Sequence record: ON568341.1
Direction: 5' to 3' (one strand)
DNA: 64,000 nt
Origin: Escherichia phage UE-S1
Both the position numbers and the translations under genes were made by a program. The notes below the pieces were generated by a model. It saw nothing but the letters and a program-made list of their open reading frames with translations. It was not told the origin of the DNA and did no database searches. Of the stretch, positions 1 to 64,000 are shown piece by piece. Every line of letters starts with the position of its first letter. Position 1 is the first letter of the stretch.

Positions 1-258
1 AATTACGGTTTCAATTCAGGCGGTTGTGAAAAATATCAGTACTTTATAACTGCTGATGGCGGTGTCCTGGGTATTAATACAGTTATTGTAAACATTCAGA
101 AAATTAATTTCAATGATCCAGACGATAGCCAGTTTTACATTATAGGCGTAGACGTGAACTATGAGGATGACTCACTAACTGATGATTACACTGGCGAGAA
201 GTTAGAAAGTGCATACGGTGAAGATGATTATCAGTCAGTACCAGAAGATTTCGAATAA
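1..258 (+). CDS. hypothetical protein, 5-prime truncated at window edge
   Basis: frame 1 open from base 1 to TAA 256-258; promoter follows immediately. Confidence 0.45.
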   Translation, partial: NYGFNSGGCEKYQYFITADGGVLGINTVIVNIQKINFNDPDDSQFYIIGVDVNYEDDSLTDDYTGEKLESAYGEDDYQSVPEDFE

Positions 259-272
259 TATTAAAAAATAGT

Positions 273-300
273 TTGACAATAGATTATAGTACTGTATAAT
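273..300 (+). promoter_or_regulatory. sigma70-type promoter (TTGACA-16-TATAAT)
   Basis: TTGACA 273-278, TATAAT 295-300. Confidence 0.6.
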
Positions 301-317
301 AGTTTACATCAAGAAAC

Positions 318-337
318 GGGAAGTAACAGTACTTCCC
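318..337 (+). promoter_or_regulatory. 5-prime UTR stem-loop (GGGAAGTA / TACTTCCC)
   Basis: perfect 8-bp stem, 4-nt loop, between promoter and RBS; same architecture recurs upstream of many early genes. Confidence 0.5.
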
Positions 338-358
338 TACTAACAGAGAGAAAACAAA

Positions 359-571
359 ATGGCTGATATCCGCACTTTACTGAAAAATGCAAAACGAGTT
401 TTATTTTCTGATCACGAACATTTAAACAAGGATATTACTGGCGTTCGGAATATCAAAGATGTAAAACGTGTTATGGGTATCTATTGCAATATGAAACGTG
501 TTGGCACGTTCGGTAATAAATTTCTATACCAGGCGGGGGATTACAATTTTACACTGACTATCATTAACTAA
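359..571 (+). CDS. hypothetical small early protein (70 aa)
   Basis: ORF track; promoter + hairpin + A/G-rich RBS upstream. Confidence 0.6.
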   Translation: MADIRTLLKNAKRVLFSDHEHLNKDITGVRNIKDVKRVMGIYCNMKRVGTFGNKFLYQAGDYNFTLTIIN

Positions 572-590
572 AAATATTATCACAGTACTA

Positions 591-619
591 TTGACATAGT
601 TTGATAGTACTGGCATAAT
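591..619 (+). promoter_or_regulatory. sigma70-type promoter (TTGACA-17-CATAAT)
   Basis: TTGACA 591-596, CATAAT 614-619. Confidence 0.55.
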
Positions 620-653
620 AGATTTTATCAACTACACTACTAAGGAATTAAAA

Positions 654-833
654 ATGGCTATCATCGCAAAAACTGAAATCATCGGCCTGGATTCTATCAT
701 CATGACGTTTGAAGATCAAAAAGGTATGTATGTAGTTTCCTATGGTGATTATGTTCGGGAGTATGAAACAGTAGACGAAGCCTTTGAAAGTTACATTCGC
801 CAGGTGAATAAAGCATACGACGATTACCGCTAA
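654..833 (+). CDS. hypothetical small protein (59 aa)
   Basis: ATG 654 after RBS AAGGAA; not in ORF track (below 60 aa); stop TAA 831-833. Confidence 0.5.
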   Translation: MAIIAKTEIIGLDSIIMTFEDQKGMYVVSYGDYVREYETVDEAFESYIRQVNKAYDDYR

Positions 834-860
834 AATATATTACCAGTACTATTAAAGATA

Positions 861-889
861 TTGACAACGTTTGATAGTACTGGCATAAT
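861..889 (+). promoter_or_regulatory. sigma70-type promoter (TTGACA-17-CATAAT)
   Basis: near-identical copy of promoter at 591-619. Confidence 0.55.
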
Positions 890-946
890 AAGTTTTATAA
901 ACAGTAGTCAAATAGTAGTTAACTTAACAAAAGAGAGAGAAACAAA

Positions 947-1090
947 ATGATCGCACTGGATTCATTCATCGATGCAGTTCTGGCAAAAACTGGCGAGGAT
1001 CTGACCGCAGAACAATACGCAATGATCGAGCAATGCCAGCAAGACGGTAAATCGGTGAAAGATACTGTTAAGATTATCCGCAAGATGTAA
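947..1090 (+). CDS. hypothetical small protein (47 aa)
   Basis: ATG 947 after AGAGAGAGAAACAAA RBS; terminator-like hairpin follows. Confidence 0.45.
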   Translation: MIALDSFIDAVLAKTGEDLTAEQYAMIEQCQQDGKSVKDTVKIIRKM

Positions 1091-1096
1091 GATTAT

Positions 1097-1124
1097 AAGC
1101 CCATTAGTTAACGCTGGTGGGCTT
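1097..1124 (+). terminator. terminator-like hairpin (AAGCCCA / TGGGCTT)
   Basis: 7-bp stem, weak T-run. Confidence 0.3.
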
Positions 1125-1196
1125 TAATCATTTACCCTATACAATGCCAGTACTAAACCGTTTATCTCATTAGAATGCATTACAGGACGTTTAACA

Positions 1197-1394
1197 ATGA
1201 TTAGCATGAAATCAGTACAAAAACAAATAGAAACATTATCAAAAATTAAACGTAAACAGTACTCATTAGAATATAATATCAATGGTAACTATCATCTAAT
1301 GAAAGAGAATAATTTTATCGTCATTGATGAATCATTGCAAATTATTAGTATAGTACTGAAAGCATTAATTAATGATAGAAAAAGGTTAAAATAA
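1197..1394 (+). CDS. hypothetical protein (65 aa)
   Basis: ORF track; weak RBS; 1-nt overlap with next gene. Confidence 0.4.
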   Translation: MISMKSVQKQIETLSKIKRKQYSLEYNINGNYHLMKENNFIVIDESLQIISIVLKALINDRKRLK

Positions 1395-1651
1395 TGGCAG
1401 TAGGATTCGCGAAAGATGGAGCCGAGCAAGATGAGATTAACGCAGTTATTCAAGCCGCCGTTAACCACGCTAGAAAGCAAATTAACGCACAAATAGAATC
1501 ACTGATACATTGCCTCGACTGCGGCGATAAAATCCCTGAGAATCGCCGACAGGCTGTTAAGGGATGTAAGTACTGCATTAATTGCCAAGTGGATCATGAT
1601 AGTACTTTTAAAAGAGATCCGCGTAATTGTTGGCATAGATCTATGAGATAA
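1394..1651 (+). CDS. putative TraR/DksA-like C4 zinc-finger protein
   Basis: CLDCGDKIPENRRQAVKGCKYCINCQ matches the Cx2C-x17-Cx2C pattern of TraR/DksA zinc fingers. Confidence 0.5.
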   Translation: MAVGFAKDGAEQDEINAVIQAAVNHARKQINAQIESLIHCLDCGDKIPENRRQAVKGCKYCINCQVDHDSTFKRDPRNCWHRSMR

Positions 1652-1658
1652 AAAGTAA

Positions 1659-1686
1659 TTGACAGTACTGAAAGATAGTGTATAAT
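1659..1686 (+). promoter_or_regulatory. sigma70-type promoter (TTGACA-16-TATAAT)
   Basis: TTGACA 1659-1664, TATAAT 1681-1686. Confidence 0.6.
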
Positions 1687-1715
1687 GTTTTATATCTTAA
1701 CTGAGGATAGAAATC

Positions 1716-2072
1716 ATGGGAATACAACATATCACGCGGACCACTGACAATGGCGAGATCACTGGTTATCAAGTACAGGGCAAAGTAGCACAATTGCAGT
1801 ACTGGTTTGTTAAACGTGGAATCATTGCACCGGATCTTGATTATGACCGTGTAGCGTTTATTGATTCTCTTTATGTTGATCCTGATAGTCGGGGCAATGG
1901 TGAAGGTAACGAATTAATGAATGCCTTTATCGATGCCGCCGATGATTCAGATTGTATCATCTTAGAATGCGATACGGGAGAAGATAACGCCTTTAATCTT
2001 AAAGAATGGTACGAAGGATTCGGATTCGAGGTACTGATCGATAGTGAATATCCTATCATGATTTTATCATAG
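1716..2072 (+). CDS. hypothetical protein, possible GNAT-like acetyltransferase
   Basis: VDPDSRGNGEGNELMNAF resembles GNAT motif A (R-x-x-G-x-G); 118 aa. Confidence 0.45.
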   Translation: MGIQHITRTTDNGEITGYQVQGKVAQLQYWFVKRGIIAPDLDYDRVAFIDSLYVDPDSRGNGEGNELMNAFIDAADDSDCIILECDTGEDNAFNLKEWYEGFGFEVLIDSEYPIMILS

Positions 2073-2150
2073 TACTTGCATTTAGTTTTCAGTACTGTTA
2101 TAGTACTTGCATCAAGGGGAAACATCTTCCCCTACTAAGAGGAAATAAAA

Positions 2151-2339
2151 ATGGAAAACTTATCAAGTATTTTAGTACAAGATGATTTCGGTAATCCTGG
2201 AAGTGCTATCATTGTTCGGGGCAATAAAGCAACGTTTGTTATTGCTGGTGGACCCGTACAGCGTAGCATTAAAAATAATGCTGTTACCATTAATAATGTA
2301 CGCTATCGCTTAGATAAAGAATTAATTCATAAACTGTAA
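2151..2339 (+). CDS. hypothetical small early protein (62 aa)
   Basis: promoter, GGGGAA..TTCCCC hairpin and RBS upstream. Confidence 0.55.
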   Translation: MENLSSILVQDDFGNPGSAIIVRGNKATFVIAGGPVQRSIKNNAVTINNVRYRLDKELIHKL

Positions 2340-2347
2340 AAAAGTAC

Positions 2348-2375
2348 TGGACAATAGATTATAGTACTGTATAAT
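2348..2375 (+). promoter_or_regulatory. sigma70-type promoter (TGGACA-16-TATAAT)
   Basis: near-copy of promoter at 273-300. Confidence 0.55.
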
Positions 2376-2424
2376 AGTTTACATGAAGGGGAGAAATGAT
2401 TCTCCCCACTAAGAGGAAAGAAAA

Positions 2425-2637
2425 ATGCAAGGTCAACTAATCGTTCGTAAATGGTCTGATACTAACGAAAAACCGTGGGATGTACAATACATCGCCCCAA
2501 ATGGTGAATCCAGATATCAACCAGGTGTAACGCATAGTACTGAGCAATTCGCCGCCGCTCATCGCGAACGTCTGTTACAATCAATGCAGCACGGTTCCGG
2601 TGAAAAATTCATTCAGGATCATTGGCTGAAAGATTAA
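2425..2637 (+). CDS. hypothetical small early protein (70 aa)
   Basis: promoter, hairpin and RBS AAGAGGAAAG upstream. Confidence 0.6.
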   Translation: MQGQLIVRKWSDTNEKPWDVQYIAPNGESRYQPGVTHSTEQFAAAHRERLLQSMQHGSGEKFIQDHWLKD

Positions 2638-2644
2638 AAAGTAC

Positions 2645-2672
2645 TTGCACAGTACTGAATAAAGTGTATAAT
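2645..2672 (+). promoter_or_regulatory. sigma70-type promoter (TTGCAC-16-TATAAT)
   Basis: TTGCAC 2645-2650, TATAAT 2667-2672. Confidence 0.55.
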
Positions 2673-2723
2673 GTTTTATATCGGAAGGGGAATAGTTCCC
2701 CTCCTAACAAAGAGGAAAGTATA

Positions 2724-2897
2724 ATGGTCCAGGTAGAATTAACAGTACTGAAAGATCTGTTTTATCGGATTGGTACTACTGGCGAATATCCGAAGGGTGA
2801 TAATGCAAAACTTTACGTATCACTCGACTTATGGCAACGCGAACAATTAGCAACGGCCTGGCGTAAAGGCAAAGCAGATAGCGAGGTGAAAGCATGA
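2724..2897 (+). CDS. hypothetical small protein (57 aa)
   Basis: ATG 2724 after RBS; track ORF 2622-2897 would run through the promoter, so the internal start is preferred. Confidence 0.5.
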   Translation: MVQVELTVLKDLFYRIGTTGEYPKGDNAKLYVSLDLWQREQLATAWRKGKADSEVKA

Positions 2898-3043
2898 AAG
2901 AATTCTTATTTGAAGTAGTGTTTCAAGGTGTCGGTAATAACCAACTGATTCGAACAAGTGGTTATAATGTTAACCAGGCATGGAATAACATTAAACAAAT
3001 GTACCCGAACGCTATCACATATCGCAACCCGAAAGAAGTTTAA
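2894..3043 (+). CDS. hypothetical small protein (49 aa)
   Basis: ATGA overlap with upstream stop; not in track (below 60 aa). Confidence 0.4.
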   Translation: MKEFLFEVVFQGVGNNQLIRTSGYNVNQAWNNIKQMYPNAITYRNPKEV

Positions 3044-3052
3044 AAATAATTG

Positions 3053-3093
3053 AAAAAGGGATTGACTCCGGTCAGTCCCTTTGCTATTATATA
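3053..3093 (+). promoter_or_regulatory. repeated promoter-like dyad element, copy 1 (TTGACT-17-TATTAT)
   Basis: AAAAAGGGATTGACTCCGGTCAGTCCCTTTGCTATTATATA; exact copies at 6060 and 8319. Confidence 0.55.
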
Positions 3094-3191
3094 CGCATAG
3101 AAACAAATTAGCCCACCGGGTGCATAAATGTATCTATTGTTTGCTGGTGGCTAGTACTATCAAGTACTGAAAACTATTTTTAAAAAAGTAC

Positions 3192-3219
3192 TTGCAAAGT
3201 ATCACGATAAGCGTATAAT
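3192..3219 (+). promoter_or_regulatory. sigma70-type promoter (TTGCAA-16-TATAAT)
   Basis: TTGCAA 3192-3197, TATAAT 3214-3219; structured ORF-less segment downstream. Confidence 0.5.
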
Positions 3220-3307
3220 GTTTTACATCAGGACGGGGAACGAAATAAGTAACCCCGTTAAGTAGTCCAGGAGTAAGACATACGAAAAACTCCCCTGATA
3301 AAATAGT

Positions 3308-3335
3308 TTGACAATAGAAAGTAAACGAGTATAAT
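3308..3335 (+). promoter_or_regulatory. sigma70-type promoter (TTGACA-16-TATAAT)
   Basis: TTGACA 3308-3313, TATAAT 3330-3335. Confidence 0.55.
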
Positions 3336-3368
3336 ACTTACATCAACCACTGATAAGGAAACATTAAA

Positions 3369-3644
3369 ATGCGGACTTTACTTACAGCTAACGAAATCGA
3401 GCAAGTACTGACTACTAATCTGGAACAATGGAAACGTGAAGCAGATATCCAGGCGGTTCAATGCCTTAACGATAAGTTAACGCCAGATGACTTAAGCACG
3501 ATTGTTGATCCACAATTTTATGAAGATATTCACGACACGTCTTTAAGCGTCGAGGATGTACTTGATAAGCACTACATTGATACTGATTTACATGTTTACG
3601 GTCGTAAAAACTTTATCACTATTCACGACATTTACAATACTTAA
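3369..3644 (+). CDS. hypothetical early protein (91 aa)
   Basis: promoter and RBS upstream. Confidence 0.6.
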   Translation: MRTLLTANEIEQVLTTNLEQWKREADIQAVQCLNDKLTPDDLSTIVDPQFYEDIHDTSLSVEDVLDKHYIDTDLHVYGRKNFITIHDIYNT

Positions 3645-3647
3645 GTA

Positions 3648-3675
3648 TTGACAAAGTATCTTAGTACTGTATAAT
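3648..3675 (+). promoter_or_regulatory. sigma70-type promoter (TTGACA-16-TATAAT)
   Basis: TTGACA 3648-3653, TATAAT 3670-3675. Confidence 0.55.
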
Positions 3676-3731
3676 AGTTTACATCAAGCGAGGGGAATGG
3701 TTCCCCTCCTAACAAAGAGAGAGAAATAAAA

Positions 3732-4055
3732 ATGGCTATGATCCTTACCCAGAAAGTAGAACTGAAAATTGTAACCTCCTTTGACATTAAAGTTAATCGG
3801 TGGACTGATAGCCACGGCAATACTTACCACTCCTGCTACGTGTCCGCATTGATTGGTGATCGCTGGGAAGACCTGGGACACGAAACCTTTACATACGGTT
3901 ACGGCACACAAGGCGAGTACACGGGTTTAGAAATCATTAAGGAAACTGTAATAGGTTTCAACCCGAAAGAGAAAGTACTACACAGAATTGAGAAAGAGAT
4001 CAACAAAGAAATTACAGTTCGCTACTACGATGTAAAACGTAAGAAAGACATGTAA
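3732..4055 (+). CDS. hypothetical early protein (107 aa)
   Basis: promoter, GGGGAATGGTTCCCC hairpin, RBS. Confidence 0.6.
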   Translation: MAMILTQKVELKIVTSFDIKVNRWTDSHGNTYHSCYVSALIGDRWEDLGHETFTYGYGTQGEYTGLEIIKETVIGFNPKEKVLHRIEKEINKEITVRYYDVKRKKDM

Positions 4056-4077
4056 TAGAATCCATTTAAAGTACTAT

Positions 4078-4106
4078 TTGACATTGCCCAGATAGTACTT
4101 TATAAT
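4078..4106 (+). promoter_or_regulatory. sigma70-type promoter (TTGACA-17-TATAAT)
   Basis: TTGACA 4078-4083, TATAAT 4101-4106. Confidence 0.55.
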
Positions 4107-4150
4107 AGACTCTAACTTGTAGTACTAACTCAACTAATAGGATGTATACC

Positions 4151-4546
4151 ATGATTACTAAATTCTACGCTACCCGTGAAGCTGCCCGTATTGTTGCACG
4201 CGAGGAAGGAGCAGCATTTAAAGACATGGGCAAAGATGCAACGAAAGGTCAACGCTGGGCCGTACAGTTCAAAGAAATCTCTGATATTGTGAATTCACCT
4301 GAGCCAGTACTGACAGCAGCAGAACTAAAACGAGCGGATATGCTGGCGGCAATACTTGACGCACAAGATGAGTTTATCGCTGACTCTGATATCAAAGTAC
4401 AGGTAAACCACACCGCATGGACTCACGCGGATCACCTGGCAAACCTTAAGCGTCCAAGTGAACTGATTCGCAACCAGAAAGAGATCCGACATGATCGTAA
4501 GGGTAATCGTGTAACAGTATACAGTAAACGCCGCCAGGTTATCTAA
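4151..4546 (+). CDS. hypothetical protein (131 aa; alternative start 4142)
   Basis: AGGA RBS 9 nt upstream of ATG 4151; intrinsic terminator follows. Confidence 0.6.
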   Translation: MITKFYATREAARIVAREEGAAFKDMGKDATKGQRWAVQFKEISDIVNSPEPVLTAAELKRADMLAAILDAQDEFIADSDIKVQVNHTAWTHADHLANLKRPSELIRNQKEIRHDRKGNRVTVYSKRRQVI

Positions 4547-4568
4547 TAACTTGCAGTACTAACAACAC

Positions 4569-4593
4569 GGCGGGATCAGTTCCCGCCTTTTTT
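4569..4593 (+). terminator. rho-independent terminator
   Basis: GGCGGGA / TCCCGCC stem followed by TTTTTT. Confidence 0.7.
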
Positions 4594-4607
4594 ATAGGAC
4601 AAACAAA

Positions 4608-4862
4608 ATGATTAAGGTTCAACTATATAAAGATAACATCTTACGGGTACACTATAAAGCACCTCAGAGAATCATCACAAAGGCCGTACAGCTTGCTAAT
4701 GAGTTTATTAATGGTAACCTATTACCTAGGAAGTTAAGCAACGGAAAACTGCGTGTAATCGACGTGGACACTAACAACAGGATAGTAATCGAGAACACAG
4801 GAAAAATAAACCTATATGAACACCAACAATACAATAAGAAAATAAAACTAATATCACGTTGA
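4608..4862 (+). CDS. hypothetical protein (84 aa)
   Basis: RBS GGACAAACAAA upstream. Confidence 0.5.
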   Translation: MIKVQLYKDNILRVHYKAPQRIITKAVQLANEFINGNLLPRKLSNGKLRVIDVDTNNRIVIENTGKINLYEHQQYNKKIKLISR

Positions 4863-4887
4863 CAGTACTCAAATGTTTTAGTATTAT
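4859..4887 (+). promoter_or_regulatory. sigma70-type promoter (TTGACA-17-TATTAT), duplicated unit A
   Basis: 60-bp promoter/5-prime UTR block nearly identical to 5135-5191. Confidence 0.5.
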
Positions 4888-4915
4888 GTACACATACCAA
4901 CACGGGAGAAACAAA

Positions 4916-5134
4916 ATGAAATTATCTAAAATCGAAAAGAAAACTATTGATGAAGCAGTTAAGCACGGTTATACCTTTCGTAATGATTCACATTTTACCA
5001 ATTTTCAACAGGGGTATCGTACTATTAAAAAACTAATTGACAAAGGTTTATTAGTTGAAGTCAATAATGGGAACGGTATCGAGTATCAGCCAACCCAAGA
5101 CGCATTATCTTTAAAGAAATATAATATTATCTAA
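4916..5134 (+). CDS. hypothetical protein (72 aa)
   Basis: ATG 4916 after GGGAGAAACAAA RBS; track ORF from 4859 includes the promoter. Confidence 0.55.
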   Translation: MKLSKIEKKTIDEAVKHGYTFRNDSHFTNFQQGYRTIKKLIDKGLLVEVNNGNGIEYQPTQDALSLKKYNII

Positions 5135-5163
5135 TTGACAGTACTCAAATGTTTTAGTACTAT
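5135..5163 (+). promoter_or_regulatory. sigma70-type promoter (TTGACA-17-TACTAT), duplicated unit B
   Basis: copy of 4859-4887 block. Confidence 0.5.
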
Positions 5164-5191
5164 ATGTACATACCAACACGGGGGAAACAAA

Positions 5192-5434
5192 ATGATTACT
5201 TTAGAAAAACGTATCAAAGAAACTACATCGCTGGTGGAACTGTTAACAGTACTCAAATGTAAAACAACACCATTTAGCACGCCGGACTTTATTAATATGG
5301 TTGATGTTAATGGTCGCTATCGTATCACGGTCGAACAAGGAGCGGCGAAAGTATTCAGTACTAAAAACACGAAGGAAGTGATCCACGCCGTTAATGTTAA
5401 AAAAGTAGTTGCCATTGATAGTAAAGTACTGTAA
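5192..5434 (+). CDS. hypothetical protein (80 aa)
   Basis: ATG 5192 after GGGGGAAACAAA RBS. Confidence 0.55.
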   Translation: MITLEKRIKETTSLVELLTVLKCKTTPFSTPDFINMVDVNGRYRITVEQGAAKVFSTKNTKEVIHAVNVKKVVAIDSKVL

Positions 5435-5465
5435 TATAGTTTCATTAACTCAAGGAGAACATGCA

Positions 5466-6050
5466 ATGCGTAATTATACTAAATTCATCCGTACACTGTC
5501 AGAAATGGAAACCAACAAAGAGATCCTTTCAGCTTGTCGGTTAGCTGGCCTGGAGATCATCGGTGCTGGTTCTTCCCGTATAGTTTTCGCTTTAAATGAT
5601 CGGTTAGTGATTAAGGTCGCGAATTGTGATGCGGGTGTAGAACAAAATGAAACTGAATGTAAGGTATGGAATTTTTTAGACTATGACCGCCCTCAGTTGA
5701 AACAGTACTTTGCAAAGGTGCATATGCATTTATGCGATCCTGATAATATGTTTATCGTTATGGATCGGTTGAGTACTGCAAGCAAAGGTAGTGTGAAGCA
5801 CGTAAACGCGTGCAATGAATTAAAGTACAATATTAAACGTAATGCAATCGAACGCCATCACCGCTTTGCTGATGCACTACAACACGTCGATGATACATTA
5901 TCAACACTAACGATAAGAGATATCAGAAAACAGAATATCGGCCAGGATCGTAATGGCCTTATTAAAGTACTTGATTACGGTTTAACCTGCAATATCTGGA
6001 ATCAGTACTATAAAAAGCGTGATGTGGCAGCAAGTAAGGTAACACGATAA
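5466..6050 (+). CDS. putative minimal Hanks-type protein kinase-like protein
   Basis: GAGSSRIV (Gly loop), VIK (lysine), IRDIRKQNIG (catalytic loop), LDYG (DFG-like) in canonical order; RBS AAGGAGAA. Confidence 0.45.
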   Translation: MRNYTKFIRTLSEMETNKEILSACRLAGLEIIGAGSSRIVFALNDRLVIKVANCDAGVEQNETECKVWNFLDYDRPQLKQYFAKVHMHLCDPDNMFIVMDRLSTASKGSVKHVNACNELKYNIKRNAIERHHRFADALQHVDDTLSTLTIRDIRKQNIGQDRNGLIKVLDYGLTCNIWNQYYKKRDVAASKVTR

Positions 6051-6059
6051 AAAAGATTA

Positions 6060-6100
6060 AAAAAGGGATTGACTCCGGTCAGTCCCTTTGCTATTATATA
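6060..6100 (+). promoter_or_regulatory. repeated promoter-like dyad element, copy 2
   Basis: TTGACT 6069-6074, TATTAT 6092-6097. Confidence 0.55.
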
Positions 6101-6191
6101 TCCATTGAGAGATAACTCACTGACCCATAGGGTGCGGAAGTGTATCTATTATATAAGTATTCAGTACTGAAAACTATTTTTAAAAAAGTAC

Positions 6192-6219
6192 TTGCAAACT
6201 ATCTCAATGAGCGTATAAT
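6192..6219 (+). promoter_or_regulatory. sigma70-type promoter (TTGCAA-16-TATAAT)
   Basis: copy of promoter at 3192-3219. Confidence 0.55.
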
Positions 6220-6274
6220 GTTTTATATCGAGAGGGGGAAATGGTTCTCCCTAGTACTAAAAGGAATCAAGACG

Positions 6275-6496
6275 ATGACTACTATGACCTGCGTTCACGC
6301 TTCAAATCTTCTGAATGATGCAGCATTTAAAGCAGGTGAAGAATATCAATGCTATCGGGATGAAAATAAAAAAGTTTTTGTAGTTGATAATAATGGTTTC
6401 CATATTGAATTACAATCCGGCTTCACTGGTTTAAATGGTAAATCAGTATGGGGCGTACAGGATGATAAAGGTACATATCATTTTAAACGTAATTAA
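6275..6496 (+). CDS. hypothetical protein (73 aa)
   Basis: ATG 6275 after hairpin and AAAAGGAA RBS; track start 6140 lies upstream of the promoter. Confidence 0.5.
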   Translation: MTTMTCVHASNLLNDAAFKAGEEYQCYRDENKKVFVVDNNGFHIELQSGFTGLNGKSVWGVQDDKGTYHFKRN

Positions 6497-6499
6497 GTA

Positions 6500-6527
6500 T
6501 TGACAAAGTATATCAGTACTGTATAAT
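6500..6527 (+). promoter_or_regulatory. sigma70-type promoter (TTGACA-16-TATAAT)
   Basis: TTGACA 6500-6505, TATAAT 6522-6527. Confidence 0.55.
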
Positions 6528-6577
6528 AGTTTACATCAAGGGGAGAATGGTTCTCCCCACTAAAAGGAAACAAAATT

Positions 6578-6850
6578 ATGTCCAGCTACTCCGCTACTAT
6601 GATCATTAAAGATATGAACGGTAATCCTACTTCTGCTGGTGGATCATTTGGAAACATTAATTTAGATGGTCGGTTATCCATGCAATCAGCCATCGATGCA
6701 GCGAAAGAAGTTTTTAAGAATGAATGTACTGTTAGTAAGCTGGATTATATGGGTTTCGCTATCGAGAAAACTACTCGTTTTGTGAACTACAAAAATCCAC
6801 TGATGATTGATACTAACCTGAAAGCTAACGAAGTGGGGTACTTATTATGA
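6578..6850 (+). CDS. hypothetical protein (90 aa)
   Basis: promoter, hairpin, RBS. Confidence 0.6.
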   Translation: MSSYSATMIIKDMNGNPTSAGGSFGNINLDGRLSMQSAIDAAKEVFKNECTVSKLDYMGFAIEKTTRFVNYKNPLMIDTNLKANEVGYLL

Positions 6851-7038
6851 CAGTAGAAGAAGTAAAAAAAGTACTGGCAGTACTACGATATCATAATCAT
6901 TGCAAGGTGAAGAATGATCCTGATTATCTTGATTCATCCCTGGAGGAAGACACCTTGAACGCTATAAGCCATATGCAGACATTAGCAAAGCGTATGACTG
7001 AAAAGAACATGCCGGACTATATCGGAAATAAAATTTAA
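6847..7038 (+). CDS. hypothetical protein (63 aa)
   Basis: ATGA overlap with upstream gene. Confidence 0.5.
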   Translation: MTVEEVKKVLAVLRYHNHCKVKNDPDYLDSSLEEDTLNAISHMQTLAKRMTEKNMPDYIGNKI

Positions 7039-7045
7039 AAAGTAC

Positions 7046-7073
7046 TTGCATTGTAGTTAGATTAACGTATAAT
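7046..7073 (+). promoter_or_regulatory. sigma70-type promoter (TTGCAT-16-TATAAT)
   Basis: TTGCAT 7046-7051, TATAAT 7068-7073. Confidence 0.5.
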
Positions 7074-7124
7074 GTTTTATATCGAGAGGGGAAATGGTTT
7101 CCCCTCAAGTCCAGGAGATACACC

Positions 7125-7388
7125 ATGAACACTATCGAAATCACTATCAATGCACACGTATACGACAACGTAGTACTGCAAACTACTATGACCGCCAATG
7201 ATACCAGTACTTTGCGGAATACTGTTATTAGTGCTGTATGTGCCGCTATCGGTGATGTATCCCTGGAAAATTCAGAACACATCAACAACGGTTTCACTAT
7301 GTGCAAACGTGATAACGCAAAACATATCATCGTGGAAGGTTACGGCGGTGTAGAATTTAATGTTTATATGAAAAAAGTACTTGCATAA
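7125..7388 (+). CDS. hypothetical protein (87 aa)
   Basis: promoter, hairpin, RBS CAGGAGA. Confidence 0.6.
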   Translation: MNTIEITINAHVYDNVVLQTTMTANDTSTLRNTVISAVCAAIGDVSLENSEHINNGFTMCKRDNAKHIIVEGYGGVEFNVYMKKVLA

Positions 7389-7408
7389 TAACTAAAACAA
7401 AGTATAAT
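7381..7408 (+). promoter_or_regulatory. sigma70-type promoter (TTGCAT-16-TATAAT)
   Basis: overlaps 3-prime end of preceding gene. Confidence 0.5.
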
Positions 7409-7455
7409 GTTTTGCATAGGGGGAGATATCCTCCCCCACTAAAAGGAGTAATAAA

Positions 7456-7680
7456 ATGGCTAACTTTGATGAACTGATGCGGGAAGTAGCTTACCTGGCA
7501 GAAGAGAAGAAATCATTCGATTCTATCTATAACACCGCTCACCGTGATTCAGTACTGGCATGTAACCAGGATCAAAAAGATGAACTAATCGCCACCTATC
7601 ATGAAGCATGGAAGTACTACCGACAATGGGAGAAAGAAGAAAGTGAGTCTACCATTGACGGCCTCAATAATCTAATCTAA
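7456..7680 (+). CDS. hypothetical protein (74 aa)
   Basis: promoter, GGGGGAGATATCCTCCCCC hairpin, RBS. Confidence 0.6.
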   Translation: MANFDELMREVAYLAEEKKSFDSIYNTAHRDSVLACNQDQKDELIATYHEAWKYYRQWEKEESESTIDGLNNLI

Positions 7681-7699
7681 AAGTTTTATTTCAGTACTA

Positions 7700-7728
7700 T
7701 TGACATAGCTTGATAGTACTGATGTAAT
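7700..7728 (+). promoter_or_regulatory. sigma70-type promoter (TTGACA-17-TGTAAT)
   Basis: TTGACA 7700-7705. Confidence 0.5.
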
Positions 7729-7756
7729 AACTTTACTAACTACAAGGGGAAACATA

Positions 7757-8014
7757 ATGGATCAATTCACACAATATCGGGTAAATCCTCAAGCTATGGC
7801 CTACGTAGAAGACCATAAAACGTTACCAGTACTGCAACCAGTTAAAGGCCGTATCTATCGTGGCCTTGCCTGGGATACGGCCCAGGATGGATATAAAACC
7901 GTCGCCGTGGGTATGTATTGCGGTGATGGTGAATGGTTTGATCCAAATAATCCGGTATCCATTGACAGTACTGAAAAAATGAAATGGGCCGACTACATCG
8001 AAGATATTTCATAA
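7757..8014 (+). CDS. hypothetical protein (85 aa)
   Basis: promoter and RBS upstream. Confidence 0.6.
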   Translation: MDQFTQYRVNPQAMAYVEDHKTLPVLQPVKGRIYRGLAWDTAQDGYKTVAVGMYCGDGEWFDPNNPVSIDSTEKMKWADYIEDIS

Positions 8015-8021
8015 AAACTAT

Positions 8022-8049
8022 TTGACAGTACTAACCAGTAATGTATAAT
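8022..8049 (+). promoter_or_regulatory. sigma70-type promoter (TTGACA-16-TATAAT)
   Basis: TTGACA 8022-8027, TATAAT 8044-8049. Confidence 0.55.
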
Positions 8050-8104
8050 GTTTTACATAGAGCGGGGGAATAGTTCTCCCGCCAATAGTTTGGAGTAAAA
8101 CATT

Positions 8105-8305
8105 ATGTCTATCGCTATCGCCCTGGTTGAAGTACTGAAAGAAGCTAAAGCCAACCTTATCGACGTAAAGATCCAGGAACTACAAAACGGCTTAATCGGC
8201 TGTACTTGTACCGCTGGTGGAGCGGCAGACTATCGAGAACACGAATCACTCGAATCACTGGTTCGGTATCTTACCATGATCGTTGATGATTGGAGAATCA
8301 TCTAA
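8105..8305 (+). CDS. hypothetical protein (66 aa)
   Basis: promoter, hairpin, RBS. Confidence 0.55.
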   Translation: MSIAIALVEVLKEAKANLIDVKIQELQNGLIGCTCTAGGAADYREHESLESLVRYLTMIVDDWRII

Positions 8306-8318
8306 CAAAAAAGAATAA

Positions 8319-8359
8319 AAAAAGGGATTGACTCCGGTCAGTCCCTTTGCTATTATATA
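8319..8359 (+). promoter_or_regulatory. repeated promoter-like dyad element, copy 3
   Basis: TTGACT 8328-8333, TATTAT 8351-8356. Confidence 0.55.
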
Positions 8360-8468
8360 CGCATAGACAAAAACTAGCCCACAGGGTGCATAGGTGTATC
8401 CAAAATATATAGTTAATAACGGTGAGTAACTATCTGCTGGTGGAACTAAAACTATTAATAAAAAAGTA

Positions 8469-8497
8469 TTGACAAAGTATATCAGTACTGCAATAAT
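8469..8497 (+). promoter_or_regulatory. sigma70-type promoter (TTGACA-17-AATAAT)
   Basis: TTGACA 8469-8474; weaker -10. Confidence 0.45.
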
Positions 8498-8550
8498 GTA
8501 TCTCGTAGGGCGGCAATGGTGCGACGGCCCACAAAGTTAGGAGATTCACC

Positions 8551-8883
8551 ATGAGTACTTCAATCGCTATCGTTAAAGCTTTCATCCGTACTAATGTTTC
8601 CTCTGTATTCATCGACGGCCTCGACCGTAACGTAGAATACTCAATCATTATCGCACAAACGGCAAACGGTTCTCGGTACATCCTGAATGATAGTGAAGCA
8701 AATCACTACTACTTCACTAAAGCCACTGGCTTTAAACGCATCGATGCTGATGTAGTATACGCTAAGATGAATAAGCTGGTAGACAAGATTAACGCGAAAG
8801 GTACTATCGATTTACAGTACTGGACCGAAACCGATCCAGAATATGGATCTCACCGCTACCTGAATCCAGGTATCAAAATGTAA
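8551..8883 (+). CDS. hypothetical protein (110 aa)
   Basis: RBS AGGAGA upstream. Confidence 0.6.
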   Translation: MSTSIAIVKAFIRTNVSSVFIDGLDRNVEYSIIIAQTANGSRYILNDSEANHYYFTKATGFKRIDADVVYAKMNKLVDKINAKGTIDLQYWTETDPEYGSHRYLNPGIKM

Positions 8884-8890
8884 AAAGTAC

Positions 8891-8918
8891 TTGCATAGTA
8901 CTTAGATTCATGTATAAT
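8891..8918 (+). promoter_or_regulatory. sigma70-type promoter (TTGCAT-16-TATAAT)
   Basis: TTGCAT 8891-8896, TATAAT 8913-8918. Confidence 0.5.
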
Positions 8919-8972
8919 GTTTTACATAGAGAGGGGGAAATGGTTCTCCCTCCTAAATTAAGGAGTTTTATC

Positions 8973-9374
8973 ATGACCTTCTCAATCACTTCCTTCGCTG
9001 ACGTTTTAGTACTGGCCCGGACTTTTGGTAAAGCTGGCCTTGAGCACGCTGTAAGTAATGGTCATATGCACCCTGAATATTGCCGCATCATCGGTAGCTG
9101 CAAACGTTGGGCCGTGTCCCGTAACATTGAGATTGAAAACTTCAATGACGGCAACAACGAATATACAGTTGATGCAGTATTCGAAGCCGTTGATCTCGGC
9201 GGTATCTATAACACTAACCTGAATGATGTGCGTATCGTTCGCACGGGGTTCGGTGCTTATGATGTATCTATCCGTGAAGCTATGGACAAGGGATACATTA
9301 GCAAGGACCAGTTAGCTTACATCATGCAGCAAACTAAGGAACGTAACGAAGCACGTACTATCTTAGGGTTGTAA
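8973..9374 (+). CDS. hypothetical protein (133 aa)
   Basis: ATG 8973 after AAGGAG RBS; track start 8910 lies in the promoter. Confidence 0.6.
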   Translation: MTFSITSFADVLVLARTFGKAGLEHAVSNGHMHPEYCRIIGSCKRWAVSRNIEIENFNDGNNEYTVDAVFEAVDLGGIYNTNLNDVRIVRTGFGAYDVSIREAMDKGYISKDQLAYIMQQTKERNEARTILGL

Positions 9375-9442
9375 GCGTTACACATCACCAAACATCATAG
9401 GCCGCCTTGTAGCGGCCTTAACTATATCAGGAGTTCATACAC

Positions 9443-9652
9443 ATGAACTATACAGTATACAGCGTTCTAGGCACTATTGCAGGCGTACATGATAACGTCG
9501 ATGGTGCTATGCGTACAGTACTGCAACAGGTTCCACTAAAGCCTAAGACCATTAAGCAGATGACAGCACGACTAACCAGGGCGACGGCTGGCGTGGAAGT
9601 ATGGCAGGACTATGGGGATACACAGATAATCGTAAGCGTAACGAAGGATTAA
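9443..9652 (+). CDS. hypothetical protein (69 aa)
   Basis: RBS CAGGAG upstream. Confidence 0.55.
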   Translation: MNYTVYSVLGTIAGVHDNVDGAMRTVLQQVPLKPKTIKQMTARLTRATAGVEVWQDYGDTQIIVSVTKD

Positions 9653-9680
9653 TGCGTAAAAGGATTTAGTACTGATTCAG

Positions 9681-9747
9681 AAAAAAGTCAAGGCGTTTTT
9701 TAAATTATGCGTTAAAAAAATGCATAGGTAATCCCTTGACTTTTTTG
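9681..9747. promoter_or_regulatory. long inverted repeat at module boundary (13-bp arms AAAAAAGTCAAGG / CCTTGACTTTTTT)
   Basis: perfect arms ~40 bp apart, T-run after right arm; possible terminator of early unit. Confidence 0.4.
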
Positions 9748-9843
9748 AAATAAAAGGGATTGGACTATGGCAAAATGCGTAGGGGGCTAAAGGGCGGGTA
9801 ACCTTAGCGACTTCGTTAAAGGGGTATTACGAATAAAATGTTA

Positions 9844-9871
9844 TTGACTTTTTATATAAATCGTATAAAAT
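9844..9871 (+). promoter_or_regulatory. sigma70-type promoter (TTGACT-16-TAAAAT) for FamA array
   Basis: TTGACT 9844-9849; only clear promoter before a 6-kb run of overlapping genes. Confidence 0.45.
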
Positions 9872-9901
9872 ATGATTGATAATAATTTTAAGGGAGTCCC
9901 T

Positions 9902-10099
9902 GTGCGTATTTTAACTCAAGCAGAACACCACGAAAGACTTATCAATAACATGGCTATGATAATGTATAAGTCCCATGACCGTGGTATTGCATATAAGCGT
10001 GAATTAGTACTGGAACTATTCATTGGGACTAACTATCAGGAAAGGTATGTCAACGATTGGATTTGGTATTTAATTGAAGATATAACGAGTAAACTATGA
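9902..10099 (+). CDS. FamA small paralog (LGTNYQE family)
   Basis: GTG 9902 after AAGGGAG RBS (track ATG 9872 sits inside promoter); motif FIGTNYQERYV. Confidence 0.6.
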   Translation: MRILTQAEHHERLINNMAMIMYKSHDRGIAYKRELVLELFIGTNYQERYVNDWIWYLIEDITSKL

Positions 10100-10290
10100 T
10101 AATTTTAACTAAAGAAGAATATCAATCACTGTTACGTAAAAACTACGTAAAGATTTACAATACAGCCACACACGTAGAACGAATGGAGTTATACCTTTTG
10201 ATTACATTGGGAACTAACTATCAGGAAAGATGGGTGATTCAATATATGGATACATTGAAAAATAAAATATTGTCCACGAGGAAACAATGA
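10096..10290 (+). CDS. FamA small paralog
   Basis: motif LGTNYQERWV; 4-nt overlaps. Confidence 0.65.
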   Translation: MIILTKEEYQSLLRKNYVKIYNTATHVERMELYLLITLGTNYQERWVIQYMDTLKNKILSTRKQ

Positions 10291-10496
10291 AAATCATAAC
10301 ACACAGACAAGCATTGAGTCGTATGGTGAAGTATCTTGAATTGATGGTGTCTATACCAAAGAGCTTACCAAAAACTGAAAGAGAGATACATTCAGCAGAG
10401 TATCGTCTATTAGCAGTACTGAATACTAACTACCAAGATGAATATGTTGACGATTGGATTCTATCATTAATAGAAGATATAAAGAGTAAACTATGA
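10287..10496 (+). CDS. FamA small paralog
   Basis: motif LNTNYQDEYV. Confidence 0.65.
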   Translation: MKIITHRQALSRMVKYLELMVSIPKSLPKTEREIHSAEYRLLAVLNTNYQDEYVDDWILSLIEDIKSKL

Positions 10497-10708
10497 ATAT
10501 CATTGCGAACTCACATCAATATACCGAACGCGTCGCTGCCAGACAACTTGAAATCCTCATAATATACGAAGAAACTTCTGATTTAAACTTAGCTGAGGTA
10601 TTGGAAAATGAAATACTTTTGGGTGCATTCTTGGGAACAGACTATCAGGAGTATTATGAGGAAAAGTATTTGTCATCTCTTGAGAAATACATCAGGAGTA
10701 AACAATGA
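10493..10708 (+). CDS. FamA small paralog
   Basis: motif LGTDYQEYYE. Confidence 0.65.
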   Translation: MNIIANSHQYTERVAARQLEILIIYEETSDLNLAEVLENEILLGAFLGTDYQEYYEEKYLSSLEKYIRSKQ

Positions 10709-10932
10709 AACATTTAAGTATAAGAGAGAAGAATAAAATTATCATCAATGTCATGAACCGATATAATCAACTATTGGATAGAGAATACTCAAGTTCATAT
10801 GTGCACAGGATAAACACTACGGATGTACGCATGATGGCTGTACTGGGGACAAACTATCAGGAAAGTTATGTTCATGAGCACATAGTTGCACTCACTAATT
10901 ACATAATGGACAAATGTAATGAACATCATTAA
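10705..10932 (+). CDS. FamA small paralog
   Basis: motif LGTNYQESYV. Confidence 0.65.
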   Translation: MKHLSIREKNKIIINVMNRYNQLLDREYSSSYVHRINTTDVRMMAVLGTNYQESYVHEHIVALTNYIMDKCNEHH

Positions 10933-11143
10933 TAACTTTGAATACGAGGCCCGTGTTAAGAGTGCCAGAGAAAAAGAGAACACCATTTACTTCACTATGA
11001 TGTACTTACAATGGACTGAAATTGAAGAAAAGGTTGCTGAAGTATGGATGTTGGAATTCATGGGGACGCAGTATCAGAATATGTTTGCGGGTGAGTATAT
11101 CAATGTTCTTATGAAACAAATAGAAAGGAAGGAAAAGAACTAA
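10919..11143 (+). CDS. FamA small paralog
   Basis: motif MGTQYQNMF. Confidence 0.6.
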   Translation: MNIINNFEYEARVKSAREKENTIYFTMMYLQWTEIEEKVAEVWMLEFMGTQYQNMFAGEYINVLMKQIERKEKN

Positions 11144-11232
11144 TGGAGGGATGCTGTACTTTATTTGAACTTTTATATATTCATGAACACATAGTTGCCC
11201 TCACAAATCTAATAAAGGATAAATGTAAATGA
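11143..11232 (+). pseudogene. truncated FamA paralog remnant (29 codons)
   Basis: encodes MEGCCTLFELLYIHEHIVALTNLIKDKCK; 3-prime part matches C-terminus of gene 10705-10932 (HEHIVALTNYIMDKC); central motif deleted; start/stop overlaps retained. Confidence 0.4.
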
Positions 11233-11486
11233 AACACTTGACTGATGATGAACATGAAACTATAATTCGTAAACTAACCCCCATCACAAGGATAGTATAC
11301 GGTGATCCCAGCCTTACATGGAACCAAATGCAAGCTAAAGTTAATGAGCTATGGTTGCTGTACTTTATGGGGACTCAATATCAAGATAAGTTTTGCACAG
11401 AATATATCGAACAATTAACGAATGTTATACAGGATAAACTAAATGAACGAATTGTGGAAAAATATGAAAACTTTATCAAGCATTGA
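11229..11486 (+). CDS. FamA small paralog
   Basis: motif MGTQYQDKF. Confidence 0.6.
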   Translation: MKHLTDDEHETIIRKLTPITRIVYGDPSLTWNQMQAKVNELWLLYFMGTQYQDKFCTEYIEQLTNVIQDKLNERIVEKYENFIKH

Positions 11487-11715
11487 GTATCAGACTGCCC
11501 TCTTCTCTCTTCTAAATACCCTCCGCACGAACAATAAACTTTATAATTCCCGTGAAGCTGATATTGTCAACGCTGATGTATATCTTAATAAATTCATTGG
11601 GACTAACTATCAAGAACTGTTTGTTTTACGATATATCTCTGCACTAAGAAACGAAATATCAGATAAAACCCGACAAGCCAGAAGAGAATGGAAGAAACAA
11701 TGCGACACAGACTAA
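11443..11715 (+). CDS. FamA small paralog
   Basis: motif IGTNYQELFV. Confidence 0.6.
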   Translation: MNELWKNMKTLSSIEYQTALFSLLNTLRTNNKLYNSREADIVNADVYLNKFIGTNYQELFVLRYISALRNEISDKTRQARREWKKQCDTD

Positions 11716-11951
11716 ATCACAAAATGTATTGTAAACTATTACAGGAACTGACACAGAAACACTATAATACAATATCTTCCATATTACCCTATGATATCAT
11801 GCGTTTAATTCATAGTGAGGCAGAGATGTTAGTACTGATGACCGGTACTGATAAAATAGCAATCACCAGATCGATAGAGCAATATATTGATGCACACTGT
11901 CAATGTATTAGAACTGAGATATGGAGGCGAGTAAATGAAAGTACTGAATGA
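11688..11951 (+). CDS. FamA-like divergent paralog
   Basis: motif degenerate (MTGTDKIAI); same size and packing. Confidence 0.5.
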   Translation: MEETMRHRLNHKMYCKLLQELTQKHYNTISSILPYDIMRLIHSEAEMLVLMTGTDKIAITRSIEQYIDAHCQCIRTEIWRRVNESTE

Positions 11952-12150
11952 GTATCAGTATCATTGGAGGTTACAAACTATAAGAGGGAAAGTTGTTAGT
12001 ATTTCTTTAGACAAGTCTATTGCACAAGAGGACAAATGTGTTATAATAGCTGAAATGAAGTTGGGTGTATTTGTAGGAACAAACTATCAAAACATCTACA
12101 CTGACGTATTATTAAGTGCCTTACGCAACAAGGTGTTATCCAGAGAATGA
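11935..12150 (+). CDS. FamA small paralog
   Basis: motif VGTNYQNIYT. Confidence 0.65.
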   Translation: MKVLNEYQYHWRLQTIRGKVVSISLDKSIAQEDKCVIIAEMKLGVFVGTNYQNIYTDVLLSALRNKVLSRE

Positions 12151-12365
12151 GAAAATTAATAGGTTACGAATATGTTAAGCTTCTGAAAACCTGTAGTATT
12201 AGCAGGGTAAAGATTCAATCTGATAAGAGTATTCCTGTTGAACTAAAGTACGCAATGATGGCTGAACTTTATGTAGGTGCACTATTGGGGACAAACTATC
12301 AACAAATGTATGTAGACCTATGGGTTGACGCTCTACAGAAAGAGGTCCAAAGTAAATGCAAATGA
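12147..12365 (+). CDS. FamA small paralog
   Basis: motif LGTNYQQMYV. Confidence 0.65.
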   Translation: MRKLIGYEYVKLLKTCSISRVKIQSDKSIPVELKYAMMAELYVGALLGTNYQQMYVDLWVDALQKEVQSKCK

Positions 12366-12577
12366 TTCATTTATCTTACTATGAATATCAAAAACGTTTA
12401 AATGCATCAAGAGGTATAAGGATTCAAATCTTCAATAACAAAAGATTGAAATCTGAAGCCAAAAAAATCAAAATCATAGAAGCAGAGTTGTGCAACTTTC
12501 TAGGGACGAACTATCAGGAAGGTAAGATAAAAAACTATCTTAGAGAACTAATGATTAGTATCAAGAGTAAATGTTAG
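12356..12577 (+). CDS. FamA small paralog
   Basis: motif LGTNYQEGKI. Confidence 0.65.
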   Translation: MQMIHLSYYEYQKRLNASRGIRIQIFNNKRLKSEAKKIKIIEAELCNFLGTNYQEGKIKNYLRELMISIKSKC

Positions 12578-12581
12578 GCAG

Positions 12582-12839
12582 ATGTACATGAAAATGATTA
12601 AATTATCTCAAGCAAAATATAAAGAACGCCTGGAAAAAATTACACCTAAACTTAATGAAATCCATCACGGAGAAGTCATTAAACACGGAAATAAGATGAT
12701 TATGAAACTTGAGTTAAAGGTGGGTGCATTCATAGGAACAAACTATCAGGAGTATTATGTAGATGAATACATAATCGCACTTAAGAGATACATTGGAAGA
12801 AAACTATATCTACAAACTAAAGAATTGTATTGCAAATAA
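12582..12839 (+). CDS. FamA small paralog
   Basis: motif IGTNYQEYYV. Confidence 0.65.
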   Translation: MYMKMIKLSQAKYKERLEKITPKLNEIHHGEVIKHGNKMIMKLELKVGAFIGTNYQEYYVDEYIIALKRYIGRKLYLQTKELYCK

Positions 12840-12850
12840 ATGTGAGGTTG

Positions 12851-13120
12851 ATGAACATGCAAATGATTAATTTAAGTAAAGATGAATATACCGAGCGTAT
12901 GACAAAAATTACGCACAAACGTAATACAATCTATCACAACCCAGAAATTCAACACAGTAAGAAAATGATTATGATGCGTGAGTTAAAGATGGGTGTATTC
13001 TTAGGAACAAACTATCAAGATACAGAAGTAAATCGCTTAATCGCGGAGTTACTACTGGAAATCAGAGGTAAGCTGTACTTTCATCAAATGACCCAACCAC
13101 TGAGGTGTACTAAGAAATGA
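12851..13120 (+). CDS. FamA small paralog
   Basis: motif LGTNYQDTEV; start chosen downstream of previous stop. Confidence 0.6.
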   Translation: MNMQMINLSKDEYTERMTKITHKRNTIYHNPEIQHSKKMIMMRELKMGVFLGTNYQDTEVNRLIAELLLEIRGKLYFHQMTQPLRCTKK

Positions 13121-13332
13121 TCAACATCACATTGCAAGAAAGATTCATCCGAATCAACTATGCAATTACCAAATTAGATGCTACTATAGGATTCCAAAGT
13201 CTACCGTTCCAAACAAGAATGATATTAGAGTGCGAAGCTAAATTGGGTGTACTGTTAGGAACGCAACACCAACAACGATATGTGGAAATCTGGATTGATC
13301 TTTTAACCCAAAATGTACATGAGAAAATGTAA
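13117..13332 (+). CDS. FamA small paralog
   Basis: motif LGTQHQQRYV. Confidence 0.65.
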   Translation: MINITLQERFIRINYAITKLDATIGFQSLPFQTRMILECEAKLGVLLGTQHQQRYVEIWIDLLTQNVHEKM

Positions 13333-13569
13333 ATGAAAAATGAAATGATATACTTAACGAATGAAGAGTTTCAAGAGAAGATGTTAAAAATCTATGATAA
13401 TACTCTTGAGTACGTTCCAAATCAATCAATATATGAAGTGTCTGCGAATGTATTATTTCAGAAGCTACCATACGTTCTTGGTACTGATAAACAAGAATTT
13501 ATGGTCAAAAATATGATTGAACATCTTATGATGAGTATTAAGGAAAAAGTAAATGCAAAAACAAAATAA
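13333..13569 (+). CDS. FamA small paralog
   Basis: motif LGTDKQEFMV. Confidence 0.6.
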   Translation: MKNEMIYLTNEEFQEKMLKIYDNTLEYVPNQSIYEVSANVLFQKLPYVLGTDKQEFMVKNMIEHLMMSIKEKVNAKTK

Positions 13570-13570
13570 A

Positions 13571-13816
13571 ATGATATACTTAACACCTGCTGAGTTAACA
13601 GAAAGACTAGTTAAATCCAGAAGATATACAAATCAACTTCCTCACAACCCAAATCAAAGCCCAGCGGAAAGGAGTGCAGAAGTTTTATTCCAATCACTAC
13701 CATACCTTCTTGGAACTAATAGACAAGAGTATCATATCGAACGTATAATTAAATATCTTAAAATTACTATTAAGGAAAAGATACATGCTCAAGAATTTAA
13801 AAATCCTAACAGCTAA
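13571..13816 (+). CDS. FamA small paralog
   Basis: motif LGTNRQEYHI. Confidence 0.6.
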   Translation: MIYLTPAELTERLVKSRRYTNQLPHNPNQSPAERSAEVLFQSLPYLLGTNRQEYHIERIIKYLKITIKEKIHAQEFKNPNS

Positions 13817-14027
13817 TGAATATCATAAGATTGTAATGACGACTAATAGTGCAATTTCTAAAAAATCAAATCCCAAATACATACTGGAACACACATTTGA
13901 AGAACGACAATTAACTTTAGTTGAAGCAAAACTTCTTGCACTCCTAGGAACAAACTATCAAGAAGAGTACGTTAGAAAACTAATATACCTTTTAACTAAA
14001 CATATTAGAAAAAAGAAAAACGCATGA
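13785..14027 (+). CDS. FamA small paralog
   Basis: motif LGTNYQEEYV. Confidence 0.6.
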   Translation: MLKNLKILTANEYHKIVMTTNSAISKKSNPKYILEHTFEERQLTLVEAKLLALLGTNYQEEYVRKLIYLLTKHIRKKKNA

Positions 14028-14254
14028 AACACTTGACAGATGATGAACATGGGCTTATAGTAATGGATGTAATCAACATCGAATACAAAAAGTTGATACG
14101 CTACCGTTGTTATGAAGATAAGCAACTCGTTCTAGAAGAACAGAAGTTGTTTCGACTCTTAAACACAAACTACCAAGCACAATACGAAGAATCGTATATG
14201 TACCTTTTGGCGAGGAAAGCAAAAAGAGATTATGAAAATTTTAAGCGAAGGTGA
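14024..14254 (+). CDS. FamA small paralog
   Basis: motif LNTNYQAQYE; N-terminus MKHLTDDEH shared with gene 11229. Confidence 0.65.
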   Translation: MKHLTDDEHGLIVMDVINIEYKKLIRYRCYEDKQLVLEEQKLFRLLNTNYQAQYEESYMYLLARKAKRDYENFKRR

Positions 14255-14447
14255 TGCAGTAATATTACTTATCGAGAATTCACGTAAATTCGTAAACATA
14301 ACACTGTCTGATATAGATGAAGATGACAAAGAAGTACTGAGAGCAGATTTAAGAGTACTGTTACATCTCGGAACAAACCTACAAGAAAGATATGTAGAGT
14401 TCTACATTGATGAACTTAAAGAATCAGTACTGAAAAGATGCAAATGA
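14232..14447 (+). CDS. FamA small paralog
   Basis: motif LGTNLQERYV. Confidence 0.6.
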   Translation: MKILSEGDAVILLIENSRKFVNITLSDIDEDDKEVLRADLRVLLHLGTNLQERYVEFYIDELKESVLKRCK

Positions 14448-14665
14448 AAATCATTACTGACGAAGAATACCTAACAATCATAAATGGACTGTTTTTGAAG
14501 CTATATGCTATTAACATATCAAACCTACCAGATATGGATAAAATTATTAAGAGAAATGAAATCTATGTTCTAGCTACCCTGGGAACTAACTATCAAGAAT
14601 ACGATATTAATGATTATATTAAGACACTTAAACGAGCGATTGAACTAAAATGCCAAAACCACTAG
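14438..14665 (+). CDS. FamA small paralog
   Basis: motif LGTNYQEYDI. Confidence 0.65.
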   Translation: MQMKIITDEEYLTIINGLFLKLYAINISNLPDMDKIIKRNEIYVLATLGTNYQEYDINDYIKTLKRAIELKCQNH

Positions 14666-14865
14666 GAACAGCAGAATACATTGAACTCATGGGATTACAC
14701 TTCTCATCCTTTCAGAAACTTATGCGAGAATCAAAGAATGATTTAGAATATACCATCAGAGGTTCAGATTTAAGAATGCTTCTCACCCTAGACACAGATT
14801 CCCAAGAGCGATTTGTCAATGAGCACATTAGAGCACTTTTAATGGAAATTCAAAGTAAACTATGA
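14650..14865 (+). CDS. FamA small paralog
   Basis: motif LDTDSQERFV. Confidence 0.6.
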   Translation: MPKPLGTAEYIELMGLHFSSFQKLMRESKNDLEYTIRGSDLRMLLTLDTDSQERFVNEHIRALLMEIQSKL

Positions 14866-15077
14866 AGGAAATATCAAACCAAGAGTACTTGGCACTATTC
14901 AGAAAGAATAATCATAAATTTATGGCACTTGATACAAGAACTGATATAGGGGAACTTGAAAAAAATCTTTTGCGTTCAGAGATGATAGTACTGACACTTT
15001 TAGGAACACAGCATCAAGAGAGAACTGTTAATTCATATATTGAGATTCTTACGAAGCTTATACAGGAAAAACTATGA
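14862..15077 (+). CDS. FamA small paralog
   Basis: motif LGTQHQERTV. Confidence 0.65.
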   Translation: MKEISNQEYLALFRKNNHKFMALDTRTDIGELEKNLLRSEMIVLTLLGTQHQERTVNSYIEILTKLIQEKL

Positions 15078-15295
15078 GAATCATAACACAAACAGACATA
15101 TTTAAGTTAGCAAGAGAACATACATCTGAAATTGATGCTATAGTATCAAAAAGTTACAATGACCCTTATACACAAGATGTACACTACAATGAATTATGGG
15201 TGTATATACTTTTAGGTACAAATTATCAAGAGCAAGCAGTACAGAAGTATTTGACAGCCTTAAGTACTGCTATTGCTAATGGAATAGGTGTTTAA
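15074..15295 (+). CDS. FamA small paralog
   Basis: motif LGTNYQEQAV. Confidence 0.65.
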   Translation: MRIITQTDIFKLAREHTSEIDAIVSKSYNDPYTQDVHYNELWVYILLGTNYQEQAVQKYLTALSTAIANGIGV

Positions 15296-15539
15296 AATGC
15301 TAGTACTGACAGAACTAGAAATGTATCATAGATTTAACAAGTACTATCATTTACTTAAGCCTATACAGAGGATTAAATGTCCATTTGAAGAGAAACAGGT
15401 ATTAATTTATGAGCATAAGTTATTTGTATCATTAGGTACGAATGAACAAGAGTATTATTTGAAGTTGTACTTAATTACTTTAATTGAATTGATTAATCAC
15501 AAAACTCAGAAAGCTAAGAAATCTAAAAATGAAAACTAA
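15288..15539 (+). CDS. FamA small paralog
   Basis: motif LGTNEQEYYL. Confidence 0.6.
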   Translation: MFKMLVLTELEMYHRFNKYYHLLKPIQRIKCPFEEKQVLIYEHKLFVSLGTNEQEYYLKLYLITLIELINHKTQKAKKSKNEN

Positions 15540-15867
15540 TATTCAACTCAAGGTATACATATCTTATGAATCTATATACATCAAATGCAGTCTATGTAAA
15601 GATGTAATGGATTATAAAGGTAAGCCATTCACAATTACTTACAGTCTAACAGGAGGTTTTTATATATCTTTTGTTGATTACGAAAATAAAATATACAAGC
15701 ACATTGATATTAAAGATTTAAGTACCTTGTCAGATGAGGAATACTTTCAAGAATCATTAGTATGGGATTTAGAGTTTCCTATGACATTAGTACACAAAAT
15801 GATAGTTCTAATGAAAGAAACTAAACCTGAGCCGAGTGGTTATGAAGAATTCATTATTGAGTATTAA
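15529..15867 (+). CDS. FamB paralog (FQ-S motif family)
   Basis: motif SDEEYFQESLVWD. Confidence 0.6.
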   Translation: MKTNIQLKVYISYESIYIKCSLCKDVMDYKGKPFTITYSLTGGFYISFVDYENKIYKHIDIKDLSTLSDEEYFQESLVWDLEFPMTLVHKMIVLMKETKPEPSGYEEFIIEY

Positions 15868-15879
15868 GAGTACTGATAT

Positions 15880-16095
15880 ATGAAAATATTATCATACAAA
15901 GATTATAGTAAGCTTATCAGTGCTTTGCAACCAGAAATTAGGAGAATTAATTCTCTTCCTGTATCTAATGCAGAATGTACAGTACTGAAAAAAGAGTTAA
16001 TATTAAAACGCACAGTAGGTACTAACTATCAGGATAATAGTGTTCGAGATTTAATTAGAGGGTTAATGAACACAATAAAGGCCAAGTGCCATTGA
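15880..16095 (+). CDS. FamA small paralog
   Basis: motif VGTNYQDNSV. Confidence 0.6.
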   Translation: MKILSYKDYSKLISALQPEIRRINSLPVSNAECTVLKKELILKRTVGTNYQDNSVRDLIRGLMNTIKAKCH

Positions 16096-16101
16096 CAGTA
16101 C

Positions 16102-16130
16102 TTGACGGAGCTTTTCATTACTGATATAGT
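16102..16130 (+). promoter_or_regulatory. sigma70-type promoter (TTGACG-17-TATAGT)
   Basis: TTGACG 16102-16107, TATAGT 16125-16130. Confidence 0.45.
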
Positions 16131-16159
16131 ACACAAACGTTAATCATAGGGTAGAAATT

Positions 16160-16405
16160 ATGTTAAAATTTTTAAATTTCCTTATCGTCTTGTGTATTGT
16201 TCTTGGGATTGCACCGTTTGTACTGGTGTATATGGATTCAGATGAAATGCAAAAGATGAATTGCACAAAGACGGGACAGAGTAGAGAAGAGACGATTCTT
16301 ATGCCTGTTACCGTTATTGTTAATAATATGCCCATTACAAACATGGTCCCTAACCTAACGACAACGTACCAGTACTCTTGTACAGACGGGGAGAGGTGGA
16401 GATGA
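16160..16405 (+). CDS. hypothetical small membrane protein
   Basis: N-terminal hydrophobic segment FLNFLIVLCIVLGIAPFVLVY. Confidence 0.5.
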   Translation: MLKFLNFLIVLCIVLGIAPFVLVYMDSDEMQKMNCTKTGQSREETILMPVTVIVNNMPITNMVPNLTTTYQYSCTDGERWR

Positions 16406-16722
16406 AATTTAATATAGCAAAAACATCGAATGTATGTATATTTGGTTATGCAGATGAGTTAGGTGATCTTGACATTCTTTTGTACAAAAAGGATGGTGTT
16501 ATGCATTTCAAGTACCAGGATGAAGAGGCAGACAATTATCCTTTACCTAATTTAGTACAAATGCAGGAAGAGGAATTATTCCAGTACAGCTTAGTATATG
16601 ACATTGATATTTGCACGATGCCAGTACTAATTAATATTCAAAAAGTGATGCTCGATGTGTTTGATAGGCTAATACAAGGCACACAAGGAAGAACCATATA
16701 TGTCAATGTACAAGACAATTAA
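16402..16722 (+). CDS. FamB paralog
   Basis: motif EEELFQYSLVYD; ATGA overlap. Confidence 0.6.
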   Translation: MKFNIAKTSNVCIFGYADELGDLDILLYKKDGVMHFKYQDEEADNYPLPNLVQMQEEELFQYSLVYDIDICTMPVLINIQKVMLDVFDRLIQGTQGRTIYVNVQDN

Positions 16723-16915
16723 TCAAGAATGGAAGACCCAAAAATACAGAGAATTCAATAGGAATTTTACAAAAGACGAATTGAATATAAAAACAACAGA
16801 ATTTGATATGTTTATTTTTCTCGGAACACGTTCACAGGAGCAATTTGTTCATTATTATATAAATTCGTTGCGAACGGAGATAGTATGCAAAACAAAGGGT
16901 ATTATAAAAAGGTAA
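16700..16915 (+). CDS. FamA-like paralog
   Basis: motif LGTRSQEQFV. Confidence 0.55.
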   Translation: MSMYKTINQEWKTQKYREFNRNFTKDELNIKTTEFDMFIFLGTRSQEQFVHYYINSLRTEIVCKTKGIIKR

Positions 16916-17151
16916 ACCAACATTTGTACGCTACAAAGTACAGGGATTTTTGTTTAAAGGGTGGTGATGAAGATTTTTCTTTGCGATTATCAGAATTTAA
17001 TCTGTTATTTTATCTTGGTACATCGGAACAAGAAGAAATGGCACAGAAATTTATCAAGCACCTTGTACAAAAAATTAATATGCAAATTTTGATGCTTAAG
17101 TTACAGAATGAGATAAATGAATATGAACCCAACAATAGTACTGGATCTTAA
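16885..17151 (+). CDS. FamA-like paralog
   Basis: motif LGTSEQEEMA. Confidence 0.55.
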   Translation: MQNKGYYKKVNQHLYATKYRDFCLKGGDEDFSLRLSEFNLLFYLGTSEQEEMAQKFIKHLVQKINMQILMLKLQNEINEYEPNNSTGS

Positions 17152-17506
17152 AAAAGTAATATTTCTATTGAATGCCAGAAGTGAATTGTATACAGAGTTA
17201 AAAGAGATTAATGCATTTTATCAGAATTTTGTAATCCAAGAGTTCAGTGATTTAATTACAGATGCATTATTTGAATTCTCGGAGAAATACAAAGGAGCCG
17301 AGTTCAGTGTTAAGAATGTATTACGTCCTTTATCTAAGCGTATAATAAAATTGGATCATTTTAAATTTGACAATAAAGATTTATTCAGCTATAATCCTAA
17401 TACAGCTTTATATTTTATTCCTGATTCAGACAAAGATCACCCAATTCATTACGGATGGATTCTGTCGTACATAGAACAAGGAAAGGAGTATCCTATTAAA
17501 TGGTAA
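17117..17506 (+). CDS. hypothetical protein (129 aa)
   Basis: ORF track. Confidence 0.5.
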   Translation: MNMNPTIVLDLKKVIFLLNARSELYTELKEINAFYQNFVIQEFSDLITDALFEFSEKYKGAEFSVKNVLRPLSKRIIKLDHFKFDNKDLFSYNPNTALYFIPDSDKDHPIHYGWILSYIEQGKEYPIKW

Positions 17507-17660
17507 GATTATGGCGTTTAGATTATTACACAATTAATGTAAATTATTTGCTGAGTAATATAAAATCCGATTACAAAATATGGATAAAGAACAGAGATAG
17601 TATGTGTTATGAATTTTATTTAGATTATGCTATCAAACGATTTTTAAGAGAAGAACATTA

Positions 17661-17864
17661 GTGCAAAATAGTAATACGATAACATTAAATGCATTACAGG
17701 ATTCATTATTAGATAGTATTAAGATGTATTACAATATACATTTGAGGGGTGGCATTGATGATTATAATTATTATTTGAGTTTAATTGTAATTGAGCACCT
17801 TTCAGTACAGGACAGGATTTTACATCCTACAAATCCTATGTATCCATCAATAGGTAAATTATGA
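17661..17864 (+). CDS. hypothetical protein (67 aa)
   Basis: ORF track; ATGA overlap with next gene. Confidence 0.4.
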   Translation: MQNSNTITLNALQDSLLDSIKMYYNIHLRGGIDDYNYYLSLIVIEHLSVQDRILHPTNPMYPSIGKL

Positions 17865-18418
17865 ATGAGATAGAGTTATTAGCACACAAGATAAGTACAA
17901 TAATGCTTATCCTCAATAACAACCATCCTATATCGCAGATAGATGGAATCCTGAGTCAGAGGACAGGTGGTAGTTTATATTTGTCCATAAACGCAAATAT
18001 CGCAAGGAAATACATTGACATTGGTGATGTTGATGCTGAAATCGAATGTGATACAACTGGAATTGTTGATGTAGGTGCATTAATCAGTTCAAATCCTGTA
18101 TCAGTATCCCCATTGACCAAAGGTGTTAGTACAGGATTCGAAGGATATTTGTGGTATAATGCTAATGATAATTATTTTATATATCAGCATTCCAATACAA
18201 ATTATGATGAAGATAAATTTGAGTTCATTGACCCTTATGATGAAGCTGGAGTATTTCAACAATCATTAATCACAAAACCACATCAAATGATGTATCTAAT
18301 GTTATTCAGTACAATGAATTTGAATCCATTAATTAATGGTTTAAAGTTTTATATTCAATTGAATCTGGTTCATATAGTTTATGATTTATTAATGCAAGGA
18401 TATAGTTATGAAGTATAA
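17861..18418 (+). CDS. FamB paralog
   Basis: motif EAGVFQQSLITK. Confidence 0.55.
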   Translation: MNEIELLAHKISTIMLILNNNHPISQIDGILSQRTGGSLYLSINANIARKYIDIGDVDAEIECDTTGIVDVGALISSNPVSVSPLTKGVSTGFEGYLWYNANDNYFIYQHSNTNYDEDKFEFIDPYDEAGVFQQSLITKPHQMMYLMLFSTMNLNPLINGLKFYIQLNLVHIVYDLLMQGYSYEV

Positions 18419-18710
18419 AATGATGTATACTCCAGATATGATTTATGTTGAATTAGAAGACGATGACGACGGGTGGAATTTGATTTATTCAATTAGTTCA
18501 GGTTGGTACATGGCACATTTAAATGATAACAAAGTTACAGATTATTTTGTAGATTTCAACACCTTATCCGATGAAGAATTGTTTCAACAACAATTAGTGA
18601 TTGATACAGGTGGTTATGATGTGTTATTATTAAAAAAGATACAGAAAGCTGTTATTGATTTTAAGCCCAATATGTTGCAAAGGAAATATTATGACATCGA
18701 AGTACAATAA
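18408..18710 (+). CDS. FamB paralog
   Basis: motif DEELFQQQLVID. Confidence 0.6.
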   Translation: MKYKMMYTPDMIYVELEDDDDGWNLIYSISSGWYMAHLNDNKVTDYFVDFNTLSDEELFQQQLVIDTGGYDVLLLKKIQKAVIDFKPNMLQRKYYDIEVQ

Positions 18711-19044
18711 TGTATTTGATATTAAGAAATTAAAAGAATGGGTTTATAGTATTGAAATTGAAGCAATTCCTTATCATAGATACAAACAATATGATTTATG
18801 TAATATAGATATTCGTGAGTTGTACGCATATTATCAGAGTGCATTAGAGATGCATAAGATATTTTTGAGTTCAAATTACATGACACGTTGTAATGATGCT
18901 TTTAAAGAATTTAATAATTATAATTTAGTACAAAAATATGTAGTATCAAAGTACATGTACAATCAAGGAATTAAAGGTTGTATTGAATTCAATTCGGTCT
19001 TTGCTTTAGTTGAGATAATTTTATGCAGTACATGTCTGATTTAG
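18691..19044 (+). CDS. hypothetical protein
   Basis: ATG 18691 after AAGGAAA RBS; no FamB motif. Confidence 0.45.
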   Translation: MTSKYNNVFDIKKLKEWVYSIEIEAIPYHRYKQYDLCNIDIRELYAYYQSALEMHKIFLSSNYMTRCNDAFKEFNNYNLVQKYVVSKYMYNQGIKGCIEFNSVFALVEIILCSTCLI

Positions 19045-19520
19045 AGTTTAGTTTAGATGCTGCTTTTAAATTTGTACACAAGATAGAAACAATATATCGT
19101 ACATTATGTGCAATACGATTAGTAACATCTGAACTTGATGTTGGTAAAAGGTATCAGGTATGGAATAACACATTTCTAGACAAAGAGCGTTGTTCAACTG
19201 GGTTTAATATTTTATCATTTAATCCAAGTAATTGTTACCCAGAGAAGCATGAGCGTTATCCGAATGATGACATGTGGTTTGAGTACAAAGAAGATGGTGA
19301 TATGTCGTTCATTGAAGTTCCTGATGATTTTAATGCACAAGATTTAACTGAAGAATGGTGGTTCCAGCAGAATTTAGTCCACGATGATATTGATTTATTT
19401 TTTTATGTAGTATTTAAAATGCTTTATCATAACAAGATAGTACAAGATAGTGTATTTTTTTCATGTCTATATATTGATGATTTGTACAATGAAATTCAAA
19501 TCAACATGCCTGTATCGTAA
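19023..19520 (+). CDS. FamB paralog
   Basis: motif EEWWFQQNLVHD. Confidence 0.6.
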   Translation: MQYMSDLEFSLDAAFKFVHKIETIYRTLCAIRLVTSELDVGKRYQVWNNTFLDKERCSTGFNILSFNPSNCYPEKHERYPNDDMWFEYKEDGDMSFIEVPDDFNAQDLTEEWWFQQNLVHDDIDLFFYVVFKMLYHNKIVQDSVFFSCLYIDDLYNEIQINMPVS

Positions 19521-19545
19521 GATATGGGCTTTTTTTGTTTTGGTA

Positions 19546-19574
19546 TTGACATAGAAGTACAAAACTGTTATCAT
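19546..19574 (+). promoter_or_regulatory. sigma70-type promoter, extended -10 (TTGACA-17-TGTTATCAT)
   Basis: TTGACA 19546-19551; followed by strong RBS AAAGGAGGAA. Confidence 0.5.
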
Positions 19575-19600
19575 GGGTAATCATTTTAAAGGAGGAATTT

Positions 19601-20134
19601 ATGGCGAGTTTTATGGTTCCAAGTACATACGAAGATGCATCAAGTGCAGTGCATAAGGTTCATCATATTTTTAATTTAATTATTAATGCATCAAAAAATA
19701 AAATGTATGCACCTCTAGTGAAATTTAATAAAAATGAGGAAATTTTTGTTAGTACAGAACAAACGATTTTTCCATATTTCAATAAAGATAGATTATGGTT
19801 CATGCATTCAGTCGCATTACAAAGATATAATATAACAAGATCCAACGAAAATCATAATCCAAGATATTTGCATATATCGTTATACCATCCCGATATTGGA
19901 GAGGATGAATATTTTCAGTACAGCACAGTACACCACCATGAAGATATCTTTGCTGCTATGCTTATTGCTAAATTGAACACCGTTGATTTGGAGAAGCACA
20001 AATACAATAATAAATCATGTAAGATCATAATCCCTGCATTCATAGCTCTTTATGATTATGTGGTGCATAACAAAAAAGATGATACATATGCTTTCAATGA
20101 AGAGTATTTGAATTTTTTTAAGGAGAACATATGA
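19601..20134 (+). CDS. FamB paralog
   Basis: motif EDEYFQYSTVHH; RBS AAAGGAGG. Confidence 0.65.
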   Translation: MASFMVPSTYEDASSAVHKVHHIFNLIINASKNKMYAPLVKFNKNEEIFVSTEQTIFPYFNKDRLWFMHSVALQRYNITRSNENHNPRYLHISLYHPDIGEDEYFQYSTVHHHEDIFAAMLIAKLNTVDLEKHKYNNKSCKIIIPAFIALYDYVVHNKKDDTYAFNEEYLNFFKENI

Positions 20135-20661
20135 GCAGTACAACAGTACAGAAAGCAATGACATTCAATGAAATTGGTACATTTAAAGATAAGATCATTG
20201 ATTGCCTTGAATACATGATTTGTAGTAATATTGAGAGTATCGAAATATTTAACAAGAGAAATCGCTCTTACCATATGATGTACACTGCAAAAAATACTGG
20301 TATCATTCCATTTATTTCGGATAGCACAATATGGTACGCATGTGATACGAAAAAATACACAGCAGGTTCGTATAGCGTAGGGTCACATACGGAATTGATT
20401 ATTCCTGAGCATTGTATACAAGAAGAAGAATATTTTCAAATGCAATGTGTACATTCACCATTAGAGTTGTTTAGTTTATATATGATACCGTATATTTCTA
20501 AATGTGTTCATGAGAATAAAGCTCCGTGGAATCATGAATTTGTATCGTTGAAGTTATTGTATAATGTATTAGTAGAATATTATGATTACAGGCACAATGG
20601 TACAATCAGTGATGTATGGGATTTTGAATCGCTAAGGGTGAAAACATACACAGGTGAATGA
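20131..20661 (+). CDS. FamB paralog
   Basis: motif EEEYFQMQCVHS. Confidence 0.6.
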   Translation: MSSTTVQKAMTFNEIGTFKDKIIDCLEYMICSNIESIEIFNKRNRSYHMMYTAKNTGIIPFISDSTIWYACDTKKYTAGSYSVGSHTELIIPEHCIQEEEYFQMQCVHSPLELFSLYMIPYISKCVHENKAPWNHEFVSLKLLYNVLVEYYDYRHNGTISDVWDFESLRVKTYTGE

Positions 20662-21277
20662 TATGACCAGAATTAAAATGTATGATTTGATGCAGTACAG
20701 TAAAATTGCAATTCCAGTACTTAATAAAGTGCTGGATGCATTCATTGCCAAATACCCTGAGAATTCAGAGTTACGCATTCCATTTCGTGTACCAGATAAA
20801 GATGATATATTCCAAGTGAATGTCAGTACACGTGGTATTACATTGCAGCAGAAATACATGGATACAGAATATTATGGAATAAAGTTGGATTCAGTTCAGG
20901 GTTCGAAATCAGCCTATGATTTTTTTGTTCCTAATAATATAGAGTCATGGGAAACAAACATTTCAAAGAAAGATGAAAATGATGTTCCTATTAGCGGTGA
21001 ATTAAACAATAAAGTTTTTTATTATTACGAAACTGATAAATTCCCTGAAGAGTTATATTACAATTCAGAAATGAGTGAAGATGTAGATGCATTTATGTTT
21101 CAATTATCTTTAGTACATGATATCATCGACGTTCAAGAGTTAAGAGCAGAAATCAATTTAGCTAAAGAGTTGTCGGACATGTTGCCACCGTTTAGTATGA
21201 TTTTTTGTGAAGGAGGTTATTTTACAAAAGAAGTGTTTGAACATTTCGTAGATGTTGTAAAAGGGTTGGATATATAG
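20654..21277 (+). CDS. FamB paralog
   Basis: motif DAFMFQLSLVHD. Confidence 0.6.
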   Translation: MNDMTRIKMYDLMQYSKIAIPVLNKVLDAFIAKYPENSELRIPFRVPDKDDIFQVNVSTRGITLQQKYMDTEYYGIKLDSVQGSKSAYDFFVPNNIESWETNISKKDENDVPISGELNNKVFYYYETDKFPEELYYNSEMSEDVDAFMFQLSLVHDIIDVQELRAEINLAKELSDMLPPFSMIFCEGGYFTKEVFEHFVDVVKGLDI

Positions 21278-21278
21278 T

Positions 21279-21473
21279 ATGCTTACTGATGATATTAAAC
21301 AAAAATACCGTAAGTTTGATTGGTTCACCGACAGTTTCCAGCTTGAATTACTGCATTTGAATATAAGTGAGACATTATGTGCAGAAACACAAGATGAATT
21401 TGATGACAGAGTTCTTAACATAGTAATGCTTTCTTGCTTTAAACATTTTGGTTATTTTTTCGAACAGGATTAA
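21279..21473 (+). CDS. hypothetical protein (64 aa)
   Basis: ORF track. Confidence 0.4.
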   Translation: MLTDDIKQKYRKFDWFTDSFQLELLHLNISETLCAETQDEFDDRVLNIVMLSCFKHFGYFFEQD

Positions 21474-21481
21474 GGTACAAA

Positions 21482-21997
21482 ATGCATCAACACAAGCATC
21501 ATTCATATGATTTTGCAATTAACATTATGAAGTTCATTCGAGCGTTGGAGGATGGGAAGCTTAGTCATAAGTACAGGAAAGAGGGTAACAATTGGTTCAG
21601 AAATGATTCCGAGTTCAGGAGTCATAACATCGTGTATAGCAATCAGTACAGTGCCAATTACCTACAAGATGTAGTGATGTGTTTTGAATATGTATTGCAG
21701 TTCAGGGGTACAATCCAGAATGAATTAATGGATCACATGTACATCCGATACCTTCCAATGCATAAAGATGAAAATGCATTATTAGGTTCAATATACCAAC
21801 GAGTAAGGGAAATTGAGTGCAGGGATATATTAGATACAGAAGAATCGTATTTCCAGCAATCTCTTATTACTGCACCTGATTCATTACAGGCACATAATTT
21901 GTTTAATACATTACGTCAGAACATCAGTACAGACATATTTTTGTCATTATTGGATTATGATACATTTGTCAAAGATTTAGAGGAAATAGGTTTATGA
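21482..21997 (+). CDS. FamB paralog
   Basis: motif EESYFQQSLITA. Confidence 0.6.
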   Translation: MHQHKHHSYDFAINIMKFIRALEDGKLSHKYRKEGNNWFRNDSEFRSHNIVYSNQYSANYLQDVVMCFEYVLQFRGTIQNELMDHMYIRYLPMHKDENALLGSIYQRVREIECRDILDTEESYFQQSLITAPDSLQAHNLFNTLRQNISTDIFLSLLDYDTFVKDLEEIGL

Positions 21998-22350
21998 GTA
22001 TATTTTCGGTTTGTGTGGTAAACATAAAAAGTGATGGTAGTTTAATTGAATTTGAACTAGTTGATGACGATTATAATGCATATGGTATTAAAGTACAGGG
22101 CAATGATGTACAGTTCAGTGCAAGAACAGATTATGAAAATCCAGTCCATGTTCCTAATTTCATAGAAGATGAAGCAACCCGATTCCAATACGAAACGGTA
22201 TATGACAATGTACATATGCATATTGTTATGCAACAAAGTTTAGTTCAATTAGTTCCTTTGTTCAGACAAAATATATATGTACACGAGATAACGATTGGTG
22301 GCATAAGTAAATCCGTGTTATTCCGTACAATTGATTCCTATGATATGTAA
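21994..22350 (+). CDS. FamB paralog
   Basis: motif EATRFQYETVYD. Confidence 0.55.
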   Translation: MSIFSVCVVNIKSDGSLIEFELVDDDYNAYGIKVQGNDVQFSARTDYENPVHVPNFIEDEATRFQYETVYDNVHMHIVMQQSLVQLVPLFRQNIYVHEITIGGISKSVLFRTIDSYDM

Positions 22351-22359
22351 GGAAGTACA

Positions 22360-22908
22360 ATGAGTTTATTAGATACATTAGAAAAAGACAGAAGTGCAAT
22401 TAAGCGTTTAAAAGAGCAAGTACAAAAGATTGTATACAACGTTGATAAGTTTGAGGTTCCCGGAAGATTTGGTGATATTTCCCATACGGAGATCAAATCC
22501 CTGAAGTCAGATTTGTTGATTAAAAATAAAAATGAGTTGATTTTAGTTTTGAGTTCAGATATGATGGGGGCAAGATATGGTTTTAATTCAATATCAGTAC
22601 ATCCTAAGAGTGAAGGGTTATATCTATCACAGGGTTTCAATAGCAACGAGCAGAAGTGTTTTTGTGATGCCGTGCATGATCCTATGAAGTTCAGGAGAAG
22701 TGAAGCCCAAGCGTTATTAGAGCTATCAGACGAAAGTTTGTTTCAGTACAGTACAATATACGACAATGACAAGCTTCGTTGTATGTACGCAGTGAAGCAT
22801 TATGCACATGAGTTCTCTGGATTTGAATACCTTTTAGTCAGAACCAATACAATGTATCTTGATATGTTAGAAGAATACATCGATAAAGTTGTCAATGAGT
22901 ATTACTAA
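22360..22908 (+). CDS. FamB paralog
   Basis: motif DESLFQYSTIYD. Confidence 0.6.
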   Translation: MSLLDTLEKDRSAIKRLKEQVQKIVYNVDKFEVPGRFGDISHTEIKSLKSDLLIKNKNELILVLSSDMMGARYGFNSISVHPKSEGLYLSQGFNSNEQKCFCDAVHDPMKFRRSEAQALLELSDESLFQYSTIYDNDKLRCMYAVKHYAHEFSGFEYLLVRTNTMYLDMLEEYIDKVVNEYY

Positions 22909-23069
22909 TGAAAGAGTTATTTGAAGATCAGTTCAATACCTATGTGGATAATATTCTTTATTCCAGTCGTGACAGTCAACGAGGGAATCGTGCTTACAAT
23001 ATTGATTACCTATTAGTGGTACTGAGTTCACAGTACACACACGCTGTACAGAGGATGTATTATGAATAG
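22908..23069 (+). CDS. hypothetical small protein (53 aa)
   Basis: TAATG overlap with upstream gene; not in track. Confidence 0.3.
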   Translation: MKELFEDQFNTYVDNILYSSRDSQRGNRAYNIDYLLVVLSSQYTHAVQRMYYE

Positions 23070-23265
23070 TTATCACGATATTGCAAAGGAGAAGTTGGAG
23101 TGCAGTTTAGATTACGGTTTAAATGATTTTCTTACATGCACAATGTACAGGAATGATGATTATGAGCAATCCGTAATTTCGTTGCACAGATATTTCGAAA
23201 TAATTTACGCAAGATATCTTAGAAGGTTAGAGGGAATAGGGGATTGGAATTATGATTACGTTTGA
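23062..23265 (+). CDS. hypothetical protein (67 aa)
   Basis: ORF track. Confidence 0.4.
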   Translation: MNSYHDIAKEKLECSLDYGLNDFLTCTMYRNDDYEQSVISLHRYFEIIYARYLRRLEGIGDWNYDYV

Positions 23266-23497
23266 AGAGCCGGAAACAATGAGTCCATATACGATGAAAG
23301 GTTTTGAATTCATGATGGATTCGATTTTGAAGAGTTCGTGTTTAGTACACAATCCTGGATGTGCTACAGTGAGGGAATATCAGGACAATGCATTGCATCG
23401 TGTAATGAATATGTACAGGAATACGAGCCGTAAGCTTTGTGCGATTAAAAGGATTAAAGAAATCAAGGCTTCTAAGATGAATAAAATCAATCCGTGA
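23252..23497 (+). CDS. hypothetical protein (81 aa)
   Basis: ORF track. Confidence 0.4.
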   Translation: MITFEEPETMSPYTMKGFEFMMDSILKSSCLVHNPGCATVREYQDNALHRVMNMYRNTSRKLCAIKRIKEIKASKMNKINP

Positions 23498-23542
23498 GAT
23501 TTTTGAAATCTTCGTATTCATATATCATAAGGTTTAATAAAA

Positions 23543-24271
23543 ATGAAATATAAAGAATTTTGTATAAAAACATGGATGTACACTGGTGAATTGCTTACGT
23601 GTTGTAATTTGTACAAGCGTGATGTAAACTTCACAAAGGACAAAGTTATCAAGTATGAAAATTCTCAATTTTATTTGATGGATTTTAGTACTGGGTTTCA
23701 TGGTAAATCAACCGAGATGCTGGATTATACATTAATGGATGAGGCGGCACTATTTCAAGAATCATTAGTATTTGATAAGAAGTACATCTGTACATTAGAA
23801 GAGATGATTGAAATTCAGAATAAAATTAAATGTGTTCACAGGGAATGTATTGATAAATGGTGTAAAACTGGTGAAACTGATTTTAGTAATCATTTTAATC
23901 TAGGAGAAAGAGTGATGGAATTTGATTTTTTAATATCAGTGCATACATTCAAGAATACACATCAGTACTTTTGTAATTTAAACAAAGGTGATTTAATGCA
24001 CAGTGCGAATGAGTATATTCATTTTATGGATGGTAAATTCACATTCATTGATTACAGTTCATTACAATATCCACATCAAGATATGCCGGACTATACAATA
24101 ATGAATGAGGCTGAACTATTTCAAGCTTCATTAGTATTTGACAAGAAGTACATCTGTACATTTGAAGAAGTAATTACTATACAAAATGAAATGAAGGAGT
24201 ATGCATCTTTGAATAAACCCAATGAAGGTATTAATCAAGAATACAAATTCAATATAGAGATTCCAAAATGA
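23543..24271 (+). CDS. FamB paralog with two tandem copies of the conserved module
   Basis: DEAALFQESLVFDKKYICTLEEMIEIQNKIK and NEAELFQASLVFDKKYICTFEEVITIQNEMK in one 242-aa ORF. Confidence 0.6.
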   Translation: MKYKEFCIKTWMYTGELLTCCNLYKRDVNFTKDKVIKYENSQFYLMDFSTGFHGKSTEMLDYTLMDEAALFQESLVFDKKYICTLEEMIEIQNKIKCVHRECIDKWCKTGETDFSNHFNLGERVMEFDFLISVHTFKNTHQYFCNLNKGDLMHSANEYIHFMDGKFTFIDYSSLQYPHQDMPDYTIMNEAELFQASLVFDKKYICTFEEVITIQNEMKEYASLNKPNEGINQEYKFNIEIPK

Positions 24272-24627
24272 CATATGATTACTCTATGTACTATTATAAG
24301 TTACCTAAAGGATGGGACTTGTGCTGTAATCTTATTAAGGGAGACTCGGAACATGAGTTGAATTTATATATGCACTACAAAGATTCTTGTTTTAAATTTA
24401 TTCATGTATCACATGATGACTATGACTATGAATCTGAGAGTCTTATAGATTATACAGTACTGGACGATGGCGAACTATTTCAGGAAGCATTAGTGTTTGA
24501 TAAGAATAAGTACTCCTGTACATTTGAAGAAATGGTTTCTTTGCAAACTGAAATGAAGAGATTTGAAAAAGAAAACGTATTTAATCCATCCCCATCAAGA
24601 ACGAATAATTATTATTTCAATATATGA
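24268..24627 (+). CDS. FamB paralog
   Basis: motif DGELFQEALVFDKNKYSCTFEEMVSLQTEMK, near-identical to modules of upstream gene. Confidence 0.6.
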   Translation: MTYDYSMYYYKLPKGWDLCCNLIKGDSEHELNLYMHYKDSCFKFIHVSHDDYDYESESLIDYTVLDDGELFQEALVFDKNKYSCTFEEMVSLQTEMKRFEKENVFNPSPSRTNNYYFNI

Positions 24628-24636
24628 GATTATAAA

Positions 24637-25110
24637 ATGACATTACAGAGTTCATTGGAAAAAGCAAAGAAGATCCATGAGTACATGAATATGGCAAAAG
24701 AAGGTTCAGTTTACGGTGTTTTCAAAGACACAAGTACTCAATATTATGTGCCGGATAACCTCCTTTATAATGACTACTCAGATACAGAAACGTGCGTACT
24801 GGATACCGACCCTAAAGATTATGAATGTTTCATTGATATGCATTATGAGTACATGGTCTATATTAATGATGCAGATATTACCATCTACAGTACTGACAGC
24901 GATTCCGATGACATTATAATTCCGAGTGAAGTTCTGGAAGGTCCGTGGGATAGTGAAGAGTATTACTTCCAACAAAGTACTGTGTATGATGAAGAAGTTT
25001 TAGATGTTATTGTAATTATGTGGTATTTTAAAAGTATTGGTTCTGGGAACTTCTATTTCGATTACAAATACGTAAAGAAAACTGTAGATAACGGTATTAA
25101 CAGGGGTTGA
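24637..25110 (+). CDS. FamB paralog, subfamily B2
   Basis: N-terminus MTLQSSLEKAKKIHEY; motif EEYYFQQSTVYD..IVIMWYFKS. Confidence 0.65.
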   Translation: MTLQSSLEKAKKIHEYMNMAKEGSVYGVFKDTSTQYYVPDNLLYNDYSDTETCVLDTDPKDYECFIDMHYEYMVYINDADITIYSTDSDSDDIIIPSEVLEGPWDSEEYYFQQSTVYDEEVLDVIVIMWYFKSIGSGNFYFDYKYVKKTVDNGINRG

Positions 25111-25111
25111 A

Positions 25112-25582
25112 ATGAGTTTAGAAAGAGCATTAGAGATTGCGAAGTTAATTGATTTATGCAGCAAAGAAATTGTATCAAATTGTCTCAATGGATATCTATT
25201 CAAGGAAGGTAAATCATATTGTCGAATGAGATACGATGACAGTAGTGAGTATATTCACATGTATGAAGAAGACCTTGATGATTCCGAAATAACACTGAAT
25301 GGGTGTGATGTTAATCTGGAAGATAATTACATTTACTTCAGTCGTGGTGCTGATATTTTAATACAAGAAACATCAATTCAACATGTGAATCCAGATGTAT
25401 ATCTTCCATATTCAGTACTGGATAATGACTGGGGAAGTGAAGAGGTTTACTTTCAGCATAATACTATCTATGATGAAGATGTGCTTGACAAGCTTGTCAT
25501 TCTGTGGTACTTTAAGAACACTGATACTCCCAACTTCTATATGGATTTGGATCTACTACGAGTTATAAAAGAGGATATATGA
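25112..25582 (+). CDS. FamB paralog, subfamily B2
   Basis: motif EEVYFQHNTIYD..LVILWYFKN. Confidence 0.65.
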   Translation: MSLERALEIAKLIDLCSKEIVSNCLNGYLFKEGKSYCRMRYDDSSEYIHMYEEDLDDSEITLNGCDVNLEDNYIYFSRGADILIQETSIQHVNPDVYLPYSVLDNDWGSEEVYFQHNTIYDEDVLDKLVILWYFKNTDTPNFYMDLDLLRVIKEDI

Positions 25583-26022
25583 GTTTAGCAAGTGCACTTA
25601 AACTGGCACACAAAATACATCACTTCCACGATAACATAAAAAGTGGGTTTTATGGTGATAAAGTACATACATATGGAAATGAATATTATCTATCAGGTGT
25701 GACAAGATACTCTAATGATATTTTACTTATGGGATGTGATAAAGATAACTTCATGCAGTACACGTCATGTAGCTTATACACTAATTTTATTGTATATATG
25801 CCTGGTGCTAATATTACATTTGACACATCAAATACCTCGGTAGATTTTGGAATACTGGATGGGCCGTGGGGGACTGAAGAGTATTACTTCCAACAGAGTT
25901 TTATTTTCAGCCAAGAAATGCTTGATTCCTTGGTTGTTTTGTGGTACTTTAAGGAATTAGATATAGAACCCTTCTTTATGGACTGGGGGGCGTGTGAGTA
26001 TTTAGAGACAGAGGTATATTAA
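25579..26022 (+). CDS. FamB paralog, subfamily B2
   Basis: motif EEYYFQQSFIFS..LVVLWYFKE. Confidence 0.65.
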   Translation: MSLASALKLAHKIHHFHDNIKSGFYGDKVHTYGNEYYLSGVTRYSNDILLMGCDKDNFMQYTSCSLYTNFIVYMPGANITFDTSNTSVDFGILDGPWGTEEYYFQQSFIFSQEMLDSLVVLWYFKELDIEPFFMDWGACEYLETEVY

Positions 26023-26510
26023 TGTCATTGCAGAGTGCATTAAAAGAGGCAAAGAAGATTCATGAGTACATGATTATGGTACAGGAAGGTTTAGTGCCTG
26101 GTGTATACAAAACATCAGATACGGAATTCTTTGTTCTGGACAGGGATGATTATGATGAGTCCGAGGTACATGCTGAAACATTAGTTCTGCACACTGATAC
26201 TGGTGATAGTGACAACTGTGAATATCATATGTACAATCAATACATTAGTTATTGCCGTAATGAAGATATTACCATCTACAACACAGATATTGATGCTGAT
26301 GACACTATCATTCCATATTCAGTTCTGGAAGGTCCGTGGGATAGTGAAGAGTATTACTTTCAGAATAGTACTATCTACAGTGAAGAAGAACTGGATGTTA
26401 TTGTGATTATGTGGTACTTTAAAAGTATTGACTCCAGTAGTTTCTATTTTGATTATGAATATGTAGAGAATACAGTAGGAGAAGGTAATGTCATTACAAA
26501 GTGCTCTTGA
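26022..26510 (+). CDS. FamB paralog, subfamily B2
   Basis: motif EEYYFQNSTIYS; near-duplicate of 24637-25110. Confidence 0.65.
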   Translation: MSLQSALKEAKKIHEYMIMVQEGLVPGVYKTSDTEFFVLDRDDYDESEVHAETLVLHTDTGDSDNCEYHMYNQYISYCRNEDITIYNTDIDADDTIIPYSVLEGPWDSEEYYFQNSTIYSEEELDVIVIMWYFKSIDSSSFYFDYEYVENTVGEGNVITKCS

Positions 26511-26934
26511 AAAAGCAAAAGAACTACATGGATACTTTGAAGATATAAAGGCAGGAAAGTTCAAAGAAGTATACAAAACCGAGAACGGTAACTACTACAA
26601 AGATGAAATATATAATAATTCCGTTGGTGTAAGGGTTATTCTTGGGTTGAATTCCAATAGTCCTGTGTCGTTTTCTGAATACAATAGAGATGCAGAATTC
26701 ATTAGTTATGTTGAAAATGGTAGCATTCGTTTTATTAATAGACAAAAACCATTAATTTTGAATTATGAAGTTCTGGATGGTCAGTGGAATAATGAAGAGT
26801 ATTACTTCCAAAACAGTACTGTATACGACGATGAAGTACTTGAAGCATTAGTTATTATGTGGTACTTCAAGAGTATTAACTGTCCTCGATTTTATTTGGA
26901 TTTCGAAGAACTTGGTAAAGATCCAGAGGTATAG
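26488..26934 (+). CDS. FamB paralog, subfamily B2
   Basis: motif EEYYFQNSTVYD. Confidence 0.65.
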   Translation: MSLQSALEKAKELHGYFEDIKAGKFKEVYKTENGNYYKDEIYNNSVGVRVILGLNSNSPVSFSEYNRDAEFISYVENGSIRFINRQKPLILNYEVLDGQWNNEEYYFQNSTVYDDEVLEALVIMWYFKSINCPRFYLDFEELGKDPEV

Positions 26935-26935
26935 A

Positions 26936-27250
26936 ATGAAAAACTTATTCAGTGTTCAGTACGTTCCAGGTGAAATTAGTTTATTGTATCTCTTTGACCA
27001 TGATAATTCATTATTACTAGTAGTGAAGAAATGCCAAGCTAGTTCGTTTGTTGAATACATTCACGATAATGAATATATACCTGATTTTTTAGAGTGTGAT
27101 TATCACGATGAACATGAATCATTTATTTTCCAGGAATCGCTAGTATGGGATAAGTCGATTAACTTTTTTACGTTAATTGAATTACAAAAGCAGGTGAAAT
27201 ATCATTGGGATTACTTAATTACCCAAGACTACATAGAGATAGAAATATAA
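26936..27250 (+). CDS. FamB paralog
   Basis: motif ESFIFQESLVWD; ATG 26936 just after upstream stop. Confidence 0.55.
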   Translation: MKNLFSVQYVPGEISLLYLFDHDNSLLLVVKKCQASSFVEYIHDNEYIPDFLECDYHDEHESFIFQESLVWDKSINFFTLIELQKQVKYHWDYLITQDYIEIEI

Positions 27251-27558
27251 TGACTAAAAATGAATTTGATTCACTTTGTACGGTTTATAATTCATTGACA
27301 GCAATACCTGACTTTATTAATTATATTTCAGCTTTAAATCACATTATGCATAGTTTTGAACAATCATTTGAAGAGAAATATGCTGGAAGAAAAGTTCTAT
27401 GTCATATGACAATGTACTTAGGAGATGGTGAGCCTTACACTACAAGTACTACATGTGAAATAAAAAAATATAATATATTATTGGGAACTATAGAATTCAC
27501 AGTATCCAATGGCGGTAGTTATATGTACTTTAGAGATGGAGTGGTTGAATTATTATGA
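27250..27558 (+). CDS. hypothetical protein
   Basis: TAATG overlap; no FamB motif. Confidence 0.45.
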   Translation: MTKNEFDSLCTVYNSLTAIPDFINYISALNHIMHSFEQSFEEKYAGRKVLCHMTMYLGDGEPYTTSTTCEIKKYNILLGTIEFTVSNGGSYMYFRDGVVELL

Positions 27559-28004
27559 GTTACGAAAGTGCAATCAAGAAAGCAAATGATATTCTACGCG
27601 TCGTTCAATTCTTCAAAGAAAATCCTGAATACGTAGATGATAAAAACCAAGAGAACGATGAGAGATTGAGACGAAAAATTATCTCTTTATTTGACACTAA
27701 TAAAGATAATTGGAGTCTATGTGAGTTAGCATACGATTATATTTCATTGAACCGAAATGATGATGTAGTTAAGATAGAAAGGCATGAATCAGAAGAATCT
27801 TTTAAAATTTCAGATATTTTATCCCTGAGTACTGAAGAAGGGTACTTCCAGGGTAGCACTCTTTATAATGAAGAAACACTTGACAATCTATGCACATTCA
27901 GTGTAATATATCAGAAATCTGTACTAGATATATTTTATCTTGACACTGCTGAACTGCATACCCTAACCAATTTTGTTACTACCGAAGAGGCTACATTCGA
28001 GTGA
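27555..28004 (+). CDS. FamB paralog
   Basis: motif EEGYFQGSTLYN. Confidence 0.6.
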   Translation: MSYESAIKKANDILRVVQFFKENPEYVDDKNQENDERLRRKIISLFDTNKDNWSLCELAYDYISLNRNDDVVKIERHESEESFKISDILSLSTEEGYFQGSTLYNEETLDNLCTFSVIYQKSVLDIFYLDTAELHTLTNFVTTEEATFE

Positions 28005-28537
28005 TGAAAGTTAACATTAATGACTTTGATGCATTACAAGATTTATCAAAAAAGATTCGCACCATCGTACCAGTACTTAAAAAATGCAGTACTGGTTTAA
28101 TCGATCCTAGTACTGTTGTTAATGAGAAGTACAATTTTCATCGTGTATTACAGGGGACAGGTGCATTTCAGAAGTGTGAGGTACGTGAGAAACATGTAAT
28201 TGATACATCGTTGTTTTCTATTGGTGCACCTGTGTCAAACAATACTATTTTCCTGGATGCCTCTGGAAATATTCAACAATTAACATTTAAGAAAAGGAAA
28301 AAGAATAATAACATTGGTGTGTACGCGATGAAGTGGGGACAGCCAGCGTTGATGCGTGACATTCACATTCCTAAGTACAATTTCAATGCATTTGAAGAAC
28401 AGTGTTTTCAACTTTCTTGTACTGACCCTGACTATGCTATCATTCAATTCTATATGGAATTGCAGATTGCATTTAATAGTAATTTGTATATTAACTTATT
28501 GGCAATGAACATAGATGAAGTATTCAAAAACATTTAA
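28001..28537 (+). CDS. FamB-like paralog
   Basis: motif EEQCFQLSCTDP (divergent). Confidence 0.5.
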   Translation: MMKVNINDFDALQDLSKKIRTIVPVLKKCSTGLIDPSTVVNEKYNFHRVLQGTGAFQKCEVREKHVIDTSLFSIGAPVSNNTIFLDASGNIQQLTFKKRKKNNNIGVYAMKWGQPALMRDIHIPKYNFNAFEEQCFQLSCTDPDYAIIQFYMELQIAFNSNLYINLLAMNIDEVFKNI

Positions 28538-28733
28538 TCGAATTGAATACATGAGAACTGTGAGAGCGGTGTGGAATATATGGTACACTACTAAACCAAA
28601 AATGGATTACCATGATTTTAAGCTCTTGTTCTTTGTTGGCTCTAACAAACAGGATGTTGCAATGAAGGGTTATATTCAGCACTTACAGGAACTAATCCAG
28701 AAGAGAATATATGAAAATAATAGACCAAAATGA
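28515..28733 (+). CDS. FamA-like paralog inside FamB array
   Basis: motif VGSNKQDVAM; start uncertain. Confidence 0.5.
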   Translation: MKYSKTFNRIEYMRTVRAVWNIWYTTKPKMDYHDFKLLFFVGSNKQDVAMKGYIQHLQELIQKRIYENNRPK

Positions 28734-28902
28734 CATTGCTAAACTATTCAATATATATTCTACTAGAATGATGCAAACAGATTCATATAGTACTAAATTC
28801 AAAGAGTTGAAAGTACTGATGTACTTGGGAACACAATATCAGGAACAAGTTATTTTAGAATATATTAATTCATTAAAGAAGGATATCCGTGATGTACGAT
28901 GA
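28711..28902 (+). CDS. FamA paralog inside FamB array
   Basis: motif LGTQYQEQVI. Confidence 0.55.
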   Translation: MKIIDQNDIAKLFNIYSTRMMQTDSYSTKFKELKVLMYLGTQYQEQVILEYINSLKKDIRDVR

Positions 28903-29452
28903 TTTAGATCTTGCGTTTGAACGCATGAAAATTTTAATGCAATGCAATGAAATGCATGAGACAATCCGTCGCACCAAAGGGATTGAATATACAAGTAAAC
29001 TATTCTCATACGAAAGTCGTCGAGGGATGGATCATTTTTACTGCACTGATTGTTCAAAGTTTTCAGTACTGAAATATTATCATCCTACTGTTTCCAATAA
29101 TAGTTTAATATCCACATATGACGGTGATCTGTTTAGTGTAATGTATGACACATTACATCCATCAATTTCAATATATAAAGATTGCGATAGTAGTCTATCG
29201 TATATAATTGAAGATTACTTATCTCCTAATACTGAAGAGAATATATTTCAAAACAGTGTATTGCATGATGAATTAAGTATAAAATGCATCTATATGTTCA
29301 ATAAGTTAAAAGAATACGTTGATAATAATTACTTAATTGATGAGTTAGCTGTGTTTTCGGTTTCAGTTTTCAATACAAATGATGTTGATATGAAATACTA
29401 TAATGAAATTTGTAAAGTACATAACATGTATAAGGAACTCTTATGCTACTAA
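28889..29452 (+). CDS. FamB paralog
   Basis: motif EENIFQNSVLHD. Confidence 0.6.
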   Translation: MMYDDLDLAFERMKILMQCNEMHETIRRTKGIEYTSKLFSYESRRGMDHFYCTDCSKFSVLKYYHPTVSNNSLISTYDGDLFSVMYDTLHPSISIYKDCDSSLSYIIEDYLSPNTEENIFQNSVLHDELSIKCIYMFNKLKEYVDNNYLIDELAVFSVSVFNTNDVDMKYYNEICKVHNMYKELLCY

Positions 29453-30045
29453 ATGCCAATAAATGTTGTAGTGCAGATGTGCATTTGTTTTTTAAGAAAT
29501 TGGCAAATGATATTATATATATGCAGGAAATGATTTACCACAAACGAACAGATTTAGAAAAAGCATTAGTACAGTTCTCCTTTATGCTTGATGGTGATAT
29601 ATTTCTACATGGTGATACATTGCGAACAGTACTGGACGGAAATTCAAATAGAAGTTTCATTTGTACAAATAATAAATTTTCTTCCACGATGTGCCGTACT
29701 TTTTATAATCCTGATTCGGACTTATATCAAGTGTCGTATTCTAAAGGTGCAGTTGAATCATCATATTGTGATAGTTCAGCTTTAGGTAAAAGTCGTCCAT
29801 ATATGCAATCATTTGAAATTGAACTCATCAGTACTGATGAAGATGCAATGTTCACAAATGATATAACGATGGATCGTGAATCGGCAATGATATATATTAC
29901 AAATTCTATGCATACATTCTTTCAACGATTAGAATTTGATAATGTATATATATCAAATGTAAATATTTTCAATGATCTGTGTCAGTACTTGAAAAGTGTT
30001 TGTGATTTTGATGAAAGCTATTGTAAGCTTTATACTGAGGTATAA
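29443..30045 (+). CDS. FamB-like divergent paralog
   Basis: degenerate motif EDAMFTNDITMD. Confidence 0.5.
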   Translation: MLLNANKCCSADVHLFFKKLANDIIYMQEMIYHKRTDLEKALVQFSFMLDGDIFLHGDTLRTVLDGNSNRSFICTNNKFSSTMCRTFYNPDSDLYQVSYSKGAVESSYCDSSALGKSRPYMQSFEIELISTDEDAMFTNDITMDRESAMIYITNSMHTFFQRLEFDNVYISNVNIFNDLCQYLKSVCDFDESYCKLYTEV

Positions 30046-30050
30046 AACAA

Positions 30051-30413
30051 ATGAACACATTAAGTATTACATACTATACAACTAAAAAATTAATTACTTG
30101 TTTAATATCATTGAAGTCAAAAAATGATGATATGTTTGATATGGCTGCATATGAATTAGAATTATCAGAAGATGGTTTCAAGATCTATGAAGTATATAGC
30201 TATGTTCGTGAAGATGTAATTGACACTACACTAATGCAAGAGGATGAGTTATTCCAAGAAAGTTTAGTATGGGATAATAAGTACGATTGTAACTTTGATT
30301 TCTTATGTTTAATCCAAAAAGAAATGAAAAGAATCTTTGATAATTATCCAATCAAACGTTTCAGTACTGCACCTGAGCAATATAAAAGGATTATATTCAC
30401 CTATGAAGATTGA
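30051..30413 (+). CDS. FamB paralog
   Basis: motif EDELFQESLVWD. Confidence 0.6.
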   Translation: MNTLSITYYTTKKLITCLISLKSKNDDMFDMAAYELELSEDGFKIYEVYSYVREDVIDTTLMQEDELFQESLVWDNKYDCNFDFLCLIQKEMKRIFDNYPIKRFSTAPEQYKRIIFTYED

Positions 30414-30780
30414 ATTTGAAGTTATTACATATAGTATAGGTGATGGTATCCGTTGCTACGTACAAGCAAGGCATATTGTTCCTGATGATAAACTGTCACC
30501 CAAAAGTTTCCTTATTACACAAGAACTCTTAGATATTAACAGAGAGAACAAGTATACATATTATCTCACTAAGGGTTATTGTGGTTCGCGTGGATTTAAT
30601 ATTGTAGCTGTTTCTAGAGATGAAATTGATGATTTAACTGAGTACGGTGAAGAAGAGATGTTCCAGTACAGTACTGTTTTTAATGAACTGGATGTGTTTC
30701 TGTTACGAAAAATACAACACATTATGAAAGAATGTTTGCATCATAAGAGAGGTATTGTATGCGACGTGAATCTGAATTAG
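30403..30780 (+). CDS. FamB paralog
   Basis: motif EEEMFQYSTVFN; ATG 30403 overlapping upstream stop. Confidence 0.55.
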   Translation: MKIEFEVITYSIGDGIRCYVQARHIVPDDKLSPKSFLITQELLDINRENKYTYYLTKGYCGSRGFNIVAVSRDEIDDLTEYGEEEMFQYSTVFNELDVFLLRKIQHIMKECLHHKRGIVCDVNLN

Positions 30781-31100
30781 TTAAAGTAATGTACGCTACT
30801 CATATTAAACTACTACTTGTGAAATTTGATTATAATATAAAACATAATAATTTCTATACGTTGATTCGTGATGAAAATTCATTCTCATTGCGATGCAACA
30901 ATATACAGTGGACGATAAGTGATTTTACTTCACTTGACGAGGGTGAATTATTTCAAGAATCATTAGTTTTTAATAGTAATATAAAAGTTGATATAGAAGC
31001 AATTAAACAGTATCAAATATTATTAAACAAAATTATGGATTGTTATCCATGTGAAATAGGTGGTCATATGCAGTTCAAATCAAAAATGTACGAGTTATGA
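30759..31100 (+). CDS. FamB paralog
   Basis: motif EGELFQESLVFN. Confidence 0.55.
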   Translation: MRRESELVKVMYATHIKLLLVKFDYNIKHNNFYTLIRDENSFSLRCNNIQWTISDFTSLDEGELFQESLVFNSNIKVDIEAIKQYQILLNKIMDCYPCEIGGHMQFKSKMYEL

Positions 31101-31107
31101 GGTCTTT

Positions 31108-31644
31108 ATGTTAGATAAAAAAATGAACACTGGAACTCTATACAATCATCTTAAGTTGGATACTTTCGAATCAGCTATCAGTACTGCACAAGATATTATC
31201 GATATTATTAAGTACATTAAAGAAAATAAGTTAAAATGTGTGAAAACACCCGAACGTACAATGTATAAAGATGACTGTATTCACGTATCTGTTGTTAATC
31301 CAAAAGATAAGGATGGTAATAGAGATTTCTATAATAACAGTGAGCAGTTCGAATGTGAATATGATCCAGAATTCAGAGGTGGTTTCATGTGTTACAGTAT
31401 GAAGGATACCTCACACATTGAGATACGTTCATCTAAAGGTGGCATACGTACATTAGAGTTCATTGATATAGTTTTAAATCAGGAATACTACTTTCAACTA
31501 TCATTATTGTTTCCTGCATACGATTTAGGAGTTCTATTCATGTATAAGTACTTTCATGAGCACTGGAATGAAGACTTCTATCTGGACTTAGAAGATTACC
31601 AATTAGTTTGGGAAGAAATGGTAGAACTTCGCAACCACTCTTGA
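31108..31644 (+). CDS. FamB paralog
   Basis: motif QEYYFQLSLLFP; start after TGAGG RBS. Confidence 0.55.
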   Translation: MLDKKMNTGTLYNHLKLDTFESAISTAQDIIDIIKYIKENKLKCVKTPERTMYKDDCIHVSVVNPKDKDGNRDFYNNSEQFECEYDPEFRGGFMCYSMKDTSHIEIRSSKGGIRTLEFIDIVLNQEYYFQLSLLFPAYDLGVLFMYKYFHEHWNEDFYLDLEDYQLVWEEMVELRNHS

Positions 31645-31670
31645 CACCCACCGATTTTTTGTGATATAAT
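31641..31670 (+). promoter_or_regulatory. sigma70-type promoter, extended -10 (TTGACA-18-TGATATAAT)
   Basis: TTGACA 31641-31646, TATAAT 31665-31670; hairpin CCCTTTA..TAAAGGG follows. Confidence 0.5.
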
Positions 31671-31703
31671 CCCTTTATATTAATTTTAAAGGGTTATAAC
31701 ACA

Positions 31704-32180
31704 ATGTCCAACGAACTCACATTCACCAATGCACAAAAAATAGCAAAAGACATTATCAGGGTTTATAAATTCCTTGCGAATGTTACTGAAGATTTTTTAA
31801 TTGATAAAAATAAAGTTATTAAGCGAAATGGATACCTTTCCTTTATGGATGGGTTGCTCTATAGTTCAGATGAGTCAGCTTGTAGTATTAGAGTACTTGA
31901 TACTGTACCAAGTGGTGATTTTATTTCATACCATTTTCCAAGTTCAGATAAGTTCAAATACTACAATAGTATTCTCATAGCAGAAGACTTTGATACGATT
32001 GTAATTAACACTGAAGAAGAGTTCTTCCAGTACAGTACTGTGTACCCAGAGAGGATTGTTTTCAGTTCAGTGATTTACACTACCCTTAAAAATGAACTAA
32101 ATTCCGATAGTGATCATTTCTACTTGGACCTGAATAATATCGATTGTATTATTGAGTACATGGAGAAAAATGGTTTATGA
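31704..32180 (+). CDS. FamB paralog
   Basis: motif EEEFFQYSTVYP. Confidence 0.6.
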   Translation: MSNELTFTNAQKIAKDIIRVYKFLANVTEDFLIDKNKVIKRNGYLSFMDGLLYSSDESACSIRVLDTVPSGDFISYHFPSSDKFKYYNSILIAEDFDTIVINTEEEFFQYSTVYPERIVFSSVIYTTLKNELNSDSDHFYLDLNNIDCIIEYMEKNGL

Positions 32181-32680
32181 TTACTACAGAATATGATTAC
32201 AATAGTGTCCTTGAATTTGCAGAAAATATATATCGTATTGCAAAGGAGTTCAGAAGTCCTGAGCCGTTTGGTGGTATGTTCGAATACGATGAGTTTAGTT
32301 CATCAAAAGGAAGACTTGCATTTACTAATGGTAGAGGTAATCAAATCTACACAGAGTACTTTGATGACAATGACTTTCATCACAAAGCCGAATACATTTC
32401 ATATTGCCCTGGGTCTGATTTGAAGATTCATATTGAAAGAGATATAGAAAATGTATTTGTTCCATATACTGATTTAGTCTTCATGTCAGAGGAAATGTAC
32501 TTTCAGGAATCATTGATTCATGATACAAAAGTACTTAATACTATATTATTATATGGTACACTACTTAATCATTACAAATACAATCAAAGATTCTTTTTAG
32601 ATTTAGTAGTATACCATCAATGTGTGGATTATTTGAATGCAAAATCAGACAACAATTCAGTACATGACCGATGGTTCTGA
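32177..32680 (+). CDS. FamB paralog
   Basis: motif EEMYFQESLIHD. Confidence 0.6.
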   Translation: MITTEYDYNSVLEFAENIYRIAKEFRSPEPFGGMFEYDEFSSSKGRLAFTNGRGNQIYTEYFDDNDFHHKAEYISYCPGSDLKIHIERDIENVFVPYTDLVFMSEEMYFQESLIHDTKVLNTILLYGTLLNHYKYNQRFFLDLVVYHQCVDYLNAKSDNNSVHDRWF

Positions 32681-32999
32681 ATACTTTGTTTCAAGATATG
32701 TAATAAATCACAACCATTATGTAACCTATATTCCAGAGTACAATCAATTTTATATCCAGATTTATCAACATAATGGAAAGAGAAATGATATATATTCAGA
32801 AATAAAAATCCCTGATTATAGTTCTTTATCAGAAGAGGAATTGTTTCAGGAGAGCACTATCAGTACTGAAGATGTGTACGAAATAATGGAGTACCAGAAG
32901 GTACTTAAACATTTTCATGAAACAAATGATATACAAATAGATATTGTTAAACCGTGGTGTTACAATACATATGAGGTAAATTATGTTAGAAATGATTAA
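32664..32999 (+). CDS. FamB paralog
   Basis: motif EEELFQESTIST. Confidence 0.55.
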   Translation: MTDGSEYFVSRYVINHNHYVTYIPEYNQFYIQIYQHNGKRNDIYSEIKIPDYSSLSEEELFQESTISTEDVYEIMEYQKVLKHFHETNDIQIDIVKPWCYNTYEVNYVRND

Positions 33000-33396
33000 A
33001 ATTATGCAACGCTGTCTTATTGACAAATACGGGATATATGGATATCGTTTAAGTGCTCCTATTGACAAAAATAAAACAACCTATGTAAGCTATAATGCTG
33101 TACAAGGGTTTGATATATTCATTAGTACTAATTATCAAATCAAACAAGCTAAAGATGTGTCTATAATGACCCCTGATGAGTTATTTCAGTACAGCTTAGT
33201 TCTTCCTACATGTATCGATTTACAACGTCTAGGAGCGATACAGAAGGTTTTACGCGAACATAAAATACAACCCAATAAAGTTACACACATTCCAGAAACA
33301 ATCTTCAAAACAATAGAAGTAGAAACCCCTGATTATATGTTAAGTGATGATGAATTCTACGAGAAGCACTTCCCTGGTAAAGTTTGGAGAGACTAA
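32983..33396 (+). CDS. FamB paralog
   Basis: motif PDELFQYSLVLP. Confidence 0.6.
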   Translation: MLEMIKIMQRCLIDKYGIYGYRLSAPIDKNKTTYVSYNAVQGFDIFISTNYQIKQAKDVSIMTPDELFQYSLVLPTCIDLQRLGAIQKVLREHKIQPNKVTHIPETIFKTIEVETPDYMLSDDEFYEKHFPGKVWRD

Positions 33397-33878
33397 TGAA
33401 CCGAAAGTACAGAGAAACTATGAAGTTCGCTAAGGAGTGTTTAGAGACATTTGATTTCATTTTCGATAACAACGAATCACTAGGTCATTACTTCGTAATT
33501 ACAAAGGAAGAAGATAATAGATACAAGTGTCAAAGATTAGGATACAGTATTGAGTTATCCTTAATGAGTGATGGTTTGATAAACTCCGTCTATGAATCTG
33601 GTAAGACAGATTACATTTCATTTAGATCATGGAGTGATAATATAATGTTCTTGAGTCCTAATGGAAGTAAATATCCATTCATTAATGATTTATCAGAAGA
33701 AAGTTACTTTCAAAACAGTTTAATTTATACAGAAAAAGAACTCAAAATGTTATTCATAATGTCGTACTTTAAAAAGTACTGTAAATTTAAATCATTATCT
33801 TTTGAGATTTCTGCGATGAAAGTATTCATTAAAAATGTAAAAGAATTAAAGAGGGCTTTTAATGTACATAGAAAATGA
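33384..33878 (+). CDS. FamB paralog
   Basis: motif EESYFQNSLIYT. Confidence 0.6.
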   Translation: MERLMNRKYRETMKFAKECLETFDFIFDNNESLGHYFVITKEEDNRYKCQRLGYSIELSLMSDGLINSVYESGKTDYISFRSWSDNIMFLSPNGSKYPFINDLSEESYFQNSLIYTEKELKMLFIMSYFKKYCKFKSLSFEISAMKVFIKNVKELKRAFNVHRK

Positions 33879-34404
33879 GAATGTAAAATGCATCACTGAC
33901 ATTTGTATAAAATTAATGAAAATTTTCATTAACCCAAAATACAAGACTCGTTCTTTACGTCATAATATTGATGAGCATTGTACCATTAATATCCTAGGTA
34001 GTATTCTTGATGTAAAATATGATGGTAAACTGTTATTCGGTATAAGAGAAGAGAAAATGGATGATGCATTCTTTTCTTGTAAAGATAAATTTGAACCTTC
34101 TGATTATAAAGTAATTATTCGTGATGATAGCATCTATATTAGTAGTGATTATTCAAATTACTTCGATAAAATATACACTGAAAACGTTGATTACCATTAT
34201 GAAATGCTAGATTTACCAGTAACAGACATTGATATGGAGAGAATCAAATTTTCATTATCAGATAATGAGTACTTAGGTATACAAACATATTATTCACTAC
34301 AAGGAAAGATTCCACCTGCTATGTATATAAGGATTGAGATTGGTAATGTATTCAATGATAAGGTTATATCAATTGCTGATAAAATATTGAGGGTTGAATT
34401 ATGA
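33862..34404 (+). CDS. hypothetical protein, possible divergent FamB
   Basis: same size and packing; motif not clear. Confidence 0.45.
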   Translation: MYIENENVKCITDICIKLMKIFINPKYKTRSLRHNIDEHCTINILGSILDVKYDGKLLFGIREEKMDDAFFSCKDKFEPSDYKVIIRDDSIYISSDYSNYFDKIYTENVDYHYEMLDLPVTDIDMERIKFSLSDNEYLGIQTYYSLQGKIPPAMYIRIEIGNVFNDKVISIADKILRVEL

Positions 34405-34964
34405 ATGGCCATGATTACCAATTCCATAGACTAGAATTTAGACACTGTGTTGCATATGCAAAAACATTAATGTGCATCATTGACACTCTTTCATCCGAAC
34501 AATTTCGTAAGGATAATGATTTATTGCTGAAAAAAGGTCGTATAACATCATCCGATATCGGTATTGAACTATTTGTTGAAATCAGTGTTGATACCGGAGA
34601 CAGTACAAGGGCTGGTTGTATAGGTCATATTGGTACACATTGTTTCACATGGAATCCAAATACAAGTCAAGTTAGAATTGATTATAGAAATTCACGTTGG
34701 GTTGATCTTAGTACTGAATCAGATTTAGAATCAGTTATGTTCCAGCTAAGTTTAATTCACGATCCTAATGAACTTCTTTATATTATTACTTTCAGTTATC
34801 TGTTACAAAACTACGATAGTCCATCAGGGTTTTTCATAGAATCAGATATAGATGAAATTATGGAAGAGATTCCTAGTTTAAAGAATATTCTGGAAAAAAA
34901 AGATTTCTATAATGACTTCAGAGATTTATACGACATGCACTTGGAGTTATTTAAGAATGGATAA
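34401..34964 (+). CDS. FamB paralog
   Basis: motif ESVMFQLSLIHD. Confidence 0.6.
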   Translation: MNGHDYQFHRLEFRHCVAYAKTLMCIIDTLSSEQFRKDNDLLLKKGRITSSDIGIELFVEISVDTGDSTRAGCIGHIGTHCFTWNPNTSQVRIDYRNSRWVDLSTESDLESVMFQLSLIHDPNELLYIITFSYLLQNYDSPSGFFIESDIDEIMEEIPSLKNILEKKDFYNDFRDLYDMHLELFKNG

Positions 34965-35475
34965 AGATGATATTCTAATTAGACTAGTTCAAAGTTTGAT
35001 AAAGTTCGCAAATAATGATATCAATACATACAAAGTAGGTGATATTGAATTCAAATCATTTGGTATGTACGGTGATGACGAAACATATTATGCTTCAATG
35101 AAATTTCAAGAATTTCACGAGATGTTAATATCGTTATCATACGAAGATGTTGACCCAAGATGGAGTTCCAGTATTTCACTATCGAGAATGGTAATTCGTA
35201 GTAAGCATCGTTACATTTCGTCAAAGAATACTCCTAACTTGATTAATATTGTGTTGAATGAAAATACAAACCCCCTATCTAAATATGATATCGTACCTTT
35301 AACCGATGAAGCAATTTTTCAATTGAGTACCATTTGTGATGAAGATGTGATATCATGTATGAAAATTTATGAGAAAGTTGGGGGTGATATTCCCATGAAC
35401 TATTACCTAACTATAGATGAAACGTATCTCCAAGATGATGTTCTGGCGTACATTGACAGTGTTTTACCAAAATAA
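34957..35475 (+). CDS. FamB paralog
   Basis: motif DEAIFQLSTICD; ATGGATAA start/stop overlap. Confidence 0.55.
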   Translation: MDKDDILIRLVQSLIKFANNDINTYKVGDIEFKSFGMYGDDETYYASMKFQEFHEMLISLSYEDVDPRWSSSISLSRMVIRSKHRYISSKNTPNLINIVLNENTNPLSKYDIVPLTDEAIFQLSTICDEDVISCMKIYEKVGGDIPMNYYLTIDETYLQDDVLAYIDSVLPK

Positions 35476-35496
35476 AGACCCGTTATGGGTCTTTTT
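35475..35496 (+). terminator. rho-independent terminator
   Basis: AAGACCC / GGGTCTT stem plus T-run. Confidence 0.65.
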
Positions 35497-35551
35497 GTGT
35501 TTATGGCTTTACAAGAGCATTCAGGTGTGTTATACTTGATTTCAAATAGAG

Positions 35552-36130
35552 TTGGAGGAATCTATGAGTACTGAATTAATTAAAGAAGTTACCTTACTTC
35601 TGAAGCATTGTTTTAAGTTCATTCCTGATACTGGTTCACGCCAGTACATTAAAGTTAATGAGAAATATAACATCAATATCCTTGTATCTGAAACTGCGAG
35701 CAGCTATGCTAACATTGAGTTGGATTCTGAAGAAAAATATACAGTATTACAAATCATAGCAGATGTACAACGTAAACAAGATTATCGTTCTTCATTTGAC
35801 AACGATTATCTGTGTGTTTGCTCAAACTTCAGTGAGAATAAAATTGTGTATAAGAATTTATACACACATGAAGTGATTGATACATATAATTATAAAATTT
35901 CATCTGATGAATACAATGTGCTAATGTTCAACGCAAACCTTTTGTATGATGCCAGTACTGTACGCTGTTTAGAGTTAGCATATAAAATTCCAAAGATCAT
36001 GGAAAGAAAAGATTTGATTCACTTTAAAACTATTTTAAAATACAGTACAAAAGAATTAGAAGATTTAGTACAGGCTCTTAAGAATTTCATTAATGAACAT
36101 GTACCTGTTAAATTCGAGGATGCACAATGA
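35552..36130 (+). CDS. hypothetical protein, possible divergent FamB
   Basis: RBS GGAGGAA; degenerate motif. Confidence 0.5.
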   Translation: MEESMSTELIKEVTLLLKHCFKFIPDTGSRQYIKVNEKYNINILVSETASSYANIELDSEEKYTVLQIIADVQRKQDYRSSFDNDYLCVCSNFSENKIVYKNLYTHEVIDTYNYKISSDEYNVLMFNANLLYDASTVRCLELAYKIPKIMERKDLIHFKTILKYSTKELEDLVQALKNFINEHVPVKFEDAQ

Positions 36131-36711
36131 ACCATATCAGAACTAAAATTTTGAGACTCATGCATGACATTTCAGAACTTTCAGAGATTCATGACATTAC
36201 AGAAATTGTTGAATTTGATGATTATCGACTGAAAATTGAAAACAAATCCAAACATCGTTTTGGTTCAGTTCAGTTGGATGTATATAAAACTTATGAATTT
36301 TCTAAAAAAATTAAAAGTTCATGGGATACGATTACTATGTACATTCGCACATCCAGAAATCGTGAACGTATTGGTTCTATTTCTTCTAATATGATATTTG
36401 CGAATGCATTACATGAAAAAATGAATAAAATTGTAGAATCTGATTTCAGTAAAGATGATGGTTTTATTGGTTTGGATGTTCCACCAGAATTAGATCAAAG
36501 TGAAGATATTCGAGATGCATTCATTTTCCAGAAATCATTGTTGGACAATTACAAAGAATTCGAGTACTTAATGCTTTGTTACGATACTGCAAAAATTCTT
36601 GATTGTGGTGAACTAGTTATGTACAATGATTTTATCAATTGCAAGACTGATGTTCTGAATACACTACTTCAAAATATAGAATCTGTTAAGGAAAAATATG
36701 AACGCTTATAG
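36127..36711 (+). CDS. FamB paralog
   Basis: motif DAFIFQKSLLDN. Confidence 0.55.
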   Translation: MNHIRTKILRLMHDISELSEIHDITEIVEFDDYRLKIENKSKHRFGSVQLDVYKTYEFSKKIKSSWDTITMYIRTSRNRERIGSISSNMIFANALHEKMNKIVESDFSKDDGFIGLDVPPELDQSEDIRDAFIFQKSLLDNYKEFEYLMLCYDTAKILDCGELVMYNDFINCKTDVLNTLLQNIESVKEKYERL

Positions 36712-37276
36712 TTATATGACAGAACGTCATCAGATATTATATGATATCAGTGCTAAAATGTTATCAATTGTTAGTAGTACAAAAGAAATTGAAAAACAAT
36801 ACCTCATCCGTGATGTAGCAATTTCATCTAAATGTTGGTCCAATGAATATTACGATCACGGTATTCTTACTATTTCTGGGGCTAGAAATATTTGTATTGT
36901 AAAAAATAAGAAAAAATGCAATGAAGAGTGTGAAATTAGTTCTGATATCCAAATAAAGGATGATGGAAGCTTTTCTCATCATCCATTCCATATTAGTACT
37001 ATTGGTGTTTTATATAATATTAAAGTACTATTCGGTGATGAAGAGTATGTGTTAAAAGCTATCAATCCAGAATCAAGTACAGTTGAAGAAGAACTGTTCC
37101 AGATGAGCACGGTTATACCTGAAGAGGTTCTTAGTACTGTTATTTTTTGTAGTTTAATTTATCATGAATACAAAAAGAACCAGTTCGATTTCCACATGTT
37201 AGGAACGTACATCTTCAATAATTTGAGCGTAGATCGTTTAAAAGCATTAAATTCAGCGATGGATAAGGTTCTATAA
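36698..37276 (+). CDS. FamB paralog
   Basis: motif EEELFQMSTVIP. Confidence 0.6.
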   Translation: MNAYSYMTERHQILYDISAKMLSIVSSTKEIEKQYLIRDVAISSKCWSNEYYDHGILTISGARNICIVKNKKKCNEECEISSDIQIKDDGSFSHHPFHISTIGVLYNIKVLFGDEEYVLKAINPESSTVEEELFQMSTVIPEEVLSTVIFCSLIYHEYKKNQFDFHMLGTYIFNNLSVDRLKALNSAMDKVL

Positions 37277-37704
37277 TGACAAGAGATGATTGTTTGTACA
37301 TATGGGATGTAGTTGAAAATACACTTTCAAATCCAGAAAATTATAAAACACAAAAAAGACAGCGACACAAAACATGGATAGATTTGTTCGTTGAGGACAT
37401 ACATGCAGTGACTATTTGGGATTCACCGAGGGCATCAGCATCTACTCTATTGGACAATGAATGCATTGATTGCATTAATTCCACTTTTCATCTACACGGT
37501 TCTACAATTTTTGGTACATTTCTGGATATTGAAAATAAAGATGATATTGATTCACTTGCGTTACAATATCAAGTACTGTATAATACTAAATTAATTTACG
37601 ATTTAGTACTAGCTTCTTATGTGTATAAATTAATGATGAAATATAATCACATTTCTGTATCAGTTTATACCAAGGATATTCTTTCATTAAGAGACAAAAC
37701 ATGA
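37276..37704 (+). CDS. hypothetical protein, possible divergent FamB
   Basis: degenerate motif SLALQYQVLYN. Confidence 0.45.
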   Translation: MTRDDCLYIWDVVENTLSNPENYKTQKRQRHKTWIDLFVEDIHAVTIWDSPRASASTLLDNECIDCINSTFHLHGSTIFGTFLDIENKDDIDSLALQYQVLYNTKLIYDLVLASYVYKLMMKYNHISVSVYTKDILSLRDKT

Positions 37705-38210
37705 GTTTATTAAATGCACGAGAATTAGTTGAGATGTATGAGATCTTATCTTCATATAAAAATTCCCCAAAAGATGTAATTCTCAACAAAAAGTTCCATG
37801 TCAATGTTGATCATATGAAAAATATAGATATGATTTCTTTAGTGGAAAGTAGTAAATCGGGTCTTGAGCGTGATATCATGCGTTTGATTTATATTACCAA
37901 ACCATCATATACTAATGATAGTTCAATTAGTAATGAGACGTTTTTGTACACTCCTTATACTGATTGTACTTTAGTTTCAGTGTCTAATCAGAAACAAGAT
38001 ACTATCCAATTCATCAATACCAGTACTGATAACATTGAAGAAAATGAATTCCAAAACAATACATTAAGTTCATGTAGTAGTGTTATAACCTTTATGTCAT
38101 ATCTGTGGTCAATAAAATCAAATGCAATTGTATATAGTTCTAATTACACACAAGATAGTATTGTTGAATCATATAAAGCTCTGAAGGAATACTATGAAAA
38201 TAACAAATGA
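37701..38210 (+). CDS. FamB-like paralog
   Basis: motif EENEFQNNTLSS. Confidence 0.5.
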   Translation: MSLLNARELVEMYEILSSYKNSPKDVILNKKFHVNVDHMKNIDMISLVESSKSGLERDIMRLIYITKPSYTNDSSISNETFLYTPYTDCTLVSVSNQKQDTIQFINTSTDNIEENEFQNNTLSSCSSVITFMSYLWSIKSNAIVYSSNYTQDSIVESYKALKEYYENNK

Positions 38211-38775
38211 TTTTTTTAAATGTTTAGTACACCCTATGCTGAGTGTTATGAAAAAATTACAGAATCTACCGGAAGACAACGATTACAAGTTTAATCGTTT
38301 TGATTCAGATGTATTTTGTATTGAAATTGAAATGAATAATAATCGTAATTTGCATTTAAAATTCAAAGAATCGTCAAGTCCGTATTACAACTTTGATATG
38401 AATTTTAAAATAGATACTGACATTGAAGAAAACGTAATATCAAATCATACTAGCAAAAATGGTTTTAAGCATAGAACTACTATGTACAATAATAAAAATA
38501 GTATTATATCTAAATGGTTTCACCAATTCACAAAAATTGGTGAAATTGAATATAGTGATTTTGGTGAAGAGCAATACTTTCAGTTGAGTACAATTCATGA
38601 ACTTCCACCATATGATTATGTTAAAACATGGTTTGATATTCATAATATAATTGATGATGCAATCAAACTTCCATTTGGGGTATCAATATCATATACTGCT
38701 CCTAAAACATTTGTTTTTACTGAAGATATGATTATGAAAAAGATATGGGCAATTATCCCACTTATGATGGATTAA
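38194..38775 (+). CDS. FamB paralog
   Basis: motif EEQYFQLSTIHE. Confidence 0.6.
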   Translation: MKITNDFFKCLVHPMLSVMKKLQNLPEDNDYKFNRFDSDVFCIEIEMNNNRNLHLKFKESSSPYYNFDMNFKIDTDIEENVISNHTSKNGFKHRTTMYNNKNSIISKWFHQFTKIGEIEYSDFGEEQYFQLSTIHELPPYDYVKTWFDIHNIIDDAIKLPFGVSISYTAPKTFVFTEDMIMKKIWAIIPLMMD

Positions 38776-38836
38776 ATTTATACCAGGGGTTGACTCTGGT
38801 ATTTTTGTATGATACATTATCCTAAAGGAGAATTTT

Positions 38837-39388
38837 ATGAACTACAATCATGATCTTTTTACATTATGTGCATCAAAATGTGTTGATGGTTGGGCAGATA
38901 AAATCAATACCATAATTCATCGATATCTCGTCTTTAGTTCCCGTGCACGAAGTGAGGGGGCTATGGATTTCAAATATACACTATCTATTGATGGTGTAAC
39001 TATCCATGCAGACGAAGAACGTCTGAGCATTAATTTGTATGATTCCTGTGTATTTGCTATTCACCAAAAGATGGGGACAGGATGGGGTTGTAATAACATT
39101 AACTCCAAAGCTATCTTTTGGGTTGGTCACCATCAGACAGTACTTGATCCTTCAATTAAATCTAATCTTTTATCCGATAATATGGTTTATGATTTATTGT
39201 ACTCCGAAGAACAACATTTTCAATTAAGTACATTGCATGATCTGGCACAGTACGAGGATTGTTACAAAACATTAGAACTATGCCATTCCCTTGAACTCAA
39301 AGATAAATTGATACAAGTTTACCCTTCATTCTTTCATGAAGAAGTACAATGCACACTAGAACATATTTTATATGGGTACGACAAATGA
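38837..39388 (+). CDS. FamB paralog
   Basis: motif EEQHFQLSTLHD; RBS AAAGGAGAA. Confidence 0.6.
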   Translation: MNYNHDLFTLCASKCVDGWADKINTIIHRYLVFSSRARSEGAMDFKYTLSIDGVTIHADEERLSINLYDSCVFAIHQKMGTGWGCNNINSKAIFWVGHHQTVLDPSIKSNLLSDNMVYDLLYSEEQHFQLSTLHDLAQYEDCYKTLELCHSLELKDKLIQVYPSFFHEEVQCTLEHILYGYDK

Positions 39389-39987
39389 GAAAAAGTTATC
39401 AAGAAACTATTGACCTAATTAGAGAAGTTATTAAAGTGGCCCCTGGTGCGATAGCATTCAAGAAGTCCCTATATAAAAAGTATGGCTCCATGTCAAATAT
39501 GTGTTGTCAAAAGAAACGTAGTAAATTCACTACGCAGTACTGGCATGATTCTATTATCCTTAGTAATGAACATCAGCGTATTTTAACAATCGAATCAGTA
39601 GATAATCAATATGGTGAAGGAATGATTTGTGTACCTGATTATGATGAAATTAACTTCAACTGCGGTGATTTTGAAACAACATTATTACTTCACGAGGGTT
39701 ATCCAGAAGGTGATGTATTAGCTGAGTACAATCCAAAAACTAAAATTCTCAAAAGAGGAATCCAGTTCACTATTAATAACAAAGATGATGTTGAAGCAGC
39801 ACTAATGCAACTGAGTACAAGTGAACCTATTACTATTAGTGTAGAAGAGTTATGGGGAATTATTTCAGTCCTCAATGAATGCTACAAAGTAAAATCATTG
39901 CGTAATCACACCCTTATATTGCATACTAATATGGCAAATATAAAATGTAAGCACATTCAAGAAATGGCGGTTCCAGATGGACTTTAA
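39385..39987 (+). CDS. FamB-like divergent paralog
   Basis: motif EAALMQLSTSEP; ATGA overlap. Confidence 0.5.
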   Translation: MRKSYQETIDLIREVIKVAPGAIAFKKSLYKKYGSMSNMCCQKKRSKFTTQYWHDSIILSNEHQRILTIESVDNQYGEGMICVPDYDEINFNCGDFETTLLLHEGYPEGDVLAEYNPKTKILKRGIQFTINNKDDVEAALMQLSTSEPITISVEELWGIISVLNECYKVKSLRNHTLILHTNMANIKCKHIQEMAVPDGL

Positions 39988-40561
39988 AGAAATTGAAAGT
40001 AAATTAAAGTACTTCAAAGATATCAAACTTCTTTGGGAAAAGTATAAAATTGATTACAAATTCAGTGATGATGAGACAATAAAATCCATTGATATTAATA
40101 TCAAAATCAAGTTCAAGAATAATAATTATGGTGAAGTAAGCTTAAATCATACTGGTGTATCACTCAGGGACTATGATGGTTCAACACTCGCATATTTCGA
40201 CTTCATTCCAGAACCAGGTGAAACACTACTTAGTGAGATAAATTCCTATGATATGGAAATATTCGGCGGGAATCCGTTACTGTTCCGACTGTCTGAAGAG
40301 TGGAGTGAAGAATACTACACTTACAAAGATGGTGTAGTACTTGACATTAATGGAGAAGTTGTGAATGACTTGGAAGAACGTTTGTTCCAAGAATTGTGTG
40401 TTTCAAATACTTCATATGCATACAATCATATCCTTGACATGTTTGATTTATATAGTAAAATAGATGCTGAAATGAATGCACATGGTATTCATTACCTTAC
40501 AATTAACGACTATGCTCAACTCGAAACCGCTGTGAAAGCATTGACTAAAGTACTGAAATAG
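39977..40561 (+). CDS. FamB-like paralog
   Basis: motif EERLFQELCVSN. Confidence 0.5.
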   Translation: MDFKEIESKLKYFKDIKLLWEKYKIDYKFSDDETIKSIDINIKIKFKNNNYGEVSLNHTGVSLRDYDGSTLAYFDFIPEPGETLLSEINSYDMEIFGGNPLLFRLSEEWSEEYYTYKDGVVLDINGEVVNDLEERLFQELCVSNTSYAYNHILDMFDLYSKIDAEMNAHGIHYLTINDYAQLETAVKALTKVLK

Positions 40562-40570
40562 GAATGAAAT

Positions 40571-40984
40571 ATGAAACTGTATCATGCGAGTACTGTAAAA
40601 ATTGATAACTTTTATATCCCGTATGGTGGTCTTCATATGGGAGGTAAACACAGTGCTTTGGAAGCTGCATTACGCAAGCTGAGAAGCCCACTGAACGTAG
40701 TAGACGCATGTACAGTATACTTGCATACCTTAGAAGTTGATGTTGATAACGTGCTTCTGTGTGAAGATTTAGGCAGTGATGATGAGTGGCGTTCACTTAT
40801 TGAGAATTGCACTGCTCAAGGTTATGATGCTGTTCAGTACAAAAATGATTACGAGCCAGACAATGTTCCTAGCTTTATGATTTGGGATGCATCTAAAGTT
40901 CGCATCATTGAAGTTGATGCTATGCATATGGATGAAGCTGAAATGATTATCGAAGATTTTCTTGATGAATATGAAGGTGTATAA
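40571..40984 (+). CDS. hypothetical protein (137 aa)
   Basis: ORF track; no family motif. Confidence 0.5.
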   Translation: MKLYHASTVKIDNFYIPYGGLHMGGKHSALEAALRKLRSPLNVVDACTVYLHTLEVDVDNVLLCEDLGSDDEWRSLIENCTAQGYDAVQYKNDYEPDNVPSFMIWDASKVRIIEVDAMHMDEAEMIIEDFLDEYEGV

Positions 40985-41520
40985 TGACTGACCCGATGGT
41001 AGCACTGGCACGTACTAAGTTACTATTAAAGATTGGTGAGATTTTTACGGTTCTTCTGTCCAATAATATTGATATTACTGAGCTAGATATTAAGCAACCG
41101 TGGGAAGTGACTATGTTCTCGGCGTTCCACCGATTGTCATATAAAGGTGAAAGTGTTCTTGATTTTAACCCTAAAGCAAAATTCATAGATTATGCTGCGT
41201 TGTACAGAGAGTTGCACCGAAATATTTATTCCGGTTGTATAACCAATAACTTCAAAGAAATTAAAGTTCAAACTGCATCACATGAGTTCAATGATTTACT
41301 CTATCCAGAATTTAATCTAACTGAAGAATTACTTTTTCAGTACTCGTTAATTCTCACAAATCTAGAATCACTCGAGTACTACACAAAGTTAGTAGATATT
41401 TTTATGAATACACGACTTTCAAAAGATATTGTGATATTCTGGTATACAGAGCATGTTACGGAGGAATTGCTTACTGAATTTCTTCTAAATATGACAGCTA
41501 TAAAGGAGAAGTTATGTTAG
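40984..41520 (+). CDS. FamB paralog
   Basis: motif EELLFQYSLILT. Confidence 0.6.
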   Translation: MTDPMVALARTKLLLKIGEIFTVLLSNNIDITELDIKQPWEVTMFSAFHRLSYKGESVLDFNPKAKFIDYAALYRELHRNIYSGCITNNFKEIKVQTASHEFNDLLYPEFNLTEELLFQYSLILTNLESLEYYTKLVDIFMNTRLSKDIVIFWYTEHVTEELLTEFLLNMTAIKEKLC

Positions 41521-41987
41521 ATATTTTAGGAAACATCGATACTGCAAATTATTTTATCCAAGACGCACTGTTTAATACACTACAAAAAGGTTTAGAAGTT
41601 CGTTACAACGTATATCAAGGTGATGGATATTTTGTTGATATTCTAGAAACACGTAAAAATACATTTAATGTTAACATTACGACGTTTGGAAGACAGAACA
41701 TTGCACGAATTTTAGTAAGTAAAGATGAAATAGTACTGAGATACAGTGCTAAGTTTATGTTGACGTACAAGAAAAAAACAGACATGTTCAGTACTAATTT
41801 ATTTGATGAACCATTTGACCTTGTAGATATTGAAGCTACTTTCTTTACTCAAAGTACTATGGTAAAATACACTGATGTTCAATTTTCATCAGACGTTATG
41901 TCTGAAACATTACAAATGATCAAGGTATTATTTTATGCATTTGAGCAATTCAGAGAAGAAAGAAACAAGGTTAACAACCACAGATGA
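41514..41987 (+). CDS. FamB-like divergent paralog
   Basis: motif EATFFTQSTMVK. Confidence 0.5.
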   Translation: MLDILGNIDTANYFIQDALFNTLQKGLEVRYNVYQGDGYFVDILETRKNTFNVNITTFGRQNIARILVSKDEIVLRYSAKFMLTYKKKTDMFSTNLFDEPFDLVDIEATFFTQSTMVKYTDVQFSSDVMSETLQMIKVLFYAFEQFREERNKVNNHR

Positions 41988-42348
41988 ACTAATAGAGGCG
42001 ATCACTAAGGAGTCAAAATACCACAAAGGGATTCGTCTATATTTTATAGATCTTGGTTCGATGGAAGGTACATACATTTATGGTTCACAATCATTGTCTT
42101 ATGATGCAATGCCAGATAAACATGTTAAAATCTTTCTAGGTTCAAGTAATAAAACTTTCTTGACAATTAATGATAACAGTGTTATTATGAATTCCCTGGG
42201 TCATGACAAAGTAGAAATTGACCTAAACACATTAGAAGAAATGGATTTTTTTCAATACGAGTGTTTAGGCGTTGACTTACATGGTATCAGTAGTGATATG
42301 ATAAAATCATTAATTAAATATTTCGAAGGTGTTTATAAATGTATCTAA
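41935..42348 (+). CDS. FamB-like paralog
   Basis: motif EEMDFFQYECLG; start uncertain (53-nt overlap). Confidence 0.45.
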   Translation: MHLSNSEKKETRLTTTDELIEAITKESKYHKGIRLYFIDLGSMEGTYIYGSQSLSYDAMPDKHVKIFLGSSNKTFLTINDNSVIMNSLGHDKVEIDLNTLEEMDFFQYECLGVDLHGISSDMIKSLIKYFEGVYKCI

Positions 42349-42845
42349 CTAAATCGATGAAAAATTCATTAGATAATATAAAGAGTGTAATTAGTGGTGA
42401 GTATATTGCTAGTGTAACACAAACTGCTGACCAGATACAAAGTAGTTCTAGTGATTGTACTGTGATTCTCGGTTTACACAGTCTACGTTTATCAATAGTA
42501 AATAATATTGACAACACTGCTATTGTAATCACACCATGTCATATTCAAAATGAGAATGGTGTATATCTTCATCACATGGGAACAGTATTTTACATTTTCA
42601 ATACAAACAATACACTCGAAACAATTGTCAAAGAATATAATACACTTAACATTGATCCGGGTGAATTATTTCAGATGAGTACGTTGTATTCATGTGATTT
42701 TACAGATACCTCACATATTTTACCATTTTTCTTGGAAATTCTAAAGAAAATGGAAAAATTAAATCGTGAATACAATAAAAAAATGGTTCCAGAAGCTATA
42801 TTAAATATTACTGATGCTATGAAAAAATATAAAGCAGTGCCTTAA
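42339..42845 (+). CDS. FamB paralog
   Basis: motif PGELFQMSTLYS. Confidence 0.6.
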   Translation: MYLTKSMKNSLDNIKSVISGEYIASVTQTADQIQSSSSDCTVILGLHSLRLSIVNNIDNTAIVITPCHIQNENGVYLHHMGTVFYIFNTNNTLETIVKEYNTLNIDPGELFQMSTLYSCDFTDTSHILPFFLEILKKMEKLNREYNKKMVPEAILNITDAMKKYKAVP

Positions 42846-42890
42846 TAAAAAAAACGCACATGGAGTGCATATGAAGATCAAGGATAGATC

Positions 42891-43364
42891 ATGGAGATTA
42901 AAACTGTTGAAAATGGGAAAATTGATGACATTTTAGACTTGGACGCATTCAAAGTTCATGATATAATGTTTAATGTGAAGGACATTATTCAATGTCTGTT
43001 TTTATGCAGCAAGACTATGCATGATTTTTTTCACAACCCGAATACTAATGTTTTTATACTTACAATCAGTACTGAAAACTCGTTTATCATGGGTATGCCC
43101 ATGAGTACAAATGAACAGTATATTGATTGTGTTATTCGCAATAATGATTGTATTACCCCACAATCTGAAGTTCGCAAAAAGAAAAACACTTACACAATCA
43201 AAGATGATAAAATCATGATGTGTTGCAGTAAAGGATTTATATTGGACAATTTCATCGTCAAAGATAGTTATCATGACTTTAAAATTTCCGAAAATCAATC
43301 CAATGTAGTTCTTTATGCTAGTGATATCGAAAGTTTAACAGTCAAAGATCCTAGTTTGGAGTAA
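42891..43364 (+). CDS. hypothetical protein (157 aa)
   Basis: ORF track. Confidence 0.5.
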   Translation: MEIKTVENGKIDDILDLDAFKVHDIMFNVKDIIQCLFLCSKTMHDFFHNPNTNVFILTISTENSFIMGMPMSTNEQYIDCVIRNNDCITPQSEVRKKKNTYTIKDDKIMMCCSKGFILDNFIVKDSYHDFKISENQSNVVLYASDIESLTVKDPSLE

Positions 43365-43366
43365 GT

Positions 43367-43498
43367 ATGGCTAAGAAAGTAAACAATTTCGTACAGAAAC
43401 ACATGAATGAGTTTAACAAGCCTCAGACACATGTGGATCGTAAAAAAGAAATGAAAAATGGTAAAGTAAAACACAAGTCGAGATTTATTCTCGACTAA
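43367..43498 (+). CDS. hypothetical small basic protein (43 aa)
   Basis: ATG after GGAGT RBS; lysine-rich; ends inside terminator hairpin; not in track. Confidence 0.3.
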   Translation: MAKKVNNFVQKHMNEFNKPQTHVDRKKEMKNGKVKHKSRFILD

Positions 43499-43505
43499 TT
43501 TTTTG
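43477..43505 (+). terminator. rho-independent terminator
   Basis: GTCGAG / CTCGAC stem followed by TTTTTT. Confidence 0.5.
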
Positions 43506-43527
43506 TCTAAATTTTTGAGGATTGTAT

Positions 43528-44376
43528 ATGTTGGACATTTCAGATTTTCTTAATTTTAAAAAGTATTCAGTACTTGAACATATCAACGAATTTCTGAATT
43601 CCCCAACACCATTTGGTATCAGTACATCAGATTCATACGATGGATATAGAATCTTCCCATGCAATGACTTTCAAATTTCTGTCAAAAAAGGTTTTACAAA
43701 AGAAGTTGCAATTCGTGATGTAGTAATGTATAGCGATTCTTCTATTTCTTACTGTCATGATGTGAACAATTTTGAATCTCTTTCAACACCTAATTGTTCA
43801 TACTACAAATCCCATGACACGATGATGTATAAAGAACAACATATCAATGGTGTTTCGTTCTACAAAACTAGCAGTGATAAATCATATACATCTAGAGATG
43901 ATTTTGGAAAATACACATGTACTATGCACACGGATAATGAAAAAACAAATTACACTCATTCATTCGAGTCCAAATTCCAAGAGAGTGAAGTTTCAAATAT
44001 CACTATACAAGAACAGGTTTCAGAAGGCATTGTATATCGTAGTACTGCATTCTTTCGCATGAAAGATGTTGCCACAGGCAGACCAATGATGTACAATATT
44101 GACATATACATGAAAGGTGATATATCAGAAGTAGTGATTAGTACTGGTTATCGTGAAAAATATACAGTTACAATGGAATCACCAGATGCATCGTTAGTTC
44201 ACCTCTTTAACAATTTATATACATTCCAATTCGAACTTAGTTTAGACTACAATGAATATCAAATATTCGATATATTAAAAAGTAATATTATTAATAAGTT
44301 AGAATATTACTACAAGTTAGGTGGTAAGATGTGCATAGTTAATACTATGTTACATAACATAAAAGAAACATTATAA
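43528..44376 (+). CDS. hypothetical protein, possible divergent FamB (283 aa)
   Basis: ATG 43528 after GAGG RBS; C-terminal YTFQFELSLDY. Confidence 0.5.
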   Translation: MLDISDFLNFKKYSVLEHINEFLNSPTPFGISTSDSYDGYRIFPCNDFQISVKKGFTKEVAIRDVVMYSDSSISYCHDVNNFESLSTPNCSYYKSHDTMMYKEQHINGVSFYKTSSDKSYTSRDDFGKYTCTMHTDNEKTNYTHSFESKFQESEVSNITIQEQVSEGIVYRSTAFFRMKDVATGRPMMYNIDIYMKGDISEVVISTGYREKYTVTMESPDASLVHLFNNLYTFQFELSLDYNEYQIFDILKSNIINKLEYYYKLGGKMCIVNTMLHNIKETL

Positions 44377-44392
44377 ATCTGGAGGATTTGGT

Positions 44393-44686
44393 ATGGATAC
44401 TAAATTCAAAATTATTTTTAAAACTAAGCCGTATATTCCACATACAGCAGAACGTTTTATACCACATGATGCAGAGGAAATTATTCATCAAGATGGTACA
44501 AAGTTATATCTAGTGCCATGTTCATATGAACGTGCAGTAGAAATGTTACTCATGAATTCTAAATTATGTACAAACAAGTACATTAGTTACTTATATAATG
44601 AACATATTTTAGATTTTAATGATGAAAATATGTTTATTCTGGCAATTGAAGATTTTAATAATTGGTACAACATTATTAAAATCTGA
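44393..44686 (+). CDS. hypothetical protein (97 aa)
   Basis: RBS GGAGGA upstream. Confidence 0.5.
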   Translation: MDTKFKIIFKTKPYIPHTAERFIPHDAEEIIHQDGTKLYLVPCSYERAVEMLLMNSKLCTNKYISYLYNEHILDFNDENMFILAIEDFNNWYNIIKI

Positions 44687-44693
44687 TAAAATA

Positions 44694-44731
44694 TTGTGAA
44701 CATATTAAATCTTTATGATATAATGTTCACA
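44694..44731 (+). promoter_or_regulatory. promoter flanked by 9-bp inverted repeat (TGTGAACAT / ATGTTCACA)
   Basis: TTGTGA -35 and TATAAT 44719-44724 lie inside a perfect palindrome; candidate operator. Confidence 0.45.
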
Positions 44732-44756
44732 TCTTTTTTTGATAATGGAGATATAG

Positions 44757-45143
44757 ATGAATACAAGTTCAATCCTAAAAGCAATTGGTGGTGTTTTACT
44801 TATTGAAGTGAAAGGTGAACCAAAACTGTGCTGTTTGGAAGATATGAAGAATACAAAACACTTCAGTACTGGTCAGATTTTTAATGCCATTCGTGTTCTA
44901 AATGATAAATCAATCGCTGATTATGGTAAAGTTTGGCCTGTATATCAAAACGCAGATGGTGATATCAGTTCTGACTGGAAAACCATTGAAGCAGTCCGAC
45001 AAAGTTGTGATAGCGACTGGGACTTCATTGTAGAAGTATGTGACCAACTTCAAGAAGATGTACCAGAAATTGTGGAACGAAAGGAAGTTCTGGCAAATCT
45101 AGAAAAGTTCCGTCATGGAACACTACCATATGATACAATCTAA
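44757..45143 (+). CDS. hypothetical protein (128 aa)
   Basis: RBS GGAGATA; downstream of palindromic promoter. Confidence 0.5.
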   Translation: MNTSSILKAIGGVLLIEVKGEPKLCCLEDMKNTKHFSTGQIFNAIRVLNDKSIADYGKVWPVYQNADGDISSDWKTIEAVRQSCDSDWDFIVEVCDQLQEDVPEIVERKEVLANLEKFRHGTLPYDTI

Positions 45144-45193
45144 TCTACTTATTAAAAAATAGCTAGTTAACATTATATAAAAAGGAATTTAAA

Positions 45194-45499
45194 ATGGAAG
45201 ATAATGGAATGAAATTTGATATGTTTGAGGGTGTACCTGAGTTTGATTTTAACAAACTAGAAAATGGTGAAGAGTCAGAACTCGTTAGTGTTACACTTAA
45301 AGCAGATTCTAAAAAGAAATATTCATCAACGGTACGTTCACGTTCACAAGAAGAATATGAATCTTTCATTGAGAGTATTCATTATGAAACATTATATCAT
45401 AAAGATGGAACTCCATATGAAGTACGTGTAACAGTACTGAAGCCTGAAGTGAATCCAATGGAAAATCTACGTCCTGTTTACTGCTGGGCAAGTCACTAA
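45194..45499 (+). CDS. hypothetical protein (101 aa)
   Basis: RBS AAGGAA; terminator follows. Confidence 0.5.
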   Translation: MEDNGMKFDMFEGVPEFDFNKLENGEESELVSVTLKADSKKKYSSTVRSRSQEEYESFIESIHYETLYHKDGTPYEVRVTVLKPEVNPMENLRPVYCWASH

Positions 45500-45508
45500 T
45501 AAACCAAT

Positions 45509-45537
45509 GGACGGGATTTCATATCTCGTCCTTTTTT
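45509..45537 (+). terminator. rho-independent terminator
   Basis: GGACGGGAT / ATCTCGTCC imperfect stem plus TTTTTT. Confidence 0.5.
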
Positions 45538-45550
45538 ATATGGAGATTTT

Positions 45551-46405
45551 ATGAAACTTTATCTAATAGTTGACTATAATAAGGATTATGCTGGTAACTT
45601 CACCGAAGATTCGGATGGATATTGCACATCGACTAATGTCAATGTACGTAGCAGTAGTGCTCATGAACATGAATCTTGTAAAAATCTAAAAGATTTTATC
45701 ACATACCGAGCATTTGAAAAGAACTTCTGCCGCAGTAGATATTCTAAGTTTGAGTACCCATTAATTGATGTTCCTGATGAATTGATGTTCCAGCTAATGT
45801 TAACTGGAGTTCAAGATTATGATTATATTGCTTATAATCACATAACAAAGAAGATTTACATTGGAACATCAGTACACGATACTTCCATGTATGCATCATG
45901 CCCAGATGATCGAATGAAGCATAGAAATTCATACTATAGTGGATCAGTTGGTTCAAATAATTCATCAAATAAAAATTCATTCTTTGAGTACGTGTATGAT
46001 TACCATCACGAGAAAAAAGAACGTGAAGATTACTGTATAGAGATTGATAGTACTAATGGATATGAAGACGTAAAAGAAGCTCTTATGCCATACATTATAG
46101 AAAAATACTACAAAGATTTTCAGTACTGTAGTAATTTTCTAATCAGAAATTCTATTCAAATCGGTCGTCAATCCACTGCATACGCTATGTACTACAGTGA
46201 TTCTCCAGTTGTAGCAGGAAATGAAAGGGGTGATATCCTACCAATTCCACGTGAAGATATGACATTCATTTTTACATCTTTTATTGAGGATGATGAATTG
46301 TACGTTAAAAATAAGCATCGTTTCATGCCAAGTAAAATTGAGATTATTAGAAGCATCAGTGTTGATATATTAACCAATTTTACTGAAAAAACTGAATATA
46401 ACTGA
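45551..46405 (+). CDS. hypothetical protein with FamB-like motif (284 aa)
   Basis: motif DELMFQLMLTGV at residues 67-78; RBS GGAGA. Confidence 0.55.
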   Translation: MKLYLIVDYNKDYAGNFTEDSDGYCTSTNVNVRSSSAHEHESCKNLKDFITYRAFEKNFCRSRYSKFEYPLIDVPDELMFQLMLTGVQDYDYIAYNHITKKIYIGTSVHDTSMYASCPDDRMKHRNSYYSGSVGSNNSSNKNSFFEYVYDYHHEKKEREDYCIEIDSTNGYEDVKEALMPYIIEKYYKDFQYCSNFLIRNSIQIGRQSTAYAMYYSDSPVVAGNERGDILPIPREDMTFIFTSFIEDDELYVKNKHRFMPSKIEIIRSISVDILTNFTEKTEYN

Positions 46406-46435
46406 GACAAAATAGAAGTTAATGATATAATGTGA

Positions 46436-46463
46436 GGTGACAGTATATACTGTCACCTTTTTT
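46436..46463 (+). terminator. rho-independent terminator
   Basis: GGTGACAGTAT / ATACTGTCACC stem followed by TTTTTT. Confidence 0.7.
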
Positions 46464-46554
46464 AATCCTGAAAGGTTCCTATAAGGAAATGATTAAAAGC
46501 CTAATCCACTCGAAAATGTAGAGGGTAGATGAGTAGTCCTTTCAGTACGAACAG

Positions 46555-46664
46555 CAGAAGAAACCCGTCAGATGTGGGCATAGTTTGAACCCCTCACGGC
46601 AATGCGGCTCAGAAGAAACCCGTCAGATGTGGGCATAGTTTGAACCCCTCACGGCAATGCGGCT
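46555..46664. repeat. perfect 55-bp direct tandem repeat (2 copies)
   Basis: CAGAAGAAACCCGTCAGATGTGGGCATAGTTTGAACCCCTCACGGCAATGCGGCT at 46555-46609 and 46610-46664. Confidence 0.9.
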
Positions 46665-47083
46665 GTATAAAGAACTCCAATAGGATAAAGAGAGTTCCTC
46701 GATAGACATATAAGGATCGCACCTTACCAATTATCTAAGGGAGATTTCATAAGAAATATGCGGTCGGAATTATACAATATAGTTGCGTCCAAATTTTGTG
46801 AAATCAAATACAAGTACTGGTCATATGGTATTTGTATTATGTGTCGGGATGTTTAAGACCGACGACCGTTGCTACAAGAACCGCGATAGAGAGAAACAGA
46901 GCAACCCGCTTTCGTCTCGTAAGAGAATTCGTGATATGAACTATGTGAAGGCCACCAGCGTCAAACTTTTTTGTTCTTTCCCCTGCGGGGGGATGAAATA
47001 TGCTCAAGCAAACCTCGTCAATATTAATTAAAAGACTTTATAATACTTGTAGAATTGTACATGCACCGCATGGAGAATTCTAC

Positions 47084-47106
47084 TGATGTTGATGTAATCA
47101 ACATCA
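47084..47106. promoter_or_regulatory. palindrome TGATGTTGAT-gta-ATCAACATCA upstream of gene 47137
   Basis: 10-bp perfect arms, 3-bp spacer, ~30 bp before ATG. Confidence 0.4.
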
Positions 47107-47136
47107 CGTATATTCATTGATGTTTCCATAGGAATA

Positions 47137-47682
47137 ATGATGGCATTTATTAAAAAAGAAAAAACTATTACTTATAAAACTTTGAATTTTGATGATTGTA
47201 TTAATCAATCACAGGACGAAAATATTTTTACTGGATATGTGGTTATTAAAGAAAAAGGATGCATTTCTTATATAAAGGAATTGCAAAATGGCATTGAAGT
47301 CACTTCAGTTAAATTACTTCCTACACAAAAACCAACAATATCAAAAGCCCAGTACGGTAATTATTTCGAGGAAAGATACAGTAATAATTTAATAAGTGTT
47401 AAAGCTCATATTGTAAAAGGAGAACTAGAAGGAGAATATAGAAAATTCAACCCACAAGGAAAATGTGTTTGGGTTAAATACTACAATTCAGGTGTTGACA
47501 TAACATCTGAAATTATTGAGTTTTTAGGATTGACATGTACACCTGAAACTCTTCATGACTACAAATTTAATACTGAAGAAGAGTTTAATCTGATGATGCG
47601 TTATGGATCACATTTTAAATTTTTATATGAATATAACGTTGACAGTAGTATTTTTGATAAAATAGTACATAATTGTCTATAA
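47137..47682 (+). CDS. hypothetical protein (181 aa)
   Basis: ORF track; first gene after noncoding island. Confidence 0.55.
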   Translation: MMAFIKKEKTITYKTLNFDDCINQSQDENIFTGYVVIKEKGCISYIKELQNGIEVTSVKLLPTQKPTISKAQYGNYFEERYSNNLISVKAHIVKGELEGEYRKFNPQGKCVWVKYYNSGVDITSEIIEFLGLTCTPETLHDYKFNTEEEFNLMMRYGSHFKFLYEYNVDSSIFDKIVHNCL

Positions 47683-47698
47683 CAAAAGGATTTATATA

Positions 47699-48220
47699 AT
47701 GTCGAAGAAGGATACTTCGAATAAACATTCAGTACATTTCAGTACTGGAAAAGATAACTGGACAACCCCAAAAGATTTTTTTGAAGATTTAGATGAGTTA
47801 TGGGGATTTACACTTGATGCTGCTTGTGTAGATGAGACTGCATTGTGTGATAATTTTTTCACTCCAGAAGATGATTCACTGTCACAGGATTGGGGAAATA
47901 ATATAGTTTGGTTGAATCCACCATATAGTGACTTAAAAACATGGTTATCTAAAGCTGTAGATGCATATAATAACGGAGCAACTGTAGTTATTCTTGTACC
48001 CTCAAGAACCGATACAATTGCTTTTCAGGATTATGCTGCTAAAATATGTGATTGTATTTGTTTTATTAAGGGAAGATTGCGATTTGGTATACCAGAAGAA
48101 CCCGATAAGAAAACTGATTCAGCACCATTTCCTTCGTGTCTGATAGTTCTGGATAAGTACTTAACCACTGCTAAAATCAATTGTCTTAAATCTCTCGGAT
48201 TGGTGATGAAGAATTTATGA
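47699..48220 (+). CDS. dam: DNA N6-adenine methyltransferase, phage Dam type
   Basis: catalytic NPPY motif (WLNPPYSD) and overall resemblance to small phage Dam methylases; 173 aa. Confidence 0.75.
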   Translation: MSKKDTSNKHSVHFSTGKDNWTTPKDFFEDLDELWGFTLDAACVDETALCDNFFTPEDDSLSQDWGNNIVWLNPPYSDLKTWLSKAVDAYNNGATVVILVPSRTDTIAFQDYAAKICDCICFIKGRLRFGIPEEPDKKTDSAPFPSCLIVLDKYLTTAKINCLKSLGLVMKNL

Positions 48221-48750
48221 AAGAAACATGTATATTATCATTTATGAGATGTAACCCAGTCCACAATGGACATGGTTTAGTTTTTGAAAAGGCCAAAACA
48301 TTACAAGAACAGTACAATGCTGATTTAAAAATTTATCTAAGCACTAGTACTGACAATATAAAAAACCCACTACCACCTGAACTAAAAATGTATTATACAG
48401 AGGGATTCTATCCTTCAGTGCAAGAGAACATCTACACAGAGGACAATCTATTTGATATAATGAGAGAACTGGATGGAAAGTACTTAGATGTTCTCTTCAT
48501 ATGTGGTTCTGACCGTATTGATTCTTTTCAGAAAACCCTTGACACTTACAATGGGAAGTTGTATAATTTTTGTAATATAAAAGTAATTCAAGCAGGTATT
48601 GACCGCCAATCAAGTCGATATAGCTCAACACAAATGCGTAAGTTTGCCAAAAATGAAGATTTTGATAGTTTTCGTGAGTTTTTGCCTGGAAATGACGAGA
48701 ACTTAAAAATTCAATTATTTGAAGATGTTATAAAATACATGAGGAAATAA
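48217..48750 (+). CDS. HxGH-motif nucleotidyltransferase (cytidylyltransferase superfamily, NMN adenylyltransferase-like)
   Basis: N-terminal FMRCNPVHNGH matches the (T/H)xGH nucleotidyltransferase signature; ATGA overlap with dam. Confidence 0.5.
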   Translation: MKETCILSFMRCNPVHNGHGLVFEKAKTLQEQYNADLKIYLSTSTDNIKNPLPPELKMYYTEGFYPSVQENIYTEDNLFDIMRELDGKYLDVLFICGSDRIDSFQKTLDTYNGKLYNFCNIKVIQAGIDRQSSRYSSTQMRKFAKNEDFDSFREFLPGNDENLKIQLFEDVIKYMRK

Positions 48751-48752
48751 TT

Positions 48753-49046
48753 ATGTCAGTACTGTTCAAAACTAATCCAGTACTTTGGGAACAAAATGAA
48801 CAATCAGGATTTCGTTCCATCCATGTTGAATACAAAGGTAATACAGTAGTTGCAATTATTGCTAACAAAACTCTAGGAAAATGGACCGCACAGGTTGTTC
48901 CTATGGGCTATTCTTATACATCTGATGAGGTTCAATTTTTAGCTGAACTTTATCGTCAAGTTCCTTTTATTATTAATGTGTTAGAAGGCAATGATACATT
49001 ATCACATGAAGATGTGATTGATTTTCTTGGAAACTTACATGTGTGA
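48753..49046 (+). CDS. hypothetical protein (97 aa)
   Basis: ORF track. Confidence 0.5.
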   Translation: MSVLFKTNPVLWEQNEQSGFRSIHVEYKGNTVVAIIANKTLGKWTAQVVPMGYSYTSDEVQFLAELYRQVPFIINVLEGNDTLSHEDVIDFLGNLHV

Positions 49047-49326
49047 TGAAATAAATCTTACAGGATATTTTTTACAAGAATCTATGATTAAATTTAGTGA
49101 ACATTTCCCAGTACTGGATGGTATCGAAATGTGGCATGTCAAACCACTGTTCCACACTTTCAGTAAAGAGCACAAAATGTTATTGACTGAGGCGAGTAAA
49201 TCAAATAACATATGTGAAATCAAAATTGGTGTAAATGTCTATAAAGGGATGGTTATCTTTTTTGACAATAACAGCAACTACTTTTATATTGTTAAGGAGC
49301 ATTACGTTGACAAATACAAATACTAA
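49039..49326 (+). CDS. hypothetical protein (95 aa)
   Basis: ATG 49039 overlapping upstream stop. Confidence 0.45.
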   Translation: MCDEINLTGYFLQESMIKFSEHFPVLDGIEMWHVKPLFHTFSKEHKMLLTEASKSNNICEIKIGVNVYKGMVIFFDNNSNYFYIVKEHYVDKYKY

Positions 49327-49915
49327 TACATACTTCCGTTATCTTCGCTTAGGTCTTTCCCTGCGACCGATCCGTGGAAAGTGCGATTCACTCGCGGACC
49401 TTGACTATGCATATGCATTACATCATGAAGGTGTACAGTATGTATTGGGTGATTATGGTGAATTTGAAGAAACAAATGACAGTACTGGAATTAATGCTGG
49501 TGTAGATAATCTCAACAACATTGCAAACAGTTCTCGTCATGATATTGTATTACAAATCCAGAACTTTATTGAGCAACACACAGGAAAACGTGTTTGGTGC
49601 TATGTCGGAACTGATGCACAAATGTCTATTTCATTCGGTAATGATGATGGATATGTCGCACAGCTAATTATGGATTTTGAATCTGAAGAGAAGTTTTTAG
49701 AATTTAAAGAGAAAATCATCAAATCACTCGTTGATATGGGTGTCCCCGAAAATAAAATGCCAGAAGTTCAAAATATTGATGAATTTGTTTTGATTCCATC
49801 TGATGAGAAATATGATGCAATGTTTACTGCTCTTGATATTCCTGGAGTTATTGTGGAGTACTTTGATGATGGTGATGATAGTATCTATATAGATCTAGAT
49901 GACGACGATGAATAA
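49235..49915 (+). CDS. hypothetical acidic protein; start uncertain
   Basis: 226-aa ORF with DDGDDSIYIDLDDDDE tail; first 92 nt overlap previous gene; no in-frame ATG after 49326. Confidence 0.4.
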   Translation: MSIKGWLSFLTITATTFILLRSITLTNTNTNTYFRYLRLGLSLRPIRGKCDSLADLDYAYALHHEGVQYVLGDYGEFEETNDSTGINAGVDNLNNIANSSRHDIVLQIQNFIEQHTGKRVWCYVGTDAQMSISFGNDDGYVAQLIMDFESEEKFLEFKEKIIKSLVDMGVPENKMPEVQNIDEFVLIPSDEKYDAMFTALDIPGVIVEYFDDGDDSIYIDLDDDDE

Positions 49916-49920
49916 TATAT

Positions 49921-49947
49921 AGCCCGACATAAGTTCGGGCTATTTTT
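49921..49947 (+). terminator. rho-independent terminator
   Basis: AGCCCGA / TCGGGCT stem followed by ATTTTTG. Confidence 0.65.
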
Positions 49948-49959
49948 GTAAGGGGATAT

Positions 49960-50235
49960 ATGAATTATAAAGTTCTACAATATACATACAGTGTTTTGTT
50001 TGATTTACATCACAATGGAAGATATCTCAATACAATACGAGAAAACACATTTACTCATATGTTATGGATTGATTACTTAGAAACGATTCGTGCATATTTT
50101 GTTAATACTGAGATAATCATTCGTGGTAAAAAACAGAAGATTCAACATGTTAATAGTTATGGTGGTAAATTAACTCTAACATTTACCGATAATAATACTA
50201 ATGAAATGTGTTGTATCGAGTTGGTGAACATATGA
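49960..50235 (+). CDS. FamC small paralog
   Basis: N-terminus MNYKVLQYTYSVLFDL. Confidence 0.55.
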   Translation: MNYKVLQYTYSVLFDLHHNGRYLNTIRENTFTHMLWIDYLETIRAYFVNTEIIIRGKKQKIQHVNSYGGKLTLTFTDNNTNEMCCIELVNI

Positions 50236-50498
50236 ATTATAAAGATTTCCAATTAACATATAAGATTATTCGCAATCTAGCACACAACAATGATAGCCCT
50301 AGTCTAGAAGACACATGCACAGAAATGATCCATACGATTCGTGCAAAGATTGAAGAAAATTTCAGTACTGTTATTATTAATGATGACCATGCAGAATTTT
50401 CTGATATAATCATTAGACGTGATGGTAAAGTTGAGGTTCAGTACTACACTGATTTTGGATTTACAAGTGTACCGTTGGAGATATTCCCTTGGGATTAA
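50232..50498 (+). CDS. FamC small paralog
   Basis: N-terminus MNYKDFQLTYKII; ATGA overlap. Confidence 0.55.
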   Translation: MNYKDFQLTYKIIRNLAHNNDSPSLEDTCTEMIHTIRAKIEENFSTVIINDDHAEFSDIIIRRDGKVEVQYYTDFGFTSVPLEIFPWD

Positions 50499-50800
50499 AT
50501 TTAAATGATATACAATTCACTTATAAGGTACTATATGATTTGTATGATGCATACCTTGTTAGTAACAAAATAGGTTCACATAACCCAACCAAAGAACAAT
50601 CATTTATTGATTTATATATTGAGTACTTAGATTCTATTGAAAACTATCTCAAAAAGAATTACAGTACTTTTATCGATGGAAATGATACATTCGATTTCTA
50701 TGGTGTGCAATCATATGATGGTATAATCCATGTTCAATTTCAGGAAAGAACCGATAGGGAATTTATCGAAATTAAAGTTGTGAAGTTGGTGAATTTATAA
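50489..50800 (+). CDS. FamC small paralog
   Basis: N-terminus LNDIQFTYKVLYDL. Confidence 0.55.
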   Translation: MGLNLNDIQFTYKVLYDLYDAYLVSNKIGSHNPTKEQSFIDLYIEYLDSIENYLKKNYSTFIDGNDTFDFYGVQSYDGIIHVQFQERTDREFIEIKVVKLVNL

Positions 50801-50810
50801 GAGGTTACAT

Positions 50811-51122
50811 ATGTTATTAAATGATATACAATTTACATACAAATTTTTGTATATCCAATTCGCAACGGTTGATGCTGGTCAATATATCTACAGTGAAGTT
50901 TATCGTTCGATATGGATAAAGTTTTTGGATGAATTACATGATTATTACCATGATTTGTGTATAGTTCGTGATAATAAAATATACAAATTCCGCGATATTG
51001 TTAGCCATAGCGGTAAGCTAAGATTGGAATTAAGTACTGATAAGGATGTTGATTGGATTGGTGTAAATTTACTGGAGTTGGAGAATGAAAAACAACTTAA
51101 AGGAAATACAAGTATTTTATAA
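50811..51122 (+). CDS. FamC small paralog
   Basis: N-terminus MLLNDIQFTYKFLY. Confidence 0.55.
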   Translation: MLLNDIQFTYKFLYIQFATVDAGQYIYSEVYRSIWIKFLDELHDYYHDLCIVRDNKIYKFRDIVSHSGKLRLELSTDKDVDWIGVNLLELENEKQLKGNTSIL

Positions 51123-51369
51123 ATTCTTATACTTATCATATGTAAAAGATGAGTATTATGAAAGTGTGTATTATTTTTTATGGCAACATTACCGTACTAT
51201 AGTAAGAGATTTATATATAGGAAAATCTATCATATCCAATGGTGAAAAATGTACCTGTACGGATGTAGTTAGTTTTAATGGTTCTTTAACACTGTGTTTC
51301 AGATGCGATAATAATAGTGGGTCATTTTCATTAAACGTATATCAGTTAGAAGGAATAAATTTTGAATAA
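51085..51369 (+). CDS. FamC small paralog
   Basis: N-terminus LKEIQVFYKFLYL. Confidence 0.5.
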   Translation: MKNNLKEIQVFYKFLYLSYVKDEYYESVYYFLWQHYRTIVRDLYIGKSIISNGEKCTCTDVVSFNGSLTLCFRCDNNSGSFSLNVYQLEGINFE

Positions 51370-51562
51370 ATGTCCATACTGTAACAGTACTCAATTAGCT
51401 CGTTTCCGTTTAGATTCAGACTGGGCGACTGGTGCTGGTGATTTCTTTCCTATTAATGATGATGCGGAATACACCGAAGAACAACTCAAAGATTTTGATA
51501 AATCATGGCGACCTGACATTGAGTGTATTTATTGCCTTAATTGTGAGCGTGTCCATGACTAA
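51362..51562 (+). CDS. putative zinc-ribbon protein (66 aa)
   Basis: CPYCNS ... CIYCLNC (Cx2C-x40-Cx2C). Confidence 0.5.
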   Translation: MNKCPYCNSTQLARFRLDSDWATGAGDFFPINDDAEYTEEQLKDFDKSWRPDIECIYCLNCERVHD

Positions 51563-51818
51563 AGCTGAACTAATAGTTCATACATATAAAATGATATCAA
51601 GTACTGAGTCTTCGTATAGTGAAGATAATCCGGTACTGGATTATTTTGTTGAATTATTGAAAGAGCATTATATTGGTAAATCACTGATTCTCAATAATAT
51701 TAATTTCACGGTAAAGGATGTAGCACCTGGAAAAAACATACTAATAGTATGTGTTACTTCATCTGATAACCCAGTATACCCAATATCAATAATTTTTGAG
51801 ATATTAGGAGATTTATGA
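51555..51818 (+). CDS. hypothetical small protein, FamC-like
   Basis: ATG 51555 overlapping upstream stop; track start 51432 rejected. Confidence 0.45.
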   Translation: MTKAELIVHTYKMISSTESSYSEDNPVLDYFVELLKEHYIGKSLILNNINFTVKDVAPGKNILIVCVTSSDNPVYPISIIFEILGDL

Positions 51819-52105
51819 ATATCATTTTAATGCAGAAAACATATGCTATATTGGTGAAAGATTATTCCATTACTTTCGATTTACAAGAAAGTGCTCTGCA
51901 TAACCTATACAAAAACGTAACACAAGAATACAGAAATATGTTTTCTGACTTAGTAGTAGGAAGGTATTTCAGAACTAGAAAATACCCAAAACTTCAAATA
52001 GTTGATGTTTCTTTTTATTTCAATGGTCATATTACTATTCATAGTTTAGACCAAGATTCAACAACGTACTTAAACTTTTCATTTGATGAGGTAACATTTT
52101 TATGA
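51815..52105 (+). CDS. hypothetical small protein, FamC-like
   Basis: ATGA overlap. Confidence 0.45.
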   Translation: MNIILMQKTYAILVKDYSITFDLQESALHNLYKNVTQEYRNMFSDLVVGRYFRTRKYPKLQIVDVSFYFNGHITIHSLDQDSTTYLNFSFDEVTFL

Positions 52106-52278
52106 GAACAGTATTTTTTATCTGGAGTCTTTTTTCATTGGCAGTACTGACAGTATGTGGGATTTGTTTCCTTTCATCAATTAATACTTGGTATATCAAT
52201 TTACTATTTCCATTTGTCGGTGTTGGTTTAGGGTTTACTTTGCATAGTGTATGTAAGGATTACAATGAGAACAAATGA
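52102..52278 (+). CDS. hypothetical small membrane protein (58 aa)
   Basis: two hydrophobic segments; fills a 160-bp gap; not in track. Confidence 0.3.
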   Translation: MRTVFFIWSLFSLAVLTVCGICFLSSINTWYINLLFPFVGVGLGFTLHSVCKDYNENK

Positions 52279-52543
52279 AGTACTTATTGCTGAAACAATG
52301 AAGATGATTTACAATATCACGTCAGCACAGAATATGCCCTATCCAACTAAGTCTTTATTGAGGACTGTGTATCTGGGGATAGTACAGGAGTACTACAAAT
52401 CCAAGCACCTAAGCATTATTAGTGTTTATCGTGATTATGAAAGGATTCGTATTTTATTCTGGAACAAGAATCGAGTACGTTCTGAATGTGACCTAGTGGA
52501 CTTTAAATTAGAGAATCTTTATTGCTATAAACAGGGACAATAG
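52265..52543 (+). CDS. hypothetical small protein (92 aa)
   Basis: ATG 52265 after AAGGA RBS (track start 52247 is GTG). Confidence 0.45.
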   Translation: MRTNEVLIAETMKMIYNITSAQNMPYPTKSLLRTVYLGIVQEYYKSKHLSIISVYRDYERIRILFWNKNRVRSECDLVDFKLENLYCYKQGQ

Positions 52544-52601
52544 TTTAATTCATGATATAATAATGGGTAAGGAACAATAATTAACACAAGGAGTGTGTGA
52601 A

Positions 52602-53330
52602 ATGCTTGACCGTATCCGTTTCGCTACAGAGATGGCGAATGAATTAAACATGGCAAATTTCCAAATGTTAACATCAGTAATGGCTGAACATGCATGTGCT
52701 TATTCTGTAAGTGGTGTGCAGTGTGGTCAGGAGAATATGTTAGCAGATGTTTATAGTGAAGTGCAAAGTAAGCAATATAGTGTAAAGACATATAAGGATA
52801 AGTTTGTTAGTCTTTATATGAACGAAGATATTGCCGAAGACCGTAAATTCACTGATTTTATTATTGAACGCCGAGTATCAGGTGTATCTAATCCTAATGC
52901 ATCAAGCGAGGAAGTTTTTGCAGAAGTACTGAAAGATATATACGAAAATGAATTAAAAAGTAAGAATCATTACAATGTACGTGAAACTAACACAGTGCTC
53001 TTGGGATATGATGAAGACGAAGAATACTATTATTTTCGTATGACTGAAGTTCCTTTTGAATACAAATCTCCATATACAACTACAGTGAAAGAATTTACTG
53101 AAAAAAGTAAAAACTTCATGAAGCATGAAGGAAATCGTTGTAGTATAAATGGTTATGACGAAAATGGCATTCACATTTATGAATGGGTTCACCCAAATTG
53201 TCAGACATACACTCGTTGCTTGAAAAAACGTTATAATTTAGAAGAGCATGAATCATTCTATTTTAAAGTTAAGAAGCAAGGTTATACTCGCCCCGCCGAT
53301 TCTGAATTGATGGGTATGATATATTTCTAA
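52602..53330 (+). CDS. hypothetical protein (242 aa)
   Basis: ATG 52602 after AAGGAG RBS. Confidence 0.55.
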   Translation: MLDRIRFATEMANELNMANFQMLTSVMAEHACAYSVSGVQCGQENMLADVYSEVQSKQYSVKTYKDKFVSLYMNEDIAEDRKFTDFIIERRVSGVSNPNASSEEVFAEVLKDIYENELKSKNHYNVRETNTVLLGYDEDEEYYYFRMTEVPFEYKSPYTTTVKEFTEKSKNFMKHEGNRCSINGYDENGIHIYEWVHPNCQTYTRCLKKRYNLEEHESFYFKVKKQGYTRPADSELMGMIYF

Positions 53331-53340
53331 GGAAACTTCT

Positions 53341-53622
53341 ATGGATTTTTATCTACACACATGGACATACGAACAATATATTACATTATATCTTGAAATT
53401 ATTAACACAGAACCTAGGTGTGGTTGTTGGTTCGCAGATATCATAAAAGAGTATGCTGACGAGTTCGAGTTTGTGTATCTTGGGTCTGATATATTTGTAA
53501 AAAGTGTAGGTAAAACCGGACGAATCACTGATATAGATTACGACACTGTTAGTGTCAATTTCTATGTTGATTTTCCTGATGCTGGCGTTGATGGTGTATA
53601 TTGTCTTTATGAAATAATTTAA
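53341..53622 (+). CDS. hypothetical small protein
   Basis: ORF track; terminator follows. Confidence 0.5.
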   Translation: MDFYLHTWTYEQYITLYLEIINTEPRCGCWFADIIKEYADEFEFVYLGSDIFVKSVGKTGRITDIDYDTVSVNFYVDFPDAGVDGVYCLYEII

Positions 53623-53630
53623 ATTCTTAG

Positions 53631-53654
53631 GCCAGCGTTTGCTGGTCTTTTTTC
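53631..53654 (+). terminator. rho-independent terminator
   Basis: CCAGC / GCTGG stem followed by TCTTTTTTC. Confidence 0.55.
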
Positions 53655-53666
53655 GCAGGTACAAAG

Positions 53667-53969
53667 ATGTTCAGTATAGATTTAATTAACAGTACTATCA
53701 AAATGTTGGCTGATTTGGTGAGACAATCCAATGGAACTTTATATCCATCAATGTATAAAATGTTTGACCGATACATCAAGGATTGTAACATATCATTATA
53801 TGGACTTGCTGTTGATATAGACGATTACTATGGAATTAATACTTCATATGAAAGAGGAATTTTGATTGGTATTAATATAAAGATGGGATATTATCCTTAT
53901 TACTGTATAGGATTACCAGATAATACTTTTGTAGAATATCCAGCCAGTACTATTAAATTAAGAGGATAA
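53667..53969 (+). CDS. hypothetical protein (100 aa)
   Basis: ORF track. Confidence 0.5.
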   Translation: MFSIDLINSTIKMLADLVRQSNGTLYPSMYKMFDRYIKDCNISLYGLAVDIDDYYGINTSYERGILIGINIKMGYYPYYCIGLPDNTFVEYPASTIKLRG

Positions 53970-53976
53970 AACTAAA

Positions 53977-54555
53977 ATGAATGTATTAGAATTAAGTACT
54001 AAGCTGATTAGTATGCGTAATGAGTGGTACGATTGGTTTTATAATGGTACTGATATGGATTTTTCAAAATATCCATTTATGGAATCAGGATGTGATGCAA
54101 GATACCGCTGGTTGAGCAAAGATTGTTCTGGTTTACATATTCTAGTTGACGATAGTGGTCAGGGAATTATAAAAGATTTACTTCAAGTTGAACAACTCGT
54201 CCATGATAATTGGTGTGATAACGATCCATACCTTGGAAATATGATTTATGTAAGTGAAGATGATTGCATATTCGTTATCCAGCGTCATGGTAATTCTATG
54301 TTTTATGTAGCAGATAGCAGTACTCCAGAAGGTGCAGCAGCCGATGGACTTATGCCTAAGATTGATATATTGGAATTTGGATTACCTGAGCACTTCCAGA
54401 TTAGTACTTTATACGATATTCCACCACTTGAGTTCTTTGAAGAATTTAAATTGTACTACAATGATCTTCAAAAATTGAGTACTGATCGACGCATTGAAAT
54501 AACTGTTAAGTACATGGACGGAACGAAATTAACTGATACGGGGATAGAATTTTGA
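53977..54555 (+). CDS. FamB paralog outside main array
   Basis: motif PEHFQISTLYD; RBS AAGAGGA. Confidence 0.55.
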   Translation: MNVLELSTKLISMRNEWYDWFYNGTDMDFSKYPFMESGCDARYRWLSKDCSGLHILVDDSGQGIIKDLLQVEQLVHDNWCDNDPYLGNMIYVSEDDCIFVIQRHGNSMFYVADSSTPEGAAADGLMPKIDILEFGLPEHFQISTLYDIPPLEFFEEFKLYYNDLQKLSTDRRIEITVKYMDGTKLTDTGIEF

Positions 54556-55241
54556 TTAAAGATTTAGATAGAATTTTATATGTACTAAGGGGTGTAATTA
54601 CATTACATCCACAAATCAATCGAATTGAAAGTACATTTCAGTTGGAGTCAAGAGAAACTCCATATTCACATATATCAAATGTAGTTGGTTCACTCAGTAC
54701 TGAAGACTCGTCTTACGATATTTGTGTATGTGAAGTACAACCAAGTTCGGATCTTGGATTTGCTATTTTTGATAAAGATCAAAATCTCATTAGTATGTTT
54801 CAGTGCAATAATCCTTTTTGGAAAACATGCCTGTATCCAGAGTGGGCTATGCTTGATCCAACCAAGAGTACCATTAAAGTTTATGACTCTAAAAATGATG
54901 AAGTCGTTATTGATTTGGATGAGTCAATGTCAGAGGAAGAACACTTTCAGCTAATGATGATGCGTGCTATGCCGGAATACAATGCAATGATTAACACTGT
55001 GCAATACATTAAGGATACCATGCCAGCGTTGCGTACACATGAGTTTTGTCATCCGGTATTGTATGAACATCTAGATTTAGACTTCAGTACTATTAAATTT
55101 AAAGATAGTGTTAAAAAATATATTCAAGAGAATGTTAAATTTGATTTTATTAGTACTATGAACAATAATCCAAAAACTAATTTTAGGCATCAGTACAATG
55201 AATCTTTGTCTAATGGACGTGATACCAGTTGGTGGAAATAA
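54552..55241 (+). CDS. FamB paralog outside main array
   Basis: motif EEEHFQLMMMRA; probable TTG start overlapping upstream stop. Confidence 0.5.
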   Translation: MIKDLDRILYVLRGVITLHPQINRIESTFQLESRETPYSHISNVVGSLSTEDSSYDICVCEVQPSSDLGFAIFDKDQNLISMFQCNNPFWKTCLYPEWAMLDPTKSTIKVYDSKNDEVVIDLDESMSEEEHFQLMMMRAMPEYNAMINTVQYIKDTMPALRTHEFCHPVLYEHLDLDFSTIKFKDSVKKYIQENVKFDFISTMNNNPKTNFRHQYNESLSNGRDTSWWK

Positions 55242-55242
55242 T

Positions 55243-55506
55243 ATGAATATTCAAGATAGATTACAATTACTGTACACACTTGAACAGGCTGCTTATGATC
55301 TTGTTCGAAAAATCTCAGATGAACTACCTAAAGGAACTAAAGTTCGTGTACGTGAGATGAATTATTTTTCTGGAGTAATTGAAGAACAAGTACTAACAGT
55401 GAATAAAGTAACATACTATGAATCTGAGTTGTCTATTCAGTGTGAATCTGATGATGGATTAATATCATATTATGGAACTGATGTAGATATAGAGGTAATA
55501 AAATGA
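55243..55506 (+). CDS. hypothetical small protein
   Basis: ATG 55243 just after upstream stop. Confidence 0.45.
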   Translation: MNIQDRLQLLYTLEQAAYDLVRKISDELPKGTKVRVREMNYFSGVIEEQVLTVNKVTYYESELSIQCESDDGLISYYGTDVDIEVIK

Positions 55507-56645
55507 CCCTTTTGCAAATATATGAAGATTTAATGCACTTATGTAATACAAACGATGCATTCTTTTATGTGGATCATAAAAGTCCTGCTGGTGGCACGTA
55601 TCGTGTATTCAGTTATCGCCTAGCATCATACAATGATTTCATGCAACCAAATGCACTAGAAACCCGTGGCTCTATGTGGGAAATTGATGAAGAAGGTAAT
55701 ATGATTCGTTGTGCTGCTCGTACTATGAAAAAGTTCTTCAATGCTTACGAGAATCCTGCTACAATGTTCCCTGCTAACACCACATGCGATGACATTGCGG
55801 TAGTGATGCCTAAATTAGATGGTTCAGTGATCAGTACTTACCGTGATAATGATGGTGAGATTCGTTGTAAATCACATACTGCATTGTATTCTGACCATGC
55901 GATTAACAGTACTCGACTTATTAACGAAAACCAGAATTTGTATCAGTACATCGACGAAGCTGAACGTTTAGGTTACACAGTTAATATGGAGTATACAAGC
56001 CCAGAGTACCGAATTGTATTACCATATCAGGTAGAACAACTGTTTGTATTGAACGTTCGTCATCGTGTGAGTGGTGAGTTGCTATGTGGTAAAGCACTAC
56101 GTGATAAGTTTCCATGTCTTGCACAGTACAGCACTAACATGACAGGCCAAGATATTCATCACACTTTTCCTGTACGAAATACATTCCGTGAAAGTGTTGA
56201 TGAAGTTCATAAAATGCTTGATATTGAGGGGTTTGTGTGCATCTTAAATAATGGGACAATGTGTAAAATAAAGACTGACTGGTACAGTTCATTACATCTT
56301 ACAAAAGATAGTATTATTATTGATTCTCATTTATATGAAGCTGTATTAAATGGTTCAAGTGATGATTTAAAACAATTGTTCAGTACTGATGAATATGCTA
56401 TGCAAAAGATATTAAGAATGGAACAGTTGGTTTTTTCGTGCTATAATGCATTACAAGATGAAGTAGAAAGCTTCGTCAATGAACACAAGCACTTAGAGCG
56501 AAAGGAATTCGCATTGAAGGTTCAGTCGTGTTTATCTAGTGAACTGAATCGTCAGGGCTTGGCATTTGCAATGTATAATAATAAGAAAGTTGATTATAAA
56601 GATACTCTTATCAAATACATGAAAATTATACTAAAAGATTTTTAG
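55503..56645 (+). CDS. rnlA: RNA ligase 1 (T4 RnlA-like ATP-dependent RNA ligase)
   Basis: collinear with T4 Rnl1 as I recall it: FFYVDHKSPAGGTYRVFSY, active-site KLDGS (KxDG), KIKTDWYSSLHLTK, GSSDDLKQLFSTDEY; 380 aa. Confidence 0.9.
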   Translation: MTLLQIYEDLMHLCNTNDAFFYVDHKSPAGGTYRVFSYRLASYNDFMQPNALETRGSMWEIDEEGNMIRCAARTMKKFFNAYENPATMFPANTTCDDIAVVMPKLDGSVISTYRDNDGEIRCKSHTALYSDHAINSTRLINENQNLYQYIDEAERLGYTVNMEYTSPEYRIVLPYQVEQLFVLNVRHRVSGELLCGKALRDKFPCLAQYSTNMTGQDIHHTFPVRNTFRESVDEVHKMLDIEGFVCILNNGTMCKIKTDWYSSLHLTKDSIIIDSHLYEAVLNGSSDDLKQLFSTDEYAMQKILRMEQLVFSCYNALQDEVESFVNEHKHLERKEFALKVQSCLSSELNRQGLAFAMYNNKKVDYKDTLIKYMKIILKDF

Positions 56646-56675
56646 TACTAACTAGCCTAAGCACAAGGAGAAGTG

Positions 56676-56930
56676 ATGGCTAAACCTAAGTATAAAAATG
56701 ACGGTTCCCTTTCTCCAACTGAGTTCAGGAAAATACAACAAGAAATCGATGAATTACAGCACAAACGCTCAATGAAAGGTGTGAAGATAAGTAAGAAGAG
56801 AATCGAGAATACTTTCGGATGTAGTAGTACTGAATATAAGAAGAAAAGGAAACCGAAGGGTGTTAAGCCGAGAATACATGATGTAACTCGCTATACATCA
56901 AAACGTGAAAATAAATTTGATCCACTATAA
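56676..56930 (+). CDS. hypothetical highly basic protein
   Basis: ATG 56676 after AAGGAGAA RBS; Lys/Arg-rich. Confidence 0.5.
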   Translation: MAKPKYKNDGSLSPTEFRKIQQEIDELQHKRSMKGVKISKKRIENTFGCSSTEYKKKRKPKGVKPRIHDVTRYTSKRENKFDPL

Positions 56931-56939
56931 GGAGTTCAT

Positions 56940-57170
56940 ATGAAAGTTGAAGTTCAGCATAGTATTGTTCAAGATATGTCTGTAGTTAAATTTCTTTCAT
57001 TAAAAGATTACTTTAGATGTATCAAGTTCCTAGAAGAATCTCATTTAAAATGGACTCCATTAAAGTACAGTTCATCCAAAGACACTGCTAGTATTCGTTG
57101 TGATGAAGCTGTACTCGTAAAAATCTCTAAAAGATTTGGGATAGGTAAAGTGAATGAGCACAGTAAATGA
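56940..57170 (+). CDS. hypothetical protein (76 aa)
   Basis: RBS AAGGAG. Confidence 0.5.
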   Translation: MKVEVQHSIVQDMSVVKFLSLKDYFRCIKFLEESHLKWTPLKYSSSKDTASIRCDEAVLVKISKRFGIGKVNEHSK

Positions 57171-57408
57171 ACTAAAATACTACAACAAAATTGCGGATAC
57201 GTTTATTACTCATTTATATGAAGAATTCAGTAGTATCCGCAAGGAATATACAGGTAAATGTATTTTATATAGTTCTTATCTTAGTGGAAGAATTGAACGT
57301 GCTTACATTACTAAAGTGAAGTTTTCTGATGATTATCAATTACTATTTGAATTGGATGATTGTTTAGTCATTGAAGCTGATTTAATAGTAGATGTGCTGA
57401 ACAATTGA
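57154..57408 (+). CDS. hypothetical small protein
   Basis: ORF track. Confidence 0.45.
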   Translation: MSTVNELKYYNKIADTFITHLYEEFSSIRKEYTGKCILYSSYLSGRIERAYITKVKFSDDYQLLFELDDCLVIEADLIVDVLNN

Positions 57409-57414
57409 GGACAT

Positions 57415-57729
57415 ATGAATAAAGAACTTGCATATAAGGGTATCGAAAAGCTAAAGTTCGTTGAAAAGGAACTAATAGAATCAGTTGAAACAATGGTTGA
57501 AGATTACGTTTTTGATTTTAAGAAAACATTAATTGGATGTAAAGTCAAATGCTGGGATCATACCATTAGAGAATGGTTCAGTGCTATAATTCTTGATGTT
57601 AAAGTATCTCGAACTGGTATTGGTAACTTAGTAAATGGTGAATGCTTTGTATACACTGAATACAATAACGGTACAAGACACCTTTCAAAAGGATGGCACA
57701 ATCTCGAAGATGTAGAATTCATTGAGTAA
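57415..57729 (+). CDS. hypothetical small protein
   Basis: RBS GAGGA. Confidence 0.5.
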   Translation: MNKELAYKGIEKLKFVEKELIESVETMVEDYVFDFKKTLIGCKVKCWDHTIREWFSAIILDVKVSRTGIGNLVNGECFVYTEYNNGTRHLSKGWHNLEDVEFIE

Positions 57730-57741
57730 CAAGGAGTAATA

Positions 57742-58674
57742 ATGCCAACTATCACCTTAACAATTGGGTTGCCTGGGTGTGGTAAAACTACATGGGCAGT
57801 GCAAGAGATTAAAAACGCCAAATCTAAGACTATCAACATCAACCGTGATGATATTCGTGAATCTATGGCGGGGTCACATGATGCTTACAAATTCAACGAT
57901 GCTAATGAGCAGTACGTAACTACTTTACAGTTCAGTGCAGCAAATTTAGCAGCAGAGAATGGTTGGAACATCATCATATCCGATACGAACCTTAAACAAC
58001 ATTTCCGTGATCTCTGGAAAGTATGGGCTAAAGATAATGATTATGATTACAAAGAAAAGAACTTCTATGATGATTTTGTACCTAATGAAGACCGTGGTGC
58101 AGATGTTCATGAATTCTTTAAGATTAAAGAGTTCGTAAAACTTTGTAAGAAATATAACCGCCAGCGTGAGCGTTCAGTACAAGATAATATCATTGATACG
58201 ATGGCAGATACTTACTATTATAGTAAAGCAATGCACATTGGTTACTATGGTAATTCAAGAGAAGCCTCTGTTATCGTTGATATCGACGGAACTCTTGCTC
58301 ATAAATGGGGTCGTAATCCTTACGATGAAAGTACTGTACTACAAGATACACCAGATGAAGAAGTTATTTTGTCTATTATCGCTGAAGCAGTTTTCCATAA
58401 ACGTAAGATTATTGTAATGAGTGGGCGTACTGAAGGGTGTCGTGCAGACACAGAACAGTGGCTTAAGAATTGGGGTGTTCCTTACGATGCATTGTTTATG
58501 CGAGGCATCGATGATAAACGACCCGATGATGTGGTAAAATATGAGTTGTATATGAATAACGTCGTGCATCATTACGATGTTAAAAAAGTATACGATGACA
58601 GATCACAAGTCGTATTCATGTGGCGTAAACTACTTGGATTAAAAGTGATGCAAGTTGCAGAAGGAAATTTCTGA
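57742..58674 (+). CDS. pseT: polynucleotide 5-prime kinase / 3-prime phosphatase (T4 Pnk-like)
   Basis: N-terminal P-loop GLPGCGKTT, NINRDD, ISDTNL; C-terminal DxDGT phosphatase motif VIVDIDGTLA; collinear with T4 Pnk as I recall it; RBS AAGGAG. Confidence 0.85.
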   Translation: MPTITLTIGLPGCGKTTWAVQEIKNAKSKTININRDDIRESMAGSHDAYKFNDANEQYVTTLQFSAANLAAENGWNIIISDTNLKQHFRDLWKVWAKDNDYDYKEKNFYDDFVPNEDRGADVHEFFKIKEFVKLCKKYNRQRERSVQDNIIDTMADTYYYSKAMHIGYYGNSREASVIVDIDGTLAHKWGRNPYDESTVLQDTPDEEVILSIIAEAVFHKRKIIVMSGRTEGCRADTEQWLKNWGVPYDALFMRGIDDKRPDDVVKYELYMNNVVHHYDVKKVYDDRSQVVFMWRKLLGLKVMQVAEGNF

Positions 58675-58677
58675 CAC

Positions 58678-58706
58678 AAAAGGGATCAATGTATGATCCC
58701 TTTTTC
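58678..58706 (+). terminator. rho-independent terminator
   Basis: AAAGGGATCA / TGATCCCTTT stem plus T-run. Confidence 0.65.
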
Positions 58707-58723
58707 TTTTAAGGTATATTATA

Positions 58724-58900
58724 ATGAATGTAAAAACACAGATGTTATTACAAAAAGAATACTTAGAAAATATAGAAATGTTCTATAGATTGTCTTTATA
58801 CGAAAATAAACATAAAAAATATAACTTTTCTAAACAACTAACCACAAGTACTAATGATTATCTATTTTCATCAATGTTTTATGTGAGAGGTTTATTATAA
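58724..58900 (+). CDS. hypothetical small protein (58 aa)
   Basis: ATG after AAGG; TAATG overlap with next gene; not in track. Confidence 0.3.
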   Translation: MNVKTQMLLQKEYLENIEMFYRLSLYENKHKKYNFSKQLTTSTNDYLFSSMFYVRGLL

Positions 58901-59157
58901 TGGATAAATTTCACACAGATATAACACAGATAGGTAATCTTATCAATAGTCTAATTACTGATTTAGAAGAAAAGTACTTAGGTCGAAATGTATACGTTGA
59001 AATGTATGAAACATATGGTGTTATTGATATGATTTATTACAGTGCATTGAAGTGTGAAATACGTTTAACAGTATGTTTGTTTGAAAAAGATACATTCAAC
59101 AGAAGTACTGCAATTCGTCAGGTTGGTGTAGATGACATTGAATTATATGAGGAATAA
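58900..59157 (+). CDS. hypothetical small protein
   Basis: ORF track. Confidence 0.5.
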   Translation: MDKFHTDITQIGNLINSLITDLEEKYLGRNVYVEMYETYGVIDMIYYSALKCEIRLTVCLFEKDTFNRSTAIRQVGVDDIELYEE

Positions 59158-59411
59158 TGATGTTTGAACAGGACGTAGAGCTATTCAAAAGACATATTGA
59201 ATATTTGACTGTTTTAGAGAATGATTTAACCACAAAATACAAAGGAATTAGAGTCCAGTGTTGGTATGATGACTGGGATTATAAAAGGGAACTTACTATT
59301 GACCGAATTTATTTCAGTGATGGTGTACTGAATGTACATGGTGTAAATGATTTTGGTCATTCATATACATATTCTAATAATGCTAAATTTAAAAGGATCT
59401 GCAATGAATGA
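59157..59411 (+). CDS. hypothetical small protein
   Basis: TAATG overlap. Confidence 0.5.
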   Translation: MMFEQDVELFKRHIEYLTVLENDLTTKYKGIRVQCWYDDWDYKRELTIDRIYFSDGVLNVHGVNDFGHSYTYSNNAKFKRICNE

Positions 59412-59706
59412 ATATTATCATAATTTATTCGATTACATAAAACTAATAGATGATCTTTCTTTTGAATTTCTCAGTACTGAAAAAGTTGATGAACCTCTCT
59501 ATTATGATTGTATTAGTTCACTGTGTTTAGATGAAAAAGAGATATTAGCAAATAACTTACCATCCACGGTCTGTGTAATCAATGGTTCCAAGGCTGTGGT
59601 GTCTGAGGTTAATTTTCATAAATCACTTAATACAATTGTTTACAAGTTCGATAACACTTGGTTTAATCACGTAACTAGTAATATTAAATCTGTGAGATTT
59701 TTATGA
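59404..59706 (+). CDS. hypothetical protein
   Basis: ATG 59404 overlapping upstream stop. Confidence 0.45.
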   Translation: MNEYYHNLFDYIKLIDDLSFEFLSTEKVDEPLYYDCISSLCLDEKEILANNLPSTVCVINGSKAVVSEVNFHKSLNTIVYKFDNTWFNHVTSNIKSVRFL

Positions 59707-59999
59707 ATATAAAAAAATTATTTGAACAAGTAAATTTATTGTACTTGTGTTCAGACGGCTCAGATAAGGAATATAGTGAAGTTTATTTAGAACTATTTAG
59801 AACTGAAATACATCTAATTCGAAGATACCTAATTGATAACAAAACTGAAGTAAAAGTTAGATACCATAATGGTACTTTAAAGAATGGTATAATTATTGGA
59901 TTGATAGTTACAAGAATGTCCAGTAATATTAAAGTTGCAGTAAGATTAATGACTGATGATGGTGTCTACACAATAGAAGCTAATGAGATTATATATTAA
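59703..59999 (+). CDS. hypothetical small protein
   Basis: ATGA overlap. Confidence 0.5.
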   Translation: MNIKKLFEQVNLLYLCSDGSDKEYSEVYLELFRTEIHLIRRYLIDNKTEVKVRYHNGTLKNGIIIGLIVTRMSSNIKVAVRLMTDDGVYTIEANEIIY

Positions 60000-60305
60000 A
60001 TGGATATACAAACATTCAATAAACTAAAGTACTATGATAATGGTTTTGTATTAATAATTAACGAACTTGATAGTATACCATACGAATATCATAATCAAGT
60101 AATGAATATAGTAAAAAATATATGTGAAGAACTAAAAAGTATATTTAAAAATGAATATGTTTATGATTTAGGTAATAATAGAACAAAACTATACATAAAG
60201 AAATTCTGGGGAACACATTGTGGTTTGATGGTCGATTTGGGTTTAAGTTTAGACAATAATTTCGAATCATGTTCATTATATTTGGACGAAATGAGAATCT
60301 CATGA
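60000..60305 (+). CDS. hypothetical protein (101 aa)
   Basis: ORF track. Confidence 0.5.
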   Translation: MDIQTFNKLKYYDNGFVLIINELDSIPYEYHNQVMNIVKNICEELKSIFKNEYVYDLGNNRTKLYIKKFWGTHCGLMVDLGLSLDNNFESCSLYLDEMRIS

Positions 60306-60362
60306 GACATAAGGACATTCGGTGATATAATTTGATTATATCATTAATAAGGAGAGGTTGAA

Positions 60363-60689
60363 GTGAATGGGTCGTTTTTAGAAATACTAGAAAAGACAAC
60401 TGGGATGCTTTCAAGTTCACTAATGCACATTTTCAGTACTAGTAATTTTTACGATTCGCGTGTGTTAGATGTAATTTGTAATAGCTATGTTGAATGTGTG
60501 TCTAATACAATATGTCCATTTAACGCTTATTCAAATGATGGTGTTGAAAAGTTTATTATATCCAAGATTCAATGTGGTTTTGGTGATTGGATAGTTCTAT
60601 GTGAACGTAGTGGTGTGTCTTTATACATCGAAGAAATTGGAAAATTTATATACAAAGGAGTAGAATATGTTAGTCCCAATTATTATTAG
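60363..60689 (+). CDS. hypothetical protein (108 aa)
   Basis: GTG start after AGGAGAGG RBS. Confidence 0.45.
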   Translation: MNGSFLEILEKTTGMLSSSLMHIFSTSNFYDSRVLDVICNSYVECVSNTICPFNAYSNDGVEKFIISKIQCGFGDWIVLCERSGVSLYIEEIGKFIYKGVEYVSPNYY

Positions 60690-61314
60690 TAGTGCATATG
60701 TCATCGGTATTATTATTTCTGGTATGCTTGCATATAACTATAACAGAAGTATTCTAGGTTATGCAGTACTTGGTGCAGTTCTAAGCCCAGTAATTGCAAT
60801 TGGTGTTCTTATCATCTTAGGTGAGAAAAACACAAAATATTTTATTACTGAAGAACTTGATAAAATCACTCCAGCACCGGAGACGGTTATTCCAGAAGTT
60901 GAAGAAGAAGTAAAAGAAGTTGAAGTTCAAATGCAAGTTAAAGTACATAATACACTCGAAGAAACTGATCCTAAAGTTGTGGTGAATGTAGTTCCTGTCG
61001 TTGAAGATGTAAAACCAAAAGCCCAAAGATCCAAAAAAACCACTAAAACACAGAAAAATACTAAAACTGCAAAAAAATCACGTAACACTAAAGGTAAGAA
61101 TAAAGGGAAATCGACGGATGAACAACAACTAGGTGTTCATAACCATACTGCACAAATTACATCGGCAGCGGCAGCGGGGGCAATCGTAACATCACCAATC
61201 TACAACAATGATGATTACAGTGATTATAGTCGTCACAGTAGTTCCCCTTCTGATTCTTGTTCTTATGATAGTTCTAGCTCTGATTCAAGTTCATCTTCTG
61301 GAAGTTGTGATTAA
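60667..61314 (+). CDS. membrane protein with low-complexity charged and Ser-rich tail
   Basis: two hydrophobic helices, then EVEEEVKEVE / KKTTKTQKNTKTAKK / SSSSDSSSSSGSCD. Confidence 0.55.
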   Translation: MLVPIIISSAYVIGIIISGMLAYNYNRSILGYAVLGAVLSPVIAIGVLIILGEKNTKYFITEELDKITPAPETVIPEVEEEVKEVEVQMQVKVHNTLEETDPKVVVNVVPVVEDVKPKAQRSKKTTKTQKNTKTAKKSRNTKGKNKGKSTDEQQLGVHNHTAQITSAAAAGAIVTSPIYNNDDYSDYSRHSSSPSDSCSYDSSSSDSSSSSGSCD

Positions 61315-61643
61315 TGTCAATGAAACCACTAATTCAACATAATATTTTTTATAGTTCATTATTCAAAATACAAGATGATTTTTATCAGACGTTGAGTAAT
61401 GATCTTATAGGTAAAACTGTACGATATTCAGACCAATACATCAAACGTATGACAAGTCAGTATATTGACCCTGAATACGAATACGACATTGAACACATTA
61501 ATCCCAATACTAGAATGAAAATCATTGAGATATTTAAGAATGGGAGAACTATAGGTGCTGAAATTGAGTACTTGAATTGTGATTGTTACATAGATACTGA
61601 GTTGAGTTTAGATTATCTTGTTTTAGTGGATGATGAGGAATAA
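61314..61643 (+). CDS. hypothetical small protein
   Basis: ORF track. Confidence 0.5.
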   Translation: MSMKPLIQHNIFYSSLFKIQDDFYQTLSNDLIGKTVRYSDQYIKRMTSQYIDPEYEYDIEHINPNTRMKIIEIFKNGRTIGAEIEYLNCDCYIDTELSLDYLVLVDDEE

Positions 61644-61645
61644 TT

Positions 61646-61861
61646 ATGATAACATTTTTCGCAATATATGGATTTGTAACATTTGTTACATTTATAACCA
61701 ACTTTTTAGTACTTAATTGGGGTTGTTTTAAAGATGAAATCATGATTGCCATGAATCTCCAAACAGCAGCACTAATGGCTATTATTTGGCCTGTAACGTT
61801 AGTATACCTTTTTATTTCACTTACTCAAGATATTATTAACAAATATAAGAGAAAGAACTAA
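61646..61861 (+). CDS. small membrane protein (71 aa)
   Basis: two hydrophobic segments, basic C-terminus KYKRKN. Confidence 0.5.
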   Translation: MITFFAIYGFVTFVTFITNFLVLNWGCFKDEIMIAMNLQTAALMAIIWPVTLVYLFISLTQDIINKYKRKN

Positions 61862-62118
61862 TGTTCAAAACCGACTTATCACATTTTCGATATCTTAGGT
61901 CTTTGGCTGATGATTTTATAAATGATCTTAAGCCAAAATATATTGGTCAAGAAGTACGATTAATAAACTCCAGAGGGTATGGAAAGTATATTATAACGGA
62001 TATGTATATTAGTGCTGGTGAGTGGTGTTTTAAAATTAACACTTATCTTAAAGATGGTTCTTTTGCTGGAACACAAGTTACTAAACATACTAATATTATA
62101 TGGTTGGAGCAACAATGA
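61861..62118 (+). CDS. hypothetical small protein
   Basis: ORF track. Confidence 0.5.
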   Translation: MFKTDLSHFRYLRSLADDFINDLKPKYIGQEVRLINSRGYGKYIITDMYISAGEWCFKINTYLKDGSFAGTQVTKHTNIIWLEQQ

Positions 62119-62858
62119 AACACTTTTTAGAAGTAACCGTGCCTGATGATAAAGATTTATATATTGTAGGTGATTTGCATGGTAATGGTAAACTATGGGA
62201 TGCTACAGTAAAAGAATTTGGTATTACACACAATGATTATGTTTTCAGTGTAGGTGATGTTATCGACCGTGGAGAACAAAATTCAAAGCTCCTTTTTGAA
62301 TTTTTGTTCGGTGAAAATCGTTACATGATTGCTGGTAATCATGAGATGATGTGTGTTGATTCTGAAACACTTCGAGATTGGTATCATTGTTGGATAAGTA
62401 ATGGTGGTGATAAATTCCTTGATGAAGTTGGAGGGACAGGTATTCAATTCTTTCGTCAGTACTTGAAAGATTTACCTATGATTATCCAAATCAACCATAG
62501 AGGCTTGAAGATCGGGTTAGTTCATGCTGGAGTTCCTTTGGAATATACAACATGGGAACGATTTGTTAATGGGACAAAATCACTTAGTGCTGATATAGTT
62601 GATAAGTGCTTGTGGGATAGGAAAACATTCGATTATTGTAGGACAAATAATACTTATTATGCACCTAAGTTAGATGGAGTGCATTGTGTCTTTAGTGGAC
62701 ATACAGCAGTTACTGAACCACTCATTTATGGCAATCGCATTTGGATTGATAGTCAGTTCTTGACGGGTGACTTAACTCTCGCTACTCCACAAAGTGGTGG
62801 GATGAGATACTTACGTAAAGAAAAAGATGAGTACTCATTCAGTCGTTTCAAAAGGTAA
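62115..62858 (+). CDS. Ser/Thr protein phosphatase (lambda-PPase-like metallophosphoesterase)
   Basis: GDLHG, GDVIDRG, GNHE motifs in canonical order; ATGA overlap. Confidence 0.8.
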   Translation: MKHFLEVTVPDDKDLYIVGDLHGNGKLWDATVKEFGITHNDYVFSVGDVIDRGEQNSKLLFEFLFGENRYMIAGNHEMMCVDSETLRDWYHCWISNGGDKFLDEVGGTGIQFFRQYLKDLPMIIQINHRGLKIGLVHAGVPLEYTTWERFVNGTKSLSADIVDKCLWDRKTFDYCRTNNTYYAPKLDGVHCVFSGHTAVTEPLIYGNRIWIDSQFLTGDLTLATPQSGGMRYLRKEKDEYSFSRFKR

Positions 62859-62863
62859 TAATT

Positions 62864-63133
62864 ATGCATGATGTAGTTAAAAAATATTTGAATGATAGAT
62901 ATATCATGGAAAAATCTATTAATTCTATCCTAAAAGATCATGATAATCAAATACGTGAGATTCTATCAAATAAACTTATTGGTTGTTCAGTTGAGTTCAA
63001 CTACAAAAAGAATGTAGTGAAGATTGGAGTTATTAAACGTGTAGTTGCTGTTTATGACCAAAATGTATATGTTGAAATTGAATATGATGGTAAATTATCA
63101 CAATTAAGTACTGAAGATTTAACATTTTTATAA
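62864..63133 (+). CDS. hypothetical small protein
   Basis: ORF track. Confidence 0.5.
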   Translation: MHDVVKKYLNDRYIMEKSINSILKDHDNQIREILSNKLIGCSVEFNYKKNVVKIGVIKRVVAVYDQNVYVEIEYDGKLSQLSTEDLTFL

Positions 63134-63143
63134 GGAAATAGAA

Positions 63144-63371
63144 ATGAAAGTAATTCAAGTTATGGTAGAAAAATACCAAACTGAAGATGGTCGTATTTTT
63201 GATTCAGCTAAACAAGCTGAACATCATGAACGTATTATTTCGGGTACACGTAAAGTGTGTCCTACATGTAATGGAACACAACAAGTGCCGTCAGAAGATT
63301 ACCGCAGCTTTTATGCTTGTCCATACTGTGATGGGAAAGGCTATGTAGAAAAACAAGAGGTATGGAAATGA
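63144..63371 (+). CDS. putative zinc-ribbon protein (75 aa)
   Basis: CPTCNG ... CPYCDG; RBS AAGGAAA. Confidence 0.5.
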   Translation: MKVIQVMVEKYQTEDGRIFDSAKQAEHHERIISGTRKVCPTCNGTQQVPSEDYRSFYACPYCDGKGYVEKQEVWK

Positions 63372-63781
63372 AATTGTATTGCTTAACTAATATGTACTGT
63401 CAAGGTGTCCAAGCTGGTATTCAAGCATTTCATGCTGGTGTTAAACTAATCAAAGAATATGAAGGTACTGCTTTCAGTACTATGATTGATGAATGGTATA
63501 ATGAGCACGAAACTATTGTAGTACTAAATGCGGGTGGACATGATAAATTAAATTCTTATTATAAAGACCTTAACAAACAGGGAACAGTTCCGTTTGCCAA
63601 ATTCAATGAAGCTGGATTGAATGATGCTATTACATGTATCGCAGTACTGTGTACATCTGAAATGATTGAAGACATGGCTGTTATGCGTATGAATCTTCCT
63701 GCTGGTGATCAGCTAATGCAAGTGAAATATGGTGCATTGTTTGACACACTTAAAGCAATCAGTACGATGAGGACAATTTGA
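63362..63781 (+). CDS. hypothetical protein (139 aa)
   Basis: ORF track. Confidence 0.5.
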   Translation: MEMKLYCLTNMYCQGVQAGIQAFHAGVKLIKEYEGTAFSTMIDEWYNEHETIVVLNAGGHDKLNSYYKDLNKQGTVPFAKFNEAGLNDAITCIAVLCTSEMIEDMAVMRMNLPAGDQLMQVKYGALFDTLKAISTMRTI

Positions 63782-64000
63782 TGGATTTTCCAGAGAAGTT
63801 ATTTGTTGCACGTTCCTATGTAAACCACAACCAAGTTGATGGTTTTATCATTGATGCAACCAAATCACACACAAAAGCATTTGAAACAAAGAAAGAAAGA
63901 GCAGAGTATTGGGCAAAGAAGAACAATCTTCCATCGTTGTTTATTGACAACGTTCCAACCACTGGATTTTGTGTAGTTGATAAATTAACAATTCATGCAC
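63781..64000 (+). CDS. hypothetical protein, 3-prime truncated at window edge
   Basis: ATG 63781 overlapping upstream TGA; open to window end. Confidence 0.4.
   Translation, partial: MDFPEKLFVARSYVNHNQVDGFIIDATKSHTKAFETKKERAEYWAKKNNLPSLFIDNVPTTGFCVVDKLTIHA

What the first reader, a model, noticed from the sequence alone, without database searches (positions are those of the whole stretch)
55503..58674. T4-like RNA-repair pair (RnlA and Pnk) separated by unrelated small genes
RNA ligase 1 and polynucleotide kinase/phosphatase are the classic pair that reseals tRNA cut by host anticodon nucleases. Here they are unambiguous by motifs but separated by four small genes of unknown function, and surrounded by FamB and other small paralogs. 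Their presence implies the host range includes strains with tRNA-cleaving defences; the intervening small genes are candidates for cofactors or further counter-defence.
Basis: partly seen in the sequence, partly recalled or inferred. Interest (0 to 1): 0.55.

Follow-up and report, generated by a model that had tools for sequence, protein, structure and literature searches.

The report
Known T4-type RNA repair gene pair
This jumbo E. coli phage carries the well-known T4-type RNA ligase and polynucleotide kinase pair that can mend cut tRNA; close relatives already carry the same annotation, so it is ordinary, apart from two small uncharacterised proteins that always sit between the two enzymes in this phage group.

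Summary
ORF 55503-56645 is a T4 RnlA-family RNA ligase 1, and ORF 57742-58674 is a bifunctional T4-type polynucleotide 5'-kinase/3'-phosphatase. The adenylylated lysine (K104, KLDGS), the P-loop (K15) and the DxDGT motif (D180/D182) are all intact. Four small same-strand genes lie between them.

The window is an Asteriusvirus-like jumbo coliphage (about 94% nt identity to E9.1, G17 and 121Q). In those relatives the two genes are already annotated as RNA ligase and PNK. The 2013 RaK2 paper already called the pair tRNA repair proteins.

The separation is not unusual. T4 has rnlA, then four genes (alc, pseT.3, pseT.2, pseT.1), then pseT, in the same order and direction.

What I add:
- Two of the four intervening genes are conserved between rnlA and pnk in every RaK2-like genus examined: X (56676-56930, a basic helical protein) and Y (56940-57170, a small α/β sandwich).
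- Y is 69% identical across genera, as conserved as the enzymes. In several genera its gene overlaps the pnk start.
- The other two genes occupy a hypervariable slot holding 0 to 3 genes.
- X and Y have no detectable homologues outside the clade and no assignable function.

The anti-anticodon-nuclease role is inferred from T4, not shown.

The parts
53629..53648 (+). Terminator-like hairpin plus T-run that ends the preceding transcription unit
   Evidence: 8-bp stem, 5 GC pairs, TTTTTT tail; sequence seen. The promoter for the next unit was not identified.
55198..55506 (+). Small gene (about 95-102 aa, PHROG 28139) whose stop overlaps the rnlA start (ATGA). An ortholog sits directly upstream of rnlA in Klebsiella phage KP13-7.
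   Evidence: (E=1.5e-5 to KP13-7 3399-3671).
55503..56645 (+). rnlA: T4-family RNA ligase 1. It has the adenylyltransferase domain with K104 in KLDGS, plus the C-terminal tRNA-specificity domain.
56676..56930 (+). X: an 84-aa basic protein (pI 10.2, 24 K+R), predicted to be one long helix (residues 14-45) plus a short one. It lies immediately downstream of rnlA in all RaK2-like genera examined. Function unknown.
   Evidence: (PHROG 15306). A strong SD (AAGGAG) precedes the ATG at 56676.
56940..57170 (+). Y: a 76-aa protein with a ββαββα two-layer sandwich (AF2 pLDDT 85). It is 61-92% identical across the clade and has 21 invariant residues. Function unknown. Its gene overlaps the pnk start in Eneladusvirus, Mimasvirus and EJP2.
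   Evidence: (PHROG 14730).
57154..57408 (+). Variable-slot gene 1 (84 aa, acidic, no PHROG). Present in the 121Q/G17-type relatives, absent from the PBECO4 type.
57415..57729 (+). Variable-slot gene 2 (104 aa, PHROG 31355). It has a divergent counterpart in PBECO4 (protein E=1e-19, no nucleotide similarity). Its fEgEco12 counterpart is labelled 'transcriptional regulator' by that record, which I did not verify.
57742..58674 (+). pnk (pseT-like): an N-terminal P-loop 5'-kinase (GLPGCGKT) and a C-terminal HAD 3'-phosphatase (DIDGT).
58678..58704 (+). Intrinsic-terminator-like hairpin (11-bp stem, T-rich tail) 4 nt after the pnk stop. The same site is annotated as a terminator in phage G17.

Best explanation
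This is the T4-type 'heal and seal' RNA repair pair of a RaK2-like (Asteriusvirus) jumbo coliphage. It is carried in one tightly packed early-type transcription unit that ends at a terminator right after pnk.

Proposed mechanism, by homology with T4:
1. [quoted passage not shown]
2. The C-terminal HAD phosphatase of Pnk (nucleophile D180 in DIDGT) removes the 3' phosphate.
3. The N-terminal P-loop kinase of Pnk (K15, D36, R39) phosphorylates the 5'-OH.
4. RnlA, adenylylated on K104, seals the nick. Its C-terminal domain directs it to tRNA anticodon loops.

Shown here: homology, domain architecture, intact catalytic residues, co-linearity and conservation. Inferred: enzyme activity, tRNA as the substrate, and the counter-defence role.

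Of the four genes in between, X and Y are clade-wide conserved core genes of unknown function. The other two are passengers in a hypervariable cassette slot.
For: - Family assignment is strong for both enzymes.
- All catalytic residues checked are retained, with two exceptions listed under evidence against.
- The Rnl1-specific C-domain is present: PF20819, E=1e-16. [quoted passage not shown]
- The T4 mechanism is described in PMC11494293, in PMC2610378 (abstract) and in the T4 RefSeq notes.
- The order rnlA...pnk and the direction are the same as in T4 and in all RaK2-like genera examined.
- RnlA is 64% and Pnk 65% identical between Asteriusvirus and Alcyoneusvirus, which indicates purifying selection.
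- Genes are packed with gaps of 27 nt or less, and terminator-like hairpins bracket 53667-58674. G17 annotates the same terminator after pnk.
Against: - There is no functional data for this phage or any RaK2-like phage.
- T4 Rnl1 K119, which I recall from memory as essential, aligns to H125 here. That position is His or Asn across the clade, and K123 two residues upstream is invariant.
- T4 Pnk R126 aligns to Q141. The clade-invariant R142 lies one residue away, next to a roughly 20-aa clade-specific insertion (residues about 109-130), so its equivalence is plausible but unproven.
- No host anticodon nuclease is known for these phages, and the sequence cannot show that tRNA is the substrate.
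- T4 gp63 also has a non-enzymatic tail-fibre attachment activity, so retention of rnlA need not reflect RNA repair alone.
Confidence: 0.72

Rival explanations
1. Four-gene module: X and Y are dedicated accessory subunits of the repair pathway. For example, the basic helical X could bind tRNA or RNA, and Y could be an adaptor or regulator of Pnk. The functional unit in RaK2-like phages would then be rnlA-X-Y-pnk rather than the T4 two-enzyme pair.
For: - X and Y lie between rnlA and pnk in Asteriusvirus, Alcyoneusvirus, Eneladusvirus, Mimasvirus, EJP2 and others, while neighbouring genes turn over.
- Y is 69% identical across genera, at least as conserved as the enzymes. It has 21 invariant, mostly polar residues.
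- The Y gene overlaps the pnk start by 13 nt in four annotated genomes, consistent with translational coupling.
- X has pI 10.2.
Against: - All carriers belong to one syntenic clade, so conserved position may only reflect common descent.
- There are no homologues outside the clade to give an independent co-occurrence test.
- Insertions of 1 to 3 unrelated genes between Y and pnk are tolerated.
- The X model is a low-pTM helix.
- T4 Pnk and Rnl1 need no cofactor (established biochemistry).
Confidence: 0.18
2. The pair mainly serves functions other than counter-defence. RnlA could act as a tail-fibre attachment chaperone, as T4 gp63 does. Pnk could act as a general nucleic-acid end-healing enzyme for phage DNA or RNA metabolism.
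For: - The T4 RefSeq and PHROG annotation is 'RNA ligase and tail fiber protein attachment catalyst'.
- The surrounding region also holds other nucleic-acid and translation housekeeping genes: a metallophosphoesterase at 62100-62858, PTH2 at 63362-63781, and a DNA ligase just beyond in G17.
Against: - All ligase catalytic residues are kept, which a purely structural role would not require.
- Co-conservation and co-linearity of the ligase with a kinase-phosphatase is the signature of RNA heal-and-seal pathways (PMC7824862).
- The tRNA-specificity C-domain is retained.
Confidence: 0.08

Closest known systems
Bacteriophage T4 rnlA (gene 63) and pseT tRNA repair pair
   Same: - Same two enzyme families and same domain architectures.
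- Catalytic residues are conserved.
- Same gene order and direction (rnlA upstream, pnk downstream), with four small genes in between.
   Different: - Only 36% (Rnl1) and 39% (Pnk) identity to T4.
- The Pnk here has a roughly 20-aa insertion in the kinase domain, and the R126-equivalent is shifted.
- Rnl1 has His at the T4 K119 position.
- The intervening genes are unrelated to alc and pseT.1-3.
RNA ligase and PNK genes of RaK2-like jumbo phages (RaK2 gp464/gp470; G17_00487/00482; 121Q 438/443; PBECO4 gp129/gp125; GAP32_080/084)
   Same: These are orthologs. The window region is 93-95% identical in nucleotides to the Asteriusvirus members, with the same layout, and both genes are already annotated as RNA ligase A and polynucleotide kinase.
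   Different: - This copy is about 5-6% diverged from any record in the phage collection.
- It carries the two-gene (121Q/G17-type) version of the variable slot rather than the one-gene PBECO4 version.
Bacterial Pnkp/Hen1 and Capnocytophaga Pnkp1-Rnl-Pnkp2 RNA repair systems
   Same: The heal-and-seal logic is the same. Pnkp1 (PDB 4xrp) is the second-best solved relative of the Pnk here, E=3e-30.
   Different: Those systems use other ligase clades or extra components (Hen1 methyltransferase, a second Pnkp). No Hen1 or second Pnkp appears in this unit.

Membership tests
Rnl1 (T4 RnlA) RNA ligase family | Motif I KxDG with the lysine that is adenylylated (T4 K99) | tested here: met
   K104 in KLDGS aligns to T4 K99 in KEDGS.
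Rnl1 (T4 RnlA) RNA ligase family | Nucleotidyltransferase motifs III, IV and V (T4 E159, E227/G228, K240/K242) | tested here: met
   E163, E242/G243 and K255/K257.
Rnl1 (T4 RnlA) RNA ligase family | Rnl1-type N-terminal subdomain residues that contact ATP (T4 R54, K75, and the adjacent Phe) | tested here: met
   R55, K77 and F78/F79. Their roles are described in PMC6379707.
Rnl1 (T4 RnlA) RNA ligase family | T4 K119 (recalled from memory as essential in alanine scanning) | tested here: not met
   It aligns to H125. The position is His or Asn throughout the RaK2-like clade, and K123 (T4 K117) is invariant. I could not check the residue list in the paper library, so this carries little weight.
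Rnl1 (T4 RnlA) RNA ligase family | C-terminal all-helical domain that confers tRNA anticodon-loop specificity | tested here: met
   Pfam PF20819 T4_Rnl1_C, E=1.2e-16, residues 268-379.
Rnl1 (T4 RnlA) RNA ligase family | Passes the curated equivalog threshold | tested here: met
   NCBIfam TIGR02308, 294.3 bits against a cutoff of 242.25.
Rnl1 (T4 RnlA) RNA ligase family | ATP-dependent sealing of 3'-OH/5'-PO4 RNA ends | not testable with these tools
   Needs biochemistry.
T4-type bifunctional polynucleotide kinase/phosphatase (Pnk/PseT) | N-terminal P-loop GxxxxGK[ST], plus the general-base Asp and Arg (T4 K15, S16, D35, R38) | tested here: met
   GLPGCGKT with K15 and T16; D36 and R39.
T4-type bifunctional polynucleotide kinase/phosphatase (Pnk/PseT) | Kinase lid arginine (T4 R126) | tested here: inconclusive
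   It aligns to Q141. The clade-invariant R142 is adjacent, and the alignment there follows a roughly 20-aa insertion.
T4-type bifunctional polynucleotide kinase/phosphatase (Pnk/PseT) | C-terminal HAD phosphatase with DxDGT, plus T4 R176, R213, D254 and D278 | tested here: met
   D180-I-D182-G-T; R191, R229, D262 and D286. Pfam HAD_PNKP, E=1.2e-43.
T4-type bifunctional polynucleotide kinase/phosphatase (Pnk/PseT) | 5'-kinase and 3'-phosphatase activities | not testable with these tools
   Needs biochemistry.
Phage tRNA-repair counter-defence (T4 versus PrrC paradigm) | Healing and sealing enzymes encoded together and expressed together | tested here: inconclusive
   Same strand, tight packing, and terminator-like hairpins only before 53667 and after 58674. 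There is no transcript data, and the promoter scan was no better than shuffled sequence.
Phage tRNA-repair counter-defence (T4 versus PrrC paradigm) | Required for growth only on hosts carrying an anticodon nuclease | not testable with these tools
   Needs genetics.

The most novel reading that the evidence does not exclude
In RaK2-like jumbo phages the RNA repair unit is a conserved four-gene module, rnlA-X-Y-pnk. The clade-restricted basic helical protein X and the ββαββα protein Y would be new accessory factors. They might recruit tRNA, regulate Pnk, or neutralise a repair-defying nuclease. A hypervariable cassette slot has opened between Y and pnk in some genera.
Probability: 0.18. Interest if true: 0.5.

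Novelty: already known. Interest (0 to 1): 0.2.

Why it matters
The pair adds no new biology. It confirms that Asteriusvirus-type jumbo coliphages carry intact T4-style tRNA repair enzymes, as their GenBank records and the RaK2 paper already state.

It has practical relevance for phage-therapy candidates of this group, because they may tolerate tRNA-cleaving abortive-infection systems.

The one open thread is the two clade-wide conserved, uncharacterised small proteins wedged between the enzymes. If they belong to the pathway, they would be the first accessory factors of a phage Rnl1/Pnk system.

Tried and rejected
1. Homology of the intervening genes to T4 alc or pseT.1-3: phmmer with --max gave nothing above 8 bits. 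Rejected.
2. The flanking small genes as one paralog family ('FamB'): BLASTP clustering, iterative HMMs and phmmer did not link them. A profile of the 104-aa gene hit the KP13-7 gene upstream of rnlA at E=1.4e-5 in a tiny database, but hhalign gave 3% probability. Left as unproven.
3. Remote homologues of Y: a profile search of 1.8 billion representatives found only 3 true clusters plus spurious hits to long proteins. A PDB profile search gave nothing below E=0.5.
5. X as a helix-turn-helix protein (my reading of the sequence): AF2 instead predicts one long helix with pTM 0.44. There were no Pfam or PDB hits. Not supported.
6. PADLOC (defence-system models): no hits for any of the six proteins.
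7. Paper search for the Rnl1 K119 requirement: no paper in the library holds it.
8. The fEgEco12 paper does not discuss these genes.
Full report
**What is there.** Between 55503 and 58674 the + strand carries six tightly packed ORFs (gaps from -17 to +27 nt):
- 55503-56645, 380 aa
- 56673/56676-56930, 85/84 aa
- 56940-57170, 76 aa
- 57154-57408, 84 aa
- 57415-57729, 104 aa
- 57742-58674, 310 aa

The coordinates and the count of four intervening genes in the finding are correct.

**Identity of the two enzymes.**

The 380-aa protein is an RNA ligase 1.
- It matches Pfam RNA_lig_T4_1 (E=9e-15) and T4_Rnl1_C (E=1e-16).
- It matches PHROG 562, 'RNA ligase and tail fiber protein attachment catalyst' (E=5e-108).
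- It passes the NCBIfam equivalog TIGR02308, 'T4 RnlA family RNA ligase' (294 bits, cutoff 242).
- It matches the T4 Rnl1 crystal structures (2c5u, E=9e-57).

The 310-aa protein is a polynucleotide kinase/phosphatase.
- It matches Pfam AAA_33 and HAD_PNKP (E=1e-43).
- It matches PHROG 505, 'polynucleotide kinase' (E=1e-93).
- It matches T4 Pnk (1ltq, E=2e-37).

Alignment to the T4 proteins (36% and 39% identity) shows these residues retained:
- Ligase: K104 in KLDGS (T4 K99), D106, G107, E163, E242/G243, K255/K257, and the N-subdomain R55, K77 and F78/79.
- Kinase: GLPGCGKT (K15, T16), D36 and R39.
- Phosphatase: DIDGT (D180, D182), R191, R229, D262 and D286.

Two departures from T4 stand out.
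- T4 K119, which I recall from memory as essential and could not verify in the paper library, aligns to His125. This position is His or Asn throughout the clade.
- T4 Pnk R126 aligns to Q141, next to a clade-invariant R142. This follows a clade-specific insertion of roughly 20 aa.

Neither departure argues seriously against activity.

**Where the window comes from, and whether this is known.** The region is 93-95% identical in nucleotides to Asteriusvirus jumbo coliphages (E9.1, CRJP21, G17, Sharanji, slurp01, 121Q), and it matches 35 phage records in all.
- In G17 the orthologs are annotated 'putative RNA ligase A' and 'putative polynucleotide kinase'. The same four hypothetical genes lie between them, and a terminator is annotated right after pnk.
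- PBECO4 and 121Q carry the same annotations.
- RNA repair systems of jumbo phages have been surveyed (PMC7824862).
- T4-type Pnk homologs occur in at least 2,376 phage records.

The pair is therefore already known.

**Is the separation unusual?** No. In T4 itself the order is rnlA-alc-pseT.3-pseT.2-pseT.1-pseT, all on one strand. rnlA is upstream and four genes lie in between. The layout here mirrors that, but the intervening genes are unrelated in sequence to the T4 ones.

**Anatomy of the interval.** I compared PBECO4, Klebsiella phage KP13-7 (Alcyoneusvirus), Yersinia fHe-Yen9-04 and Serratia BF (Eneladusvirus), Cronobacter GAP32 (Mimasvirus) and Escherichia EJP2. Clustering of the small proteins gives a clear picture.

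Two genes are always present between rnlA and pnk.
- **X (56676-56930).** It is basic (pI 10.2, 24 K+R) and sits immediately after rnlA. It is 44% identical to its shorter 57-aa KP13-7 ortholog and 58-61% identical to the 78-79-aa orthologs in the other genera. I found 61 homologs, all of them small proteins (57-97 aa); where the source is named or the contig is long, it is a RaK2-like jumbo phage or a ~350-kb contig. AlphaFold predicts one long helix (residues 14-45) plus a short one (pLDDT 78, pTM 0.44).

In Eneladusvirus, Mimasvirus and EJP2 the Y gene overlaps the pnk start by 13 nt, and another small gene lies between X and Y.

In Asteriusvirus and Alcyoneusvirus a variable slot has opened between Y and pnk.
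- It holds two genes here (57154-57408 and 57415-57729), one in PBECO4 and three in KP13-7.
- Window 57158-57741 has no nucleotide similarity to PBECO4, while the flanks are 92-96% identical.

So two of the four intervening genes are variable passengers, and two are conserved core genes.

**Transcription.** On the + strand, the terminator-like hairpins followed by a strong T-run in 52-60.5 kb lie at 53629-53648 and at 58678-58704, which is 4 nt after the pnk stop. G17 annotates a terminator at the latter site. X, Y and pnk have AAGGAG Shine-Dalgarno sequences. The sigma-70 promoter scan found no more sites than in shuffled sequence, so the promoter is not identified. Co-transcription of 53667-58674 is inferred, not shown.

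**Mechanism.** By homology with T4 (PMC11494293; PMC2610378; PMC6379707; T4 RefSeq notes), the steps are:
1. The Pnk phosphatase heals the 2',3'-cyclic or 3'-phosphate end.
2. The Pnk kinase phosphorylates the 5'-OH left by an anticodon nuclease.
3. RnlA seals the nick through a lysyl-AMP intermediate, guided to tRNA by its C-domain.

Homology, architecture, residues and conservation are shown. Activity, substrate and counter-defence role are inferred. I put 0.72 on this.

The rivals are:
- X and Y are accessory factors, making a four-gene module (0.18).
- The pair mainly has non-defence roles, such as gp63-like tail-fibre attachment and general end-healing (0.08).

**Verdict.** The finding is ordinary and already annotated. 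The modest residue of interest is the pair of clade-restricted conserved small proteins X and Y, and the hypervariable slot next to pnk.

Noticed in passing
window 57158-57741: Hypervariable cassette slot between gene Y and pnk. This stretch has no blastn similarity to PBECO4, whose slot is 311 bp with one gene, while the flanks are 92-96% identical. The slot holds 0 to 3 genes in other genera.
   Followed up: yes
window 9872-17151 and 28515-28902: A tandem array of about 30 paralogous small genes (64-96 aa), linked by BLASTP at E<1e-3.
   Followed up: no
window 15529-37276: A second paralog family of 18 genes, about 100-240 aa, interleaved over roughly 22 kb. A third family of five tandem genes of about 91-103 aa lies at 49960-51369.
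   Followed up: no
window 26070-26154: ARAGORN calls a tRNA-Cys with the unusual anticodon ACA, inside ORF 26022-26510. Rfam finds no tRNA or any other RNA family at gathering threshold anywhere in the window. It is probably a false positive.
   Followed up: partly
window 62100-62858 and 63362-63781: A calcineurin-like metallophosphoesterase (Pfam Metallophos, E=3e-11; labelled a PrpA/B-like Ser/Thr phosphatase in relatives) and a PTH2-type peptidyl-tRNA hydrolase (E=4e-6) lie 3.5-5 kb downstream of pnk. In G17 a DNA ligase follows. This may be a loose cluster of nucleic-acid and translation rescue genes.
   Followed up: partly
window 57742-58674, Pnk residues about 109-130: A clade-specific insertion of about 20 aa in the kinase domain relative to T4 Pnk. 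It is present in all RaK2-like orthologs and is 3 residues shorter in Eneladusvirus, Mimasvirus and EJP2.
   Followed up: partly
L010 (fEgEco12) 2715-3026 and 4991-5219; window counterparts 57415-57729 and 59703-59999: The fEgEco12 record labels the gene upstream of pnk 'transcriptional regulator', and labels the ortholog of window 59703-59999 (98 aa) 'SAM-dependent 2'-O-MTase domain-containing protein'. Pfam gives no support for either label, and the paper does not discuss them.
   Followed up: partly
window 1-10000: G+C is higher here (0.36-0.41) than in the rest of the window (about 0.30-0.34).
   Followed up: no
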